From a candidate division WWE3 bacterium UBA1401 (GTDB lineage: Bacteria; Patescibacteriota; WWE3; UBA101185; UBA10185), in assembly GCA_002305115.1 (NCBI GenBank), contig DBQF01000003.1, positions 129,338 through 193,337 on the forward strand: a stretch of 64,000 bases of DNA, read 5' to 3'. Of the stretch, positions 1 to 64,000 are shown in pieces; position 1 is the stretch's first letter; every line of letters begins with the position of its first letter. A program made the position numbers and the translations under genes. The notes beneath the pieces are model-generated. The model searched no databases and had not been told where the DNA came from. It saw nothing but the letters and a program-made list of their open reading frames with translations.

Positions 1-1509
1 ACTCAGCTGAAAGATGCCGAAGAACTAGGTGAATATTTACCAAAGAAATTAGTAAAAGATAAGAATTTTCCGGAATATAAATACGCAATAAAAGCAATAC
101 ATTTTCCGTCAAGCAATTCGGAAATGGAATCAGCAAAAGCGCGATTGGCTTTTGAAGAATTATTTTTGGAACTACTCAAAGTGGAATACAGGAAAAATCA
201 ATGGTCAAAAAAAACTCAGGCCCCGGCTATGCAGGAAAAACCAGAGGTTGAAAAATTCATAGAGACCTTGCCATTCACACTTACAAAGTCACAACAGGCG
301 GCATTACAAGAGATTCTGGCAGATTTACAAACAACTCAACCTATGAACAGGCTGCTGGAAGGGGACGTAGGTACCGGAAAAACTATTGTAGCTATTATTG
401 CTGCTTACTTGGCATATCTAAACGGTTATAAAACAATCTATATGGCGCCAACAGAAATTCTGGCCAACCAGCATTACAAAACGTTCAAAACATTTCTAGC
501 GAATACTTATACGGATATTAAACTAGTAACAGGTACTAAAAAAGCAGAAAACCTTGAAGAGACAGACATTATTGTTGGAACGCACGCACTGCTCTTCCAA
601 AAAGAACTAGCTGATGTTGGGCTCATTATCATTGATGAACAGCACAGGTTTGGAGTGGAACAAAGAACCCAGGTTTTACGAATGCATAAGTCACCACATT
701 TGTTGACAATGACGGCTACCCCAATTCCTAGAACTCTGGCTCTTACTCTATACGGAGATCTGGATATTTCGGTTTTAAAAGAAACACCAAACAAAACTAA
801 AAAAATTACTACTAAAGTTATCCCGGAAAAATTAAGACAACAAGCTTATTCCTGGATTAAAGCAAAAGGTGAACCCACTTTTATTGTATGCCCGTTAATT
901 GAGGAAAGCGAAAACGAAGGGTTCGAAAATATTAAAGCCGCTACTGCAGAATTCGAAACGTTAAGAAATGGGACGTTTAAAGACGTGCAAATAGGGTTGT
1001 TGCACGGCAAAATGAAGGCTAAAGAAAAGCAAGAAGTTATTGAACGGTTTAAAAATGGGAAACTTCAGATATTAGTGTCGACCCCGGTAATAGAAGTGGG
1101 TATTGATGTACCAGAAGCAAGTGTAATGGTTATTGAAAGCGCGGAAAGATATGGGTTGGCGTCTTTGCATCAGCTTAGGGGTAGAGTGGGTAGGGGAGAT
1201 AAAGAAGGCTTTTGTTTTGTGTTCATGTCTAGTAATTCAAGAGCAGGCTATGCAAGGCTTAAGCATTTGGAAACAATATCAGAAGGCCTGAAGCTGGCAG
1301 AAATTGATATGGCAACCAGAGGCCAAGGAGATATTTATGGAGTAATGCAACATGGCTTTAAGGAATTTAAATTGGCAGATATACAGAACCTGGAATTGTT
1401 GGAAGAGGTAAAACTATGGGCACATAAGATATTTCCAGATCTGGATAAGTATCCAAGGTTAAAAAGGCGAGTGGAAGAAGTTGGGGGCAATTACGCGAGT
1501 AACAATTAA
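1..1509 (+). CDS. recG: ATP-dependent DNA helicase RecG, C-terminal ~500 aa (5' end outside window)
   Basis: Frame of ORF 124..1509 is open from base 1. Walker A GDVGTGKT, DEQH box IIIDEQHRFG, TATPIPRTL, helicase-C QLRGRVGRG. Confidence 0.9.
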   Translation, partial: TQLKDAEELGEYLPKKLVKDKNFPEYKYAIKAIHFPSSNSEMESAKARLAFEELFLELLKVEYRKNQWSKKTQAPAMQEKPEVEKFIETLPFTLTKSQQAALQEILADLQTTQPMNRLLEGDVGTGKTIVAIIAAYLAYLNGYKTIYMAPTEILANQHYKTFKTFLANTYTDIKLVTGTKKAENLEETDIIVGTHALLFQKELADVGLIIIDEQHRFGVEQRTQVLRMHKSPHLLTMTATPIPRTLALTLYGDLDISVLKETPNKTKKITTKVIPEKLRQQAYSWIKAKGEPTFIVCPLIEESENEGFENIKAATAEFETLRNGTFKDVQIGLLHGKMKAKEKQEVIERFKNGKLQILVSTPVIEVGIDVPEASVMVIESAERYGLASLHQLRGRVGRGDKEGFCFVFMSSNSRAGYARLKHLETISEGLKLAEIDMATRGQGDIYGVMQHGFKEFKLADIQNLELLEEVKLWAHKIFPDLDKYPRLKRRVEEVGGNYASNN

Positions 1510-1621
1510 CCGTCAGACAGGGCCTCCGGGGCATTCCAACGGCGATACGTTACTCGAGGCTAAAGCCACGGACTAGAGCAAGGTAGCACCTTTGTGGCTG
1601 AGAATATCACCATGCACAGTT

Positions 1622-2176
1622 TCACAGCAGTTTTAAAAAACTCACCACCGAACTACCAAACCTCCGCTCATCTAGCACCTTAAGTTCCGTGTTCTTAACA
1701 ATACCCTGTACATCCACACCCTCTGCGTGCAAATACACAATAACACCACCTTCCGCTAACGCGTCTTCCAAATTCTCAAATAAAAAACTCTGTGCCGTGT
1801 CTTCATAAAATGGGTCTAAAAACACTATGTTGTACTTCGTGGGAGTCTCTGCAGCGAATTTCACAGCGTTTTGTTTGTGTACCACAGCTTTGTCGGCCAG
1901 GCCGGTATTGCGCAAGTTCTCAATAATAGTTTTTTCAGACTCATAGCTTTGGTCTACAAAATCACAATAAATAGCACCACGGCTTAAAGCTTCAATGCCA
2001 AGGTTACCACTACCGGAAAACAGGTCTAGGCAGGTGGCACCTTGCACTCTTTCATGGCCTAGAATGGAAAATATGGCAAGTTTGGCTTTCTCCTGCACGG
2101 CTCTGAAGCCGCTGACTTTAGGGACTTTGAGTTTTTTGTTTTTGGCTGTGCCACTGGTGACCCTAAGTTGTGTCAT
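1622..2176 (-). CDS. rsmD: RsmD-family 16S rRNA m2G methyltransferase
   Basis: 184 aa. SAM-binding LDLFSGSGNLGIEALSRGA and DPFY (DPPY-type) motif. Stop codon is TGA. Confidence 0.85.
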   Translation of the reverse strand: MTQLRVTSGTAKNKKLKVPKVSGFRAVQEKAKLAIFSILGHERVQGATCLDLFSGSGNLGIEALSRGAIYCDFVDQSYESEKTIIENLRNTGLADKAVVHKQNAVKFAAETPTKYNIVFLDPFYEDTAQSFLFENLEDALAEGGVIVYLHAEGVDVQGIVKNTELKVLDERRFGSSVVSFLKLL

Positions 2177-2202
2177 GGGGATATTGTACTATAAAGGAAT
2201 GG

Positions 2203-2219
2203 GAAAGGTCGGACCTTTC
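2203..2219. repeat. REP-like palindrome GAAAGGTC-G-GACCTTTC (GGTC-N-GACC family)
   Basis: Perfect 8-1-8 inverted repeat in the rsmD/rpmF divergent intergenic region. Confidence 0.8.
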
Positions 2220-2294
2220 TTGACATACACCTTCTGATCTCCTATAGTACCCAGGTTATTGATTGCTATACCAAATTAAGGATAAAATAAACAC

Positions 2295-2447
2295 ATGCCA
2301 GTACCAAAAAGAAAACTCTCTAAGAGTAGAACAAGACAAAAAAGAAACAAAAAAGTGGAAATGCGCACAACTATAGTTAAGGTAGTTAAAAAAGACGGTA
2401 GCAAGGCCTATAAAAGGCCACATATTGAAGAACATATTGAATTATAG
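2295..2447 (+). CDS. rpmF: 50S ribosomal protein L32
   Basis: 50-aa ORF below the ORF-track size cutoff: MPVPKRKLSKSRTRQKRNKKVEMRTTIVKVVKKDGSKAYKRPHIEEHIEL. The MxVPKRKxSKSR N-terminus is typical of L32. Stop TAG at 2445-2447. Confidence 0.85.
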   Translation: MPVPKRKLSKSRTRQKRNKKVEMRTTIVKVVKKDGSKAYKRPHIEEHIEL

Positions 2448-2448
2448 T

Positions 2449-2868
2449 ATGCCTACAACTGATTCTAGACATGAAGCAAGAAAACTAGCCTTAGGTACAT
2501 TGTATTGTTGGCTCTTTGCAGAAATCGATGAGGAGCAGTGCAAACTACTAACAAAGGAACTGATAACAGGAGAAGGGGTAGACCAAGTATTAGCAGAAGA
2601 CATCATAAGAGGAGTAAAAGAAAATATAGACTACATTGACAGTCTGGTAGAAAAGCACGCACCCGAGTGGCCTATTGACAAAATATCAAAAATTGATTTA
2701 GTAATACTGCGGATTGCAATATTTGAACTCTTGTTCAAAGAAAACATTCCGGAAAAGGTTGCCATTGACGAAGCAGTGGAACTTGCTAAAGAATTTGGCA
2801 ATGAAACATCTAGCAAATTTGTAAATGGGGTTTTAGGCACTATTGCCGAGGAGAAAAAAGATGAATGA
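2449..2868 (+). CDS. nusB: Transcription antitermination factor NusB
   Basis: ORF 2425..2868. The ATG at 2449 directly follows the rpmF stop. SRHEARKLALGTLY N-terminus and a C-terminal FVNGVLG-type motif. Confidence 0.85.
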   Translation: MPTTDSRHEARKLALGTLYCWLFAEIDEEQCKLLTKELITGEGVDQVLAEDIIRGVKENIDYIDSLVEKHAPEWPIDKISKIDLVILRIAIFELLFKENIPEKVAIDEAVELAKEFGNETSSKFVNGVLGTIAEEKKDE

Positions 2869-3094
2869 TTATTTGACAGAAGTAAAAGAAGTGATTGCAG
2901 AAAAGACCGGTGTAGAAATAGAGGAGATCAGTAATGATGCGTATTTCGAGGAAGATCTTAATATTTCTGAATTAGAGCTAATTGATATCGTTACCGAACT
3001 GGAAGAAAAATACCAAGTAGAACTTATTGACGATATGGAAGAAGTCACGTCGGTGCAAGAGTTAGCAGATTTACTAGTGGAAAAAATAGAGTAG
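2861..3094 (+). CDS. Acyl-carrier-protein-like small acidic protein
   Basis: ORF 2843..3094. GAGGAG RBS precedes the ATG at 2861. 77 aa, acidic, with DLNISELELIDIVTELEEKY resembling the ACP DLGxDSLDxVELVxxLEEEF helix II region. Sits upstream of rnc, as acpP does in many bacteria. Confidence 0.6.
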   Translation: MNDYLTEVKEVIAEKTGVEIEEISNDAYFEEDLNISELELIDIVTELEEKYQVELIDDMEEVTSVQELADLLVEKIE

Positions 3095-3096
3095 GC

Positions 3097-3792
3097 ATGA
3101 GTATAGATATTAACAAACTTGAACAAATCTTAGGTATTGACATAAAAGATATTACGCTCTTCACAACCGCATTTACACATAGATCTTTCTTGAACGAGCA
3201 TCCCGACTATGAAAACCCTTCAAATGAAAGGTTGGAATTTTTAGGGGACGCGGTATTGCAACTAATATCTTCCGAATATTTATATGAAAAGTACCCCAGT
3301 TCACCTGAAGGAGATCTAACAAACTATAGAGCCGCAATTGTGTGCACAACTTCTCTGGCAGAAGAAGCGCGAAGGCTTGGCTACGGAGAGCTTTTGCTGT
3401 TATCCAAAGGCGAAGAAGCAACCGGTGGCAGAGACAGAGAATATATTTTAGCCAATACCTTCGAAGCAGTATTAGGGGCAATGTATTTGGCAAAAGGGTT
3501 GACAGCGTGCAAGGAGTTCGTGGCGAGAGAGCTTTTGCATAAAGTGAACAGAATTGTGGCAGAACAAAGCTATAAAGATGCCAAATCACTTTTCCAGGAG
3601 CTAGCACAGGAAAAACTAGCGGTTACACCGGTTTATAAAGTTATTGATTCGTGGGGGCTTGACCATGAAAAAACCTTCAGGGTAGCTGTATATGTAGGGG
3701 AGAAGGAATACGGCACCGGCGAGGGCGGCAGTAAGCAAAAAGCAGAGCAAGATGCCGCAGAAAAAGCATTGGACAAGCTTAAATCTCTTTGA
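3097..3792 (+). CDS. rnc: Ribonuclease III
   Basis: ERLEFLGDAVL signature and a C-terminal dsRBD (GSKQKAEQDAAEKAL). Confidence 0.93.
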   Translation: MSIDINKLEQILGIDIKDITLFTTAFTHRSFLNEHPDYENPSNERLEFLGDAVLQLISSEYLYEKYPSSPEGDLTNYRAAIVCTTSLAEEARRLGYGELLLLSKGEEATGGRDREYILANTFEAVLGAMYLAKGLTACKEFVARELLHKVNRIVAEQSYKDAKSLFQELAQEKLAVTPVYKVIDSWGLDHEKTFRVAVYVGEKEYGTGEGGSKQKAEQDAAEKALDKLKSL

Positions 3793-3805
3793 TAGAATCC
3801 AGTCT

Positions 3806-4132
3806 ATGTCGATTACAATTAGATTAGCAAGATTTGGAAAGAAAAACGCCCCGGCCTACAAGGTTGTTGTGGCACAAACCCGTAGTAAGAGAAACGGTAA
3901 GTTTATTGATGTATTAGGTTACTACAATCCATCGGAAGATCCAAACAATTTTGAACTGGATAAAGAAAAATTTGAAGACTGGAAAGCTAAAGGCGCACTT
4001 ACTACTGACGCGGTAGAACAATTAGTTAATGGTACTTATACTTACACAAAGTATAAACCTAAGAAAAAAGGAGAGGCTGCCCCCGCTGCAGTAGAAACTG
4101 CTGCTGCTCCGGAGACACCTGCTGAAGCATAA
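3806..4132 (+). CDS. rpsP: 30S ribosomal protein S16
   Basis: ORF 3752..4132. Conserved start MSITIRLARFGKKNAPAYKVVV at 3806. Ala/Pro/Glu-rich C-terminal tail. Confidence 0.9.
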   Translation: MSITIRLARFGKKNAPAYKVVVAQTRSKRNGKFIDVLGYYNPSEDPNNFELDKEKFEDWKAKGALTTDAVEQLVNGTYTYTKYKPKKKGEAAPAAVETAAAPETPAEA

Positions 4133-4383
4133 TGCGTGACTTCGTAGAATACCTTTTAACCCAAATTGTAACTAAACCTGAAGAGGTTGAAGTAACAGAA
4201 GACTCTCAAGATGGAAATGTGGACATTAAAATTAAAGTAGCTCCGGAAGATATGGGGCTTGTCATCGGTAAAGAGGGTAAGAATATAAGAAGCCTCAGGG
4301 CTCTGGCAAAAGCAAAGGCTATTAGAGAAAATGTTAGAGTAAATATTCAGCTTCTTGAATCAAAAGAAGAACAAACTGAGTAA
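4132..4383 (+). CDS. KH-domain RNA-binding protein (YlqC/UPF0109 family)
   Basis: 83 aa with VIGKEGKNIRSLRALAKA (GxxG KH motif). Lies in the conserved rpsP-KH-trmD context. Its ATG overlaps the rpsP stop. Confidence 0.85.
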   Translation: MRDFVEYLLTQIVTKPEEVEVTEDSQDGNVDIKIKVAPEDMGLVIGKEGKNIRSLRALAKAKAIRENVRVNIQLLESKEEQTE

Positions 4384-5057
4384 TGCTGAAATTTGATGTA
4401 ATAACGCTTTTTCCACAGCTTTTTGAACCTTTTATGGCAACCTTGCCATTAAAAAGAGCCCTGGAAAAAGAATTGATTGCAGTTAACCTGCACAATTTAA
4501 GAGATTTTTCCAAAGATAGCTATAAAACTGTAGATGATAAGCCCTACGGGGGAGGAGTGGGCATGGTGCTAATGATTGAACCAATTTTTGATGCGCTTGA
4601 GAACATTAAGGCTAAGCAGGAAATTGTGCTACTGTCACCATCCGGCAGAAAGTTTACCCAAAGTATTGCCAGAGACTATGCTAACAAGGAACAAATCACA
4701 TTGATTTGCGGGAGGTATGAAGGTGTAGATGCCAGAGTACAAGAGCACCTGGTTACGGATGTACTTTCATTAGGAGATTTTGTGCTTTCGGGGGGTGAAA
4801 TACCGGCACTTGCCGTTATTGAAAGTGTAACCCGGCTGCTTCCGGGAGTTTTGGAAAAAGAAGAGGCTGCAGTTTTGGAGTCGTTCTCGGAAGGGCAGGA
4901 AACAACTATTGAGTATCCGCAGTATACTAGGCCAGAAGAGTTTAAGGGCATGAAAGTGCCCGAAGTGCTTCTTTCAGGGAATCATAAAGAAATTGAGAAG
5001 TGGCGCAAGGATAACAGTAGGTTAACGACTGACCTGCCTGCGCAGGCAGGCTGCTAA
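4383..5057 (+). CDS. trmD: tRNA (guanine37-N1)-methyltransferase TrmD
   Basis: FDVITLFPQLFEPF, GRYEGVDARV, and LSLGDFVLSGGEIPALAVIESVTRLLPGVL (SPOUT knot). The last ~12 codons run into a repeat element. Confidence 0.93.
   Translation: MLKFDVITLFPQLFEPFMATLPLKRALEKELIAVNLHNLRDFSKDSYKTVDDKPYGGGVGMVLMIEPIFDALENIKAKQEIVLLSPSGRKFTQSIARDYANKEQITLICGRYEGVDARVQEHLVTDVLSLGDFVLSGGEIPALAVIESVTRLLPGVLEKEEAAVLESFSEGQETTIEYPQYTRPEEFKGMKVPEVLLSGNHKEIEKWRKDNSRLTTDLPAQAGC
5033..5050. terminator. Perfect 18-nt GC-rich palindrome CCTGCCTGCGCAGGCAGG at the trmD 3' end
   Basis: Self-complementary. Lies between the convergent trmD (+) and a pilin gene (-). No clear T-run follows. Confidence 0.4.
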
Positions 5058-5072
5058 CTACTAACGACTAAC
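5051..5072. repeat. TRAC/GTYAG heptad repeat arm (CTGCTAACTACTAACGACTAAC)
   Basis: Inverted relative to 5085..5117. Related copies at 18788..18800, 34005..34028 and 46684..46712. Confidence 0.6.
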
Positions 5073-5084
5073 AAAAACATTCTT

Positions 5085-5117
5085 GTCAGCAGTTAGAAGT
5101 CAGTCGTTAGTTGTCAG
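5085..5117. repeat. Tandem heptads GTCAGCA-GTTAGAA-GTCAGTC-GTTAGTT-GTCAG
   Basis: Five consecutive GTYAGNN units read directly from the sequence. Overlaps the stop of pilin ORF 5107..5583. Confidence 0.6.
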
Positions 5118-5583
5118 AGAACGCTCCCGGGCTTTCGACACCATAACACAAAGCTAGATTCGGGTTTCCTGTGTGCAAACCCCAGTAATTCAAATTACTG
5201 CACTCATGCCCAACATTACTACTTTCAACCTGCATCTGCGTGTACAAAATATAAACATCCCGTTCTGCAGTTGTAGCATAAGTAAAATCGCTAGGATTAA
5301 TCTTTCCTGAATACAAAGAATTGTCTGAAACATCAAACACATTAATAAAACCACCATTTGTTAGATCAGCAACCCAAGTACTTGAGCTAGGATAAATGCG
5401 ATTAACACTAAAGTATTTTTCCAGCGCAGTCTGAATAGTGCGCAATTCCGAAACTCTTGCGGAATCTCGCATCTTCGCTCTTATATTAGGGTAATTTATT
5501 AAAGAAACAGCAACCGCTGCCAAAACACCAATGAGTGCTACTACAACTAAAATCTCAACTAGTGTAAACCCTCGAGTTTTCAT
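5107..5583 (-). CDS. Type IV pilin-like protein (prepilin-type N-terminus)
   Basis: MKTRG/FTLVEILVVVALIGVLAA class III signal with Glu at +5. Confidence 0.85.
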   Translation of the reverse strand: MKTRGFTLVEILVVVALIGVLAAVAVSLINYPNIRAKMRDSARVSELRTIQTALEKYFSVNRIYPSSSTWVADLTNGGFINVFDVSDNSLYSGKINPSDFTYATTAERDVYILYTQMQVESSNVGHECSNLNYWGLHTGNPNLALCYGVESPGAFSDN

Positions 5584-6371
5584 TCACTGCTTTCTTCACC
5601 TTCAACCACTTCGATTTCTTCTGATGGCTCAGACTCTTCCTTAGCAATTTCAGGCATGTCATCTGCCGTTACTTCGTAAAACCTCAAATCTTTCAACACA
5701 TTAATAAGATTAGTAAAGGATTTGTCTGTGATGTCTAAAGTGACTGCCTCATCAGTTACCGCGCTTGACTCTACAAATAAATAAGGAGAGGAGAGTAAGA
5801 AGTTTATGTTTAGTGCTGCAGAATCCTCATCAGCTGTGTATCTTACATCTTCAACCGTAATAAGCCTGGCGGCATTTTCTAAGCTTTCCAAGAAAGCTTT
5901 CAACTGGCTGTAAGTACCTGTACTACCCAAGGAGACCTCTACTGTTTCATACAAATTAGCACTTGGGGTTTCTGTAGAAGCTTTGGCCACCTTGGAACTG
6001 AAAGAATAGTTTAGCTTTGTAACAGATAAGCCATTTTCTACGGCAATTAAATTAATTTGGGCAAGCAGTTCGGGTACTTTTGCCTCGGAAGAAAGTACTT
6101 TATCAAATAAATCCGAATCCTCCGCAACAACATTCCTAAAATCCAACAGCTTTTCCAAATGAGCTTTTTTAGTAGTAAGCTGATTGTCCAATTTCTGTGC
6201 TTCGGCCAATTCCTGCTGTTTAGCCGGTAAATTTCGAAGAGCAGGCATTATCCAAAGAAGACCCACTAATGTCGTAATTACAAGGCAAATAAGCGGAACT
6301 AAAAAATTAATTAGTGTCTCTTTAAATGCTGTGGTACTTATGTTTACCTGGGCAGTGTCTTTTAGATTCAT
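5580..6371 (-). CDS. PilO-like type IV pilus assembly protein
   Basis: Single N-terminal TM segment followed by a coiled coil (QQELAEAQKLDNQL). Sits directly after pilM-pilN. Acidic C-terminal tail. Confidence 0.55.
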   Translation of the reverse strand: MNLKDTAQVNISTTAFKETLINFLVPLICLVITTLVGLLWIMPALRNLPAKQQELAEAQKLDNQLTTKKAHLEKLLDFRNVVAEDSDLFDKVLSSEAKVPELLAQINLIAVENGLSVTKLNYSFSSKVAKASTETPSANLYETVEVSLGSTGTYSQLKAFLESLENAARLITVEDVRYTADEDSAALNINFLLSSPYLFVESSAVTDEAVTLDITDKSFTNLINVLKDLRFYEVTADDMPEIAKEESEPSEEIEVVEGEESSE

Positions 6372-6949
6372 TTGCGTAGGTCTCCTTGTGTGTATTTAGA
6401 AGTTATGAAATATTTCACATTGTTATTTCTATTTTCCAACTGCACGCTATTTAAAGTCACATCTGTAAATAACCCTTCCATGCCTTCGGTTGCAACTTCC
6501 TTGGATGGTCTACCCAGATTCGCTAGGAAACTGGATATAGCAATATAGTTATCGCCAGAACCAGAGATGCTCACTTCACTGGTTTTTGACATAGAGAAAT
6601 CAAGAATCTGAACATATGGGGGAACACGTTTCTCAAGTTCGGCAAAGAGCTTAGAATAATAAGAACGAGAAGTCAGGATACTAGATACTGCTTTATATTT
6701 TTTATCTAGATTGCGCGCCACAATTTCAATATCTGCAAGCTCGTTAATATCAGCACGCAGACCTGCAATATTTGATTTGTGTTCAGTAAGTTGGGTTTCA
6801 AGCTGTACCTGTTGATAATATAAATACCCACCAGCACCTAACACACACAGTAACAAGAAAATTGTAAACACAGTACTTGCTCTAATAACACGTTTCTTTG
6901 CTTGTTCGCGTTTTTCTGATTGGGGTACAAGGTTAATACTTTGCGCCAT
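6368..6949 (-). CDS. pilN: PilN-like type IV pilus assembly protein
   Basis: N-terminal INLVP motif, one TM segment, and a 4-nt overlap with the flanking genes. Confidence 0.7.
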   Translation of the reverse strand: MAQSINLVPQSEKREQAKKRVIRASTVFTIFLLLCVLGAGGYLYYQQVQLETQLTEHKSNIAGLRADINELADIEIVARNLDKKYKAVSSILTSRSYYSKLFAELEKRVPPYVQILDFSMSKTSEVSISGSGDNYIAISSFLANLGRPSKEVATEGMEGLFTDVTLNSVQLENRNNNVKYFITSKYTQGDLRK

Positions 6950-6950
6950 G

Positions 6951-7982
6951 TTAAAGTTCCTTTAGGGCTAAACCAACCGGAATGGAAAATAGAGGCCCGA
7001 GGTGCAGAAATTTATCTTTTTGGGACTCAAGTCTAGAAGCGATATTCAGCTGCTTCCATGGATCAGCAAGTTCAACCTCGGCATCAAGGTGGTTGACCAT
7101 GTAAATAAATAATCCTGGCATTAGGGCAGTTCCTCCAGAAACAATTACCTTATCTATCTTAACATTAGGGTTTCTGGTTGTGAAGAATATCTTGGAACGC
7201 TTAATTTCTTCAATGATATTATCAAAAACAGGTGTAAGAGCCTGGGAAACCTTACCATCAGCTTGAGTTTCATCAAGGCCATAAGTTTTCTTGTACTCTT
7301 CGGCCTGATCATAATCTAAAGACAGGCTTTGGGAAACTGCGCGAGTTAAAACGTCACCGCCAACAGATAAACTACGCGTAAGCCGGACAAACCCGTGATA
7401 AGCCACAACTAATAGAGTGTTAGCGGTATTAATGTTCACAATAATAGTAGCATTTGGGCTTTGTGGATTATCTCCAAGACTACGGCTAATAGACAGTGTC
7501 TCCGGTTCAAGAGCTCTAGGCGTTAAATGCGCCTTTTTGAGTATTTCAATATAGCGGGAAATTATGCTTTTCTTGGCAGCCACTAAAAGTACATTCATCT
7601 TTTCTTTCTCGGTAATATCAATATCCATTTTCTGAAAGGATAGGGTTACATCATCTATGGGTAGGGGAATGTACTGTTCAGCCTCAAATCTAACTGAACT
7701 CTCCAGTTCCTTGTCACTCATAACGGGAACCTTAATAGTTCTAATGAAAACCTGGTCTTCGGGTAAACTTGCTACAACATTTCTGCGATCAAACTCTTTT
7801 TCCGTAAAGAAAGTGTCTAGCGCCGAAGCATAGTCCCCAATTTCATTAGGAGCCGCAGTCTCTAAATTTATGCGGGGAATGCTATAACTGCCAACTTTGG
7901 TGAGGGTCTTATCATCTTTACCTACATCAACCTCAACTGCCCTAAAATTTGTGCTCCCTAAACTTAGTCCCACTACATTCAT
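6951..7982 (-). CDS. pilM: Type IV pilus assembly ATPase-fold protein PilM
   Basis: Actin/FtsA-like features: VGLSLGSTNFRAVEV and VIVSGGTALMPGL. Sits upstream of pilN. Confidence 0.8.
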   Translation of the reverse strand: MNVVGLSLGSTNFRAVEVDVGKDDKTLTKVGSYSIPRINLETAAPNEIGDYASALDTFFTEKEFDRRNVVASLPEDQVFIRTIKVPVMSDKELESSVRFEAEQYIPLPIDDVTLSFQKMDIDITEKEKMNVLLVAAKKSIISRYIEILKKAHLTPRALEPETLSISRSLGDNPQSPNATIIVNINTANTLLVVAYHGFVRLTRSLSVGGDVLTRAVSQSLSLDYDQAEEYKKTYGLDETQADGKVSQALTPVFDNIIEEIKRSKIFFTTRNPNVKIDKVIVSGGTALMPGLFIYMVNHLDAEVELADPWKQLNIASRLESQKDKFLHLGPLFSIPVGLALKEL

Positions 7983-8005
7983 ACTAAAATTCTACAGTTT
8001 GCCCC

Positions 8006-8821
8006 CTAATTTGCCAAGTAATTTGTTAAAGGTTCAGTTTCGGATGTTTGATAGATTAAGTAATCGAACATAGCCGGAACCGCAGACTTAGTGCGCAAGA
8101 CCTTCACTAACTTTTGTACAGTGCCCGCTTTACCATAAGATTCAAGCAATATTCCCTGAGAAGGGATAGACTGGCCGGAGGCGGGCACAACATAAGCAGT
8201 TACATCGCCATATACAGATTTAAGCCTAAGCACCCCAGGATTGCTGCGGGCAGAGATAGTAAAACAGTTGTCAAAGCCGTGGGCCGCAACTGCTTCGTCA
8301 AACCCGTTAGTAGAATACATAGACCCGGCAGAATTGTAAGCATAAGCATCAGTAGCGTAACTACCAGGCTGACCATAAATAAACAGTGCAACTATAGATG
8401 GAATATTCACAGTGTTATCCCAACAAATATATACAGGAGCACTGCCAGAATACCCAGCTAAAGAGACCTCAGACGTGGTTGCTGTAGTAAGGTCAATCGG
8501 AAAGGGCTCCGCAGAAGATCCTAAAAAAGACAACACAATATCTGTGCGAGCAGTAATACCATCATCTCCGGTAATCTCCAGTATACAAGCACTGGCACAG
8601 TTATTGTTATTGATATAACCTTCCAGAACAGAAAAATCTTCAGCCAACAACCTCTCAATACCTGCTTCAGCTATGGCAATAGCCCTACTGGCAAAATCTA
8701 CTTCTTTGGAAGTACGTAGACTTTTTATAAGGTTGGTGGAAAGACCAATACCAAGTATTAAGGAAATAGTTAATAGCACCAAAACAGCCACAGCTGCCTG
8801 GCCAAAGCTTTTTTTTGGCAT
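8006..8821 (-). CDS. PilX-N-like pilus-associated protein (paralog of 12795..13622)
   Basis: N-terminal GQAAVAVLVLL TM segment plus an AIAEAGIERLL helix, as in PilX_N domains. The C-terminus (RLKSVYGD..PSQG..SYGKAG..PAMFDYLIY) is shared with 12795..13622. Confidence 0.6.
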   Translation of the reverse strand: MPKKSFGQAAVAVLVLLTISLILGIGLSTNLIKSLRTSKEVDFASRAIAIAEAGIERLLAEDFSVLEGYINNNNCASACILEITGDDGITARTDIVLSFLGSSAEPFPIDLTTATTSEVSLAGYSGSAPVYICWDNTVNIPSIVALFIYGQPGSYATDAYAYNSAGSMYSTNGFDEAVAAHGFDNCFTISARSNPGVLRLKSVYGDVTAYVVPASGQSIPSQGILLESYGKAGTVQKLVKVLRTKSAVPAMFDYLIYQTSETEPLTNYLAN

Positions 8822-9340
8822 CTAGTAGCTACTCCTTACAACTACAGCAGAATCAATTTTCACGCTTCCAGTATAAGCCTTTCTATTAGAAGAACTTGCC
8901 TGCTCAAAAACAAGCTGGATTTTGATAACATCCACACTCCCGGTACCAATATTACTAAAGCAAGCGCCACCACCACCAAGGCACGAAATAGTAATACCAC
9001 CGACACCAGTAGTAGAGCCAGTGCTACTTAGTGGTACGGTATTGCGCCTCAAAATACCATCAGTGCCTAAGGCATAAGTAATAACATTGTTGTTAGTATC
9101 TCTAAACACAAGAGTTTTACTGCCAGCTGGCGGAAGAGGATCCACAGAAGCGGCGTTGCGGAGTTCTTTCTCCATCTTCATAAACACAAAATTTGCGGTC
9201 TGCTCAATTTGGTTAGTGATTTGGGATTTATTATAGCTACTCACCAAACTAATAATAATATCTGTAGAAATCCCTACAGTAATAATGATGAGTGCTATTA
9301 CCAGTACAAGCTCAATAAGCGTAAAACCTTTTTGGTTCAC
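8822..9340 (-). CDS. Minor pilin / pseudopilin
   Basis: MNQKG/FTLIELVLVIALII. Confidence 0.8.
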   Translation of the reverse strand: MNQKGFTLIELVLVIALIIITVGISTDIIISLVSSYNKSQITNQIEQTANFVFMKMEKELRNAASVDPLPPAGSKTLVFRDTNNNVITYALGTDGILRRNTVPLSSTGSTTGVGGITISCLGGGGACFSNIGTGSVDVIKIQLVFEQASSSNRKAYTGSVKIDSAVVVRSSY

Positions 9341-9795
9341 TGCGCCCTCCAGCTAGATAAATCTGTATAATTTCTAACTGCCAAACCATCTCCCCAGGTA
9401 GCTACTACCGAAATACGCATCACATCGCTATCTATAGGGGTAGCCTGAAAATAGTATGCCACAGCTTCAGGCCCGGTACCGTCTGTAGCGGGTGAGGCTG
9501 AACCTAATACCGCAAGACTACCACCGGTAGTGATAGTACAATACGTAGAACCAGTACAATCATCTACAGAATCTACAAAACCCGCCCAATTCTCACCCAT
9601 GGAGTCCCTATATGCCCTAACAAGTTCTAGCTGGCCAGTGGCCAAATTATTTGCTCTTAACATCAATTTGCTATTTAGAGAAGACCTAAGAGTATAAAGC
9701 GTAAGTGAAACCAGGGAAGTCACAATTATGACAGAAATTCCCAAGGTAAAAATAACTTCAATTAAGCCAATACCTTTTTGATACTTCATATGCAT
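9337..9795 (-). CDS. Minor pilin / pseudopilin (PilV-like)
   Basis: YQKG/IGLIEVIFTLGISVIIV, with Glu at +5. Confidence 0.7.
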   Translation of the reverse strand: MHMKYQKGIGLIEVIFTLGISVIIVTSLVSLTLYTLRSSLNSKLMLRANNLATGQLELVRAYRDSMGENWAGFVDSVDDCTGSTYCTITTGGSLAVLGSASPATDGTGPEAVAYYFQATPIDSDVMRISVVATWGDGLAVRNYTDLSSWRAQ

Positions 9796-10316
9796 GATGA
9801 AGCAGTACCTTTCGAAATAAACCCAGCACCGTTAACAATTATTTCCATGCATCCAGAATCACCTGTAGATGGGCCTACCCGAACACTACAATTGCTGGGA
9901 CTGCAAGTAACGGCATTGCCGTTTTGTAGACTGAATAAAATGTCTACAGAAGTTCTTACAACAATGTTGTTAGGTAACTGTTCACTAGTCTGGGAATTAA
10001 TATATGAAGAACAATCAGGGTCACCTAAGGCATCTTCACCACAAGAAATAAATGTGTAGGTGGGGCTATTTGCCGTGAAACTGATTCCCCAGAACTTCAA
10101 ATTCTGATTTGTAGCACCTACACCAGACAAAGCTCTGTTTAAGGCTGTATACAAATCACTTACTACCGTTTCCTGTGCCAATTTTACATTTTGATTGGAA
10201 ATGTACTGGCTAAAGCTTGGCACTAACACACCAGATAAAATTGTAATAAGAGCAATAACAATTAAGAGTTCTACCAATGTAAAACCGGTATTACGGGCAG
10301 AAATATGCATACTCAA
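9786..10316 (-). CDS. Minor pilin / pseudopilin
   Basis: ARNTG/FTLVELLIVIALITIL. Confidence 0.8.
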   Translation of the reverse strand: MSMHISARNTGFTLVELLIVIALITILSGVLVPSFSQYISNQNVKLAQETVVSDLYTALNRALSGVGATNQNLKFWGISFTANSPTYTFISCGEDALGDPDCSSYINSQTSEQLPNNIVVRTSVDILFSLQNGNAVTCSPSNCSVRVGPSTGDSGCMEIIVNGAGFISKGTASSCI

Positions 10317-10322
10317 ATGATA

Positions 10323-10829
10323 TCATAATATAGTTAGGTCAGTGCCAATTTCATACCAGGAAGCGCTGTTCCCGCCGTCTTCTTCCATATAGCCGGTATA
10401 GTATTCCAGCCGGGCATTAAGTTCGTAGTTTGTGGTGGTGTGCTGATAAGCGTAATAGTAAGTACCATTATTTACAGGATCAATAGGCAATTTGGAAGTG
10501 TAGTAAGAAAGATCTGCGTCTAACCAACCATCTGTAATAAGTTCGTATGGCCCGGTATTACCCACGGGTAGGGAAGTACTGGTGCGCAGTGTATTAACAA
10601 GATCTGGGTATACATCGTTATCTATGCGATATTCCAGAATAGCTCTATCTAGAGTTGTTATATCTGCCAATCTTCTGTTGTCTCTAGCTTTGGCTTTTTG
10701 TTCTTCCGGCCGGGTAATTAGAAGTATTGTAGTGAAAATCAGCATTGTCACGGCTATGACAATAAGAAGCTCTATTAGAGTAAATCCAAAAGCCTTACGG
10801 GTTTGTGACAACATAACAAGGATCCCCAC
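10323..10829 (-). CDS. Pilin-like protein (C-terminus related to 18860..19366)
   Basis: KAFG/FTLIELLIVIAV. The C-terminus YELNARLE..DGGNSASWYEIGTDLTIL parallels YELNAVLE..DGGDSDTAYEVGTSLTII. Confidence 0.8.
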   Translation of the reverse strand: MGILVMLSQTRKAFGFTLIELLIVIAVTMLIFTTILLITRPEEQKAKARDNRRLADITTLDRAILEYRIDNDVYPDLVNTLRTSTSLPVGNTGPYELITDGWLDADLSYYTSKLPIDPVNNGTYYYAYQHTTTNYELNARLEYYTGYMEEDGGNSASWYEIGTDLTIL

Positions 10830-11208
10830 CGCACGTATTATTAGAAAACTGATCAGTTTCCATACCAGCAGTTAAATTGTATGTATGAAAAGGAGATGCA
10901 GACAAATAGGTATAATTCGTGCCAGAAGAAGGATCTGTGGGAAGCTGGTTGATGTATTGAGGCTGTAAATCACTAATCGTAGCGGGATAAGTTCCGTTAT
11001 CACTGTAGTAAAGTTCAAGTGCAACCTGGATTTCCTTAAGATCAGAAACTCTACTTGCATCTCTAGCTTCAGCTTGAGTGCCGGGAATATCCAGTAAATT
11101 TAAGAGCACACCCGCTAGTGTGCCAATAACAGCAACTACCACTAAAATTTCTACTAATGTTAAGCCTCTTTGGTTTTTATAAGGGCGTACACCCTGTTTT
11201 ATCGGCAT
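10795..11208 (-). CDS. Pilin-like protein
   Basis: KNQRG/LTLVEILVVVAVIGTLAG. Confidence 0.8.
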   Translation of the reverse strand: MPIKQGVRPYKNQRGLTLVEILVVVAVIGTLAGVLLNLLDIPGTQAEARDASRVSDLKEIQVALELYYSDNGTYPATISDLQPQYINQLPTDPSSGTNYTYLSASPFHTYNLTAGMETDQFSNNTCGGDPCYVVTNP

Positions 11209-11581
11209 TGTTTGCGCAACTTAGTGTACAACTATGTATATAACCCCAGCTGGAATGATATTTATAACACTGTCCAGCATATTCGGATTTTTCGACCCAA
11301 AGTACAAAAGTTCCGTCTACTAGTCTAGCATAATTATAATCACTAGTGGGCCAGTTCTTAACGTAATTAGAAGTAGTGGGATCTTCAGGATAACTCCCTT
11401 CCATAGCAGCATGAGTTTCTAGTGCAGTAACTAGAGAAGACATGGTGTTTTGTTTCACGCCGTCTTGGGCGCGAGCTCTTTGAACCGGAGCATTAATAAC
11501 GCTCACAAGAATTCCAGCCAACACACCAATCAAAGTGATGACAACAAGTAATTCAATTAATGTAAAACCTTTTTGTTTCAT
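11177..11581 (-). CDS. Pilin-like protein
   Basis: MKQKG/FTLIELLVVITLIGVLAG. Confidence 0.8.
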   Translation of the reverse strand: MKQKGFTLIELLVVITLIGVLAGILVSVINAPVQRARAQDGVKQNTMSSLVTALETHAAMEGSYPEDPTTSNYVKNWPTSDYNYARLVDGTFVLWVEKSEYAGQCYKYHSSWGYIHSCTLSCANNADKTGCTPL

Positions 11582-12129
11582 GGTGCTACACAGTTAGTAG
11601 GAGGCAATGTTGCGTCACAGGTTTCTATTACACCCGCAGAACCATTATATCTAAATACTGTATTTGGTTTACCAGTTGATTTTGCGTAAATATAGTAATT
11701 TGCAGTGCCCGACGTACCCTCATAACGTATATTACAAGAAACATTTCCCGTACCAGTATAACGATTATAGACACCACCAGTTGAATGGCAATTGGAGGGG
11801 AGTCTATAATTATTCACCGAAAAAATACATATATAAGGATAAGTAGGGTGACCACCATCACAACCGGCACCGGACGAATGCCTAGCCACATTTACCATCC
11901 CATCAAAAAACTCAGTGGCATTGGGGACTACACCATTTAAAGCAATGTATTTATCTACAGTTAAAGCTGATTTTATTAAAAATGCTTGAATATTCGCGTC
12001 ATTAACTCGGTTGCGTTGAGCTTGGGGGTTGATAACCGCAACCGTCACACCTGCCAAAACACCAATTACGGCTACCACCACCAAAAGCTCTATTAACGTA
12101 AACCCACTTGGATAAATCTTCTTCTTCAT
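11578..12129 (-). CDS. Pilin-like protein (paralog of 12182..12715)
   Basis: YPSG/FTLIELLVVVAVIGVLAG. Shares a Cys pattern and an NTVF.Y motif with the neighbouring pilin. Confidence 0.8.
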   Translation of the reverse strand: MKKKIYPSGFTLIELLVVVAVIGVLAGVTVAVINPQAQRNRVNDANIQAFLIKSALTVDKYIALNGVVPNATEFFDGMVNVARHSSGAGCDGGHPTYPYICIFSVNNYRLPSNCHSTGGVYNRYTGTGNVSCNIRYEGTSGTANYYIYAKSTGKPNTVFRYNGSAGVIETCDATLPPTNCVAP

Positions 12130-12142
12130 AAAGTAAAGACCA

Positions 12143-12170
12143 TACTCCCCCCTGAAAGGAGGGGGGAGTA
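12143..12170 (-). terminator. Strong intercistronic hairpin TACTCCCCCC-loop-GGGGGGAGTA after the pilin gene
   Basis: 10-bp GC-rich stem 12 nt past the stop of 12182..12715, with a partly T-rich trailer on the minus strand. Candidate attenuator. Confidence 0.55.
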
Positions 12171-12181
12171 ACCATCAAGCA

Positions 12182-12715
12182 TTAAGGACAAACCGGAGTA
12201 GCAGCATCAGAACAGTTAACGATCTCGCCAGCCATATTGTCATACATAAACACGGTGTTCGCCATACCAAAGGACTTACCGTAGAGTCTAAAGTCTGCAG
12301 TAGTAGCATCTCCATCGGGGTTAGTGCCGTCATAGCGATAAGCACACTGCCCAGTACCATCACCGGTATAACCATTAGCAGCAGAACAAGTCGCCGGTAA
12401 AGCATTTCCTGTTACAGTGAAATGGCAGACGTAATCGCCAGCTGCAGCGGCATCTACACAGTCTGCACTTGCGTTATCCAAAGACCCGATAAACTGGGCA
12501 TCAGTTGGGACAACACCATAAGCAGAAATGTAACCTTGTGTAGCAAGTGCCACCTTGTTCATAGTAGCCTTAACATTTGCGTCTTTAGCTCTATTCTGCT
12601 GAGCAGCAGGATCGATAACCGAAATCAACACACCGGCTAAAATACCAATAATAACGATAACAATCAAAAGCTCAATTAACGTAAAACCTCTTTCAAACCT
12701 TCTCATTCTTCTCAT
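12182..12715 (-). CDS. Type IV pilin, candidate major pilin
   Basis: ORF 12182..12748. AAGGAGGTG RBS lies 8 nt upstream of the ATG at 12715. Leader MRRMRRFERG/FTLIELLIVIVIIGILAG. Followed by a strong hairpin. Confidence 0.8.
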   Translation of the reverse strand: MRRMRRFERGFTLIELLIVIVIIGILAGVLISVIDPAAQQNRAKDANVKATMNKVALATQGYISAYGVVPTDAQFIGSLDNASADCVDAAAAGDYVCHFTVTGNALPATCSAANGYTGDGTGQCAYRYDGTNPDGDATTADFRLYGKSFGMANTVFMYDNMAGEIVNCSDAATPVCP

Positions 12716-12794
12716 ACTATCTACACCTCCTTTCCAAACACATACCAAAACTTAATATCTTCCTAGAACAAAAAAATAGGCAGAGCATAAAAAC

Positions 12795-13622
12795 TTATAA
12801 AACTCCCTGCGCTCCATAAACTCCAAAGTCAAAAAATGCTGGCAAATAGGGAAGCGACCTTATAACAGACTTCTTTTCAGTAGCCTGAACTCTTCCGGCA
12901 TTTCTAATTTCCCCATACGAAGTTATCTTATAGCCCTGCACAGGAAAAGTGCTGGAACCAACTGCATGCAAATTCGTATCACCTTTTAAGGCAATAAGTC
13001 TAAGCCCTAAGGGGTCTGCAACACCTGAAAAGTTTATGGAGTATCCGTGATCATAATCTGTACAATCTGCAAGCGTGGAAGTACTATCTGCGCCTTCAAT
13101 ATCGTCACAGGCAGAACCATCGCAAACAATGCCTTTTTCCAAATTACCATCACCGTACACATTGTAGTAAATAGCTACATCACCATTCCAACAAATGGTA
13201 ACCCGGGAAGAGCCGTAGCCGTCTAGATTTATCTCTTTAAGGGCAGATTCTTCTAATTTTAAGTCAAGAGTAGAGTCATTACCGTGCTCTTCAACTGTCA
13301 TATAGGCGACTGCCTCAATTGGGTCTCCCGCAGCGGCATCAGTAAAACTGACCTGACAAGCAGGTGTGGAACGTGCAACATCAAGACCGGCACACTGAGA
13401 GACATAATCATCCAGATCATCAACAGATTTTGCTAAAAACCTTTCTAAACCCCCTTCAGCTGCAGCAGCAACTCTGGAATAAGTGTCTGAGGTAGACACA
13501 CGAGTAACAGAAGAAATATTGCGAAGAGCCAAATTAGCTACTACTGCCAATACAACCGTGCCGGCAACAATGAAAAAGGCCAACACCTGTCCGGATTCAT
13601 ACTTTGATACGTGATACTTCAT
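12795..13622 (-). CDS. PilX-N-like pilus-associated protein (paralog of 8006..8821)
   Basis: N-terminal GQVLAFFIVAGTVVLAV TM segment plus AAAEGGLERFL. C-terminus LRLIALKGD..PVQG..SYGE..PAFFDFGVY. Confidence 0.6.
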   Translation of the reverse strand: MKYHVSKYESGQVLAFFIVAGTVVLAVVANLALRNISSVTRVSTSDTYSRVAAAAEGGLERFLAKSVDDLDDYVSQCAGLDVARSTPACQVSFTDAAAGDPIEAVAYMTVEEHGNDSTLDLKLEESALKEINLDGYGSSRVTICWNGDVAIYYNVYGDGNLEKGIVCDGSACDDIEGADSTSTLADCTDYDHGYSINFSGVADPLGLRLIALKGDTNLHAVGSSTFPVQGYKITSYGEIRNAGRVQATEKKSVIRSLPYLPAFFDFGVYGAQGVL

Positions 13623-13624
13623 AG

Positions 13625-15346
13625 TTATTTATCCTCCCAGGCAATATCTACCAGGTAAAGCCCCGGTAAGGTGCCTTCATTAACTCTACCTTGTTTAGTT
13701 AGCTCATACAAGTACATAGGATCATATACAACTACTTCGCCGGGATAATTGGCGTTAGCAGCTTCTAGATTACGCGCCAGAACTATAGTTGCATCTGTAG
13801 ACACTAATAAACCTTGAACTACTAACGTAGTATCAGTAGTAGTGTCTGAGGGAGCAATAATATCTTCAGGCACAACAACTCCCGCCATGACCTGAGGACT
13901 TAGTGTAGGAGTAGTGGTTCCTAATTTGGTACCAAACCCGGCAGACACATCAGCCAGGCCCATAATGAGTAAACCGCCTTCCACACCACCGGACCTGACA
14001 AACTCTTTAGAAAAATCAATCTCAGTTTGATTGCCCGGTCCTCTTTCTACATAAATAACTGCCACACCGGGAGAAGCCAGGCTGTAACCAGTATGCGCGT
14101 TTATAAGGGAATTTAGTTTGCCAACTGTAGTTACGTAAGGAGTGGTTGGATCCAGGTTGGTTAATGAGTTAAGCTGCTGATAACTATCGGGCTTACGTAC
14201 CTCGTAATTGGGAACGCGTAGTTCTTCCGTAAAGTTACGTACGTAACCACCATCATTCGTGGCAAAAACTCGCTGTGTACCACTTGTAGACTCCACTTCA
14301 AAGCTTTTACCAAAGCCGTAGCCATTATAATTTTCTTTTTGTAACAAATATCCGGTAAACACACCTAAGGGCGAGTTGGGTGTAGTAAAAGATACTGGCT
14401 GTGAACTATAAAAGTCACCATCAACTACCGTATACCAGCCATTAGTCATGCTGTCGGTAAGGGTATAACCAAAATTGACAGCTAGATTGGAGTTAAGCAC
14501 ATATGCACTGGCAGGCACATACAAACCGGAACCTCCGGTTGTAAAATCTACCCACACATTATCAGTAGAACAAACCGAAGTTAATGTTTTGCCATCAGGC
14601 ACATCTACACCGGAAACACTAAAATAGTGAAGGGTACCCTCGGGAACATCTCTAAATTCAAAGTAGCCACTACTGGATACACCCGCATAACGAGTGCCAG
14701 CATCTGTTTCCAACAGTATAGTAGCGGCATCGGCGCCAGCTAGTGGATTGGTGGAAGGGTTTTCGGAACAGCTACCTCCAGTTTCAAACACATACCCGCT
14801 TATAGTATAGGTAGGTGTAGTGGCGGCTACGCTTACTGTATACACAGCATTGGGGTTGCAATGCAGAGAAGTTTTGCCATCGGGGGACCAGGGATAATCG
14901 GGGGCACAATAAGTAGCATCATAAATATTGGCCATTCCTGAACTGTCATAAGCAGACACAAATACATGCCACAAGCCTTGGTAAGAACTATCTATTGTAT
15001 AGTTTACATTGGCAACTCTACTGCTAGTGGGGGAGAAGCTTACATCTTGAACTAAGATGCTAGTACCATAGTGTTGACCTTTCCAGCATGCCGTAGAGTC
15101 TGATACATTACAGCGCTTCATTTCAACCTTTACTCTAGAAAGGTTACTGTTGTCATCTGTTACGTTATACCCAATACGAATAGTTTCAGTGGCACCGGTC
15201 CCCGATAAACTTACGGAAGAAGGACTCACTGTAACAGCATTTATCGAAGGCCAGACAGGGACAGTGGAAGGGCTGCTTGCAGCCCGTGCATTACGTAAAC
15301 TTATTCCTAAAAACACAATACTCATAACAACAAATAGCTTTTTCAT
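13625..15346 (-). CDS. Secreted adhesin-like protein with SdrD-B/Cna-B-like module (paralog of 15833..17881)
   Basis: Signal peptide MKKLFVVMSIVFLGISLRNARA. Module TISGYVFETGGSC...FGYT. The C-terminal ~260 aa are colinear with the 682-aa neighbour (..YPGEVVVYDPMYLYELTKQGRVNEGTLPGLYLVDIAWEDK). Confidence 0.6.
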   Translation of the reverse strand: MKKLFVVMSIVFLGISLRNARAASSPSTVPVWPSINAVTVSPSSVSLSGTGATETIRIGYNVTDDNSNLSRVKVEMKRCNVSDSTACWKGQHYGTSILVQDVSFSPTSSRVANVNYTIDSSYQGLWHVFVSAYDSSGMANIYDATYCAPDYPWSPDGKTSLHCNPNAVYTVSVAATTPTYTISGYVFETGGSCSENPSTNPLAGADAATILLETDAGTRYAGVSSSGYFEFRDVPEGTLHYFSVSGVDVPDGKTLTSVCSTDNVWVDFTTGGSGLYVPASAYVLNSNLAVNFGYTLTDSMTNGWYTVVDGDFYSSQPVSFTTPNSPLGVFTGYLLQKENYNGYGFGKSFEVESTSGTQRVFATNDGGYVRNFTEELRVPNYEVRKPDSYQQLNSLTNLDPTTPYVTTVGKLNSLINAHTGYSLASPGVAVIYVERGPGNQTEIDFSKEFVRSGGVEGGLLIMGLADVSAGFGTKLGTTTPTLSPQVMAGVVVPEDIIAPSDTTTDTTLVVQGLLVSTDATIVLARNLEAANANYPGEVVVYDPMYLYELTKQGRVNEGTLPGLYLVDIAWEDK

Positions 15347-15789
15347 TTAACAACTCCTCCTACCACAATAATTGAAAAGGGGTTTTGCTCATCGACGGTA
15401 AAAATAGCCTGGCGAGATACATCTGAAGCAATAAGTGTAGAGGCAATCCAGTTATTACCCGGTAAAGCGCGCAAGACGGTTACATCTGCTAAATCGTAAA
15501 CAATCTCTTCACCTGTTTTTAGAAATCTAACGCGTACTTCCGTATCAGTCACAGCTACAATATCAACAGGTAAATAAATAGGGGAAGCTTGCATAGCATT
15601 GGCAATTCTAGGCAGTTTATTTTTAATAACCGGAACCGCAGAATAGTTTTCCGGAATTTGCTTCGATGGAGAAAAGAAACCAGTTTCATGACCAATAACA
15701 AAAATAAGGGTGCTTATGATAGTCATGAAAACAAGGATTAGCTTAACTGATAAAGGTTCGAGGTTACTTTTAGGCAGGTTACCACGCAT
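15343..15789 (-). CDS. Small membrane-anchored hypothetical protein in the pilus operon
   Basis: 148 aa with one N-terminal TM segment. 4-nt overlap with the downstream gene. No recognisable motif. Confidence 0.5.
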   Translation of the reverse strand: MRGNLPKSNLEPLSVKLILVFMTIISTLIFVIGHETGFFSPSKQIPENYSAVPVIKNKLPRIANAMQASPIYLPVDIVAVTDTEVRVRFLKTGEEIVYDLADVTVLRALPGNNWIASTLIASDVSRQAIFTVDEQNPFSIIVVGGVVK

Positions 15790-15832
15790 ATATAGTTATA
15801 TTCTTGCATAGTTTGGCAACCTAATGCAAGAC

Positions 15833-17881
15833 TTAATCTTCCCAATACACGTTCACCAATAACAAACCAGGCAAAGCTTCTTCGTTAGCTCGGCCAAATT
15901 TGGTTAGTTTGTATAGAACTTGCGGGTCATACTTTACTACTTCGCTGGGGTAATTATTAGAACCCCCCCTGTTACGGTTAAATCTTATTTCACCGTCTGT
16001 AGAAATGAGCTGGCCTTTTACTACCAGAGTACGTTCGTTGGTTGCCCGCGACGCAACATCTATGTGATGGGGTGTTATAACTACAGCATCTATCTGCGAG
16101 GTAAGTGGCGTAGGGTTATCAGTGCCCACATCAGCATCTATAGTAACAGTATCATCTGTTAAATCTATTAACACAAGATAACCTTGGCCAGAATTATTAG
16201 TGAACGCCTTCTTAAACTGGATAGAGCTGTTTGCTTCACCTTTAACAAAAACTACGGCTATGCCGTCACTGGACATAGAGTAGAATTGACGACTGTTTAT
16301 TCTGGTGTTTAAGTCACTAACATCTGCCCAATAAACACCGGGAACAATGTTTTCAAAATCTGTAAGTTGAGTTGCGGGGGAACCAGAGAGTTCAAAATTG
16401 GTAGGCAATAAACTATCGGTAAAATTGCTTACATAGCCGCCGGCACCCGAAGCAACCACCCTGTCTGCACCGGAAACATTCTCAACATCATCAAAACTAC
16501 TTCCAAAAGCAAAAGCACTAAAATTGTCTGTTTGCAGCAAAAAACCGGTAAAGCCACCTAAAGGGGCATCGGGAGTGATTTGGAAAGTAGCAAGCGGATT
16601 GTAAAAATCGCCATCAATAACTGTGTACCAACCGTCTGCCAACACATCCTCCTGGGTATATCCAAAATTAATTGCCAAGTCAGAATTTAATGTGTAGGTG
16701 CTAGTCGGCACAAATAATCCCTGATTACCTCCAGGTTCAAACGCTGTGGAACTAGTACAAACTGAGTTAGTTTCTTTTCCAGAAGCAGAAATATTTGAAA
16801 TTTGGAACCGGTCTATAGAACCTTCTGCAACAGATAACGAAAAAGTACCAGCATCACTTATGGCACCAGAGTCGGTATGAGTAACACCGCAAGCATCGGT
16901 TGAAGTTACTGCTACGGTTTCACTACTTACCCCATCTAAAGATCCAACATCATCACATACAGAACCGCTGGTTCTAAACAGCTTTCCTGAAATGGTGTGT
17001 GTTGCCGGAGAACAGGTGGAAGTATAGCCAAAGTCTACATCCCAATCAGCATTCAAATAATAACCGGAAGAGACATTAAATCTGCCGCCTCCACTATAAC
17101 TAACATTAGGATTGAAGCTGCAAGCAGGTGTCAACGTGTAACCATCTAGTGCTACACCTGAAATAGTGAAATATTGCATTTCCTCATTATCAGGAACATC
17201 GGGAATAGAGTAGTAACCATTAGTGTCAGCATACGCGCTGTAAGTGTTCGAATCGGTTGTAAGAGTGACCAAAGCATTAGCGCTACCATTAAGCGCCACG
17301 GGACTACCTTCTGTGCAAGTGCCACCAGTCTCAAAGATATTCCCTGAAGCTGTGTAATATTGGACTACCGGTGTAAATCTTATAGTGGCAGAGTCATTAC
17401 CATTAAACGGGGCATTGCCATCACAAAAGTAACCAGAAGTGGCAAAGGGATCTCCGTGACACATAGTATAAGCAGGGCTTGTCCAATCTATAATGTCAAT
17501 ATAAACCTGAGCATAATTAGGCGCATAGCCTAACCCAAACCAGTGTCTGTATTCATAATCAAAATGTGAAACACCTCCCGGTACGCTAATACGGGTTAGA
17601 CGAGTAGGCCCACTTAAGATTGTATTACAAGATTGATCTGCACAGACACGTTCGTATACATAAACATAGGTTCCTACTGAAGGGTTAACATCTGCAATAA
17701 TACGAAATTTGATCTCAATATCTTCCGGTACAGTTGTATAAGCATGTAAAGCACCATCCAAGGGATTAACAATCCAGATTTCACCTGTAGGGGGAGCTTG
17801 TGCGTGTGTTTTTGGAGAAAGAAAAATACTACCAGTAAAACACAAAGTCAGTATAAATAAATATCGTAGTCTTCTGGTCAT
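15833..17881 (-). CDS. Secreted adhesin-like protein with two SdrD-B/Cna-B-like modules
   Basis: Signal peptide ..FLSPKTHAQA. Internal duplication: YTASGNIFETGGTC..VDFGYT and HTISGKLFRTSGSVC..INFGYT. C-terminus ..YPSEVVKYDPQVLYKLTKFGRANEEALPGLLLVNVYWED. Confidence 0.6.
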   Translation of the reverse strand: MTRRLRYLFILTLCFTGSIFLSPKTHAQAPPTGEIWIVNPLDGALHAYTTVPEDIEIKFRIIADVNPSVGTYVYVYERVCADQSCNTILSGPTRLTRISVPGGVSHFDYEYRHWFGLGYAPNYAQVYIDIIDWTSPAYTMCHGDPFATSGYFCDGNAPFNGNDSATIRFTPVVQYYTASGNIFETGGTCTEGSPVALNGSANALVTLTTDSNTYSAYADTNGYYSIPDVPDNEEMQYFTISGVALDGYTLTPACSFNPNVSYSGGGRFNVSSGYYLNADWDVDFGYTSTCSPATHTISGKLFRTSGSVCDDVGSLDGVSSETVAVTSTDACGVTHTDSGAISDAGTFSLSVAEGSIDRFQISNISASGKETNSVCTSSTAFEPGGNQGLFVPTSTYTLNSDLAINFGYTQEDVLADGWYTVIDGDFYNPLATFQITPDAPLGGFTGFLLQTDNFSAFAFGSSFDDVENVSGADRVVASGAGGYVSNFTDSLLPTNFELSGSPATQLTDFENIVPGVYWADVSDLNTRINSRQFYSMSSDGIAVVFVKGEANSSIQFKKAFTNNSGQGYLVLIDLTDDTVTIDADVGTDNPTPLTSQIDAVVITPHHIDVASRATNERTLVVKGQLISTDGEIRFNRNRGGSNNYPSEVVKYDPQVLYKLTKFGRANEEALPGLLLVNVYWED

Positions 17882-17887
17882 ATAACG

Positions 17888-18763
17888 TTAAAATATATTC
17901 AAATACCAGTTTAGAATAAATTCACCCGCAAAGAAAGTAATAAAGCTGCCGGTAATCAAAAACGGGCCAAATGGAATAGTATCTTTCATGGACTTCTTTC
18001 CCATAGCTATAAGAAATAAACTATAGACACTTCCCACTAAAAAGCCCAAGAAAATTGCCAGCAAATTATGAGGAAAGCCATTAAACAGCCCGATTAAAAA
18101 ACCCAATTTCACATCGCCATAACCCATGCCTCTACCTTTTGTAATAAAAATAAGAAACAGGAAAAATAAAGAAATAGCTAGAGAAGAAAGTAATAAAGTA
18201 CCGATATTTTTCAAAACAGTTACCAGTTGATCTGTAAAATATCCAACCTGTAACATAAAAACGCCAAACTTGTCATTAGCTAAAAATGAGCGCAAATTTG
18301 TTAGATAATAAGCGTTTACAAATACCAGGTAACCCAAGGTTAACACTACCGCGGGTATGAGCACTTTGTCGGGGATGATTCTATATTTTGCATCTGTAAG
18401 CAAAATAATAATAAACATGCTTGTTATTACCAACAAATATATAAATCGCAGCCACATGGGTAATTGCCAGGTCGGAAAAGTTTCAAACTTTAGATAGTAG
18501 GCAATACCAAAAAAGGCCATGCCTGTGAGAAACTCAGATAGGGGATAGTAGATAGAAAGTTTTTCATTGCAGTATCTGCATCTGCCTTTTAGCAGCCCAA
18601 AAGAAATAATAGGTAATAAATCTTTTATAGAAAGTTTGTGTTTGCAAAAATCACAGTGCGACCTGCCAAATAGAAATGATTCTGAAGAAACAAGCCTATC
18701 GGCAATAAGGTTTATAAATGACCCCGTAAATAAGCCAAAGATGAAAAGGGTTACGTATAGCAT
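17888..18763 (-). CDS. pilD: Prepilin peptidase (A24 family) PilD
   Basis: N-terminal CDFC..CRYC zinc motif, GMGYGDVKL catalytic Asp region, polytopic membrane protein. Confidence 0.9.
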   Translation of the reverse strand: MLYVTLFIFGLFTGSFINLIADRLVSSESFLFGRSHCDFCKHKLSIKDLLPIISFGLLKGRCRYCNEKLSIYYPLSEFLTGMAFFGIAYYLKFETFPTWQLPMWLRFIYLLVITSMFIIILLTDAKYRIIPDKVLIPAVVLTLGYLVFVNAYYLTNLRSFLANDKFGVFMLQVGYFTDQLVTVLKNIGTLLLSSLAISLFFLFLIFITKGRGMGYGDVKLGFLIGLFNGFPHNLLAIFLGFLVGSVYSLFLIAMGKKSMKDTIPFGPFLITGSFITFFAGEFILNWYLNIF

Positions 18764-18799
18764 AGTTAAATGATAGCAGATAGGGAAGGTAACTTCTAA

Positions 18800-18825
18800 C
18801 CCGCCTTCGTCAAGACTTCGGCGGG
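18800..18825 (-). terminator. Hairpin CCCGCC-loop-GGCGGG downstream of pilin 18860..19366
   Basis: 6-bp GC stem flanked by inverted GTTAG-type heptads (18788..18800 and 18845..18857). An A-run at 18838-18843 gives a T-run on the minus strand, upstream of the stem. Confidence 0.4.
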
Positions 18826-18859
18826 CAGGCTTCTAGCAAAAAATGTCAGTGGTTAACAA

Positions 18860-19366
18860 TCACGGGCTAATAATAGTCAACGAGGTACCAACCTCATAAG
18901 CAGTATCTGAATCACCACCATCTGTGGTCATCTTCGTAGCATTATCAGGAGACTCTAAAACAGCATTCAACTCATAATTTGTGCCATTAGACGCATACGA
19001 ATAAACATTAGATCCAGTATTGAGCGGATCATACGGCAACGCTGCAAGATACTTCGTTAAACCGGTCTTGCCAACTATAGTAGTATAAGAAATCCAACCG
19101 TTACCGCTGGCAGATTGGGAATTAGCCTCACCGCTATTTCCTATAGTAGGAGCATCTACAGTTCCGGATAGTGCAATTTCACCATCGGCCAGCGCTAATG
19201 CGATAGCCTTATTCAATGTATCAATGTCTTCCATACGCTTAGCATCCCTACCTTTGGCAAGCAAAGCCGCGGGATTTATTGCTACAATCAAAACTCCTGC
19301 CAGAATAGAAATAATGGCGATTACTACTACAAGTTCTATAAGTGTAAAGCCTCTTTGTTTAGACAT
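18860..19366 (-). CDS. Type IV pilin (second major-pilin candidate)
   Basis: MSKQRG/FTLIELVVVIAIISILAG. Sits directly after pilC and is followed by a hairpin element. Confidence 0.85.
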   Translation of the reverse strand: MSKQRGFTLIELVVVIAIISILAGVLIVAINPAALLAKGRDAKRMEDIDTLNKAIALALADGEIALSGTVDAPTIGNSGEANSQSASGNGWISYTTIVGKTGLTKYLAALPYDPLNTGSNVYSYASNGTNYELNAVLESPDNATKMTTDGGDSDTAYEVGTSLTIISP

Positions 19367-19394
19367 AAGTATAGTTACCTCACTAATACCTGCT

Positions 19395-20597
19395 TTAAAT
19401 TGCAGAAGTAATTTTATAAATAGGTGTGATTATGGAAACTATTAAGACACCAACCATACCACCAAGCATAACTAAAATAACAGGCTCAAGAGCGGAAGAC
19501 AACCCTTTGATAGAGTTACTGGTCTCGCCATCAAAAAAGTCTGCCACTCTATCTAGTACTTCATCCATCTGTCCAGTTTCTTCACCCACACTTGCCATTT
19601 GGCCAAACAGCGGGGGAAAATTTTTATCATTCCTGAAATATTCTGCCAGTGAATTACCTTTCTCTACTGAACGTGCGGCAGCTAGCGCGGCGTTTTTATA
19701 CTCCATATTTTGCATAATTTGCGAAATGATATTAAGAGCTTCCACAATAGGAATAGCAGCTGAAATAAGCAGGCTTAAGGTACGCGCAAACGTGGTTATT
19801 TCTTTCTCACGGTTAATCTTCCCAAAAATAGGTACACCAAATAACAAAGAATTAGTCAGTGTCTTACCTTCAGTAGTAGACATAAACCATTTCATAAATA
19901 CAAACAAACCTGCTACAACAAGTACCACAATTAGTGTGTGTTTGGTAAATAACTCTGAGATGCTAATCATAGCCTGAGTAGCGGCCGGAAGTTCTACATC
20001 CAAGCTTTCATACATAGAAGCAAGTTTGGGAATAACAAAAACCATAAGGAGCACAAATACACCAACCATAGCCAGTAAAACAATTGCTGGGTAAATCATA
20101 GCACTTTTAAGGCGAGATTTGAGCTCTCTATCAGCTTCCATCGTTGCCGCAAGCCGTTGTAAAATCTCATCAAGCCGTCCGCTGGCCTCACCCGCCCTAA
20201 CTAAAGCTCTATAAGTAGGGGAAAACACACTGTCGTGCCTACCCATCGCCTGTGAAAGCGATGAACCCCCTTCCACATCCCGCAATACATCCATAATCAC
20301 TTTGCGGAACTTCGCATTAGTGGTCTGATCTGCCAACACTTCTAACGCGCGGGAAATAGGCAACCCCGCGGAAATCATAGTGGAGAACTGCCGGGTAAAT
20401 GTTACAATTTCCGTACCCGAAATACCTCTTATTTCCAACAGAGAATCTAGAAAAGAAGTCCGCTTCTGCTCCAGACTTACTACAAATAAGCCCTGGTTTT
20501 TCAGCAGTTCAACTGCCAGACCCTCACTTTTAGCATCAACCGTGCCTACGCGCCGTCCACCCGATTTATCTTTTGCAGTATACGAATATAAAGCCAT
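19395..20597 (-). CDS. pilC: Type IV pilus platform protein PilC (GspF family)
   Basis: 400 aa with a duplicated T2SSF architecture and three TM segments. Lies in pilB-pilT-pilC order. Confidence 0.9.
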   Translation of the reverse strand: MALYSYTAKDKSGGRRVGTVDAKSEGLAVELLKNQGLFVVSLEQKRTSFLDSLLEIRGISGTEIVTFTRQFSTMISAGLPISRALEVLADQTTNAKFRKVIMDVLRDVEGGSSLSQAMGRHDSVFSPTYRALVRAGEASGRLDEILQRLAATMEADRELKSRLKSAMIYPAIVLLAMVGVFVLLMVFVIPKLASMYESLDVELPAATQAMISISELFTKHTLIVVLVVAGLFVFMKWFMSTTEGKTLTNSLLFGVPIFGKINREKEITTFARTLSLLISAAIPIVEALNIISQIMQNMEYKNAALAAARSVEKGNSLAEYFRNDKNFPPLFGQMASVGEETGQMDEVLDRVADFFDGETSNSIKGLSSALEPVILVMLGGMVGVLIVSIITPIYKITSAI

Positions 20598-20598
20598 A

Positions 20599-21666
20599 TT
20601 ACTTTAACAACCTTCTAAACTCATCCGGCTTAAGGGCAAACTTGATAGCTTCTGCTTCATCTACTTTATTATCTACTACAAGTTGCGCCAAGCTACGTTC
20701 AAGGGAAACCATACCCAAATTGGAGCTTGTGTTAATTATATTGTCCAAATGCTGGGTTTTACCTTCTCTAATTAGATTTTTCACAGCTTCGCTGGCCAAC
20801 ATAATTTCCACTGCGGGTAATACACTCCCGTCTTTGGCGGGTACTAACCTTAATGACAAAACAACTTCCAAAATTTGGGCTAACTGCAACTGAATTTCCG
20901 CACGCCTGCCTTCCGGGAAAGTGCCAATAATTCTTTCCATGGTTTGCGAGGCTGAATTAGTGTGCAGCGTAGCCAAAACTAAATGTCCGGTTTCAGCAAC
21001 ATTCAACGCGGCGGCCATTGTCTCATAGTCGCGCATTTCTCCAAGCATCACCACGTTCGGATCTTGCCTGAGTACAGCCCGTAGGGCCAGATCCCATGAA
21101 GAGGTATCCGTGTGCATTTCCCTTTGCTCAATAAGAGACTTTTTGTTCGTAAAAATAAATTCAATAGGATCTTCTATTGTAATAATGTGTTCAGCTCTCA
21201 ATTCATTTATACGATCTAAAATTGATGCCACAGTTGTAGTTTTACCATGGCCGGTGGGTCCCACTACCAATACCAAGCCTTGCCTCAATTCGCATAAAGA
21301 AGAAATTATGGGTGGCATATTAAGCTGATCAAGTGTGGGGATAACCATAGGAACATGTCTTAACGATACGGACGGATAGCCTTTTTGATAAAAAGCGTTT
21401 ACCCTAAAGCGTGCCTTAGTGCCAAGTGCAACAGAAAAATCAAGCTCTCTATTCACATCAAAGATGTCTTTCTGCTCTGGTTCCAATACTTGAGATAAAA
21501 AGGCTTCAATGTCTTCTACAGTTAGAGAACTGTAATCTGACAATGTACTAAGCTGTCTGTTAATGCGCACAACAGGAGGAACTCCTACAGTTAAGTGTAA
21601 ATCCGAGGCGTCAAGTGAAACTACTCGTTCTAAAATACCTGTTACATTAAAATTTGCATTACTCAT
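20599..21666 (-). CDS. pilT: Twitching-motility retraction ATPase PilT
   Basis: 355 aa. Walker A GPTGHGKTTT, Asp box, Walker B VVMLGEMRD, His box ATLHTNSA. Has no N-terminal T2SSE_N domain and no zinc motif. Confidence 0.9.
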   Translation of the reverse strand: MSNANFNVTGILERVVSLDASDLHLTVGVPPVVRINRQLSTLSDYSSLTVEDIEAFLSQVLEPEQKDIFDVNRELDFSVALGTKARFRVNAFYQKGYPSVSLRHVPMVIPTLDQLNMPPIISSLCELRQGLVLVVGPTGHGKTTTVASILDRINELRAEHIITIEDPIEFIFTNKKSLIEQREMHTDTSSWDLALRAVLRQDPNVVMLGEMRDYETMAAALNVAETGHLVLATLHTNSASQTMERIIGTFPEGRRAEIQLQLAQILEVVLSLRLVPAKDGSVLPAVEIMLASEAVKNLIREGKTQHLDNIINTSSNLGMVSLERSLAQLVVDNKVDEAEAIKFALKPDEFRRLLK

Positions 21667-23420
21667 TTTGCTACCCTCAAAACTTCTTCCAAAGTTGTGG
21701 CACCCTCAAGCACACGTAAGGCACCATCTTGTAATAAGGTTAACATACCTTCTTGCACTGCGACAGACTGAATTTGGTCGGCAGTGCCCCTTTCAATAAC
21801 TAAGTGCGACACGTCATTGCTCATTTCTAATACTTCAAAAATGCCAACTCTGCCCTTATAACCGGTGCCACCACAGTGGTCACATCCTTTGCCCTTATAT
21901 AGCTTTGTAATGCCTTCTTTCATTTTCTTAATAGACTCAGCTATAGTGGGATCTTTTTCGATAATAATTTTCGAACCGGCCACTGGCTCAAGAATCTTTC
22001 TAATATCTTCCTTAACTTCTTCCGGAGGAGCATATTCTTCCTTACACTCGTTACAAACTCTTCTGACAAGTCTTTGGGCCACTATGGCGTTAACTGTAGA
22101 AGCAAGCAAGAAACTTTCAACTCCCATGTCCAAGAGCCTGGGTAAAGCACCCGACGCAGAGTTTGTATGAAGCGTGGACAGTACCAAGTGGCCAGTTAGG
22201 GCGGCATGAATAGCGAGCTCCGCGGTTTCATTATCACGAATTTCGCCGACCATGATGATGTTGGGATCTTGCCTTAGGAAAGAGCGTAAGCCTGTGGCAA
22301 ATGTAAGACCGGCTTGGGGATTTACCTGCACTTGGTTTATTCCTGGAATTCTAATTTCAACCGGATCTTCGAGTGTAGAAATGTTTACTCTAATAGTATT
22401 AAGCTTACTTAAGGCCGAGGCCAAAGTAACAGTTTTGCCTGAACCTGTAGGCCCTGTAACTAAGATCATACCTGTAGGCTTTAAGATAGATTCTTCTAAC
22501 CGGCGTAACGATAATCCGCGCAGCCCCAAATCTTTAAACGAAAATACTGCACCTTCCTCTTTCAAAAGCCTGATCACTACTTTTTCTCCATTTACTGTTG
22601 GAAGTGTAGACACACGTAAATCTGTAGTAGTTTTGCCCACCAATACTTTGAACCGACCATCTAATGGTAACCTTTTCTCGTCAATCTTCATTTTCGCTAG
22701 AATTTTGATTCTTGCAACAATGGAATCATGCATCTCTTTTGGAAGAGTGCGCTTTTCTTCTAACACACCATCTATACGATATCTAAGCCTGGTCTTATCT
22801 TCGAAGGGTTCTATATGAATATCGGATGCGCCTACTTTTACAGCAGTCTCCAAAATCATACCCACAATACGGGCGATAGGCGCGTCGCGCAAAGTAGCGT
22901 CAGAGATTTCCTCAGCGTTTTCTTCTATTTTTAAGGTAGTTTGGTTAATCTCTTCCAAGGCTGCTGTAATTTCCTCACCAATAGCTTTACCTTGCATATC
23001 TTCAATAACATGCTGAATACTACTTGGCGTGCTAACAAAAGGAATAACTCTATAGCCAGACTTTTTTTCTACAAACTCAATGGTAGGAAGATCAAGCGGG
23101 TCAATCATAGCCAGGGAAAGTTTGCTATCTTCCAGGGAAAAGGGGACTATGTTTAGCTTCTTCGCGATATTAATAGGAACAATATCCAACAGGGAAGGGT
23201 CTACTTTAACAGTTGCCAGATCTATAAAATCAATGCCATAGGATTCACCATAGGCTTTAACAAGTTCTTCTTCGCTCACGTAACCGCGTTCCTGGATTAT
23301 TTCACGTTCGGGTTTACCTGTATTGACGTGCTCAAATTTGATAGCAGAAAGTTGATCCGCAGTAATGAGGTTTTTTTCGTATAGAACTTCTTCAATTGAT
23401 TTTTTGCCAAGGGCTGTCAT
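21663..23420 (-). CDS. pilB: Type IV pilus extension ATPase PilB (GspE family)
   Basis: 585 aa. N-terminal T2SSE_N-like repeats, Walker A GPTGSGKT, STLHTNSA, and a tetracysteine motif CNEC...CDHC. Confidence 0.92.
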   Translation of the reverse strand: MTALGKKSIEEVLYEKNLITADQLSAIKFEHVNTGKPEREIIQERGYVSEEELVKAYGESYGIDFIDLATVKVDPSLLDIVPINIAKKLNIVPFSLEDSKLSLAMIDPLDLPTIEFVEKKSGYRVIPFVSTPSSIQHVIEDMQGKAIGEEITAALEEINQTTLKIEENAEEISDATLRDAPIARIVGMILETAVKVGASDIHIEPFEDKTRLRYRIDGVLEEKRTLPKEMHDSIVARIKILAKMKIDEKRLPLDGRFKVLVGKTTTDLRVSTLPTVNGEKVVIRLLKEEGAVFSFKDLGLRGLSLRRLEESILKPTGMILVTGPTGSGKTVTLASALSKLNTIRVNISTLEDPVEIRIPGINQVQVNPQAGLTFATGLRSFLRQDPNIIMVGEIRDNETAELAIHAALTGHLVLSTLHTNSASGALPRLLDMGVESFLLASTVNAIVAQRLVRRVCNECKEEYAPPEEVKEDIRKILEPVAGSKIIIEKDPTIAESIKKMKEGITKLYKGKGCDHCGGTGYKGRVGIFEVLEMSNDVSHLVIERGTADQIQSVAVQEGMLTLLQDGALRVLEGATTLEEVLRVAK

Positions 23421-23481
23421 AGGGCAGGATTAATTTACTAGGGAAATGATAGCAGTATGGGGGGAAGTTGGCAATGTAAGG

Positions 23482-23494
23482 AGGGTCGGACCTT
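23482..23494. repeat. REP-like palindrome AGGGTC-G-GACCTT
   Basis: GGTC-N-GACC core in the pilB/holB divergent intergenic region. Confidence 0.7.
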
Positions 23495-23634
23495 TCCGGC
23501 AAGAGCGCATAATGTGTACTCCTCATTGCTCTCTATGTCTCTAGCAGACAAACATTAGTTACTTTAGCTATGAGATACGATTGGAAAAGGTAGCATCTTA
23601 AAACTAATAGTCTGTGATTGTGAGTAATTCTCCG

Positions 23635-23647
23635 AGGGTCCGACCTT
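23635..23647. repeat. REP-like palindrome AGGGTC-C-GACCTT
   Basis: Same flanks (GAGGGTC.GACCTTTCCGG) as the 23482 copy, with the central base flipped. Confidence 0.7.
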
Positions 23648-23690
23648 TCCGGATAATATTCTATGACAGTTGTGTAGATTTTTGGTTTGG

Positions 23691-23703
23691 AAGGTCTGAC
23701 CCT
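23691..23703. repeat. REP-like palindrome AAGGTC-T-GACCCT
   Basis: Followed by GATTAA, as is the copy at 32164. Confidence 0.7.
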
Positions 23704-23726
23704 GATTAAGGGATTAGAATCACGTA

Positions 23727-23753
23727 GATAGTTCCGAGTGGAAAGGAACTATC
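23727..23753 (+). promoter_or_regulatory. 9-bp perfect hairpin GATAGTTCC-loop-GGAACTATC in the holB leader
   Basis: Read directly from the sequence, ~75 nt upstream of the holB ATG. Function unknown. Confidence 0.3.
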
Positions 23754-23828
23754 TGAATGCCAGATCAGACTTTACGCTAGCTTTAGTAACTTGTGTTTTA
23801 AACACCTTCCAACTATCATAACCTCACC

Positions 23829-24467
23829 ATGCATGGAGCAATACTAATATATGGGGCAAACCAACAAACAAGACTGGAAAAACTAGATGAACTTACCCCA
23901 AGAGTCAAACCAGTAGACTTCCTAGAAATAAAGCCCTCGGAAGACAAGCCAAGCATTGGCATCGAACAAGTTCGAGAAATGATAGCTTTTGTTCACGAAA
24001 AACCACTGGAGTCAAAAAACAAACTAGTAACCATATTGAAAGCGCACACTTTGACCATTCCAGCCCAAAATGCACTGCTAAAAACACTCGAAGAACCACC
24101 AACCTACGCAATAATTATACTAGAAGCCAAAAATGAACAGACCCTTCTGCCAACAGTAGTTTCTCGCTGCCAAAGAATACAGCTGCATATGAATATATCT
24201 ACAGAGAAAACAACCGAAGAGTTGGCAATCATACTTAAAATGACTCACGGCGAAAGGCTGGACTGGGTAACAGACAAAGAAAATCAGAGTAGGGAAGGAA
24301 TAGTCGCAATTTTTGATAGCTGGATTAATGAGGAAAGAAGTAGACTCCCGGATAGAGACGCAGTAGCAAATATTGAGTTAATTAGTAGAGTGAAAGAGGA
24401 TGTTGAAAGCACTAATGTGAATTTGAAGCTGGCGCTGGAGTTTTTGGTACTGGGACTAGGGGAATAG
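23829..24467 (+). CDS. holB: DNA polymerase III delta-prime-like clamp-loader subunit
   Basis: 212 aa. NALLKTLEEPP and VVSRCQRIQL (SRC) motifs. No intact Walker A. Confidence 0.7.
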   Translation: MHGAILIYGANQQTRLEKLDELTPRVKPVDFLEIKPSEDKPSIGIEQVREMIAFVHEKPLESKNKLVTILKAHTLTIPAQNALLKTLEEPPTYAIIILEAKNEQTLLPTVVSRCQRIQLHMNISTEKTTEELAIILKMTHGERLDWVTDKENQSREGIVAIFDSWINEERSRLPDRDAVANIELISRVKEDVESTNVNLKLALEFLVLGLGE

Positions 24468-24470
24468 GCA

Positions 24471-24491
24471 AAGAAAGGTCCGACCTTTCTT
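24471..24491. repeat. REP-like palindrome, perfect 10-1-10 AAGAAAGGTC-C-GACCTTTCTT
   Basis: Lies 4 nt after the holB stop and 80 nt upstream of the RAYT-like gene. Confidence 0.85.
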
Positions 24492-24506
24492 AGCTGTTAT
24501 CTCATC

Positions 24507-24529
24507 ATATTCTAGTTAAACTAGAATAT
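24507..24529. repeat. Perfect 23-bp palindrome ATATTCTAGTT-A-AACTAGAATAT
   Basis: 11-1-11 inverted repeat. 21 of its 23 nt recur (reverse-complemented) at 55087..55105. Confidence 0.8.
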
Positions 24530-24570
24530 ACCTCCTTGAAAAATACAATTTACGTTGTAATTTTATACCC

Positions 24571-25155
24571 ATGCCAAGAAAGCATGTTGTTAAAGAATAC
24601 GAAGCAGGTGGGATTTACCACATTCACAATCTATGCATTTGCGGAGCACAAATTCTGTATGTAGAAGAGGATTACGAGTACTTGATGTATCTACTAGAGG
24701 AAGCCCTAACGGAAAACCCAAGCACTAAAGCTAAAGCGCCCAAAAACTTCCACAGCAGAATTGACATTTTTTGCTTTATTTTGCAGAACAACCATTGGCA
24801 TTTTGAAATAAAGCAAAACGATAAAACAGCCATGGCAGAGTTCATGCAAAGTTTAACTATCAGGTTCACTATGAAGATGAACAAAAAATATAAAAGATCT
24901 GGGCCTCTTTTCCATTCCAGGTATCAGGCACGTAAAATCGAGTCAGTAGAAGACGCCATTAATGTTTCAAAGTACATACATTTAAATCCAACTCATGGGG
25001 AAGACCTACGAAAGGACCTTACTTATCCATATTCTAGCGTAACCAGTTATCTTTCAGAGAAACAGAAAGGTCCAACCTTCCTGGACACAAATCACATACT
25101 AGAGCTGTTTGATTTTGATAGGCATAGATACCTGAAATTCCTTATGGAAAGATAA
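24571..25155 (+). CDS. REP-associated tyrosine transposase-like protein (IS200/Y1 HUH transposase superfamily, COG1943-type)
   Basis: GGIYHIHN, EEDYEYLMYLLEE, HUH motif NNHWHFEI, SGPLFHSRYQARKI, and the catalytic-Tyr helix KYIHLNP..YPYSS. Flanked by REP-like palindromes on both sides. Confidence 0.8.
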   Translation: MPRKHVVKEYEAGGIYHIHNLCICGAQILYVEEDYEYLMYLLEEALTENPSTKAKAPKNFHSRIDIFCFILQNNHWHFEIKQNDKTAMAEFMQSLTIRFTMKMNKKYKRSGPLFHSRYQARKIESVEDAINVSKYIHLNPTHGEDLRKDLTYPYSSVTSYLSEKQKGPTFLDTNHILELFDFDRHRYLKFLMER

Positions 25156-25166
25156 GGTCCGACCCT
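25154..25166. repeat. REP-like palindrome AAGGTC-C-GACCCT
   Basis: Overlaps the TAA stop of the RAYT-like gene. Confidence 0.7.
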
Positions 25167-25249
25167 CCCACGCGCCCCGAATCAAGCCCGAAACTCCATG
25201 ACATTCGTTGCTTGAAAATAACAAGGCAATCCATTACAATGTTTCAGTT

Positions 25250-27235
25250 ATGGCAAATCCCGCACAAAACAAGCGATATTCTGACTACACAGCTGAGGAT
25301 ATTCAAGTACTCGAAGGCTTAGAACCGGTAAGAAAACGTCCCGGCATGTATATAGGCTCCACTGGGGTAGAAGGGTTACAACACCTGGTTACTGAAATTG
25401 TAAACAACTCCATGGATGAAGCTATTGCCGGCTATGCTGATCATATCAGAGTGGAGTTTTTTGAAGACGGCTCCGTAGCTATTTATGACAACGGCCGTGG
25501 ATGTCCCTATGAAATGAAAGAGGGTTACGGCGTAAGCGCGCTAGAACTTGCGTATGCCAGACTCCACGCAGGTGGAAAGTTTGGTGGCAAGGGATATAAA
25601 GTATCCAGTGGTTTGCACGGTGTGGGTGCCAGCGTTGTTAACGCCCTTTCTGAGTGGTGCCGAGTTGTAGTCAGAAGAGGGGATGATTTAGTAATTCAGG
25701 AATACCAGAATGGCGGAAACGTGGTCAGACCGGTTGAATCGCTAGATGTTAAAAATCCCACAAAACTAAAGGATGCCAAATGGGGTATTGATTTAGACAA
25801 CTGGAAATATGAATCCGGAACAATTGCACACTTTAAACCAGATGGCACTATTTTTGAAACTACAGATTTTCCTCTGAAATTTTTCATCAGCCAACTCAGG
25901 GAATATGCGTACCTAACTGCAGGCATAAAGTTCGAACTTATAGATCACAGATCAAATGATCACTTCAATTTTTACTTTGAGGGAGGCGTTAAGACGTTTC
26001 TTAAGGATCTAAACAGAAACAAGGCTCCGGTCAACGAAAATGTGTTTCACGTAAGAAAAACTGAAGACGAAGTGGAAGTAGAAGTAGCCATGCAGTATAA
26101 CGATTCCTATTCAGAAAACATTCTCTGTTTTGCTAACCACATCAAAAACAGTGAGGGCGGTACACATTCCACAGGCTTTAGATCTGCCTTAACTAGAACT
26201 GTAAACGATTACGCGAGGAACAATAATTTGCTCAAAGACAAAGACCCTAACCTTACAAGCGACGACTTGAGAGAAGGCTTAACAGCAATAATTTCCGTTA
26301 AACTAGATTCTGCCGCTTTACAATTTGAAGGCCAGACAAAGGCTAAACTTGGCAACTCCAATGTTAGAACCGTAGTAGAAAGCGTAGTAAAAGATGCCCT
26401 AACAACCTTTTTTGAAGAACACCCTAAAGACGCACAAGCAATAATTGAGAAAAACATTTTGTCATTTAAGGCCAGAATGGCTGCTAAAGCCGCTAGAGAC
26501 ACCGTTATAAGAAAAAGCGCCTTAGAAGGTGGGGGCGTATTGCCAGGTAAATTAGCAGATTGTTCGGAAAAAGATAATACTAAAACGGAACTTTTTATAG
26601 TTGAGGGAGATTCTGCAGGCGGTACTGCAAAACAGGCTAGAGATAGTAAAATTCAAGCTATTCTTCCGCTGTTTGGAAAGGTTTTGAACACAGAACGCGC
26701 GAGGCTGGACAAAATAGTAGATTCCGATAAGTTCAAACCACTAATTATTGCTATAGGAGCAGGCATTGGTGAGCAATACACCCCAAAAAGGCTAAGGTAC
26801 AGTAAACTGATTATCATGGCAGATGCGGATTCGGATGGTATGCATATTATGACCCTATACTTAACCTTCTTTTATAGACACATGACAGAACTTGTTAATA
26901 ACGGCCATATTTATGTGGCTGTGCCGCCACTATTCAAGGCAACCTGGGGCAAGAATAAGAAATACCTGTTTGACGAAAAAGAGCGAAATGATTTCCTAAA
27001 AACTGCAGATGGCAAAAAAGCAATAATTCAGAGATTTAAAGGATTAGGCGAAATGAATGCCGAAGAACTCTGGGAAACAACTATGAACCCCCAGACCAGG
27101 CGCTTAAAGCTAATTAGCGTGGAAGACGCTGCACAAGCCGATGAGGTGTTTTCCAAACTAATGGGAAGCGAAGTGGCGCCGAGGAAAAGATTTATTCAGA
27201 CTAACGCCAAACAGGCAGTCTTAGACGTAACATGA
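25250..27235 (+). CDS. gyrB: DNA gyrase subunit B
   Basis: ORF 25208..27235 begins at a TTG. The conserved N-terminus starts at the ATG at 25250 (MANPAQNKRYSDYTAEDIQVLEGLEPVRKRPGMYIGS). GHKL ATPase, Toprim EGDSAGG, PLFGKVLN. Confidence 0.97.
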   Translation: MANPAQNKRYSDYTAEDIQVLEGLEPVRKRPGMYIGSTGVEGLQHLVTEIVNNSMDEAIAGYADHIRVEFFEDGSVAIYDNGRGCPYEMKEGYGVSALELAYARLHAGGKFGGKGYKVSSGLHGVGASVVNALSEWCRVVVRRGDDLVIQEYQNGGNVVRPVESLDVKNPTKLKDAKWGIDLDNWKYESGTIAHFKPDGTIFETTDFPLKFFISQLREYAYLTAGIKFELIDHRSNDHFNFYFEGGVKTFLKDLNRNKAPVNENVFHVRKTEDEVEVEVAMQYNDSYSENILCFANHIKNSEGGTHSTGFRSALTRTVNDYARNNNLLKDKDPNLTSDDLREGLTAIISVKLDSAALQFEGQTKAKLGNSNVRTVVESVVKDALTTFFEEHPKDAQAIIEKNILSFKARMAAKAARDTVIRKSALEGGGVLPGKLADCSEKDNTKTELFIVEGDSAGGTAKQARDSKIQAILPLFGKVLNTERARLDKIVDSDKFKPLIIAIGAGIGEQYTPKRLRYSKLIIMADADSDGMHIMTLYLTFFYRHMTELVNNGHIYVAVPPLFKATWGKNKKYLFDEKERNDFLKTADGKKAIIQRFKGLGEMNAEELWETTMNPQTRRLKLISVEDAAQADEVFSKLMGSEVAPRKRFIQTNAKQAVLDVT

Positions 27236-28176
27236 ACATATATGTAATCGGGCATATCAACCCGGATCTAGATAGTATAGTTGCTGCTCACACATATGCA
27301 GAATTTTTAAAACATACCGACAGATATAAAGGTATGGAAGTTATACCCCTGCGCACAGACGGGTGTAACCGGGAAACTACTACAGTTTTTGAAAAATTTA
27401 ATACCCCGTTACCTCAACATATTGATGAAGTAAAGATCGGAGAAACCGACGCTTTTGTTCTAGTAGATCACAATGAAGAAGCGCAAAGACACGAAAAAAT
27501 TCCTGCAGAGCAAGTAGTGGAAATCCTGGACCACCACAAAAGCAACTTAAACTTTAATACACCTTTACGTATAGACTTTAAGCCATTGGGTGCTACAAGT
27601 TCTTTAGTATATGAACATTTTAAAATGTATGGCTACGACATGACTAAAGAGAATAAAGCACTTATTTTGGCAGCCATACTTTCAGACACACAGGGGCTAA
27701 AATCGAGTACAACTACTGGTATGGATTCGCAGTTTGCCCATGAAATAGGGGAAGAACTGGGGTTAGATCTTAATGCCCTTACCTTCGAAATTTTTAGAGC
27801 AAAATCTGATATCGAAGGATTGTCTGTGGAAGAGCTCGTTACTAAGGATTACAAAATATTTAAATACGGCGAAATTGAAGTGTTTATCGACCAGATAGAA
27901 ACAGTCGAACCGGATAAATTGCTGAATCAAAAAGACGCATTGCTTGATACACTAAAAGAAACCAAGGCTAAACTGGGAGTAGGGCAAGCATATGTTGTGA
28001 TAACAGATATTCTGGAAGTTAATTCGTTTGCACTATACACTACTGAAGAAGAAAAAAGAGTACTGGAAAAAGCCTTTTTGGCCGAAGGCGAAGATGGAAT
28101 TATGGATATTGGCCCAAGGCTCAGCAGGAAAAAAGACATTGCGCCTAAAATAGAAGAAATAATATTATCGGAATAA
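27232..28176 (+). CDS. ppaC: DHH/DHHA2 phosphoesterase, family II inorganic pyrophosphatase-like
   Basis: HINPDLDS, LVDHNE, ILDHHK, LSDTQGLKSSTTT, LSRKKD (DHHA2). Its ATGA overlaps the gyrB stop, and it ends 3 nt before gyrA. Confidence 0.75.
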   Translation: MNIYVIGHINPDLDSIVAAHTYAEFLKHTDRYKGMEVIPLRTDGCNRETTTVFEKFNTPLPQHIDEVKIGETDAFVLVDHNEEAQRHEKIPAEQVVEILDHHKSNLNFNTPLRIDFKPLGATSSLVYEHFKMYGYDMTKENKALILAAILSDTQGLKSSTTTGMDSQFAHEIGEELGLDLNALTFEIFRAKSDIEGLSVEELVTKDYKIFKYGEIEVFIDQIETVEPDKLLNQKDALLDTLKETKAKLGVGQAYVVITDILEVNSFALYTTEEEKRVLEKAFLAEGEDGIMDIGPRLSRKKDIAPKIEEIILSE

Positions 28177-28179
28177 TTT

Positions 28180-30750
28180 ATGGCTGAAGAAATAACTGCA
28201 CTAACAACTGAAGATAACGAAAACTTACCAGAGGGCATTATAAAAGCCAATATCACTGATGAAATGGAAAAAGCGTACTTGGATTACGCCATGAGTGTTA
28301 TTGTTTCCCGAGCACTTCCGGACGTTAAGGATGGCTTAAAACCTGTTCAAAGAAGAATAATCTATGCTATGCAAGACCAGGGTATGACTGCTTCCGGAAA
28401 GTTTAACAAGTGTGCTGCGGTTATTGGCGAAGTACTCAAGAAATACCACCCGCATGGTGATACATCGGTTTATGATGCACTGGTGAGAATGGCGCAAGAC
28501 TTTTCCATGCGATATCCAGTCATTACGCCTCAAGGTAACTTTGGAAACATCGATGGCGATGCTCCGGCAGCCATGAGATACACCGAATGTAAATTGGCAC
28601 CTATTGCTGAAGAACTCTATAGAGATATAGACAAAGAGACAGTAGATTTTGAAATAAATGACTTGCAGAACGAAGAACCCGTATACTTGCCTTCATTATT
28701 ACCCAATCTACTGCTAAATGGCGGTGTTGGTATTGCAGTGGGGATGGCAACAAACATTCCGCCACATAATTTAGTGGAAGTAATAGACGGCATCAACGTA
28801 CTAATAGAAAAAGCAGACAACATTGGTAAAGCTCCGGCTAAAGATAGTGAAAACCAAGTGACACAAGTAGATTTTTCTTCGGAAGCTACTGTGGAAGACC
28901 TCGTGGAACACATTAAAGGACCGGACTTTCCAACCGGAGGCATTATTTACGACAGAAAAGAAATTTTACAGATGTACGCTACCGGCAAAGGCAGGGTTGT
29001 GACCAGAGCAAAAGTAGATATTGAAGAAACTAAGGGCAAGACCAGAATCGTAGTCACAGAAATTCCGTATCAGGTAAATAAATCTACACTGGTAGCAAAA
29101 ATCGCAGATGCCATAAGGTCAAAAAGAATAGAAGGTGTATCCGATCTTAGAGATGAATCAAGCCGCGGTGGTATTCGGATAGTTATTGAACTTAAAAAAG
29201 AAGCTATTCCCAAAAAAGTAGAGAATGCACTATATAAATATACTCAATTGCAAGACACATTTAATGGCAATATGGTGGCTTTAGTAAACGGCGAGCCTAA
29301 GCTACTAACACTAAAAACAATATTGGAAGAGTTTGTAAAGCACAGACAAAATGTAGTAGTCAAAAGAACCATTTATTTACTCAGAAAAGCCAAAGAACGC
29401 GAACATATCTTGCAAGGACTAAAAATAGCTTTGGACAACCTGGACGCGGTAATAAAACTTATTAGGAACAGTCCGGATGCCGATAAAGCTAAAGAAGGGC
29501 TGGTGAAACAGTTTGGCCTTTCCGAAATACAAGCACAAGCCATTTTAGATATGCAGCTTAGAAGATTGGCAGCATTGGAGAGGCAAAAGATAGAAGATGA
29601 GCTAAAAGAGATTATTGCCACTATTAAAGATTTCGAAGGCATACTAGCTTCGCCTGTGCACATTATAGAAATAGTCCAAAAAGAGCTCTCGGAGCTTAAA
29701 ACAAAGTTTGGGGACGAAAGAAAAACTAAAGTAGTAAAAGGCAAGGTAGGGGAAATATCGGAAGAAGATTTAGTTGTTAATGAGCCATGCATTGTTACTA
29801 TTTCGCACAGTGGCTATATAAAGAGGCTAAAAGACGATACCTACAAAACGCAAGCCCGCGGAGGAAAGGGCGTTAAGGGACAAGAACTCAAGGATGAGGA
29901 CACTATTGCCTCTATCAGGACCTGTAATACACATGACTATGCATTTTTCTTTACTAATACAGGAAAGGTGTATAAACTGCGTATCTGGGAAATTCCAGAG
30001 TCTTCACGAACTGCCAAAGGTACAGCTCTGGTTAATTTCCTAAACATCAGTCAAGATGAAGCAGTACAGGCTTTTTTGACCATGCCCGCCGAAGCACTGG
30101 TAAATGCAGATGGCTACATTATGCTGGGCACTAACCAGGGCTTTGTTAAAAAAACACCATTGGCAGATTTTGAGAATATCAGGTCTTCGGGCATTATGGC
30201 TATTTACCTTTCCGACGGTGACAATCTGGCCTGGGCCAGAGAAACTACAGGCAATAGTGAGGTACTCATAACAACTTCTTTGGGCCAGTCAATCAGATTC
30301 AAAGAAACCGAAGTCAGACCAATGGGCAGAAATGCCAGGGGTGTCAGGGGGATTAAGCTGCAAAGCGATGACTATGTTGTTGGAATGGTCATTATTCCCA
30401 AAGATGAAAAAGAGTACGACTTGGTAGTAGTTTCGAAAAATGGTTATGGCAAGAAAACAGGTTTGGATGAGTACAAAACGCAGGGTAGAGGAGGCAGCGG
30501 TATTAGAACATATAGTAAGAGGTCTATTGGCAAAACAGGGAAGTTGATCAGCGCGCAGATTCAAAAAAAGTCGGAAGACAATGATATGCTGATTGCCACT
30601 TCAAGCGGCCAGATAATTAGAATTTGCACCGATGAAATTCCAAGGCAAGGCAGAGATACGCTTGGGGTAAGGTTGATTAGATTGAATAAGGGTGATGAAG
30701 CAACGTCTGTGGCGCTGTTGGAAGAAAATCCAGAGGTTGTGGAAAAGTAG
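28180..30750 (+). CDS. gyrA: DNA gyrase subunit A
   Basis: LPDVKDGLKPVQRRIIYAM, catalytic AAMRYTE, GyrA-box-type beta-pinwheel repeats at the C-terminus. Confidence 0.97.
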   Translation: MAEEITALTTEDNENLPEGIIKANITDEMEKAYLDYAMSVIVSRALPDVKDGLKPVQRRIIYAMQDQGMTASGKFNKCAAVIGEVLKKYHPHGDTSVYDALVRMAQDFSMRYPVITPQGNFGNIDGDAPAAMRYTECKLAPIAEELYRDIDKETVDFEINDLQNEEPVYLPSLLPNLLLNGGVGIAVGMATNIPPHNLVEVIDGINVLIEKADNIGKAPAKDSENQVTQVDFSSEATVEDLVEHIKGPDFPTGGIIYDRKEILQMYATGKGRVVTRAKVDIEETKGKTRIVVTEIPYQVNKSTLVAKIADAIRSKRIEGVSDLRDESSRGGIRIVIELKKEAIPKKVENALYKYTQLQDTFNGNMVALVNGEPKLLTLKTILEEFVKHRQNVVVKRTIYLLRKAKEREHILQGLKIALDNLDAVIKLIRNSPDADKAKEGLVKQFGLSEIQAQAILDMQLRRLAALERQKIEDELKEIIATIKDFEGILASPVHIIEIVQKELSELKTKFGDERKTKVVKGKVGEISEEDLVVNEPCIVTISHSGYIKRLKDDTYKTQARGGKGVKGQELKDEDTIASIRTCNTHDYAFFFTNTGKVYKLRIWEIPESSRTAKGTALVNFLNISQDEAVQAFLTMPAEALVNADGYIMLGTNQGFVKKTPLADFENIRSSGIMAIYLSDGDNLAWARETTGNSEVLITTSLGQSIRFKETEVRPMGRNARGVRGIKLQSDDYVVGMVIIPKDEKEYDLVVVSKNGYGKKTGLDEYKTQGRGGSGIRTYSKRSIGKTGKLISAQIQKKSEDNDMLIATSSGQIIRICTDEIPRQGRDTLGVRLIRLNKGDEATSVALLEENPEVVEK

Positions 30751-30755
30751 AAGGG

Positions 30756-30770
30756 AAGGGTCCGACCCTT
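30756..30770. repeat. REP-like palindrome AAGGGTC-C-GACCCTT followed by ATTTTAT
   Basis: Perfect 7-1-7, 6 nt after the gyrA stop. A T-rich trailer makes it terminator-like. Confidence 0.8.
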
Positions 30771-30881
30771 ATTTTATACCGTTACAAGGGAATTCCTGAC
30801 AGAAATCCAAGCGTATTTTCTCCAACGCGAGAACAATTACTATGAAATTTGTACCTCAAATTGCGTAAAAACAACCCAGGA

Positions 30882-30898
30882 GAAAGGTCCGACCTTTC
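30882..30898. repeat. REP-like palindrome GAAAGGTC-C-GACCTTTC
   Basis: Perfect 8-1-8. Confidence 0.8.
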
Positions 30899-31133
30899 CT
30901 TCTAACGGCCGAAACGAATCTGGTGTCACCTGGAACAATCAAAATCAAACAAGCAACAATCGCTGCTATGGCTATAGCAGTCCAGGCAATACCAATGTTG
31001 CCAAACCAACGGTTGTATCTGCAGGTAGAACGAACAAGAGCAAGTATGCTTGACCTAAACCTCCTTTCTTGTACCTGTAGAAGGCGGAATATTCGGCTTA
31101 GCGTAATCACTTTCTAGAGCACCTATACACAAG

Positions 31134-31166
31134 AAAAAGAGAGGTTGCTTCGGCACTTCTCTTTTT
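31134..31166. terminator. Long A/T-framed hairpin AAAAAGAGAGGTTGC-TTCG-GCACTTCTCTTTTT
   Basis: Stem of ~14 bp with one bulge and a TTCG tetraloop. T-runs on both strands make it look bidirectional. Confidence 0.45.
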
Positions 31167-31187
31167 CCCTCCATTTCCAACATAAGC

Positions 31188-31193
31188 TATAAT
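31188..31193 (+). promoter_or_regulatory. Candidate -10 box within the duplicated 12-mer ATAAGCTATAAT
   Basis: Consensus TATAAT ~50 nt upstream of ORF 31244. The same 12-mer recurs at 31704..31715. Confidence 0.4.
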
Positions 31194-31243
31194 ATCCCCA
31201 TAGCCCACACACTGGGTGTGGAGAATGAATGGAGGGATCATCA

Positions 31244-31618
31244 ATGCAGGTAATAAAAATCCTTGAACAGACGGGGAAGGGACATCTAGTCATATGCGTT
31301 TTTGCTGTTTCTAAGCAGAGTGACATTGCCGCCACAAAAGTAGCTATTGACGTCGCTTTGGATAGTTGGGAACGTCCACAACAATACCAAGAGGTGTCTA
31401 TTATCATAGAAGCATCTGACCTTGCTGCGGAAGCACTTAGACACTCAATCAACAGCTCCCTACACCTTAGGAAAAAACTCCGCAGTATATTACTTGTAGG
31501 GAGTCCAACACAAATCACGGCTACAGTCGAGAAGCTACAGGGATATGCAGACGAGCGTACAGGGAGATACATACCAGTAGTCTCAGCCATCGAGAGACTC
31601 CCAATAATCGCTGAGTAA
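31244..31618 (+). CDS. Hypothetical protein (124 aa)
   Basis: ORF 31229..31618. GGAGGG RBS precedes the ATG at 31244. The + strand translation looks balanced and protein-like (MQVIKILEQTGKGHLVICVFAV...), whereas the antisense ORF 31123..31623 is Cys/Ser-rich. No motif recognised. Confidence 0.4.
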   Translation: MQVIKILEQTGKGHLVICVFAVSKQSDIAATKVAIDVALDSWERPQQYQEVSIIIEASDLAAEALRHSINSSLHLRKKLRSILLVGSPTQITATVEKLQGYADERTGRYIPVVSAIERLPIIAE

Positions 31619-31649
31619 CCCATCGTAATACTAGGACAGGGGTGATGTC

Positions 31650-31662
31650 AAGGTCTGACCTT
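31650..31662. repeat. REP-like palindrome AAGGTC-T-GACCTT
   Basis: Perfect 6-1-6 between the two hypothetical ORFs. Confidence 0.75.
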
Positions 31663-31709
31663 ACACCACCTCTGTCACCCCAAACAATCCCTAGAATCCC
31701 CATATAAGC

Positions 31710-31715
31710 TATAAT
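31710..31715 (+). promoter_or_regulatory. Candidate -10 box within the second copy of ATAAGCTATAAT
   Basis: TATAAT ~50 nt upstream of ORF 31768. The adjacent ATCCCCATA 9-mer is also shared with the first copy. Confidence 0.4.
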
Positions 31716-31767
31716 CAATAACAGAGTACCCGCCGCCAAATACGCGGCTAGAAAGGCGTGAGAAAGA

Positions 31768-32112
31768 ATGAGGAGCAAAAGGGGTGAAAGGCCACAGATC
31801 GTGGTCTTAAACACCTCTCCGATGGCAAAAGAGATTTTCCATCTGCTCCAATACACTTCACTGAATGCAGTCTTAGCACATCCAGAGGAACCACAAGATG
31901 GCTGTCAAAATGCAATAGCCATCTTGCATCTGCATGGCAGCACACAGGTACAGCAAGAACTGGTTGGAAACTTCGAAAAAATTATAGTTCTTGTTACAGG
32001 AGTGCCCGATATAGAGCAAGAAAGCACAGAAACAATCAATTTTCTAGCTTTAGACATAAGTGCTGAAGGCTTCCTCGGACTACGTAACTACATTGCAAAT
32101 CTACCAAACTAG
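31768..32112 (+). CDS. Hypothetical protein (114 aa), alternating beta/alpha pattern reminiscent of a receiver-like fold without the acceptor Asp
   Basis: QIVVLNT / AIAILHLH / KIIVLVTG / INFLALD hydrophobic strands alternate with helices. No conserved DD..D..K residues are identifiable. Confidence 0.35.
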   Translation: MRSKRGERPQIVVLNTSPMAKEIFHLLQYTSLNAVLAHPEEPQDGCQNAIAILHLHGSTQVQQELVGNFEKIIVLVTGVPDIEQESTETINFLALDISAEGFLGLRNYIANLPN

Positions 32113-32163
32113 CATCTCACCAGGCTTGGTTCCAAAACACTGGGATCAGGCCTTTTCTTGTGG

Positions 32164-32176
32164 AGGGTCGGACCCT
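32164..32176. repeat. REP-like palindrome AGGGTC-G-GACCCT
   Basis: Perfect 6-1-6. Forms a tandem pair with 32183..32197. Confidence 0.8.
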
Positions 32177-32182
32177 GATTTA

Positions 32183-32197
32183 AAAGGTCAGACCTTT
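32183..32197. repeat. REP-like palindrome AAAGGTC-A-GACCTTT
   Basis: Perfect 7-1-7, ~48 nt upstream of rnhB. Confidence 0.8.
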
Positions 32198-32244
32198 CTG
32201 ACAACCGGCAAGCAACCTTTTCTTACGAATGCTAAAATCAACCC

Positions 32245-32910
32245 ATGCCAAAACTTCCACTGACTCAATTCGAAATAGCCCTCTGGCAAACCGGTATAGA
32301 CTACATAGCTGGGGTAGATGAAGTGGGTAGGGGATCACTTGCAGGTCCCTTGGTCGTAGGAGCAGTAATATTAAACAAACAACACCTACTTACAAATAGC
32401 GACGTCGCGCCAGAAATTTTTGAACTTTATGCGGCAGTTGACGATTCCAAGAAATTATCTCCTAGAAAAAGGGAGCAGTTGGCCAAATTTATAAAAAACC
32501 AAGCAATGGCCCATGCAATTTTTGAAATACCCCCGCATGAAATAGACAAATTTGGCATAGCACAAGCTACACAAAACGCGTTTTTTGGAAGCATTCGGCA
32601 ACTGGCTATAAAACCCCAGCACATCTTAACAGACACCTTCGCAATAAAAGAATATCCAGAACAAATTCAGACCAATATAATAAAAGGCGATCAAAAGAGC
32701 ATAACTATCGCAGCAGCTTCAATTGTGGCCAAAGTATACAGAGATAACTTGATGGTGGAATATCACAAGATCTACAAAAACTACTGTTTCGACGCGCACA
32801 AAGGTTATGGCACTAAGAGACATAAAGAAGCAATTGAAAAATATGGGCCTTGTGACTTGCACAGGAAAAGTTTTGAACCTATCCGATCGTATCTACAAGA
32901 TCATCACTAA
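32245..32910 (+). CDS. rnhB: Ribonuclease HII
   Basis: GVDEVGRGSLAGPLVVGAVIL plus DSKKLS and SIVAKV motifs. Confidence 0.9.
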   Translation: MPKLPLTQFEIALWQTGIDYIAGVDEVGRGSLAGPLVVGAVILNKQHLLTNSDVAPEIFELYAAVDDSKKLSPRKREQLAKFIKNQAMAHAIFEIPPHEIDKFGIAQATQNAFFGSIRQLAIKPQHILTDTFAIKEYPEQIQTNIIKGDQKSITIAAASIVAKVYRDNLMVEYHKIYKNYCFDAHKGYGTKRHKEAIEKYGPCDLHRKSFEPIRSYLQDHH

Positions 32911-33889
32911 CATCCTCATCATCTAGTTCTACATCTTTGTGAAATTTTTTGTGCACATCCTTAAGTTGCTTATTTGTAACATGTGTATAAATTTGCGTAG
33001 TTGCTACATTAGAGTGACCCAAAAGCTCCTGAACAGAGCGCAGATCAGCCCCCTCCCGCAGTAACCCGGTTGCAAAGGTATGCCTTAAAGTATGGGGGGT
33101 AGCATCAACACTTAACCCGGCTCGTAAAACATATTTTTTTACAAGCCGTTGCACACTGCGGGCAGTTAACCGTAAGGATTCGCCATCAACGTCATCAGAT
33201 TCCATTCTTTTCCCGGAATAACGCAAGAATAGGGGAATGAAGTTATCGCTTCTCGTAGATAAATAACGACGTATCCACTCGCGCGCTGAAGCGCTTAGAT
33301 AGACTGTTCTAACTTTCCTGCCTTTGCCTAGCACACTAAACTCTCCGGAATCCAGATTAATATCATCTATATTTAGGGCTACTAATTCACTAACACGCAA
33401 GCCTGTACTGAACAAGGTTTCCAGAATAGCTCTATCTCTAATACCAGAGCGTTTGCTAAGGTCTTGGGTTTCAAATAGCCTGCGCAGCTGGTCTTCGTTT
33501 AAGACTTTGGGGTTACGGTCATCAGATCGCCCAAGAATGATTTGTTCTGGCGCAACTACTTCTAAGCCTTCTTCCACAATTAAGTATTTTAGAAAAGCTC
33601 TGATAGCCACCAAAAATGTTTTCTGTGTGGACTTCTTGAATTCTTCATTAGATTTGGAACTTATGCGTCGATTTAAATTAATTCTGTACTTTCTAATTAG
33701 TTCTGGTTCTAAATCATCTGGATGTAGCTCATCTTTATCTAAAGTTTCACAAGACCATTGAATAAAGTCTGTTAAATAGAAATGGTACATACGAATGGTA
33801 CTTTGAGAAAGGTTCTTTTCGATCTCGCAGTGCTCCAAATATCGCGTCACTAGACCTCTTATGGTGTTATTGGATGATGTTGTAGTCAT
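32879..33889 (-). CDS. xerC: Tyrosine site-specific recombinase XerC/XerD family
   Basis: R..HxxR..Y catalytic set: GLRVSEL, TPHTLRHTFATGLL, LLGHSNVATTQIYTHV. Acidic C-terminal tail. Its 3' end overlaps rnhB by 32 nt (convergent). Confidence 0.9.
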   Translation of the reverse strand: MTTTSSNNTIRGLVTRYLEHCEIEKNLSQSTIRMYHFYLTDFIQWSCETLDKDELHPDDLEPELIRKYRINLNRRISSKSNEEFKKSTQKTFLVAIRAFLKYLIVEEGLEVVAPEQIILGRSDDRNPKVLNEDQLRRLFETQDLSKRSGIRDRAILETLFSTGLRVSELVALNIDDINLDSGEFSVLGKGRKVRTVYLSASAREWIRRYLSTRSDNFIPLFLRYSGKRMESDDVDGESLRLTARSVQRLVKKYVLRAGLSVDATPHTLRHTFATGLLREGADLRSVQELLGHSNVATTQIYTHVTNKQLKDVHKKFHKDVELDDEDVSDDLVDTIG

Positions 33890-34004
33890 GTGTGTATTAA
33901 AGATCGATCCTAGGGCCTTCCAGGGGCTCTAATTGTAGCTGAAGGAAATTAACCAGCTACATTATAAATTTTATCACATATGAGACATTCAAGATGCGGG
34001 ATTT

Positions 34005-34028
34005 GTTAGCAGTCAGTTGTCAGAAGTC
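34005..34028. repeat. GTYAGNN heptads GTTAGCA-GTCAGTT-GTCAGAA-GTC
   Basis: Same heptad family as 5085..5117 and 46684..46712. Lies upstream of xerC. Confidence 0.55.
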
Positions 34029-34406
34029 ATTCACCGGAGTAGGCAAGCAAGGAAAACCCGCAACAGAACATATCCACAAATAAATTAATAAATAGTTTCG
34101 GAAGTAACTTGTGTATAAAAGAAAACAGAAAATAGAAGCAGGGGAGAAAAAGTCGAGAGAAACGATACGTCGTATAATGTATGTTTAACGACATACCAGG
34201 TTGATTTTCCGCACACCCACAGTAAAGGGAGACATATACAAACAAATAGGGTGCGGCATGTTTAAATTCCAAAAAATAATGCAAATTAAATAAATAATTA
34301 TTGTTTAATTACAGTCCATTTCCCTAAATTAAGCAGTATTTTAAGCCAGGGCATGCTGCGCCGTAGCAAAGCGAAGGCGAGATATCCACAATGCAGGAAT
34401 AAAAAC

Positions 34407-34469
34407 TATGACAAACCTACAAACAGAGAATATGACAACCCTACCCTATAGGAAATATGACAAACTTAC
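34407..34469 (+). repeat. Three direct repeats TATGACAAMCYTAC spaced 24-25 nt apart
   Basis: Copies at 34407-34420, 34431-34444 and 34456-34469, read directly in the 675-nt AT-rich intergenic region. Confidence 0.6.
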
Positions 34470-34564
34470 AAAAAACTTATTATCACTTAATGCTATAGGG
34501 TGATATACTAGAAAGGGCGACTCCCCTCTCCTCTACTTCATGGGGTATGGGTTATCACAAAAAC

Positions 34565-35365
34565 TTAAGGTTTAAAAATGAGTACTAAAGCTAGGAAGAA
34601 CAAAAAAATAAATCCATACTCTAACAACGTGCTTTTAACTAAAGTATTTTTTAAATGCGAATTTAAGTAGTTCAAACCAAACATCAGTACCGATGAACAC
34701 AGCAATGATCTTAAGAAGGATTCGGAAGGAATAAAAGAAACGCTAAACCCTATAGCAAGAACAAGAAGAGACACAAAAAGCCCGAGCATAATCGCCTCCC
34801 CTACCCCAACTGTCCTAATTTCGTTATCAAAACTAAACGTCCAAAGAATGTACTGCACAAAAAGAAAAGCAGAAAAACCAATAATCAGGTTCTGAAGCAA
34901 GGGAGCGCTGTTTATTTTAAAAACACCTGCAAAGTATGGAATAGAGATTATGACAATTAAGATCTGGCTCCAAGTTGTAGCCACACGGTACAGTGGTATT
35001 TTCTCACTTTTGTCTTCAACAACAACAAAAATGTTGTTCACCAAGCTAATAATGTATAAAAGCGCCCCCACTGCCCCTAAAGATATAAATTTGAATACTA
35101 TACTCAAATTTGGAAAAAACATTAGCGCAAAAACTGCTCCTAAAACCAAATGCAGCGGAAGTAAAATAAGTGAGAAACTATTGCGAAAACTTATGCCGGG
35201 ATACTGAGTAATAACAACGCCGGTTAAGGTGGCCAGGAAAAGCCAGAAGAACGTACTAAATGAGTCAACACCTTCTATAAGAGCTGCAGAAGACTTTAAA
35301 AGCAAAAAGAACACCACCAGAGAGTAAATTACATATTTATATCGTTTTGCCATAGCGAATTTCAT
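34565..35365 (-). CDS. Polytopic membrane protein, unknown function
   Basis: 266 aa with ~8 hydrophobic segments. Its start abuts the stop of the YebC-like gene. Confidence 0.6.
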   Translation of the reverse strand: MKFAMAKRYKYVIYSLVVFFLLLKSSAALIEGVDSFSTFFWLFLATLTGVVITQYPGISFRNSFSLILLPLHLVLGAVFALMFFPNLSIVFKFISLGAVGALLYIISLVNNIFVVVEDKSEKIPLYRVATTWSQILIVIISIPYFAGVFKINSAPLLQNLIIGFSAFLFVQYILWTFSFDNEIRTVGVGEAIMLGLFVSLLVLAIGFSVSFIPSESFLRSLLCSSVLMFGLNYLNSHLKNTLVKSTLLEYGFIFLFFLALVLIFKP

Positions 35366-35902
35366 TTAGGCAGTGCTGTAATTGGAGTATACAGCGGTAA
35401 CATCATCGTGCTCATCCAGTTCATCGTACAACGCCACAACCTTGTCTTTTTGGTCACTGTCAAGCGAAATGGAAAAATTAGGATTCTCGGGATCAGGTGA
35501 AAAAATGTAAGCAGTACTCCCCGACTCTCCTAAAGAACCGTTGTGCCGGCTAAAAATGTTTCTTAGTTCAGAAACCGTGCGATTTTTATTATCCGTTAAA
35601 GTAGATACTAAAAAAGCCACGCCGTACGGACCATAACCTTCATATACAACATCTTCAAGTTTGCCCTCCATGCCAATTCCGAGACCTTTATTAACAGCTC
35701 TTTGAATATTATCCTTAGGCATACTGGCAGCCTTGGCTTTATCAATAGCAAGCCTAAGCGCAGGATTAGCATCGGGGTCACCACCACCCTCACGGGCAGC
35801 CACCATAATGACTCTGCTGAGTTTAGAAAATGCCTGGCTCTTTTTCGAATCAGCCACAGCTTTATCTCTTTTAATTTTTGACCATTTATTGTGTCCACTC
35901 AT
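35366..35902 (-). CDS. YebC/PmpR-family protein (short form)
   Basis: [62 protein letters not shown]. 178 aa, shorter than the typical ~240 aa. Confidence 0.85.
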
Positions 35903-35972
35903 GGAGTGTATGATACCACACCCAGGCTATAGGAGTATTGACAAATCCGGGGAATCTGATATTTTCTACCTC

Positions 35973-36638
35973 ATGCAGAAGAATCAAGCTCTGCTGAGTA
36001 AAAAAGCCATAGAGGCTGCTTTACGAGGCAACTGGAAAGAGGCTATAGAGCTAAACAAACAAATACTCGAATTAAACCCCAGTGACATCGATACCAAAGC
36101 AAGATTGGGTAAGGCTTATCTCCAAACCAAAGATTTCACAAAAGCTAAAAAGTGTTTTAAAGAAGTTCTAGATGTAGATCCAATTAATTCAATTGCTAAA
36201 AAAAATTATGAACTGGCAAAAGACAAGGTAGCTATTAAAGCAAAAACTGCGCTTGACGCCAAAGCATTAGTAAAAGAACCGGGTATAAGTACAATAATAG
36301 ACGTTATCTTACTAAAAGGTACGGCGGAAGATTACGTATACGGCCAAGAACTAAAGTTTCGAGTAAATAAGTCATCTGTTAAGTTCGTGGACGGGTCAAA
36401 AGAAGTAGCTGAATACACTGGTACCGAGTTGGTGAAAAGTTTGCACGCAGCGAAGAATGAAAGGATAAAAGTTGAAACATTCTTTGCCGGAGGGAACGGT
36501 AAGAGCGCTAAATTAATCTTAAAGGCTGCGTCCCCTGTATTTAAGGCAGAACGTCAGGTAGTGAAACCTTATATTAAAAAAGGTACACTAAAAGAACCTG
36601 AAATAGAGCTTACTGAAATAGAAGAAGAACAAGAATAA
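35973..36638 (+). CDS. TPR-repeat protein
   Basis: ORF 35733..36638 overlaps yebC in antisense. The plausible start is the ATG at 35973 (MQKNQALLSKKAIEAALRGNWKEAIELNKQILELNPSDIDTKARLGKAYL). Confidence 0.7.
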   Translation: MQKNQALLSKKAIEAALRGNWKEAIELNKQILELNPSDIDTKARLGKAYLQTKDFTKAKKCFKEVLDVDPINSIAKKNYELAKDKVAIKAKTALDAKALVKEPGISTIIDVILLKGTAEDYVYGQELKFRVNKSSVKFVDGSKEVAEYTGTELVKSLHAAKNERIKVETFFAGGNGKSAKLILKAASPVFKAERQVVKPYIKKGTLKEPEIELTEIEEEQE

Positions 36639-37325
36639 TTAACGTAAATCGTCGGTTCCCAATGAGATGCTGTTCACTTCTTCTGTCTCTGTGGAAGGTT
36701 GCGCATCAGACATAGGCTCTTTTGCAGGTTTTGGCTGTGGCCTTTTACTCTTTTCCCTCTTCTTAGGCTTATCAGAAGTATTACTCTTTTGCTGTGGTTT
36801 TTCTTGTTTGGGATCAGGTGTATTGGCGGGTTTCTCGGAAACAGGCTTAATTACCTTTTTAAGCGCAGCAAAAGGGGCATGTAAATTATCTTCAGGAATA
36901 AGCGCTGTAGCTTCTGCATTTTGGAAAGCTCCTTGGAAAGCAGCAGCAGCCTCCGAGATCTTATAAGATCCTGAATCAGCTAAGATATACCATTTGCCTT
37001 CTTTTTTGGACAAAATGCCTTCTACTTCTTTCCCTTTAACTTTACTAATATTCTTGAAGTAACTACGTCCATCCAGATCTATCATCTTCAAGCGCGTACC
37101 ATAAAGCAAAAGAGATTTTGCCGCATAATTTTCCGGTACCTTATACTTCTCCCCATTCTCGGTCACCATATCTGACCCATCAAAAGTACCTTCAACGCCG
37201 GGCATGTTTTCATAGTCTAGTTGATCATCGCTACCCATTTCTTCCAAAATCTTTTTGATAAACTTTAGGTGTCTTTCTATTTCCCCTATTTGGTTCTTTA
37301 ACTTTTTAGTGTTTGTTTTTTTCAT
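36639..37325 (-). CDS. Hypothetical protein with a basic/Pro-rich disordered C-terminus
   Basis: 228 aa, lying 6 nt downstream of the VirD4-like ATPase gene. Tail KPKKREKSKRPQPKPAKEP. Confidence 0.6.
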   Translation of the reverse strand: MKKTNTKKLKNQIGEIERHLKFIKKILEEMGSDDQLDYENMPGVEGTFDGSDMVTENGEKYKVPENYAAKSLLLYGTRLKMIDLDGRSYFKNISKVKGKEVEGILSKKEGKWYILADSGSYKISEAAAAFQGAFQNAEATALIPEDNLHAPFAALKKVIKPVSEKPANTPDPKQEKPQQKSNTSDKPKKREKSKRPQPKPAKEPMSDAQPSTETEEVNSISLGTDDLR

Positions 37326-37331
37326 AAAAAC

Positions 37332-39839
37332 TCAAACCTCCTTATCTTTTAATTTTCTTTGCTCCTCTGCTATTGCCATACCTTTATCAAATCTTGTGTC
37401 TAACCATCTGTGAACCTTATCTTCAACATAAGTATTATCTACACCGTACTTCTGTCTACTCAACTCCAGCACCTTTTGTTTATTGGGTGTTTTGGGTACA
37501 ACACATGTTCGAGGATCCCATGGTAATAATATTCTAGCAGAAAATGGCAATGAGGTCATACCATCAATCATGAGCTTTAAGTAGATATGAAACCTCTCTA
37601 GCGAAATTATGTCTGTGTCGTCAAAAAACGGAGCAAATTCATTAGCCAAGGCCTTAGCATCCGGGGCGCCTAAGGAAAATGTGGCAATAGTGCCCACGTT
37701 ACCAAACACAGCCTTAAGGAGCTCTTCAGGAAGCTGTGCAGTGTACTGATGAGTAAGATAAAGCCCCAATTTGTATTTTCTAGACTCAGACAGAATAGTT
37801 TCAAAGCTTCCGGTGGCAAAATTCTGGAACTCATCTACATATAAATAGAAAGGGCGTCTATCTTCATATGGTATTCTTGCTCGTTGCAGTGCCATGAATT
37901 GAATTCTGGATACAAGTAGGGCGCCTAATAGATTGGCATTATCCTCCCCTACCTTACCTTTGGACAAGTTCATAAGTAGGATCTTGCCGTCATTCATAAT
38001 ATTCCATATATCAATAGTAGAATTGCGCTGGCCTAGAATATTCCTAATGGTGGTGGAAGCCAAAAATCTATTTACCTTGTTCTGAATTGGCGCGATAGCC
38101 TCGGTGACAAGCTTTTGGTTTCCTTTCATAGCCTTGTACTCAGAATCCCAAAACTTTTGTACCATAGGATCTTTTACAAAATGTAGTATATACTTTAGGT
38201 AGTTGTCATCTTCCAACAACCTTGTAATACCAAGCATAGTAGTACCTGGAACTTCAAGTAGAGTCAATAAACAGTAGTTGAGTAAATATTCTAAGCGAGG
38301 TCCCCATGAATAGTCGAAATGCTGCTTAATGGCAGAAACAAGTGCCGAAGCCATAAGGTTCTTCTGAGATAAATCTTCCATCTCCAATAAATTTAGGCCA
38401 ACAGGACGCTCTGAATCTGAAGGATCCACGATAACTACATCATCAAGACGCTCATCAGGGATATGATCAAGTACTTTATCTATGGTTTCGCCGTGCGGAT
38501 CTAATACACCTACTCCAAACCCATTTTTTATATCCTGAGTAATCATTGTTTCCAAAAGTGTTGATTTACCTGTACCAGACTTTCCTATAAGATACATGTG
38601 GCGCAGCCTGTCGTCACCGTTTTTGAGTCCAAAACGTACCTGCTTACTTCTAAAGATGGTTTCCCCCATATAAGTACAATCAGAAGTTGGAAGTGTTGGA
38701 GGTGGTTCAGACTTTTTGGAATAAAGCCAGGAAATATTAGGAGTACCCAGCTCAGACGAAGGTAAGTGGAAAACAGTAGCAAGTTCTTCTACAGTAAGAA
38801 TATGAGTACATGCCGAATCTATAAAGCGTGCCCGAAATTCTTCAAGCGCGCCTGAAGTGGCGTCAACCTCAGTAGGCCTAAAACTATTGGTATAAGAGGA
38901 ATAAAACTGATTAAATGAGGCAGTTAGGGCCCTGAAGTTACTCTGAATTCGCTCAGGGGTTTGCGCAGTAGAAAGCACACGCATCTGAACACAAAAACCC
39001 ATCTTAGATAGTTTATTTTCTATAGCAGTCACCTCAAGTTCTTGTGAGGAACTAAGTTCAACCGGCTTGGGTTTATCAACATAACCCCCTGCCGTGGCAG
39101 GTTGAGGCGGAGCAAACACAGAAGTAAGTACCTCCACAACAATTTCTTTTACTTCATTTAATATTGCCTTAATAATTTCGGAAAACTCCTGGCCGAGTTT
39201 AAAAGACTTATCATAAGAACTGCCCGTTTTAATGCTTTCTATATACGCATAACCATCAGCTTGCCAACCATCGGGCACAGGCATAGCTAAAAGTTGGAGC
39301 CATACCTGCTCACCATCAGCTAGTTCGGAAAGTGAAGATGTAATACCAGACAAGGGATCTACCTCAAAGTCCCTAAAGGATTTTATGGGGAAAAAAACTT
39401 CTTTAATGGGCACAAAAGAAACCACTTCAAATTGATTGCCCTCAGGAATGCTTTGAGTATAGTCTTCAACCAACTTCATTATTGCCCGGGGATACTGAGC
39501 ATAAATTTGGCTTTCAACAAATTTTAAGATGGCCAGAGGGGCTGCCACATAAAAACGGATACCACCATTGCCGGAAAAAGCAATTTCAAAGGAAAAGTGT
39601 TCCTGGTCATCAGAATTTTCAGTAAGCAATCCATGTAACGCAGCGAACATGCCTTCTGCAGCCAAGGCAGACTCATTGCCACTACTCTGATCTTCATTAT
39701 TACGGGGAACCTGTATTTCTAATATCTGAAAATCTTTTTCTAGACTTTCTGTGGTCTTACTCTTAGCAAGCCTGGAAATAAGTTTTACTACTGCTAGAAG
39801 TAGTAGTGCAATAATTAGAACGTAGAAAAATATAGTCAT
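37332..39839 (-). CDS. Membrane-anchored P-loop ATPase, VirD4/TraG/TraD (type IV coupling protein)-like
   Basis: N-terminal TM segment. Walker A LIGKSGTGKST, VLDPHGE, and Walker B FYLYVDEFQNF. 835 aa. Confidence 0.65.
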   Translation of the reverse strand: MTIFFYVLIIALLLLAVVKLISRLAKSKTTESLEKDFQILEIQVPRNNEDQSSGNESALAAEGMFAALHGLLTENSDDQEHFSFEIAFSGNGGIRFYVAAPLAILKFVESQIYAQYPRAIMKLVEDYTQSIPEGNQFEVVSFVPIKEVFFPIKSFRDFEVDPLSGITSSLSELADGEQVWLQLLAMPVPDGWQADGYAYIESIKTGSSYDKSFKLGQEFSEIIKAILNEVKEIVVEVLTSVFAPPQPATAGGYVDKPKPVELSSSQELEVTAIENKLSKMGFCVQMRVLSTAQTPERIQSNFRALTASFNQFYSSYTNSFRPTEVDATSGALEEFRARFIDSACTHILTVEELATVFHLPSSELGTPNISWLYSKKSEPPPTLPTSDCTYMGETIFRSKQVRFGLKNGDDRLRHMYLIGKSGTGKSTLLETMITQDIKNGFGVGVLDPHGETIDKVLDHIPDERLDDVVIVDPSDSERPVGLNLLEMEDLSQKNLMASALVSAIKQHFDYSWGPRLEYLLNYCLLTLLEVPGTTMLGITRLLEDDNYLKYILHFVKDPMVQKFWDSEYKAMKGNQKLVTEAIAPIQNKVNRFLASTTIRNILGQRNSTIDIWNIMNDGKILLMNLSKGKVGEDNANLLGALLVSRIQFMALQRARIPYEDRRPFYLYVDEFQNFATGSFETILSESRKYKLGLYLTHQYTAQLPEELLKAVFGNVGTIATFSLGAPDAKALANEFAPFFDDTDIISLERFHIYLKLMIDGMTSLPFSARILLPWDPRTCVVPKTPNKQKVLELSRQKYGVDNTYVEDKVHRWLDTRFDKGMAIAEEQRKLKDKEV

Positions 39840-39853
39840 TAAAAACCACTAAA

Positions 39854-39880
39854 ACCCCCGCCCTGATTTGGGGCGGGGGT
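39854..39880 (-). terminator. Rho-independent terminator
   Basis: ACCCCCGCCC-loop-GGGCGGGGGT stem, followed on the minus strand by TTTTAGTGGTTTTT. Lies 33 nt past the stop of 39913..40938. Confidence 0.8.
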
Positions 39881-39912
39881 TAAGAAAGGAGAGAGACAAT
39901 GTGATTATATTC

Positions 39913-40938
39913 TCACAGTTTGCCCGAAATGTCAAATCCTAAGATTAAAGTTATGTCTGCCCTATCAACCACACTCTCAAGTAGATTTAGCGCATCCTTC
40001 TTGTGAATAATATTTGTAATTCCAAAGAATCTTGCTAAATATGCAACCGTCTCGGAAGACGGGTCATCAACAACTAGCGTACTTTCATCATAAATCTCGA
40101 CAGTGTTACCTAACGCAATAGACCTGCCACCAATGTTTTCAACAACCCTGCCACCAAAAGCCGCCATTCCAGCAATATCAGTGCCGTTTAGAATAGCTAC
40201 ACTCTTTTTCTCGGCAGCAATGGCCGAATTAAAAGTCTGCTCACGCAGGAACTCATCAAAATCGCTGGCGTCATAGAATGTATACTGCTTTTTTTCTAGT
40301 TCTCTGGCCAAAGAAATAATTGTAGATAGTTCGGCAAGTGTTGTATTAGTCTTGAAAGATCCCGGCAAATTTTGTAACAAATCCAGCTGCAGAAACAGAC
40401 TGGAACTGCCATTAGCCAGCCAAGCCTCAAGCTTTTCGGCAGCAGTACCTGAAATAAGAATATATCTATCAACAGTAACACCCAGCAATTTTTGAATACT
40501 CATCTGAGCAAGCTCTGCAGAACCCTCCTCCCCCATTAAACTGCCCAATGCCCATATTTTACTGACGGATTCAACACCAAATTTACCTGGAATATCAAGC
40601 TCTAAAGTTACGGGAATTTCATGGAAAGTTATAATTTGATCCCTGATATCGATTGTCACCAGACTTACTCTATCTAGCAATACGGGATCCGCATTAATAT
40701 CAGGCAAAGACATGTATAAAAGCGTATATATCTCCCTGTCGGCAAGGTCACACGTGGCAGGAGAAAAAGCAGAAGTGTATCTTTTGGTTAAAGTACGATA
40801 ACCCAATAAGCCTATGAGAAATATAATACAAAATATAAGCGCAACAACTAAATGTAAACTTCTGGATACAGTTTTTGCACGTCTGGTGGTAACTTTAGTG
40901 CGTCTTTTTGTTGATCTGGTTCGTTTTTTGGTAGGCAT
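39913..40938 (-). CDS. LytR/CpsA/Psr (LCP)-like envelope protein with LytR_C-like C-terminus
   Basis: Basic N-terminus plus one TM segment. Central region loosely LCP-like. C-terminal VAILNGTDIAGMAAFGGRVVENIGG matches the LytR_C pattern. Confidence 0.55.
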   Translation of the reverse strand: MPTKKRTRSTKRRTKVTTRRAKTVSRSLHLVVALIFCIIFLIGLLGYRTLTKRYTSAFSPATCDLADREIYTLLYMSLPDINADPVLLDRVSLVTIDIRDQIITFHEIPVTLELDIPGKFGVESVSKIWALGSLMGEEGSAELAQMSIQKLLGVTVDRYILISGTAAEKLEAWLANGSSSLFLQLDLLQNLPGSFKTNTTLAELSTIISLARELEKKQYTFYDASDFDEFLREQTFNSAIAAEKKSVAILNGTDIAGMAAFGGRVVENIGGRSIALGNTVEIYDESTLVVDDPSSETVAYLARFFGITNIIHKKDALNLLESVVDRADITLILGFDISGKL

Positions 40939-41001
40939 AAGGCAGCTGGTATGATTGTATCAAAGTAGATGGCTACTTGGCTAGCAACTAGAGGCCAGAA
41001 G

Positions 41002-41676
41002 CTACAAGCTAAACTCTTCTGGTGCAGGAACAGATAAAGTCATCTGCTTTTTAGTTTCAGGATGCGTAAACTTAATCTCTAAAGCATGCAACATCAGCCG
41101 GAAAAATCTGCCTTGCCACTTCTCCTGCAAAGTCCTAGAACCATAAACACAGTCGCCCACTACCGGAAAATTCAAGGCTGCCAAATGAACACGGATCTGA
41201 TGCGTTCTACCAGTTTTAGGGTAAGCATAAACCAAAGTAAAACTATCCTCTACAACCTTGATACGCTCCACGCGGGTTAGCGCCTCTCTGCCATTTTCTA
41301 CCACTGCAAACTTAAGCCTATTCTGAGGATTTCTGGCAATCGGAGCATTGATTTCCAGAAGTTCATCTTCCAAAACCCCATCTACCAGAGCAATATATGT
41401 TTTAGTAATCTTCCTGTTTTTAAATTGCTCCTTTAAGTACTCAAAACAGCCAAATGTCTTGGCCACAAGTAAAATTCCTGAAGTAGACTTATCTAGCCTG
41501 TGTACAATACCAGCCCTCTGATAGAATTCTGTTTCGGAGGGTTTAAGTTTAAGATAACCGTATAAAAAATCTTGCAGTGTTCCGGAAACAGCCGTTTGAG
41601 ACAAGTTTACAACAAGCCCTACCGGCTTATTTACAGCCAAAAGGCAGTCGTCTTCATAGATAATATCAGGCATCAT
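41002..41676 (-). CDS. RluA-family pseudouridine synthase
   Basis: HRLDKSTSGILLVAKT catalytic Asp motif and GRTHQIRVHL. No S4 domain. Confidence 0.88.
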   Translation of the reverse strand: MMPDIIYEDDCLLAVNKPVGLVVNLSQTAVSGTLQDFLYGYLKLKPSETEFYQRAGIVHRLDKSTSGILLVAKTFGCFEYLKEQFKNRKITKTYIALVDGVLEDELLEINAPIARNPQNRLKFAVVENGREALTRVERIKVVEDSFTLVYAYPKTGRTHQIRVHLAALNFPVVGDCVYGSRTLQEKWQGRFFRLMLHALEIKFTHPETKKQMTLSVPAPEEFSL

Positions 41677-42046
41677 TCGGAGTAAAGTACTTGGCTACAA
41701 CTGTAAGTAAGTCACCAGGTACAATATTGGATTTAAGCAGGAACTCTTTTGCACCTGCTCCAAGACATGCGTCTATAACTTTTTGATCCTCTAAGTTACT
41801 TATTATAATAATTGGCTTAGCAGCCAAACTTGGGTTTTCTTTAATTCCTGTAAGAACTTTTAGCCCGTCTAGCCGCGGAAGCATGATATCAAGCAGTAAC
41901 AAGTCCCATACGCCCTCATTAATTTTGGCAAGAGCTGTTTCACCGTCTGCTGCTTGATCAACCTGATAACCTGCGCTAGCTAGAAATTCCGCATACAAAT
42001 CCCTAATACTGGTTTCATCTTCAACCAGAAGTATGTTTTTCGACAT
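41666..42046 (-). CDS. Single-domain response regulator (CheY-like receiver)
   Basis: ORF 41666..42082; likely start MSKNILLVEDE at 42046. Contains DLLLLDIMLPRLDG and a conserved Lys region. Confidence 0.8.
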   Translation of the reverse strand: MSKNILLVEDETSIRDLYAEFLASAGYQVDQAADGETALAKINEGVWDLLLLDIMLPRLDGLKVLTGIKENPSLAAKPIIIISNLEDQKVIDACLGAGAKEFLLKSNIVPGDLLTVVAKYFTPNDA

Positions 42047-42047
42047 A

Positions 42048-42449
42048 TTATTCCTCCAAAAAAGCTTGTACTTCCGACACAATTTTATCGGATGTGATTT
42101 CAGATTTTATCAAATAACCATCAGCACCATATGAGAAGCACGTATTTATAATGTTTTCGCTACCTAAGTTAGTAAGCAAGATCACCGGTTTGCCTTCGCC
42201 AACCTTTTCTTCCTGCATCTTCTTAAGAATTTGCACACCATCTCTTCCAGGAAGCATTATGTCTAGCAATAATAAATCCCAGCTATCTTCCAAAATCAAA
42301 TCTAGTCCAGTATCACCATCCAACGCAGTCACAACTGTATAGCCGGCATCTTCCAAAACTTCTTTATATAACATTGAGATATCCGGTTCGTCCTCTACTA
42401 ACAATACTCGCTTAGTTTCGTCTTGCAATTCCACCACCTCCTTTAACAA
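42048..42449 (-). CDS. Single-domain response regulator (CheY-like receiver)
   Basis: RVLLVEDEPD, DLLLLDIMLPGRDG, GADGYLIKS. Confidence 0.8.
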   Translation of the reverse strand: MLKEVVELQDETKRVLLVEDEPDISMLYKEVLEDAGYTVVTALDGDTGLDLILEDSWDLLLLDIMLPGRDGVQILKKMQEEKVGEGKPVILLTNLGSENIINTCFSYGADGYLIKSEITSDKIVSEVQAFLEE

Positions 42450-42750
42450 TTATACGGCTTATAAGCATAAGCAACAAGCCCATAAAAATTGCAATATCCG
42501 CAACATTTATGTAGGAAACACCTGTGAAGATTGGATCAGCAACACAACTCTGCTGCAGTCGATATAGCAAGTTGTAAACTCCTCCGCCAGTAAAAACCCC
42601 TAAACCTACAATAGATAACCAACTGGAATATAAAGATCGAAAAAATACCAACAAAAAAAGTAAATAGAGTACAAAACAGAGTAAACCAAACTGCTTTACA
42701 GTTAATAGTGAATCAAGAAAGTAGGAACAATTAAGAATTGGGCCCGTCAC
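42412..42750 (-). CDS. lspA: Lipoprotein signal peptidase (SPase II)-like, short
   Basis: GGGVYNLLYRL..VADPI..INVADIAIFMG matches the LspA C-terminal GGAxGNxxDR..VVDF..FNxAD motifs. Only 112 aa. Confidence 0.6.
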   Translation of the reverse strand: MTGPILNCSYFLDSLLTVKQFGLLCFVLYLLFLLVFFRSLYSSWLSIVGLGVFTGGGVYNLLYRLQQSCVADPIFTGVSYINVADIAIFMGLLLMLISRIIVKGGGGIARRN

Positions 42751-43744
42751 TTTTACTATTACAAGAAGTACAGGTTGTGGCCTCCGGATAAATCTCTAGC
42801 CTGGCTTGTTCAATCGGCTGGCCACAAACTTCGCAGATACCGTACTTCCCAATCTTAAACCTGGCTAAGGCTTTTCTAACCTGAGTCATCGCCTTTGCCA
42901 GCGAAGATCTTTGGACAGCTTTAATCTCATGGCCGGTGTCTTCTAGCACCACTTCATCCATATCTTCAGCGTTGCCAATATCTCTACCTAGCTGCATATA
43001 TGGATCTTCCCGAATAAGCCGCTGTTGCTGTTTTCTTAATAACAAATCTTTCTGGATTAATCTCTTTCTGAATTTTTCTAGAATTTGTGCTGGTAATGTT
43101 TGTATCTTTTTCATAGAACCTCGCAGTCTAAACCCTAAATTAAGTATGCTAATTGTAAACAACGCAAGTGCAAATGGCAAATTTTTTAGGAATAGCAGGG
43201 CTAAAACGCCACCTAACAGCAGGAATGCTGAAAATGTAAGCCCCGAAAGATACTGTTTTTTTCGCAAAAAGTATAGAAAAGCGTGTACTAATAGAAAGAA
43301 CGAAAAGAGAAAGAGCAACTTGAAGTCTTTCTGCAGAGCTAATATTCCTAAACAAACAATAGAAAAACCAAAAGATAGGGCCAGTGCTGTAATATCCAAA
43401 ATGCGAAAAACAGACCAATTATGCCTTTTAGCAAAGAAAATTGTACCTGCAATAAATGGGAAAAGTAAAACCCACAGATTGAAGCCAGGAGTCCAAAAAC
43501 GAGTGACATGAAAAAAACTCCCATACCAACCATAGTGGCCACTAACAGCAAAAATAACTCTGGATAGAAGCAATGAAAAAATAGCGGAAATGAAAAACAG
43601 ATCAAACAAGTGCTCAACATCAAACCCATCTTTTCTCCCCTCTTGCCAAAATACAAATAGAGAGAAAAAAGAAGCCACCACTAAGAAGATGCCGAAAGTA
43701 TTTATCTGTAAGTTAAATAGGTGTATTACTTCAGGCAATTCCAT
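42731..43744 (-). CDS. Fusion: Lgt-like polytopic membrane domain + C-terminal DksA/TraR C4 zinc finger
   Basis: The N-terminal ~210 aa resemble prolipoprotein diacylglyceryl transferase (FFHVTRFWTPGFN.., AKRHNWSVFRILDITALALSFGF) but lack GRLGNF. The C-terminus CEVCGQPIEQARLEIYPEATTCTSC fits C-[E]-x-C-x3-I-x3-R-x4-P-x4-C-x2-C exactly. Confidence 0.65.
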   Translation of the reverse strand: MELPEVIHLFNLQINTFGIFLVVASFFSLFVFWQEGRKDGFDVEHLFDLFFISAIFSLLLSRVIFAVSGHYGWYGSFFHVTRFWTPGFNLWVLLFPFIAGTIFFAKRHNWSVFRILDITALALSFGFSIVCLGILALQKDFKLLFLFSFFLLVHAFLYFLRKKQYLSGLTFSAFLLLGGVLALLFLKNLPFALALFTISILNLGFRLRGSMKKIQTLPAQILEKFRKRLIQKDLLLRKQQQRLIREDPYMQLGRDIGNAEDMDEVVLEDTGHEIKAVQRSSLAKAMTQVRKALARFKIGKYGICEVCGQPIEQARLEIYPEATTCTSCNSKSDGPNS

Positions 43745-43746
43745 AA

Positions 43747-44301
43747 TTAGGCTTTGGAAACATACTCCCCCGTTCGGGTATCTACTCTAATTGTATCTCC
43801 AATTTTAATAAATGGCGGAACTTTTACAACCAGGCCAGTGGTCATAGTAGCATCTTTTAAAACATTAGTTACAGTATTGCCTCTAAACCCAGGCTCAGTG
43901 TACTCGACTTCAAACACCATGTTATTGGGAAGATCTACAGATACCGGGTTGCCTTCAAAATATAAAACCGACACTTCTTCTCCTTCCAATAAATACGATT
44001 GTTGTTCTTCCAGAAGATCCTCCGGTATTTGAAACTGGACATACGTCTCAGGGTCCATAAATACATAACCGGAAGCATCGTGATAGAGGTACTGGGCATT
44101 TTTTCTGTAGACATCCGCAGCCTCCACCTTGTCACCTGAAATGTAGCTCTTTTCCAAAACATGACCATCAATAAGATCCCGCACTCTAACTCGTACGTTG
44201 GCACTACCCCGTGAAGTTTTTATGTGTGAATACTTCAGAACCAGTAGCGGGCGGGCGTTTTCTTTATAGACGGCTCCTGTTTTTAAGTCTGTTGCAATCA
44301 T
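43747..44301 (-). CDS. efp: Elongation factor P
   Basis: 184 aa with three OB/KOW-like domains and C-terminal VDTRTGEYVSKA. Tip loop is IKTSRGSA (Arg at the position equivalent to E. coli Lys34). Confidence 0.93.
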   Translation of the reverse strand: MIATDLKTGAVYKENARPLLVLKYSHIKTSRGSANVRVRVRDLIDGHVLEKSYISGDKVEAADVYRKNAQYLYHDASGYVFMDPETYVQFQIPEDLLEEQQSYLLEGEEVSVLYFEGNPVSVDLPNNMVFEVEYTEPGFRGNTVTNVLKDATMTTGLVVKVPPFIKIGDTIRVDTRTGEYVSKA

Positions 44302-44342
44302 AAGTGCTATTGTAGCATATGGGACGAGTAGGGAGGAACAAC

Positions 44343-44352
44343 GGGACCGTCC
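44343..44352. repeat. GGGAC-C-GTCC variant palindrome, copy 1
   Basis: ACGGGACCGTCCTCGA. Confidence 0.55.
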
Positions 44353-44403
44353 TCGAGGAAATTTCCAGAATTGCTGTCTTTAGAACAAAACCGGAGAAAA
44401 CAT

Positions 44404-44418
44404 TGGGGACCGTCCCCA
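44404..44418. repeat. GGGAC-C-GTCC variant palindrome, copy 2 (perfect 7-1-7 TGGGGAC-C-GTCCCCA)
   Basis: Read directly from the sequence. Confidence 0.7.
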
Positions 44419-44470
44419 GGTGCACTGCCAAAACAGATTGTTGTATCAATCAAAGGCACGTTTGACATAA

Positions 44471-44480
44471 GGGACCATCC
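44471..44480. repeat. GGGAC-C-ATCC variant palindrome, copy 3 (degenerate)
   Basis: AAGGGACCATCCTCAA shares GGGACC.TCCTC.A with copy 1. Confidence 0.5.
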
Positions 44481-44514
44481 TCAATTTTATGGGATAGTCT
44501 AGACATTGCATAGG

Positions 44515-44527
44515 AAGGTCGGACCTT
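44515..44527. repeat. REP-like palindrome AAGGTC-G-GACCTT
   Basis: Perfect 6-1-6, 46 nt upstream of tRNA-Leu. Its ~45-nt right flank resembles that of the copy at 23635. Confidence 0.8.
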
Positions 44528-44572
44528 GAATGGTAATATCTGACAACTGTGTGATAGAATCTGATGGTATTT

Positions 44573-44661
44573 GCCACGGTGGCGGAACTGGTATACGCGT
44601 TGGTCTCAAAAACCAATGGAAGGCGACTTTCGTGTGGGTTCGATTCCCACCCGTGGCACCA
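44573..44661 (+). tRNA. tRNA-Leu (anticodon CAA), class II, with encoded CCA
   Basis: Manually folded. Acceptor GCCACGG/CCGTGGC, 3-bp D stem with GG in the loop, anticodon stem TTGGT/ACCAA with loop CTCAAAA, 17-nt variable arm, T arm GTGGG-TTCGATT-CCCAC, discriminator A plus CCA. Confidence 0.92.
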
Positions 44662-44667
44662 ATCTAA

Positions 44668-45999
44668 TCAACCTTGGCCTTGAGCTACTTCGTAAAACTG
44701 CGTTCTATTAAGCTTGAAGAACAATGGGATTTCCCCTGTCGGACCGTTTCTATGCTTAGCAACTATCAGAAAATAATTTTCTCTATCTTCTTCATCCGGC
44801 CGATATAAAAACATGACCACATCCGCATCCTGCTCAATAGAACCCGAATCACGTAGGTCTGACAACTGAGGTCTCTTATCTCCACCACGCTGCTCAACTG
44901 CACGCGACAGCTGAGATAACGCCAACACCGGCACTTTTAATTCCCTGGCCAAATTCTTTAACGCCTGCGAAATCTCCGAAACTTCCTGCACCCTGCTATC
45001 CAGATTCCTTCCTCTAACAAGCTGTAAATAATCAACTACAATAAGGTCAATATCATGCTCAAGCTGAAGCCTGCGAGCCTTAGTTCGCATTTCCATAACA
45101 CTTATTCCTGGAGTGTCATCAATATAAATGGGTGCTTCGGCCAACTCCCCTGCGGCCACACCGTACTTCTCAAAATCCTCAGCTTCTAGATTCCCTGTAG
45201 TTATCCTCCAGTTATCAATATCCCCTTGAGAAGCTATCATTCTATCTACAATAGACTCTCTGCCCATTTCCAGCGAGAAAAACCCCACACCCTTGCCATG
45301 TACGACAGCGGCGTGCTGCGCGATATTGATAGCCAAGGAAGATTTACCCACGGAGGGACGGGCCGCAAGTATAATAAGGTTCTCACGTTGCAAACCAGAA
45401 AGCATAGAATCAAGTGTTTTTAGCCCCGAGGGTACCCCCCGCAGAGCGCCTCTGGTTTTACTTAACTCATCAAGCCTTTCGAAAGTAATTTCCAAAGTTT
45501 CTCTCACAGGAACAAAGTCCTGGTGTGTCCTATCTTTTGCTACTGAGTACAGCATTTGCTCAGATCTATCCAGTAGCATATCCAGGTCATTTTCTTCATA
45601 GACCAGTTCACTCATTCGGGAAGCGCTTTGCAGTAGATTTCTTTTTACAGCTGCGTCTCTAATAATACGCGCATAATACTCAACATTAGAAGCAGTAGGT
45701 ACAGAAGAAACAAGCTCCGACAGGTATGCGGCACCTTCTGTAGCGTTGTCTTTTCCTAACGCGCGCAGCTCACCTGAAACGGTAATAAGGTCTGCAGGTT
45801 CTCTTTTCTCATACAGATTCATAATAGCCAAGTAAATATCTGCATGGGAAGAACGATAAAAGTGTTCGGGTCGCAAGAATTCAACCACTTTCACAATGGC
45901 ATCAGAATCAATAAGAAGTGCCCCCAAAACAGATTTTTCGGCATCCAAATCGTGGGGTGGTACCCTAGATTTATCAACTGCTTTCCTTTGATCTAACAT
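44668..45999 (-). CDS. dnaB: Replicative DNA helicase DnaB
   Basis: PPHDLDAEKSVLGALL N-terminus, Walker A ARPSVGKSS, Walker B LIVVDYLQL, and ALSQLSR. Confidence 0.95.
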   Translation of the reverse strand: MLDQRKAVDKSRVPPHDLDAEKSVLGALLIDSDAIVKVVEFLRPEHFYRSSHADIYLAIMNLYEKREPADLITVSGELRALGKDNATEGAAYLSELVSSVPTASNVEYYARIIRDAAVKRNLLQSASRMSELVYEENDLDMLLDRSEQMLYSVAKDRTHQDFVPVRETLEITFERLDELSKTRGALRGVPSGLKTLDSMLSGLQRENLIILAARPSVGKSSLAINIAQHAAVVHGKGVGFFSLEMGRESIVDRMIASQGDIDNWRITTGNLEAEDFEKYGVAAGELAEAPIYIDDTPGISVMEMRTKARRLQLEHDIDLIVVDYLQLVRGRNLDSRVQEVSEISQALKNLARELKVPVLALSQLSRAVEQRGGDKRPQLSDLRDSGSIEQDADVVMFLYRPDEEDRENYFLIVAKHRNGPTGEIPLFFKLNRTQFYEVAQGQG

Positions 46000-46005
46000 A
46001 TTCCT

Positions 46006-46656
46006 TTAATGATGGGGCTTCAGAAGTACTACTTCAGTTTCTTCGGAAATGTCACTAGCGCTTGTCAACTTCAAATTTTCCTGTTCCTTAACATCCGAAA
46101 CACCCATCTCATCCAAGAACTCATTTACCGGTTTAATATCGTCTTTAAATGCTAAATCTTCTGTGGCATAGTGCATGGGAATAACAAGCCCCGGTTCAAT
46201 GGCCGAAATAACCTTAGAAGCTTTCTCCTCGTCAATAGTATATTTGCCGCCAACAGGCACCATAAGAACATCTACTTTGTCTATATTCTCCAAAGTGCTT
46301 TCAGATAGCTCGTGACCCAAATCTCCAAGGTGTAATACAGTAAAGCCGTCGATATCAACCAAATAGATGGTATTAATCCCGCGTTCTTCTCCTTCATCAG
46401 TGTCGTGGAAAGCTGAATAACCGAAAATGAATACATCGTTTGTTTCATATTCACCCGGAGCATTGATTAGTAGTCTGTAGTCGGCAACACCTTCGGCGTA
46501 GTTATGATCGGCATGATCATGCGTAACAAGTACTACATCCGCCTTAAGTTTTGGCAATTTATAACCGGTCTTTTTTGGGTCATAGGGATCAATGATTATA
46601 TTTATGGTACTACCCTTTAGTTGAAAGCAGGAGTGACCAATATATGTAATTTCCAT
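46006..46656 (-). CDS. MBL-fold metal-dependent hydrolase (UPF0173-like)
   Basis: VLVTHDHADH motif. 216 aa. Confidence 0.8.
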   Translation of the reverse strand: MEITYIGHSCFQLKGSTINIIIDPYDPKKTGYKLPKLKADVVLVTHDHADHNYAEGVADYRLLINAPGEYETNDVFIFGYSAFHDTDEGEERGINTIYLVDIDGFTVLHLGDLGHELSESTLENIDKVDVLMVPVGGKYTIDEEKASKVISAIEPGLVIPMHYATEDLAFKDDIKPVNEFLDEMGVSDVKEQENLKLTSASDISEETEVVLLKPHH

Positions 46657-46683
46657 GGCAGTATGATAACACAGATGGGAATT

Positions 46684-46712
46684 ACTAACTACTAACGACT
46701 GACAACTAACAG
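46684..46712. repeat. TRAC/GTYAG heptad array ACTAAC-TAC-TAAC-GAC-TGAC-AAC-TAAC
   Basis: Four heptads ~30 nt upstream of the MBL hydrolase start. Confidence 0.6.
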
Positions 46713-46813
46713 TATAATGACAACAATGCTTTGTAGATCATATTTAGCGTAGTTAAAACAATTTGAGGAGTTAACCAACCTTCCTGAAACTCTCAAGTAT
46801 ATTATGTATAAAC

Positions 46814-46830
46814 GGAAGGTCAGACCTTCC
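46814..46830. repeat. REP-like palindrome GGAAGGTC-A-GACCTTCC
   Basis: Perfect 8-1-8. Confidence 0.85.
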
Positions 46831-47143
46831 AATACAATTAGTAACAAGTCAATACCCACATCTTTAGCTTATTGAAAGGTATATAATGCAAACTAGAACT
46901 TGCCCCATAGCTTGGAAAGGAGACAACTGTATACATGCTCTGAATGTGGTGCAGTATTGGTAAAGAGGTCAACACCTGCACAAGAAGAACGCCTTGGCTA
47001 CAGTATCTGGGTTCATCGCCAGCCACACCTGAAACGTACCTGGAACGCCTTGCACGGGAGCATACTGGGGGCTCCATTTGTTCTCAGATAAATGACGACT
47101 TTCCAAAACCTCTGGAAAAAAGCGAAGAGTAAATTATCACTTA

Positions 47144-48196
47144 GTGCACCAGACAACAGGAAGGGGCGGACCCTTCCCTAACCCACCCTCTTTCCTGTAT
47201 CATTACCCTGTGTTCCTAAAAAAACGCAATATAAAACACCTGGCCTATATTGCCCTGCTCTTAACCACCATCATTTGGGCAGCTGCCGGCCCTGTCATAA
47301 AACTCACACTTGAGTACATTCCACCCATCTCCTTCCTGTTTTATCGATTCTTAATAGTGTGCGTAATCGTTCTTCCCTTTTTCATCTGGGAACTCAAAAA
47401 AGAACCTATCGCTAAACAAGATCTACCTAACCTCATTGTACTAGGCTTACTAAGCCAAACGGTCCTTATTATTTGTTTTTTGGGCTACAATTTCACTAAC
47501 ACTATTGAAGCTTCCCTCATCTCTGTTATGTACCCAATCATTGCCATTGCAGCTGCCAGTTATTTTTATAAAGAAACTGTAGGCAAGATGGAAAAGGTGG
47601 GGGTGATAATAGCCACATTCGGAGCTATTGTGGTTATCTTCGAGCCATTGTTGTCTGGAAATCACATCACCGAAGCTTCAAATTACAGACTGCTGGGCAA
47701 CCTTCTAATCCTTTTGTACCAATTCGCCTGGCTGGTATATATCATCTGGTCTAAAAGAATCATGGGCAAAAAATCTTCCAAACTAACCAAGACCTCCAAG
47801 ATCTTGCACATCAAACCCATGAGCAAAGATTATTCCCCCACCGTCATAACCCTATTCACATTTTACGTAGGCCTAGCCTCCTTTATTCCGCTAGTACTAA
47901 TGGAAGCAGCGGGGCTATTTGGCGCAACCTATTTTTCTATTACTAGAATAGGCATTACCGGGCTGCTGGGACTTTTGTATATGGCGATTTTGTCTTCCAT
48001 TGTGGCTTGCATATTATTTCAGTGGGGTCTTGACAAGGCCGAAGTAACAGATACAGCTTTATTTACTTATCTTGGCCCAGTATTCACCTTTCCAGTGGCG
48101 TTTATGCTCTTAAGCGAAATCCCTACGCTAACTGTTGTCTTGGGGGCAGCAATTATTGCCAGCGGAGTGTTAATTGCCGAAAGATATAAATCTTGA
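47144..48196 (+). CDS. EamA/DMT-family transporter
   Basis: Ten hydrophobic segments with a duplicated EamA architecture. The GTG at 47144 would translate a REP-like copy (47159..47177), so the GTG at 47210 (MFLKKRNIKHLAYIALLL) is the more likely start. Confidence 0.8.
   Translation: MHQTTGRGGPFPNPPSFLYHYPVFLKKRNIKHLAYIALLLTTIIWAAAGPVIKLTLEYIPPISFLFYRFLIVCVIVLPFFIWELKKEPIAKQDLPNLIVLGLLSQTVLIICFLGYNFTNTIEASLISVMYPIIAIAAASYFYKETVGKMEKVGVIIATFGAIVVIFEPLLSGNHITEASNYRLLGNLLILLYQFAWLVYIIWSKRIMGKKSSKLTKTSKILHIKPMSKDYSPTVITLFTFYVGLASFIPLVLMEAAGLFGATYFSITRIGITGLLGLLYMAILSSIVACILFQWGLDKAEVTDTALFTYLGPVFTFPVAFMLLSEIPTLTVVLGAAIIASGVLIAERYKS
47159..47177. repeat. REP-like palindrome, one mismatch: GGAAGGGGC-G-GACCCTTCC
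   Basis: Lies in the doubtful 5' extension of the EamA ORF. Confidence 0.6.
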
Positions 48197-48211
48197 TATA
48201 CTCCTTGCGTT

Positions 48212-48550
48212 ATGAAAAAGAATGTACACCCACAAGTTCATAAAAATGCGGTTGTTAAGTGCGCCTGCGGTAATACTTTTACGACTATTTCAACCCAACA
48301 GAGCATAACTGTTGATATTTGTAGTGCTTGTCACCCTTACTTTACCGGTCAGCAGAAGTTTGTTGATACAGAGGGAAGAATTGAGAAATTCCAGAAGAAA
48401 TTCGAGCTTTCCAAACAAAAAAAGGCTGAACTTGAAGCAAAGAAACAGGCAAAAAAAGCCAAAGTTCAGCCAAAAGCTGAATCTGTTAAGGCCCCTACTC
48501 TCAAAGAGCTATTAGAAGAAACCCAGAACCAAGAACAAACTAATCAATAG
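48212..48550 (+). CDS. rpmE: 50S ribosomal protein L31 (Zn-ribbon type) with Lys-rich C-terminal extension
   Basis: MKKNVHPQ.., CxC...[20 protein letters not shown], followed by ~45 extra residues ([23 protein letters not shown]..). Confidence 0.9.
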
Positions 48551-48556
48551 CTCTCC

Positions 48557-49522
48557 ATGAACCAAGTAATTACTAACTTACAGATTCAAATAGCAGAATT
48601 GGAGTCTCAGGTAGCTGAGAGCAACAATTTATTGGCTCAAAACCCCACTCCCGAGATGAAAACACTAGTAGAAGAAGAGCTTATTTCCCTTCAAACCCAA
48701 ATAGCAAACCTGAAACAAACTATTTCGGCACTGCAAAACCCACAAGAAGACCTTACTAATGAATCAACCACCGCAGAAGACATAGACCCAAACAAAGCTA
48801 TTCTGGAAATTAGGGCGGGCACAGGCGGAGACGAAGCGGGGCTTTTTGCTTATGACTTATACAAAATGTACTCAAGATATGCAGAAATGCAAAATTGGAA
48901 AGTGCAGGAAGATTTTATTTCTAAGAACACCTCTGGGGGCATCAAAACTGTGCAAGCCACTATTGAGGGTAAAGATGTGTATAAGAAGTTGCAGTTTGAG
49001 TCTGGTGTACATAGAGTACAAAGAGTACCTGTAACCGAGGCCAGCGGCAGGATTCACACATCTACCGCCACAGTGGCAGTACTGCCAAAGTTAGGCAAGA
49101 TTGAGATAGAGATACGGCCAGAAGATATACAAGAAGACTTTTTCCGCGCAGGCGGCCATGGCGGCCAGAATGTAAACAAAGTGTCTACTGCCGTAAGAGT
49201 GACACATATTCCAACCGGCATAGTTGTAGAATGCCAGGAAGAAAGGTCTCAGCTGAAAAACCGGCTTAAGGCTATGGATGTGCTAAAGTCTAAGTTATAT
49301 ACACTGATGCAGGAACAGAAAGTACAGAATATTTCAGAGCTTAGGGCTAATCAAGTTGGCTCCGCCGAGAGAAGTGAAAAAATCAGAACGTATAACTTTC
49401 CTCAGGATAGGATTACAGATCATAGAATTAATAGATCCTGGCATAATATGGAGAGTATTTTGGTGGGAAATATTGATAAGATGTTGGAAGATGTATCGGC
49501 CGAATTAATAGCTAAAGACTAA
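48557..49522 (+). CDS. prfA: Peptide chain release factor 1
   Basis: PVT tripeptide (RVPVTE), GGQ motif ([16 protein letters not shown]). 321 aa. Confidence 0.9.
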
Positions 49523-49534
49523 CTTTAGTTGTCC

Positions 49535-49554
49535 CCGCAGGCTAAAGCCTGCGG
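49535..49554 (+). terminator. Hairpin CCGCAGGC-TAAA-GCCTGCGG after prfA
   Basis: 8-bp stem, no T-run. The sequence-related inverted copy lies at 49583..49602. Confidence 0.4.
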
Positions 49555-49582
49555 TTAAGGTGCAAAAGAATGTTCCTCCTAA

Positions 49583-49602
49583 CCCGAGGCTTTAGCCTCG
49601 GG
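49583..49602 (-). terminator. Hairpin CCCGAGGC-TTTA-GCCTCGGG after htrA
   Basis: 8-bp stem. On the minus strand it reads CCCGAGGCTAAAGCCTCGGG, the same GGCTAAAGCC core as the 49535 hairpin and as 1553-1567. Confidence 0.4.
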
Positions 49603-49614
49603 GGCACATAGCGG

Positions 49615-50736
49615 CTAAAAACTATCCGGAGTTTCGGCCAACACTACAGACGTATCAAACCTATTTCCATTCCGATCAATCACCAAATCTACTCTATCCC
49701 CTACCTTAAAACTCGCTATAGCGCGCGATAATGGATAATCTTCCGACAGATCTTTATCTTCAAACCTAACAATAATATCTCCTCTGGTGAGCCCTGCTTC
49801 TGCTGCAGGTGAGTCTGGAAGAACTCTTTGTACAAATGCGCCTTCAGGCAAATCTCTTAACGTAGATACTTCTTGCGAAATCATGGAATAAACTACACCC
49901 ATATATGGCCGTACAATCCTGCCTTCCTTAAGATAGCTCTGCAAAATAGGCTTTAAAACATTAACAGGAATAGCAAAACCAATATTATCGGCGCCACGGG
50001 TAGTAGCAACATTAATACCAATCACCTGCCCGGAAAGGTTAAGCAGTGGCCCACCGCTATTACCGGGGTTAATGGCAGCATCGGTCTGAATAGCTGATTC
50101 ATAGGTTTTCACTTCGCCACCAAGGCCGGATGATGCAGTTAACTCTCTGGAAACACCGGAAATTATTCCTAAAGTAACTGTGTTTTGGAATCTACCTAAT
50201 GCATTGCCAATAGCAATAGCCTTTTGACCTACTTTAATACTCTCGGAGTCACCCAATTTGACGGTTGGCAGGTTGCGGGCAGTAATTTCTAAAATAGCAA
50301 GATCTGAAACTTCATCTAGATCTATTTTTGTAACGTCATACGTATCACCATTTTTTAATACAACAGAATATTCGCCATTCGGGTTTTCTACCACATGGCT
50401 GTTAGTTATAATAATGCCGCTCTCGTCTACAATAAACCCTGTACCAACCCCAGATTCAGACATAATTGGGCCACTGTAAAAATCAAATTCCAGACTCTTC
50501 ACTAAAATAGACACAACTGCAGGAGAAACCTCCTCTACAGCATTTATTACAGCAGATTCTTCTTCAATAAGTTCGTGGGTTTTAATAGTAGTACTGGTAC
50601 CTCCCCTACCCAAAGCTCTCTCCACATAATTTTCCACTTTTTCAAAAGCGGAATTAAACTGGGAAAATCCTCCTGTGAAGGTAATGAGGACTACAATAAA
50701 TAAGCCAAAGGCAACTGCACCAAGTACTTTTTTCAT
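49615..50736 (-). CDS. htrA: HtrA/DegP-family serine protease with one PDZ domain
   Basis: N-terminal TM segment, TNSHV, DLAIL, and GNSGGPLLN catalytic triad contexts. C-terminal PDZ domain. Confidence 0.88.
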   Translation of the reverse strand: MKKVLGAVAFGLFIVVLITFTGGFSQFNSAFEKVENYVERALGRGGTSTTIKTHELIEEESAVINAVEEVSPAVVSILVKSLEFDFYSGPIMSESGVGTGFIVDESGIIITNSHVVENPNGEYSVVLKNGDTYDVTKIDLDEVSDLAILEITARNLPTVKLGDSESIKVGQKAIAIGNALGRFQNTVTLGIISGVSRELTASSGLGGEVKTYESAIQTDAAINPGNSGGPLLNLSGQVIGINVATTRGADNIGFAIPVNVLKPILQSYLKEGRIVRPYMGVVYSMISQEVSTLRDLPEGAFVQRVLPDSPAAEAGLTRGDIIVRFEDKDLSEDYPLSRAIASFKVGDRVDLVIDRNGNRFDTSVVLAETPDSF

Positions 50737-50737
50737 A

Positions 50738-51958
50738 TTAAATCTCCTTTGCTAATTTTAATGCTTCTTCTAGTTGAGCGTCAAAACCATCTGCAATAGC
50801 ATCTTCCGTAATTTCCACCGGTATATCAGGCTCTAAACCCTTGTCATGTATCCACACTTTTTCAGGGGTCAACCACTTGGCAATTGTAATATGTAAACCT
50901 GAGCCATCGCTGAAGTTTTGGGCATCTTGGATAGTTCCCTTACCAAAGGATTTTGCACCAACTAACGTAGCATTTATATGGTGCTTCAAAGCAGCTGCCA
51001 AGATTTCGGAAGCCGATGCGCTACCTTCATCGATTAGAATAAAAACAGCCGGAATCCGTTCAAAAGCCCCCAGCCTATTAGTATAATGTGGTACAGAATT
51101 GCCTAAGGCATCTTCCTGAAATAATACAACTTCCCTACCCTTTACAAATTCCCCGGCAATAAAGACCGCGGAATCCATATAGCCTCCGGGATTTCCTCGC
51201 AAATCTAGAACTATAGCATCTAATTCATTCATATCCACATTTACTTCAGAAGCTACTTTACTCCAATCTTCATTTGTTTCGCCACCAAACCGGGAAATTC
51301 TTATATAGGCAGTTCCATCGCCCTTGTCTTCCCAAGTAACACTTTCTACTGTAATAACACCTCTTCTGATTTGCACAATAAAGGGGTCACCACCATCGCG
51401 GCGTAAAGTTAAAGAAATAAGAGTGCCGGCATCACCTCTTATTTTGGAAACAGCCTCTGTCACTGAAATTCCCGCAGTGCTCGTGCCTTCTATTTCCAGA
51501 ATTTCATCTCCAGCCTTAACTCCGGAAGCTTTAGCCGGCGATCCATCTAACGGCGCGACTACAATCAACTGATTTTCTTTTAAACCCAACTCCGCACCAA
51601 TACCCTGATATTCTCCATTAATAGCACTTTTAACCGCCTCATTTACTTCTGGTGGCAAAAAGGAAGTATAAGGGTCACCAACTGCCTTCACCATACCCTC
51701 TATGGCACCCCAAACCATCTCTTGAGCATTTACCGGGCGCAGCAGATACTTTGTTTCAAGCGTGGTCCATACATCCCAAAATAAACCAAAATCTACCTCG
51801 GAAGGAACTGTATTCTTGTTGATAATCTCAACCTCTAAAGGGGTTTTCTTGATATCAATTTCATAACCTCTTTTACCAAAGTAATAGCCACCATAAAAAA
51901 AGGAAACGCTTAACAAAAAGATTATTAAAATGGTCTGAAATTTTTTAAACGTTGTCAC
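50738..51958 (-). CDS. ctpA: C-terminal processing peptidase (S41 family)
   Basis: PDZ domain (GDEILEIEG), catalytic GSASASEI, and KSFGKGTIQ. Confidence 0.88.
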   Translation of the reverse strand: MTTFKKFQTILIIFLLSVSFFYGGYYFGKRGYEIDIKKTPLEVEIINKNTVPSEVDFGLFWDVWTTLETKYLLRPVNAQEMVWGAIEGMVKAVGDPYTSFLPPEVNEAVKSAINGEYQGIGAELGLKENQLIVVAPLDGSPAKASGVKAGDEILEIEGTSTAGISVTEAVSKIRGDAGTLISLTLRRDGGDPFIVQIRRGVITVESVTWEDKGDGTAYIRISRFGGETNEDWSKVASEVNVDMNELDAIVLDLRGNPGGYMDSAVFIAGEFVKGREVVLFQEDALGNSVPHYTNRLGAFERIPAVFILIDEGSASASEILAAALKHHINATLVGAKSFGKGTIQDAQNFSDGSGLHITIAKWLTPEKVWIHDKGLEPDIPVEITEDAIADGFDAQLEEALKLAKEI

Positions 51959-51966
51959 ACTAATAA

Positions 51967-52947
51967 CTAAGCTAGAGCAACCAAAGCTCGCTCGGATACT
52001 TCTATACTCCTGTCATTTTTCTCGAGCTTAACCACTATACTAGTTTTTCCCAACTTTTCAACTACACCTACACTACCAAAATCAGGCTCGGTAAACACTA
52101 AAACTCTTAAACCCTTAACTACTTTCTTGATATAGTGTCTATAAGGTTTTTTTATTAAGAATGGCTCAGGCATAGGTACTCTGATCATGTTTTTATCCCC
52201 TTGAACAAACACAAACCGGTTGGAAACATTAGATAAAATGCTAAATACGTCTGTAGGAGTGGGTATATTGCCAAACCCTGAGAATACTCCCAAGAACACA
52301 CCATGCTGCTTAGCTAACAAAAACGTTTCCCTTGGGGCGCTACCCGCTAAAACCGCGCCCACACCATATTCAATAGCACTTTGCATAAATTCGCTGTCCA
52401 CATAATCTCCCACATATATAACTTTGCGATAAACATTTTTGAAATATTGGCGTAAATACTGAAGCCTTAAAATATCTGTAGGATTTGGAAAGACTATAAG
52501 CTCCCCCTCGATAAATCCAGGAGTACAGGCCATTAGATGTATATCGGTTGTTTGGGTTCTAATAAGAACGGCATTACGCTCAATACAATCTACCACTTCG
52601 CCCCAAACACCGGAAAGTAACGTAAAGTCTTCTTTTTCAGACAGCAAAAACCTATTACTATCTTTCATTTCAATGAAACCGCTAAACGGAGCCCTAAAGG
52701 CTCTAAGTCCAGACCTGCCTAATAAGGTGCCTTCTGATACTCTAGAGCCCTGCTTTAGTTTTTTGTGAAGCTTTACACTTGCATCTATTTTCACAATTTT
52801 GGAGGCATATTTGCAAAAACCTACCTCACTAAATGCTTCAACTTTATCCCCTACCGATACTCGTAAGCCCCCTTCACTGGGTAGTGCTCTTTCTAACAAA
52901 ACGCCATTGGTATGCTTTACTTTTTCCATTACAGGTATGTAATTCAT
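51967..52947 (-). CDS. Hypothetical protein (326 aa)
   Basis: ORF 51967..52983. The ATG at 52947 forms an ATGA overlap with the upstream ORF's stop. No motif recognised. Confidence 0.6.
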   Translation of the reverse strand: MNYIPVMEKVKHTNGVLLERALPSEGGLRVSVGDKVEAFSEVGFCKYASKIVKIDASVKLHKKLKQGSRVSEGTLLGRSGLRAFRAPFSGFIEMKDSNRFLLSEKEDFTLLSGVWGEVVDCIERNAVLIRTQTTDIHLMACTPGFIEGELIVFPNPTDILRLQYLRQYFKNVYRKVIYVGDYVDSEFMQSAIEYGVGAVLAGSAPRETFLLAKQHGVFLGVFSGFGNIPTPTDVFSILSNVSNRFVFVQGDKNMIRVPMPEPFLIKKPYRHYIKKVVKGLRVLVFTEPDFGSVGVVEKLGKTSIVVKLEKNDRSIEVSERALVALA

Positions 52948-53945
52948 AGTCTTGCTAGCGCCTCCTCGATCGGAGCTGCCCAATTGTGGTGTTTATGGGA
53001 AATATCATCAAGTAACCCGGAAACAGCGGCATGTCTTTTCTCAAACCGTGTGTCTACGATAAAACCCAGAGAACCACCCGTAACTGTACCTTCCACTTGT
53101 TTAAATAATGTGTTTTTTAACATTACTTTGGCCGTATCAGCCTCTTTTAACGGAACAATTACCAAAGAGTCGTCGGCAATATCAAAAAACTGGGAAGTCC
53201 CCACTTCTGTTTCAAACAGACATTCTACATTGTTGCGGGTTTTGAAAATGGTACCAACTGTTGTAAGAGGCGCTTCACTAAGTGCCTTACGATAAAGCCT
53301 CTTACTATGGAGACTTAATAGCGTAAGAGGCATTAATACGCCTTTATTATCTATTTGTAGCACAAAAATGCCGGAGGATTCCAATAAATTTAGCGCAAGT
53401 AAATACATTTCCGAAGTCAGATCACCCATAAAGATATCCCCTGTTACTATTATTGGTGCTTCTGTTGCTTCCGGAACATTATTAATTTCGTTATTTTGCT
53501 CTATGGTAGTATAAACAAAGTTCCTGTGCGAACTCTCAAAACCTTCTGTACTGGGAACTAGCGCTTTATTAGACAGAAAATTACTTAGTGCATCGTCTTC
53601 TAAAGCCTTAAGTGAACACGAGTGCATACCATTAATATATAAAATCCTGCTTTCTACCGCTTCCTGTAAGAGAAAAAAAACACTAGTATTGATCTTTGTC
53701 TTTAGTTTTAGTGGCACCGGCCCCTGCGAACCGCAAACCAGAATGGTACAGGCATTAGGATCTAATTTATATTTTTTAAGAACCAACTGGAAAATATCCG
53801 TATAAAAGTCTTCTGCAGTAACAAAATGTCCAAAAAGCTGAGAATTGTATGCAAAAGGAAAATGTACTAGTGAAAAACCTTTGTCATCAAGACCCACTAA
53901 AAAAGTTAAGTTAGTATCACTTACATGGGCAGCTATAACTGACAT
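52944..53945 (-). CDS. Hypothetical protein (333 aa)
   Basis: Long ORF with balanced composition, lying directly after rpsR in the same orientation. No motif recognised. Confidence 0.6.
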   Translation of the reverse strand: MSVIAAHVSDTNLTFLVGLDDKGFSLVHFPFAYNSQLFGHFVTAEDFYTDIFQLVLKKYKLDPNACTILVCGSQGPVPLKLKTKINTSVFFLLQEAVESRILYINGMHSCSLKALEDDALSNFLSNKALVPSTEGFESSHRNFVYTTIEQNNEINNVPEATEAPIIVTGDIFMGDLTSEMYLLALNLLESSGIFVLQIDNKGVLMPLTLLSLHSKRLYRKALSEAPLTTVGTIFKTRNNVECLFETEVGTSQFFDIADDSLVIVPLKEADTAKVMLKNTLFKQVEGTVTGGSLGFIVDTRFEKRHAAVSGLLDDISHKHHNWAAPIEEALARL

Positions 53946-53968
53946 GAGATTATGATATCACACACTGT

Positions 53969-54223
53969 TTACAATGCGTGCCGGTCTGTGTAAGGAAGAA
54001 GTGCCATATAGCGAGCTTTTTTGATGGCACTAGAAAGCTTACGTTGATTCTTAGCCGTTAGGCCGGTAATGCTGTTGTGCAGAATCTTGCCTCTATCGGA
54101 AATAAATCTGCGCAGAATTAGCACATCTTTGTAATCGGGGGTAGTACCACTTCGACTGAAGTAGCATTTGGTTGAGACTTTTCTACTATCTTTCTTGTTT
54201 TTCTTCCTTACAAATTTTGCCAT
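53969..54223 (-). CDS. rpsR: 30S ribosomal protein S18
   Basis: [49 protein letters not shown]. Confidence 0.93.
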
Positions 54224-54241
54224 ATGTATTTAAACTAAAGC

Positions 54242-54706
54242 TTACTCTTCAGTACCTTCTTCATCTAAAGAAGTACTGGAAAGCAATTCATCTAAATCAA
54301 TTTCTTCTTCCGAAGAACTCATGTCACTCACGTCTTGATCTTCTGACTGAGAATCGCCGTCTGCACCGGATCTACCTGAGGACAACAGGATCATCTGATC
54401 TATTACTACCTCAGTTTTGTATCTTTTTTCACCATTGTTATTCTGCCAATCTCTGGTTTGTAATCTACCTTCTACATAAACTTTACTACCTTTGGCTAGT
54501 AACTGGGAGCAAAGTTCGGCTAGTTTATTCCAAGCTACTACATTATGAAAATCAGCAGCCTCTTTCTTCTGGCCTTCTGAAACCCATTCTCTATTGGTTG
54601 CTAAACCGAAGCTTGCTACAGCAGTACCTTGAGGAGTGTACCTAAGTTCCGGATCTCTGGTAAGATTCCCAATTAATATAACTTTGTTAACGCTTCGTGC
54701 AGACAT
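54242..54706 (-). CDS. ssb: Single-stranded DNA-binding protein
   Basis: VNKVILIGNLTRDPELRYTPQGTAVASFGLATNR OB fold, with an acidic tail. Confidence 0.93.
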   Translation of the reverse strand: MSARSVNKVILIGNLTRDPELRYTPQGTAVASFGLATNREWVSEGQKKEAADFHNVVAWNKLAELCSQLLAKGSKVYVEGRLQTRDWQNNNGEKRYKTEVVIDQMILLSSGRSGADGDSQSEDQDVSDMSSSEEEIDLDELLSSTSLDEEGTEE

Positions 54707-54711
54707 TACGT

Positions 54712-55017
54712 TTACTCCTTCTCTTCAGCCTGATTGCTGAGTGTAATTAAATACCTTACTAAACCATCTGTCATGTTCAAACGGGACTTTAATTGTTCCA
54801 CGTTTGCACTATCTAGCTCAAATGTTAGTACATCGTAATAACCCTCGGTATCCGAACCGATAGGATAGGCAAGACCCCTTTTACCCCAATATTTAGTTTC
54901 CATAATAGAACCACCTAGGGAGGTTACTATTTCCTGGATTTCTGCCGAAAGCTTTTTTGCGCCTTCCTCACCCAGGTTTTGTTCTGCTATTGTCATTAAT
55001 TCGTATGACTGTTTCAT
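54712..55017 (-). CDS. rpsF: 30S ribosomal protein S6
   Basis: YELMTI.., KYWGKRGLAYPI. Lies in the rpsF-ssb-rpsR order. Confidence 0.9.
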   Translation of the reverse strand: MKQSYELMTIAEQNLGEEGAKKLSAEIQEIVTSLGGSIMETKYWGKRGLAYPIGSDTEGYYDVLTFELDSANVEQLKSRLNMTDGLVRYLITLSNQAEEKE

Positions 55018-55086
55018 ATAAGTTTTGTATAACCTTTTATAACGCGGGCATTATACTAACATGTAAATATCTTGTCTACAACCAAA

Positions 55087-55105
55087 ATTCTAGTTTAACT
55101 AGAAT
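55087..55105. repeat. Palindrome ATTCTAGTT-T-AACTAGAAT (second copy of the 24507 element)
   Basis: Perfect 9-1-9, ~70 nt upstream of rpsF. Confidence 0.8.
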
Positions 55106-55150
55106 ATGCTCGGTTAGACAGATGGCTACCGGATTATTAGGAGGATTAGG

Positions 55151-55163
55151 AGGGTCCGACCTG
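55151..55163. repeat. REP-like copy AGGGTC-C-GACCTG
   Basis: Intact GGTCCGACC core with degenerate arms. Confidence 0.6.
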
Positions 55164-55481
55164 CACTCATCTCAATCCTTCACCTACAATAAAGAGTATG
55201 GGAAATGTTATTCCAATCTATTCCAGCTAGCCCAATCAATTTCCCTACGTAGAGGGGAAAATATACACACAACCTAAACACTGGGATTCATCTGGCTTGA
55301 CTACAGTATAAGTAAAAGACGAGCGTGTCTGAAATTCTTTACGGCATCGTAGTCCATAACCACATCACGTACGCTAAGCATTCTTAGCCGAAACTGAACT
55401 GAGGTGTTTCTAGGCTTTCCGGAACAGTAAAATCATCTGGTACTAGCTTCTGCATACTAGTATTTTACAATAAAAAAGGTG

Positions 55482-55500
55482 GGAAGGGTCCAACCTTTCC
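55482..55500. repeat. REP-like degenerate copy GGAAGGGTC-C-AACCTTTCC
   Basis: Two mismatches to a perfect palindrome. Confidence 0.5.
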
Positions 55501-55617
55501 TGGTAGCAGACGGGATTTTATTATCATAGCAACAAATAATGCACAGGGAGCCTTTGATTTTAATAACAGTATTTTGTCTAGTTAACGTAGAAGATTGCTT
55601 TAGCAAAGGACTCCAGC

Positions 55618-55630
55618 AGGGTCGAACCCT
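55618..55630. repeat. REP-like degenerate copy AGGGTCGAACCCT
   Basis: One substitution relative to AGGGTC-N-GACCCT. Lies 25 nt past the ychF stop. Confidence 0.5.
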
Positions 55631-55654
55631 TCCCCTCTACTTCTCTTTTCCCAC

Positions 55655-56740
55655 CTAAACACTAAACCTAAACTCCACCACGTCCCCATCCCTCATCACA
55701 TACTCCTTACCCTCTATTCTAATAAGGCCTAATTCTTTGGCTTTCTTCCAACCGCCGGCAGACACCAGCTCATTTACACCAATAACTTCAGCGCTAATAA
55801 AACCCCGTTCAAAATCCGTGTGAATCTTCCCGGCTGCTTGCGGTGCTTTTGTACCTTTTGTAATAGTCCAGGCGTGCACTTCTTTAGGCCCGGCAGTAAA
55901 GAAAGTTTGTAAATTGAGTAACTCATAGCCCCTTTTAATAACTTTATCAAGCCCTGAAGCATGAATTCCTAACTCCTGCATATACTCAGCACGTTCCTCA
56001 TCACTTAGGTTAACCAGTTCTTCCTCCAACCTAGCTGATAAGTAAATAGATTCTTTACCCGATTCTCTATCTTTGGGCTTCATTAGGCTAGCTTCGGACA
56101 CATTATATACAAACATTGCAGGCTTTAAGGTAAGCAGATTAAGGTCTTTAATAAGTAAGAGTTCTTCCTCAGAAAGCTCAACACTAGAGGCAAGATTACC
56201 ACTATTAAGAACTACGGAAAGCTTCTCATACACTCTTAAGCGTTCGAAACTTTCTTTGTTGCCTCCCCTAGCCAACTTTTGTTCATTTTCTATTTTTTTC
56301 TCAAGAAGCTGAAGATCTGCAAGTATAAGTTCGGTGTTTATTACTGCTATATCACTCTCAGGGTCAGTGGAACCTGCCCTAACTACGTTGTCATCTTCAA
56401 AGGCTCTAACAACGTGTACAATTGCGTCAACTTCCCTGATGTGGCTTAAAAACTTATTACCTAAACCCTCACCTTGGGAAGCACCTTTAACAAGCCCTGC
56501 TATATCAATAAATTTTATAACAGCTGGCACCATTTTGGCCGGGTCTTTTTTGTACTCTGTTCTGACAACATCCGCTAACTTGTCCATTCTGTCGTCGGGA
56601 ACATCCACTACGCCGATATTTGGTTCGATAGTAGCAAACGGATAGTTGGCCGCTAAGGCAGCCTGTCTTTTTAGTAATGCGTTAAAGAGTGTGGACTTGC
56701 CTACGTTAGGCAACCCTACAATTCCAATAGATATGCTCAT
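55655..56740 (-). CDS. ychF: Ribosome-binding ATPase YchF
   Basis: GIVGLPNVGKSTLFNALL, DIAGLVKGAS, and a C-terminal TGS domain (VMRDGDVVEFRF). Confidence 0.95.
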   Translation of the reverse strand: MSISIGIVGLPNVGKSTLFNALLKRQAALAANYPFATIEPNIGVVDVPDDRMDKLADVVRTEYKKDPAKMVPAVIKFIDIAGLVKGASQGEGLGNKFLSHIREVDAIVHVVRAFEDDNVVRAGSTDPESDIAVINTELILADLQLLEKKIENEQKLARGGNKESFERLRVYEKLSVVLNSGNLASSVELSEEELLLIKDLNLLTLKPAMFVYNVSEASLMKPKDRESGKESIYLSARLEEELVNLSDEERAEYMQELGIHASGLDKVIKRGYELLNLQTFFTAGPKEVHAWTITKGTKAPQAAGKIHTDFERGFISAEVIGVNELVSAGGWKKAKELGLIRIEGKEYVMRDGDVVEFRFSV

Positions 56741-56796
56741 AGGAGTGATTGTAGCAGTAATTGTGAAAATGTGGAATCAGCTCGGCAAAGCAAAAC

Positions 56797-57174
56797 TTAA
56801 TAAACCATATCAGAACACTGGGCGATACGAACCTTCCCGAAATAGCCTAACTTCAATAAACCATTGTCTTTTGTTATAAACACGTCGCAGCTAGCATCTG
56901 ATGCTGAATGTAGTTGGATGTTATCTTCATAATCATCAGTTGGTCCAAGAAAGCTTTTCTGAGCTATGGCCGCAGTAGTATCAATAAAGTTGAATGTATT
57001 AAACAAAGTTTCGAATTTACTATCAGGAACAGTATGCTTATACACATAAACCCATGTACCTAAAGAAGCAACCGACACGTATAAAACGTGCCCAGCAACA
57101 GCTTCCACTATTGAAGCATCCCTGTCCTCACTCAAATCGATAAAAGCGTTTGTATCAAGAAACACTCTTGCCAT
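56797..57174 (-). CDS. vapC: PIN-domain toxin (VapC-like)
   Basis: MARVFLDTNAFIDL N-terminal acidic motif. 125 aa. Overlaps the upstream small ORF by 20 nt. Confidence 0.75.
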   Translation of the reverse strand: MARVFLDTNAFIDLSEDRDASIVEAVAGHVLYVSVASLGTWVYVYKHTVPDSKFETLFNTFNFIDTTAAIAQKSFLGPTDDYEDNIQLHSASDASCDVFITKDNGLLKLGYFGKVRIAQCSDMVY

Positions 57175-57421
57175 ACTTATCCTCTAAATGTGCTTGATAG
57201 AGTTCTCTTCTTTGGCTGTCAGGAATATGATCTTTTGACGAAAAAGCTGAGATGAATTTGCGTAATTGCTTGAGTGTAGCTGGTTTATCCTCTTGAATGT
57301 ATGGCTCGACCACACCAATTACTTTTGAGCGGTGCAATAGGTAAACACTCTCGCCACGCCTTAGTGAATCCTTAAGCACTGAAGCTTTTTTTCGTAGTTC
57401 TGTAGTAGAGATGTAATTCAT
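57155..57421 (-). CDS. Antitoxin (Phd/YefM-like)
   Basis: 88 aa. ISTTELRKKASVLKDSLRRGESVYLLHRSKVIGVV resembles the Phd/YefM N-terminal fold. Paired with the PIN gene. Confidence 0.65.
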   Translation of the reverse strand: MNYISTTELRKKASVLKDSLRRGESVYLLHRSKVIGVVEPYIQEDKPATLKQLRKFISAFSSKDHIPDSQRRELYQAHLEDKYGKSVS

Positions 57422-57481
57422 ATTTGTAATTATATGTATATTTAAGTGTATTGTAAAGTGTACATATAATCACCAGTAACC

Positions 57482-58300
57482 TTAATAGTACACAACACAA
57501 AAGTAACTCGTCGTTTCAACAGTATCATCCCCTAGCAACTCCCCTGAGTTCGTGTGATGTAAAACCTCCATAGAGGTAGCATCTACATTTTGCATGATCA
57601 TCAGTAAAGCCACAATGGCAGGTGGACTATCTGTATACTCACTATTTAGCGAGAGTATTTGAGCATAATCAAAATTGTTCATAAACTGAAGTGTTTTAGC
57701 ATCACGTTCTTTAGCTTCAGCACTAGTTAGATAATGAGAAAAATCTACAGACGCGACTACCACAGTGTCTGAAGTTACATAAGTACTGAGCTGATTAGCC
57801 AACTTTTGAATTGCCTCCCGGTGCATGTAACCACTAAGTAACACCGGAACTACCTGCACGTCTGGTAGGTAGTACCTAATAAAGGGCATCAATTCAGCCA
57901 TAGCTGGGTCTTGCACTACCACTTCTTGCGTATCTTCGGTTATGCCACCGTCTGTCAGCGACCTAACAAGTGCATAATCCGCTGCCACTGTGCCATAGGG
58001 TGTTTGCCAAGTGAGGTTACCGGTTAACATTAAGCTACCTCCTTGTTCTAAATGGTTTGGTCCAAGAATAATAAGGGTTTTCGGGCTCTGTTTAGCCAAG
58101 GTGGTAAAAAAATCCGCCAAAATAAACCGTGGTAAGGTATGATGTGGCACTATACCCCCTGCGATATGCCGAGTTTGCACTACATAACTAGAAGGTTTAG
58201 TACGACATAGAAACAATAGGCCAACAAATACACCAGCAAGTACTACTAAAGTCTTAGTGATCTTCATTACGCTTAAAGGGTAACCGTCGGTTTTTGACAT
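57482..58300 (-). CDS. MEMO1/AmmeMemoRadiSam-B-like (class III extradiol dioxygenase superfamily) protein, membrane-anchored
   Basis: GGIVPHH, IILGPNH and ASVDFSHY metal-site-like motifs, with an N-terminal TM segment. An alternative start at 58267 would reduce the overlap with the upstream gene. Confidence 0.5.
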   Translation of the reverse strand: MSKTDGYPLSVMKITKTLVVLAGVFVGLLFLCRTKPSSYVVQTRHIAGGIVPHHTLPRFILADFFTTLAKQSPKTLIILGPNHLEQGGSLMLTGNLTWQTPYGTVAADYALVRSLTDGGITEDTQEVVVQDPAMAELMPFIRYYLPDVQVVPVLLSGYMHREAIQKLANQLSTYVTSDTVVVASVDFSHYLTSAEAKERDAKTLQFMNNFDYAQILSLNSEYTDSPPAIVALLMIMQNVDATSMEVLHHTNSGELLGDDTVETTSYFCVVYY

Positions 58301-61300
58301 AGAAAATAGCCAACCATACCAAAATTCCGACTAGCACACTCGAGCCAAGTTGAGCAATACCTAGTCTGCCAGTTTGATGATACCGAGCAAACCCGGTAGG
58401 TAATTTTCCAGGAACAACAGCGGACACTTTATCGGTCTGAACGGTCTGTACAGCACTTCTACCATTTATTTCAGGCGAGTACATTAAAGAAACTGCCGCA
58501 GGGGGCACAGTGAAAGTACCTTCAGACACAACTCTAGCTTTGTAAACATAGGTTTGTTCACCCGGATCTATACGATACAGGGTAAGAATGGCGCCATTTT
58601 GAGTATACTCACGGTCATATCGGCCATAATAGGAATAGCTGGGACTAGAACGGTTGTCTACTTCGTTCAAAAAAGTTTCATTTACAGGAACTAATCCTGC
58701 GGGTAATTCATCTTCTATAACGCCATAAACTTCTGTATTAGCTAGCCCTCCAACTTTAAGCGTTACCAACACAGTATCTCCAACCCCTAGTGTATAGTGG
58801 TTTCCTTTTTCGTTAATGTACTCTCTGGTAATATACAAACCATTGGTAACCGGTTGAGCACCTCTGTCAGTACGAAAATCGGTTTGCATATAAGTTGAGT
58901 ACAATTGACCATCACCTTCTTTGGTTATAGTTAAGGAAGATCCTTCTGCCAGAATATCTGCAACAGGAACATCAACTGTAATAGGATCAGGAGAACTTGA
59001 GGTTACATTTCCTTGGGCAATATTCTTTCCATCTAGAGCCACTGAGTAAGCGTAATCAGGGGTTAGTTCATTGCCAGTCTTTGCAAATTCCACAATAGCT
59101 CGAACTACCTGAGCTGTAGCATAGCTGTTAGACCAATATCTGGCAACACGATTGCGCATTAGGTACCTTACTGCTTTTGCTGCTACTTCCCTATCCCCTT
59201 CTGCCATCAAAATAGCACGGACAGCTAAGGCAGTTGAGGCATCTTTTGACCCAAAGTTAGTTTTTGGCCCATTTTCCCAATATACTGAATCCCCCTGATC
59301 CTTGGCCATACCAATGAGCAAAGATAAACCGTTAGTAACAGAGTTATGATCACCATTCATGTAATTAGTCATTACCGCAAGTGAGAGAATATCGGGGGTT
59401 AGGCCAGCTAAATCTGGTACCGCAACAACTTTGTCCCTAGCGCCAAGTAACATTAACGCGTAGTTTTTGACAATGAGCTCTTCACGAGGAAACTCTTTAG
59501 GCTCACCTGTTGTAGCTAGATGATTTTCCAAATAGTTGCCAGCTTTCCATAGTAACTCGTCATCAACTTCAATACCTGCCTGGCGCGCCTGTAGTACATA
59601 CTCAAGTACATATGCTGTAATAAATGCATTGGAATTACCGGAGTATCCCCAGTTCCAACTACCGTTTCCACTTTGCAACGCAGTAAGCCGGGCTATACCT
59701 TTCTCGATCATGGCGTCAACATCTTTTTCGGCTAAAACTTTACTAAACAATGCGGGGTTTTGCTTTGCGATTACTGCGGGTACAAACCGGCTGGTTGTCT
59801 GTTCAATACAACCATAAGGATAGTCAATTAAGTACTCCATTGCTGAAGGAAGTGTGCCCACTAGAGTAGAAGCTAAAGACAAAGTTACGGAAGATCTAGC
59901 CTGATCACTATCTGGATGCAATTTTACTCTGTACGTCGTTGTGCCTTCGGTAAACTGGGAACTTTGCTCCTCAAAACCAAAAGGAATTACCGGCAGCGTA
60001 TGAGTTACTATATCCGCCAGGTCCTCATCTTTGCTGGAAGTAGCATCAAACGTAACTTGCGCTGCTTCATTGGCTTGCGTAGGAGTTACCTGCCACTCAA
60101 GTTGGTGAGTTTGATTAGTGCTAAGCACTAAATCCGAAATTACTTCTTGAGCAACTTCCCCGGCATCAAAAGTCAGCTTTACATCTAAAGGCTGCTCTTT
60201 AGGCGTGAAATTCTGTACTAGTGCTGTTAGTAATAAATTATCACCAACACGTAAAATGTTTGGAAGTATCGGCCTAATAATTAAGTCTTTCGTAACTACA
60301 ATAGTTTCTGTAGTTTGGCCAACTTGAGTAGAAGGCGTAACAGCTACTGCAGCTACTACCCAGGTAGTTAAATTATCGGGAAATTTAAAGCTTACCTTAG
60401 CCTTGCCGTTTTTATCCGTTTTGACCAAAGGATTCCAATAAGCTGTATCTTTAAACACAGATCTACTGCCACCTTTTTGGTTGTGTACCCACGCTCCCCC
60501 AGCAAAATAGGCATGATAATCCTCTACTGTTAAGTTGTAAACAGTAAACTTACCGCGCTGCCATTCTAGGGAAGTAATAGGAACTTGGTTGTTAGCACTA
60601 TCAACTAGTACATCACCAAGCTGGCTGGAACCGGCCGTCTGCCATTGTCCGTTAAGCCAAATAATATGGTCTGCCGTAACTTTTAAGTTGCCGTTGATAA
60701 TCAAGTATCCGGTTTCTTCTGCAGAGTGCGTAGCCGTTACTCTGGCCTTCTTTAAAGTACTGTCATGCTCGGAACGGGTTAGGACATAGTCTCCAACTTT
60801 AACTGTGTCTATAGCTCTTAATGAGCCATTTGCCATTAATACTTGAGTACCCTTAGCAAAACAACCTCCACCCCCTTCAGCAGCAGAACCAATAGATATG
60901 CCGGAGAGTGAATGGCTGCTTGTGGTGGTGTTATACCTAGATTTCCAAAATGCTTCAAAAATATCACCTAGTTTAGAATCTGAAAGTTCAAAAATAGCCT
61001 GATCTACCGCCCAAAGGGTAACGTCAGCCGCGACAGGATTACCAGCTAAATCAGTAGTTGCAATATTTATCTGCGTAGTTTCTCCGGGGCCGTAACTGGC
61101 GCTATCGGGTGTAATAGCCACCTTGATTTTCTTAGTGTCAGCACCTACGGACAAATTTAACTGCTCTGTGTCTAGAGCATAATCAGAGAAACTTGAAGCC
61201 CTTATATAAACGTTTGGTATATCTGTCGAGGTCAAAGGAAGCGAAACCGTATCACTTGCTCCAGATAGTTTAACCACCTGAAATCTTTGAACTCTGCCAC

Positions 61301-63380
61301 GCTCGAAAGTTAACAAAATGTCTCTATCAGGAATAGTAGAAAAGATATCAAGTTTGATCGTATCTGTGGGCTCATAGGTTTGCTTATCCGGAGCAAGAGT
61401 TATGTCTACAGCGGTAGTGTCAGCCGAATAGAACGGCTGATCTTTTGAGGAAACATAAGTATAAAAGGTTTTTACAATTTTATTACCCTGCTTGTCTTGT
61501 GCCTCTACAGTAATATCGTAAGAACCGGGCTGCGTAGGTGTAAAGGCTAGTGTAGTATTTCCCTGGGCATCGGTAGTTGCGGTTAACTGACTTAGTGATT
61601 CCTCTTCTCTTTTATAGGAAGAGTATTTGGCACCTTCCTTCCAATAGCTAGACCAGTAATAGCGCTTTACGCTTGCAGTAAGTGGTACATTCGCAATATT
61701 TGTATTGGCTCTATAAGGAAGTAACGTAATGGGCAGTTCAAATTTAGAGTCTACTGTACCCCTGTAATTTCCTTCTCTACGATAAATGCCAAATTCGCCC
61801 GGAAATACTAGTATGTTCTTTGAATCATATGAGCTACCGGACGAGTTAGCCGAAATGGTATAAATTTGGGGCTTACCTGGGGTTGCGCTAACCGTAGTAG
61901 GCATAGATATGGTTGCTTTTCCATACTGGTCAAGAGTGGCGGAACCCTCTGTAACACTAGTGTTGCCATACCAAAACCAGAACCTATAACTATAAGGGTT
62001 ACCAAAGCTATGCCTTTGAGCATCAGACAAGTAGGTGTAATCGTGAAAGTTAACTGCTCTAACCCTATATTCTACTAATTGATTAGCAAGAGGCTGGCCG
62101 GAAAAGTAATTGCCTGTGATAGTAAACGAACTATGATCACCGGATACCAGGTCTGTGGAAGGAACAGAAACATCTATAGTGAATTCAGGTTTACGGAAGT
62201 ATTCAACATCAAAGCTAGTGGTGTCCTCGCGCGCCCAAGGGTCATCTGAATCAGCATTAGGCATAGATACAACTAAAGTGTAATAACCAATCTTTGCTTT
62301 GTCGGAAAGCTGATAGTAGCCATCTATGGTGCCTGCAGAAGAAATAGAGTAATTTTTCTCAAAAACAGGCTTGGCATCACCATAGCGATAGCCATCGTAA
62401 ATGCTTACCGTTACTTCCCCACTGGGAATTGTGTAACGAGCATCATCATCATCTCGTAAAATGGTTTTGAAATAAACGGTATCTCCAGGCTTATACAAGG
62501 GTCTATCGGTAAAAACAAAATACTTAGTAGCAACACTCTTGCGGTTAAAGCTGGTGTAGAATCTATAAGAGCTTAAGTGTGTGAGATTTATTGGAAGTAG
62601 TGCCACGTCATCGTCACGGTATACAAGTGCAACATCGGCCTGAGCGGAAAGCCGCGCTTTAGCAATACCCTCCGAATTAAACTCAAGGGTTTCCAGAATC
62701 TTTTTGCCGTTTTCCAGGTTATATATGTGAATAGTCCCATCTGAGACACTCCTTTTAGTAGTAAAATCCTGACCCCAGAAGATAAATTTATTATCCCCTT
62801 CTTTTACAATTACCCCCGTACCCGATCTAACAATAAAAGCATGGGCAGTAGTTTCACCAACAGAAAGTTTTAAATACCAAATACCGGTGCCTTCCAAAGG
62901 AAGTGGAACGCGGTCTTCGTAAGAAGATGCTAAATTGAGGGTATGCGTAACAGTAGTAACGTGGTGCAAAGTAGTAGTATCTATAGATTTGTTTAATTGA
63001 TTCCCTGCTTCCCCATACACTAGATAATCTAGTAAAACCGTAGCTGAAGCCTCGTATATGTCAATGGTAAGCTCCCCCAATATCTTATAACCACCTATAT
63101 CTATGGCAGACTCGTCGGTAGAAGCCAGCCCTATTATGGCACCGTTACTGATTTTTGCATCTCCATAAAAATAAATCTGCGGATTTACACGTGCCCCCAT
63201 CACGTCTTGGGAAACTTCTTGAGGAGTAACAGTCTGAGGGGATGTAACTGGTGAAGGATTACGTAACTTGCCTAAATGGATACCATAACTGCCAGACAAA
63301 CCGAAAATTAAGAAAATTAGAGTCAGTTTTAATAACAAATCGGAGGTTGGCTTCTGGTTTTGAGGGATTAGAGTGTCCAT
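58254..63380 (-). CDS. Alpha-2-macroglobulin-like thioester protein (1708 aa) with an inserted Hint domain
   Basis: N-terminal TM/signal-anchor. MG-type repeats (FVFTDRPLYKPGDTVYFKTILR). Post-bait segment RSVFKDTAYWNP..FPDNLTTW. Thioester YPYGCIEQTTS (CIEQ at 59799..59810). C-terminal hydrophobic segment plus basic tail (sorting-signal-like). Confidence 0.88.
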   Translation of the reverse strand: MDTLIPQNQKPTSDLLLKLTLIFLIFGLSGSYGIHLGKLRNPSPVTSPQTVTPQEVSQDVMGARVNPQIYFYGDAKISNGAIIGLASTDESAIDIGGYKILGELTIDIYEASATVLLDYLVYGEAGNQLNKSIDTTTLHHVTTVTHTLNLASSYEDRVPLPLEGTGIWYLKLSVGETTAHAFIVRSGTGVIVKEGDNKFIFWGQDFTTKRSVSDGTIHIYNLENGKKILETLEFNSEGIAKARLSAQADVALVYRDDDVALLPINLTHLSSYRFYTSFNRKSVATKYFVFTDRPLYKPGDTVYFKTILRDDDDARYTIPSGEVTVSIYDGYRYGDAKPVFEKNYSISSAGTIDGYYQLSDKAKIGYYTLVVSMPNADSDDPWAREDTTSFDVEYFRKPEFTIDVSVPSTDLVSGDHSSFTITGNYFSGQPLANQLVEYRVRAVNFHDYTYLSDAQRHSFGNPYSYRFWFWYGNTSVTEGSATLDQYGKATISMPTTVSATPGKPQIYTISANSSGSSYDSKNILVFPGEFGIYRREGNYRGTVDSKFELPITLLPYRANTNIANVPLTASVKRYYWSSYWKEGAKYSSYKREEESLSQLTATTDAQGNTTLAFTPTQPGSYDITVEAQDKQGNKIVKTFYTYVSSKDQPFYSADTTAVDITLAPDKQTYEPTDTIKLDIFSTIPDRDILLTFERGRVQRFQVVKLSGASDTVSLPLTSTDIPNVYIRASSFSDYALDTEQLNLSVGADTKKIKVAITPDSASYGPGETTQINIATTDLAGNPVAADVTLWAVDQAIFELSDSKLGDIFEAFWKSRYNTTTSSHSLSGISIGSAAEGGGGCFAKGTQVLMANGSLRAIDTVKVGDYVLTRSEHDSTLKKARVTATHSAEETGYLIINGNLKVTADHIIWLNGQWQTAGSSQLGDVLVDSANNQVPITSLEWQRGKFTVYNLTVEDYHAYFAGGAWVHNQKGGSRSVFKDTAYWNPLVKTDKNGKAKVSFKFPDNLTTWVVAAVAVTPSTQVGQTTETIVVTKDLIIRPILPNILRVGDNLLLTALVQNFTPKEQPLDVKLTFDAGEVAQEVISDLVLSTNQTHQLEWQVTPTQANEAAQVTFDATSSKDEDLADIVTHTLPVIPFGFEEQSSQFTEGTTTYRVKLHPDSDQARSSVTLSLASTLVGTLPSAMEYLIDYPYGCIEQTTSRFVPAVIAKQNPALFSKVLAEKDVDAMIEKGIARLTALQSGNGSWNWGYSGNSNAFITAYVLEYVLQARQAGIEVDDELLWKAGNYLENHLATTGEPKEFPREELIVKNYALMLLGARDKVVAVPDLAGLTPDILSLAVMTNYMNGDHNSVTNGLSLLIGMAKDQGDSVYWENGPKTNFGSKDASTALAVRAILMAEGDREVAAKAVRYLMRNRVARYWSNSYATAQVVRAIVEFAKTGNELTPDYAYSVALDGKNIAQGNVTSSSPDPITVDVPVADILAEGSSLTITKEGDGQLYSTYMQTDFRTDRGAQPVTNGLYITREYINEKGNHYTLGVGDTVLVTLKVGGLANTEVYGVIEDELPAGLVPVNETFLNEVDNRSSPSYSYYGRYDREYTQNGAILTLYRIDPGEQTYVYKARVVSEGTFTVPPAAVSLMYSPEINGRSAVQTVQTDKVSAVVPGKLPTGFARYHQTGRLGIAQLGSSVLVGILVWLAIFYVKNRRLPFKRNEDH
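60480..60863 (-). other. Hint / bacterial intein-like (BIL) domain, 128 aa, embedded in the A2M-like ORF
   Basis: Block A CFAKGTQVLMANGSLRAIDTVKVGDYVL, block B KVTADH, blocks F/G VYNLTVEDYHAYFAGGAWVHN. The +1 residue is Gln. Gly-rich linkers on both sides. Confidence 0.85.
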
Positions 63381-63455
63381 CAGCTTTTACAAACTTTGTG
63401 AGTTTAGTATATATCTTTTAGAAGGGGGTAACAATGGATAGACTAATTATAAGAA

Positions 63456-63866
63456 CTAAGGCACCAACCTCTTTATACCGTCAAACCCATCTAGGTGTGA
63501 ATCGTAAGAATAGATGGTCTCTATACCATACTTGCGGGCATAAGCAACAGTCAGACAGTCTTCAAAGTCGATATTCATTTCTGAATAGGTATTAAGTGCA
63601 GCTACAAAAGTGGCCTTACTGTCACATTTTACGTTCGCCAAGCTCACAATTGGTAACAAGATATTCTTAACTTCAGAGGGGGTCTTATTATAAAGCTTAT
63701 TGGAGGAAAGCACATACACTAACTCACAAAGCACGTGTTCGGCAACCCTGAGTACTATTTCCTCTTGTTCAACTTTTTTCAGAAGTTTTCTCACTTGCCT
63801 AGACTTCTGGGCATCATCATTGACCAGATACCTTATGAAAATATTTGTATCTGCAAAATACTCCAT
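63456..63866 (-). CDS. vapC: PIN-domain toxin (VapC-like)
   Basis: ORF 63456..63923. Likely start MEYFADTNIFIRYL at 63866, 1 nt after the stop of the upstream small ORF. Confidence 0.75.
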   Translation of the reverse strand: MEYFADTNIFIRYLVNDDAQKSRQVRKLLKKVEQEEIVLRVAEHVLCELVYVLSSNKLYNKTPSEVKNILLPIVSLANVKCDSKATFVAALNTYSEMNIDFEDCLTVAYARKYGIETIYSYDSHLDGFDGIKRLVP

Positions 63867-63867
63867 A

Positions 63868-64000
63868 TTAATCCAGGTGCTTTTGCATCCTTTCTTCCCG
63901 GGCAATTCTGCGCATCTCATCATCTGATATACCTAACGGCTCAAGAATTCCGTACACATCATCTAGAGTGTATTCTGGGGCTCTTAGGATTACTTTGTCA
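63868..64000 (-). CDS. Putative antitoxin, C-terminal 44 aa (5' end outside window)
   Basis: Open frame ..DKVILRAPEYTLDDVYGILEPLGISDDEMRRIAREERMQKHLD ending at TAA 63868-63870. Its position immediately upstream of the PIN gene supports the call. Confidence 0.5.
   Translation of the reverse strand, partial: DKVILRAPEYTLDDVYGILEPLGISDDEMRRIAREERMQKHLD

Follow-up and report, generated by a model that had tools for sequence, protein, structure and literature searches.

The window (the whole 64,000-nt stretch of DNA that was analyzed), from an ultra-small bacterium of the Patescibacteria type, encodes a large predicted surface protein of the alpha-2-macroglobulin (A2M) family that carries, at the position of the bait loop, a Hint domain whose catalytic residues are intact and which belongs to type A of the bacterial intein-like (BIL) domains. 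Judged from sequence comparisons, this architecture is not a rarity but the standard form of a large clade of Patescibacteria A2M proteins. The invariance of the catalytic residues strongly implies that the domain autoprocesses. The reading we favor, tentatively and at a little less than an even chance, is that of a self-excising BIL element whose removal would restore an ordinary bait loop, so that the mature protein would be an ordinary protease-triggered trap.

The host gene is an uninterrupted 1708-aa open reading frame (ORF) on the minus strand (58254..63380); the ORF list and the translation bore out the extent given for it in a preliminary description of this DNA. Pfam and PDB sequence matches place its product in the A2M family. 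Above their Pfam cut-offs were MG2 (aa 286-379), A2M_BRD, A2M, TED and bMG10, accompanied by weak matches to bMG3 and bMG6, and a sequence search of the PDB returned ECAM (5A42/4ZIQ/4RTD) and Salmonella A2M (SaA2M; 4U48). The ORF thus contains the MG-domain series, the bait-region domain and the C-terminal MG domain of the family. The bait-region domain (A2M_BRD, PF07703; aa 660-799, 60984..61403, minus strand; E = 2e-15, full profile 1-140) aligns to ECAM 630-886, and the C-terminal MG domain (bMG10, PF17973; aa 1514-1637, 58470..58841, minus strand; E = 5e-20) likewise covers its full profile. Between the two lies the TED (Pfam match aa 1171-1292) with its thioester motif CIEQ (aa 1191-1194; 59799..59810 on the minus strand, from the translation coordinates). 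The GCIEQ reported there is intact (aa 1190-1194), and the thioester, predicted from the motif and the TED match, aligns to CLEQ at ECAM 1187. Foldseek searches with an AF2 model of aa 645-1085 matched ECAM, SaA2M, human A2M and C3/C4/C5. The whole protein contains only two cysteines, C840 and C1191, both of which appear placed to form thioesters.

The host resembles ECAM (YfhM) and SaA2M in its multi-MG layout, bait-region domain, CxEQ-containing TED, C-terminal MG domain and membrane anchoring. However, the proteins are distant, with phmmer aligning just four local segments (12.7-52.1 bits) and Foldseek identities of 10-16% over aa 645-1085. The features of an ECAM/YfhM-type lipoprotein, a lipobox Cys and a pbpC neighbor, were not found. 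In place of the lipobox of ECAM, which is absent from the host N-terminus (Cys840 and Cys1191 being the only cysteines), hydropathy alone points to an N-terminal hydrophobic segment (aa ~14-34; 63279..63341, minus strand) that may be a signal anchor or signal peptide. A C-terminal hydrophobic helix (aa ~1675-1695; 58296..58358, minus strand), followed by a basic tail, is, from hydropathy, probably a second membrane anchor. Hydropathy scans of relatives found the N-terminal segment in 94/110 Hint-bearing and 16/18 Hint-less proteins and the C-terminal helix in 91/110 and 17/18, respectively.

Instead of the pbpC that neighbors E. coli yfhM, the gene directly downstream of the A2M gene is Memo-like (57482..58300, minus strand; PF01875, E = 1.5e-25). 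A tblastn match to it adjoins the A2M gene in 23 Hint-bearing loci, lying immediately downstream in 22 and upstream in one (L033), and neighboring ORFs at A2M loci carried an N-terminal hydrophobic segment in 19/21 cases, with 4-nt start/stop overlaps being common. Across this A2M clade, the Memo-like gene is conserved as an operon partner. That it is a partner specific to the Hint-bearing form was rejected, for tblastn also placed it next to two Hint-less A2M genes (L034 and L036). An Rfam search across the window returned one tRNA only.

With respect to the insertion site, the preliminary description had placed the Hint segment at the bait region, between Gly-rich linkers, and both points hold. 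The linker before it (aa 799-839, ...HSLSGISIGSAAEGGGG; 60864..60986, minus strand) is, from the AF2 model and the ECAM alignment, the bait-loop equivalent; it contains the AAEGGGG reported earlier and ends in Gly-Gly. The linker after it (aa 968-978, QKGGSRSVFKD; 60447..60479, minus strand), delimited by family conservation and the AF2 model, opens with the reported QKGGS. In E. coli ECAM the disordered bait spans R923-L942, and bait cleavage activates bacterial A2M (PMC4498604). The alignment to ECAM puts the insertion at ~939-950, the C-terminal edge of the bait, and the pre-Hint linker, predicted to be disordered, aligns to R923-L942 and the residues that follow, yet is conserved rather than hypervariable. 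AF2, run on the sequence with the Hint domain in place, returned a folded domain between low-confidence linkers, with pLDDT falling below 50 at aa 799-838 and aa 971-979. Consistent with the earlier placement just upstream of the PDNLTTW segment, the Pfam A2M domain (PF00207; aa 979-1069, TAYWNP...PDNLTTW; 60174..60446, minus strand; E = 9e-21, profile 1-92) starts at aa 979 at profile position 1. In every A2M, a segment of this type comes right after the bait. Asn967 and Cys1191 lie 224 aa apart, close to the ~220 aa first estimated and similar to the bait-to-thioester interval of about 231-245 aa in ECAM. In contrast to the bait of ECAM, the loop here is short, Gly-rich, conserved and holds the 128-aa Hint domain.

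The 128-aa segment itself (CFAKGTQ...AWVHN; aa 840-967, 60480..60863, minus strand) lies exactly where it had been described, and translation confirmed each of the proposed intein blocks: Cys840 as Cys1 (60861..60863), the TxxH motif of Thr902 and His905 (60666..60677) and the terminal His966-Asn967 (60480..60485). Searches with Hint and intein profiles, as the preliminary description had suggested, gave matches above the cut-offs for both PT-HINT (PF07591; aa 853-967, E = 1.7e-13, 51.5 bits against a cut-off of 27.7) and NCBIfam intein_Cterm (TIGR01443); the Pfam Hint model PF01079 reached 17 bits, far under its cut-off of 29.7. The solved relative nearest by sequence is a bacterial intein-like domain of C. 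thermocellum (2LWY; E = 1e-11, 32% identity), on which the AF2 model of the Hint domain (pLDDT 84-94) was superposed by Foldseek with a TM-score of 0.85 and an rmsd of 1.8 Å. The top structural match was BIL2 (6Y75, also 6TMM; E = 2e-10, TM-score 0.79-0.81, 25% identity). No homing endonuclease insert was seen in the domain, whose length is 128-129 aa in 118/120 best homologs, and no further Hint domain was found within the 64-kb window.

The earlier assignment of the domain to the BIL type and its prediction that canonical class-1 splicing would not apply rested on Gln at the +1 position, and both withstood scrutiny. The Cys/Ser/Thr nucleophile of canonical class-1 inteins is absent here, and neither Cys nor Thr occurs at +1 in any of ~230 homologs, the residue there being Q/E/D in the best 120 homologs and Q/D/E/G/S/N/K/A/L in a broad set of 110, with Ser in 3 of ~110. 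One feature is nonetheless shared with class-1 inteins, in that the domain has a fixed site yet is sporadically missing from it, with continuous-loop relatives inside Hint-bearing clades. Other flanking positions are strongly constrained. Gly occupies -1 in 110/110 and -2 in 106/110 of the broad Hint-bearing set, Lys occupies +2 in 120/120 best homologs and in 107/110 (97%) of the broad set, Gly occupies +3 in 118/120 best homologs, and Arg973 is near-invariant.

The profile matches, intein blocks and flanks described above go far beyond what chance would give. We next turn to the family as a whole. The best 120 homologs all share the Hint-in-A2M architecture, at 43-56% identity, and are, where named, mostly Patescibacteria; the same architecture recurs in hundreds of homologs. 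Cys1, T..H, HN and the Gly at -1 occur without exception in the close (120/120) and the distant homologs (110/110), such that the catalytic residues remain unchanged in a set of over 200 sequences reaching down to ~32% identity, and it is this invariance from which autoprocessing is strongly implied. The Cys, Glu and Gln of the thioester motif are likewise present in 120/120 best homologs. At deep divergence, mean identity is 0.44 for the Hint domain and 0.31-0.34 for the host halves. Horizontal mobility of the Hint domain was hinted at by a weak correlation between Hint and host identity among 50%-identity representatives (r = 0.23). It was rejected because binning revealed a saturation plateau, and because in a closer set the correlation rose to r = 0.79, comparable to control blocks (0.82-0.87). 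Also, the GC content of the Hint segment matches that of the host gene (0.44 against 0.42). These comparisons indicate that the Hint domain has been inherited vertically with its host gene and was fixed in the bait loop long ago.

Alignment to A2M relatives lacking the insert, another comparison suggested at the outset, revealed an unbroken poly-Gly loop where the other proteins hold the Hint domain. These loops read AEKGGGGGDxR (e.g. ...AEKGGGGGDVR...), and a Lys anywhere in the loop was present in only ~10/19 Hint-less relatives. The top 150 representatives comprised 128 Hint-bearing and 22 Hint-less proteins, a ratio that is biased by the Hint-containing query and is not a frequency. A first full neighbor-joining tree was star-like, with uninformative deep nodes. 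In at least three places, Hint-less forms were nested within a Hint-bearing clade with 99-100% bootstrap support; as the phylogeny is a neighbor-joining one of distant sequences with unresolved deep nodes, only these three nested cases are well supported. A single monophyletic Hint-less sister clade, as a single gain would give, was recovered in 0/200 bootstrap replicates and was rejected. No host position tracked the presence of the Hint domain, the best candidates being S/T or V/I swaps.

How might a self-removing element of this kind operate? After export and folding, the peptide bond between Gly839 and Cys840 would become a thioester through an N-to-S acyl shift, and cyclization of Asn967 would cut the Asn967-Gln968 bond. 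The Gly839 thioester could be resolved by an amine of the C-terminal flank, either the alpha-amine of residue 968 (the Dassa/Aranko route of type-A BILs) or, alternatively, the epsilon-amine of Lys969, a near-invariant residue (the Tetrahymena BIL2 route). Type-A BILs can splice via the free amine of the C-fragment (PMC4031507), and BIL2 forms an isopeptide bond between a C-terminus and a Lys epsilon-amine, its N-flank being a ubiquitin-like domain (PMC8616854). In keeping with such a route, the N-flank here ends in Gly-Gly, and a Lys is found at +2 of Hint-bearing proteins far more regularly than anywhere in Hint-less loops. The re-joined loop, ...AEGGGG-QKGGSR..., would be equivalent to the Hint-less ...AEKGGGGGDVR..., and the mature, re-joined A2M would work as a protease-triggered thioester trap. 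From BIL and intein chemistry we infer by analogy both the processing itself and re-ligation, rather than a nick, as its end point.

The preliminary description had proposed a self-maturing or self-triggering trap. Of these, self-maturation fits the data better, and a trigger role, which comparative evidence does not back, is not favored. Hint-less forms nested among Hint-bearing ones, the lack of a host residue tracking the domain, and a thioester, anchors and Memo-like partner shared by both forms together suit a self-removing element better than a new trigger. Two observations count against re-ligation. Were ligation essential, Ser, Thr or Cys would be expected to be favored at +1, which is not what the homologs display; and type-A BILs are reported mostly to cleave and to splice poorly (PMC7664689, PMC7765530, PMC4031507).

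The latter reports lend weight to a somewhat unlikely alternative, cleavage without re-ligation, since BIL domains are said there to yield mainly N- and C-cleavage products (PMC7664689, PMC7765530). In that case the Hint domain would cut one or both junctions, leaving a two-chain A2M with each half anchored, and the nick would either pre-prime the trap or fire it; if it fired the trap without an attacking protease, the CIEQ thioester would react with anything nearby. The +1 residues of the homologs agree with this, predicted anchors at both ends in most members mean that neither fragment would be lost, and the site corresponds to the bait loop, where cutting is the natural trigger. C3, C4 and C5, which Foldseek matches, carry a whole domain (the anaphylatoxin domain) and a chain-processing site at the bait position, and the thioester protein becomes active once that domain is removed; the pre-priming version would resemble the proprotein processing of C3 and C4. 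However, forms with an uncut loop arose repeatedly within Hint-bearing clades without compensating change, and neither the dual anchors nor the thioester nor the operon partner differs between proteins with and without the Hint domain, so none of them is adapted to a two-chain state; dual anchoring as an adaptation to a two-chain product was rejected because the anchors occur in Hint-less proteins as well. Whether a nick amounts to firing is itself uncertain, because the A2M-family proteins C3, C4 and cut TEP1 are stable as nicked two-chain molecules. Constant self-firing would waste an invariant thioester, and constitutive nicking is argued against by that invariance and by the activation of bacterial A2M upon bait cleavage (PMC4498604).

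More improbable is trans-conjugation, in which an external amine (a protease Lys, a cell-wall amine or a partner) would resolve the Gly839 thioester and the N-terminal half would become attached in trans as a second warhead. At the junction, the invariant GG|CF is similar to the Gly-Gly in which ubiquitin-like domains typically end and also to the G|CF site of Hedgehog, whose Hint domain joins its N-terminal part to cholesterol, and the only two cysteines of the protein are both placed for thioesters. Moreover, BIL2, the best structural match, conjugates a Gly-Gly-ending N-flank to lysines of several substrates (PMC8616854). Yet external amines would lose out to the near-invariant Lys+2 as an acceptor within the same molecule, and repeated loss of the Hint domain without compensation argues that it serves no indispensable additional function. 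Taken jointly, the readings in which the Hint domain is a built-in effector, by which the A2M could fire or become covalently attached with no protease attacking it, are unlikely; they would comprise a conditional self-trigger of the CIEQ thioester and, by analogy with BIL2, the second, lysine-reactive warhead. A module that does no processing, staying in place as a folded plug or part of the bait, is very doubtful. It would accord with a domain confidently folded by AF2 between disordered linkers and conserved as a whole, beyond its catalytic residues. Nevertheless, total invariance of Cys1, T..H and His-Asn is a mark of selection on catalysis, and degenerate Hint domains normally lose their catalytic residues. 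An assembly chimera, a pseudogene or a recent invasion by a mobile intein can practically be discounted, given the uninterrupted ORF, the uniform GC content and an identical protein on an independent Logan assembly contig (SRR5321237), which is also found under an NCBI source; the hundreds of homologs of the same architecture, the missing endonuclease and the co-divergence of Hint domain and host speak against it as well.

The preliminary description knew of no A2M with this architecture, and the literature searched for macroglobulin together with Hint or intein yielded none. Within that literature, this would be the first autocatalytic domain found in the bait position of an A2M. It brings together in one polypeptide the A2M/complement trap and Hint/intein autoprocessing, both of them internal-thioester chemistries, with one Cys for each. 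Should the Hint domain simply splice out, as in the self-removing reading, it would be a tidy case of intein-like persistence; should it nick or conjugate, it would represent a new mode of activation for thioester proteins, and were the effector reading true, episymbiotic Patescibacteria would have gained a self-activating covalent trap or adhesin at their surface. For A2M biology, the protein offers a natural system to ask if a monomeric A2M is fired when its bait is nicked at a defined site. For BIL biology, it provides a BIL at one site across a phylum-scale radiation, where clean minus alleles, the Gly-Gly and Lys+2 make the debated route of amine-mediated ligation directly testable. For Patescibacteria, it points to a widespread predicted surface operon of an A2M and a secreted Memo-like protein in organisms that live attached to cells.

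Comparison to other systems helps to delimit the arrangement. In C3, C4 and C5, it is external proteases (furin, convertases) that process the bait position, and the inserted domain is unrelated to Hint. Unlike the Hog part of Hedgehog, the Hint domain here ends in His-Asn and is followed by an A2M domain, without a sterol-recognition region. Among Pfam models, PT-HINT (PF07591) fits the segment best, and a polymorphic-toxin chain (8W20) matches it at E = 1e-9. In polymorphic toxins, PT-HINT lies ahead of a C-terminal toxin domain, which it presumably releases, whereas the C-terminal flank here is made up of the A2M, TED and MG10 domains and contains no toxin. With BIL2 of Tetrahymena thermophila BUBL1 the domain shares a Gly-Gly N-flank, and its near-invariant Lys+2 may correspond to the Lys epsilon-amine that BIL2 uses; BIL2, however, comes from a eukaryote, has ubiquitin-like domains at its flanks and works in conjugation. 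Closest in sequence is the C. thermocellum BIL (2LWY), which has the same Cys1, TxxH and His-Asn, lacks a +1 nucleophile and an endonuclease, and is of similar length (~130 aa). The chemistry to be expected, an N-S acyl shift and Asn cyclization, possibly with free-amine ligation, would be common to type-A BILs (PMC4031507). The BILs described so far belong to secreted proteins that are not conserved, where they lie in hypervariable regions (PMC7765530), in contrast to the fixed site, conserved flanks and conserved host found here, where the domain has passed vertically across a phylum-level radiation within flanks of the form GG|C...HN|xKG.

The minus-strand ORF at 58254..63380 is uninterrupted over 1708 codons (window ORF list and translation). 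Pfam searches of its product returned MG2 (aa 286-379), A2M_BRD (660-799), PT-HINT (853-967; E 1.7e-13, above the gathering score), the alpha-2-macroglobulin (A2M) domain from profile position 1 (979-1069), the thioester-containing domain TED (1171-1292) and bMG10 (1514-1637), all on this strand, and the NCBIfam intein C-terminal splicing model scored above its cut-off. Translation mapping placed the Hint segment (CFAKGTQ...AWVHN) at aa 840-967 (60480..60863, minus strand) and the thioester CIEQ at aa 1191-1194 (59799..59810, minus strand), which hold the sole cysteines of the protein, one each (Cys840, the Cys1 of the Hint, and Cys1191); exactly two likewise occur in 92 of the 120 closest homologs. 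Given these matches and mapped positions, the preliminary description was correct on every descriptive point: the coordinates of ORF, Hint and thioester, the Gly-rich flanks, Gln at +1 (directly after the Hint's terminal Asn967) and a gap of ~220 aa to the thioester (224 residues measured). By sequence, motif and fold, the protein fits the A2M family, and it differs from the lipoprotein/pbpC subtype of E. coli A2M (ECAM).

The Hint segment fits the type-A bacterial intein-like (BIL) class on the same grounds, bearing out its earlier assignment. This class is characterised by Cys1, TxxH, His-Asn at the C-terminus, a +1 residue that is not a nucleophile and the lack of an endonuclease (PMC4031507, PMC7765530). 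After the C. thermocellum BIL 2LWY, a PDB sequence search ranked the pretoxin-type Hint 8W20 and Tetrahymena BUBL1 BIL2 next, with classical inteins matching only in block A. An AlphaFold2 model of residues 645-1085, built from a 24-sequence family alignment, gave pLDDT 84-94 for the Hint between low-confidence linkers (799-838 and 971-979); its low overall pTM (0.41) is what domains strung on flexible linkers should give. Foldseek searches of the PDB returned BIL2 as top structural match to the Hint (6Y75/6TMM, target TM 0.79-0.81) along with 2LWY (TM 0.85, rmsd 1.8 Å), and, for the MG domains on either side, ECAM, the Salmonella and human A2Ms and C3/C4/C5. Unlike class-1 inteins, the window's Hint lacks a +1 nucleophile; it also differs from the PT-HINTs of toxins, being A2M-borne, and from Hedgehog Hog domains. 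Whereas described BILs are located in hypervariable regions of non-conserved proteins (PMC7765530), the site of this one is constant and its host family conserved. As initially claimed, no macroglobulin joined to a Hint, intein or BIL emerged from the full-text literature searched (Patescibacteria terms included), which leaves out most subscription journals.

With respect to the insertion site, a phmmer alignment of the A2M to ECAM was interrupted between query residues 817 and 992. When ECAM (from NC_000913) was added to the family alignment, its ...IEGQGRL942AALRFGGDGDELKR956... fell opposite ...AEGGGG[Hint]QKGGSR973.... The disordered ECAM bait spans R923-L942, and R956 touches the C-terminal MG domain once the bait is cleaved (PMC4498604). 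Aligned against these boundaries, the Hint maps to the bait-loop equivalent, at its C-terminal edge, and this upholds the bait-region position first proposed; six residues separate the end of the Hint from the R..F.DTAYWNP motif opening the A2M domain.

A full-length protein search yielded 530 matches at E <= 1e-10, and all of the 120 best combined PF07591 with A2M domains (43-56% identity, about 1700 aa). Named sources among them were Gottesman-, Davies-, Woesebacteria or Patescibacteria, plus one 'Limnocylindrales'. Cys840, Thr902, His905, His966, Asn967, Gly838-839, Lys969 and the thioester C, E and Q were conserved in 120/120, the +1 residue was Q81/E20/D19, and Hint length was 128-129 aa in 118. 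Averaged over alignment columns, conservation was 0.69 in the Hint, equal to that of host domains (0.60-0.79). When residues 660-1300 were searched exhaustively with HMMER, 128 of the 150 representatives listed had the Hint, down to about 32% identity, and the other 22 did not, a ratio biased by the Hint in the query itself. In 110 representatives that were full-length and had the Hint, neither the catalytic residues nor the -1 Gly varied, +1 was Q, D, E, G, S, N, K, A or L but never Cys/Thr, and 107 carried Lys at +2. Hint and host identities correlated at r = 0.79 in the 120-sequence set (equal-sized host blocks, 0.82-0.87) and at only 0.23 in a very divergent set, owing to a saturation plateau; these comparisons point to vertical inheritance of the Hint with its host.

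A genome scan (one genome per species) returned 596 related A2M loci, of which the best-matching ~35 were Hint-bearing; credible titles among the best matches were Microgenomates, Parcubacteria-type groups, Saccharibacteria and Peribacteria. Among loci L001-L035, many belong to MAGs from bulk submissions whose titles read 'uncultured Gammaproteobacteria/Pseudomonadales', 'Micavibrio' or 'Nevskiaceae', and the A2M loci of Proteobacteria-titled MAGs, with their Memo-like neighbours, look like those of named Patescibacteria. These titles may be wrong, or the family may extend beyond Patescibacteria.

In the 22 Hint-less representatives, a continuous, Gly-rich loop (...HSLxGI....AEKGG-GGGDx-R..FKDTAYWNP) takes the place of the Hint. 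More distant, Hint-less A2Ms (Chloroflexota, Armatimonadota, Peribacteria) have K-GGGGG-[DE] before R..F.DTAYW at this position (L038, L044, L048, L049, L051, L054, L058, L059, L063, L067, L068, L071, L073-L075, L079), which makes the poly-Gly loop ancestral, with the Hint sitting inside it. Such a conserved pentaglycine-like bait, here at the bait region's C-terminal edge, is unusual for A2Ms; that it is a target of glycyl-glycine endopeptidases is pure speculation. In a neighbour-joining phylogeny (1459 non-Hint columns, 200 bootstrap replicates), Hint-less P0260 was sister to Hint-bearing P0210 (99%), Hint-less P0250/P0261 nested in the Hint clade P0167/P0179/P0202 (100%), and P0269, a third nested case, clustered with P0255/P0266 (100%). 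Monophyly of all Hint-less forms occurred in 0/200 replicates. Junction comparison revealed that the nested absences also drop the +1 and +2 residues. The Gly codons that flank the Hint at either end share an in-frame GGTGG microhomology (60475..60480 and 60864..60875, minus strand), which would offer a plausible, simple slippage or recombination route to precise loss of the Hint in sister lineages.

No alignment column outside the junction separated Hint-bearing from Hint-less forms, the best candidates being S/T and V/I swaps; common to both are the invariant thioester, a hydrophobic stretch near the N-terminus and, at the C-terminus, a helix followed by a basic tail. The data are read most economically as self-removal of the Hint, after which the bait loop would be equivalent to that which Hint-less relatives encode directly. 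Self-removal is favoured because bait cleavage activates bacterial A2M (PMC4498604), the thioester is absolutely selected, and sister lineages function with an uncut, continuous loop; the latter two points also weigh against the reading initially put forward, nicking or self-priming, in which the Hint cleaves and the chain is not re-joined. We consider that outcome doubtful, albeit live. Certain thioester proteins remain stable in the nicked state, a two-chain product would leave both halves anchored, and efficient splicing should favour the gain of Ser/Thr/Cys at +1, which this family does not show. Its standing further reflects reviews according to which BIL domains yield mainly cleavage products (PMC7664689, PMC7765530).

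We lean, tentatively, towards Hint removal with re-ligation. In type-A BILs, Asn cyclisation frees an alpha-amine that attacks the thioester, giving ligation without a +1 side-chain nucleophile (PMC4031507), and in Tetrahymena BIL2 a Lys epsilon-amine does so, forming an isopeptide (PMC8616854). Here, either the alpha-amine or, as in BIL2, a lysine epsilon-amine could resolve the thioester at the Gly-Gly N-flank. The invariant Gly-Gly and the conserved Lys+2 (97% in Hint-bearing proteins, dispensable in Hint-less loops with Lys in about 10/19) would fit both routes. Trans-conjugation appears improbable, and a Hint without any processing role slightly more so. An identical A2M is encoded on a Logan assembly contig (run SRR5321237), and an artefact is exceedingly improbable.

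Directly downstream of the A2M lies a Memo-like gene (PF01875; 57482..58300, minus strand). Such a gene adjoins loci L002-L008, L010, L014-L016, L019-L022, L024-L026, L028, L032 and L035 as well as Hint-less L034 and L036, often with a 4-nt start/stop overlap, making the pair a conserved two-gene unit of the Patescibacteria-type A2M clade, Hint present or not. It was not found beside A2M loci that are more distant, most of which have Chloroflexota or Peribacteria titles, and the partner of E. coli yfhM is instead pbpC. An N-terminal hydrophobic segment in 19 of 21 Memo-like neighbours suggests that the protein is probably exported; the true start of the window's copy is uncertain, as the public gene call begins later (182 aa).

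In character, the window resembles the chromosome of a bacterium with a small genome (GC 41%), with gyrB/gyrA, dnaB, type IV pilus, VirD4-like ATPase, HtrA, S41 peptidase, ribosomal protein S6, SSB, YchF and PIN toxin genes. PIN-domain (VapC-like) genes lie on both sides of the A2M/Memo pair (63456..63923 and 56797..57174, both minus); the latter overlaps a small upstream ORF (57155..57421, minus, 88 aa; no Pfam match) like a toxin-antitoxin pair. Large ORFs at 15833..17881 (682 aa) and 13625..15346 (573 aa) had no Pfam match. A long same-strand run of small ORFs (5107..23420, minus), ending in PilC-like (19395..20597) and PilB-like (21663..23420) genes, is probably a type IV pilus cluster, and a VirD4/TrwB/HerA-like ATPase of 835 aa is encoded at 37332..39839 (minus).
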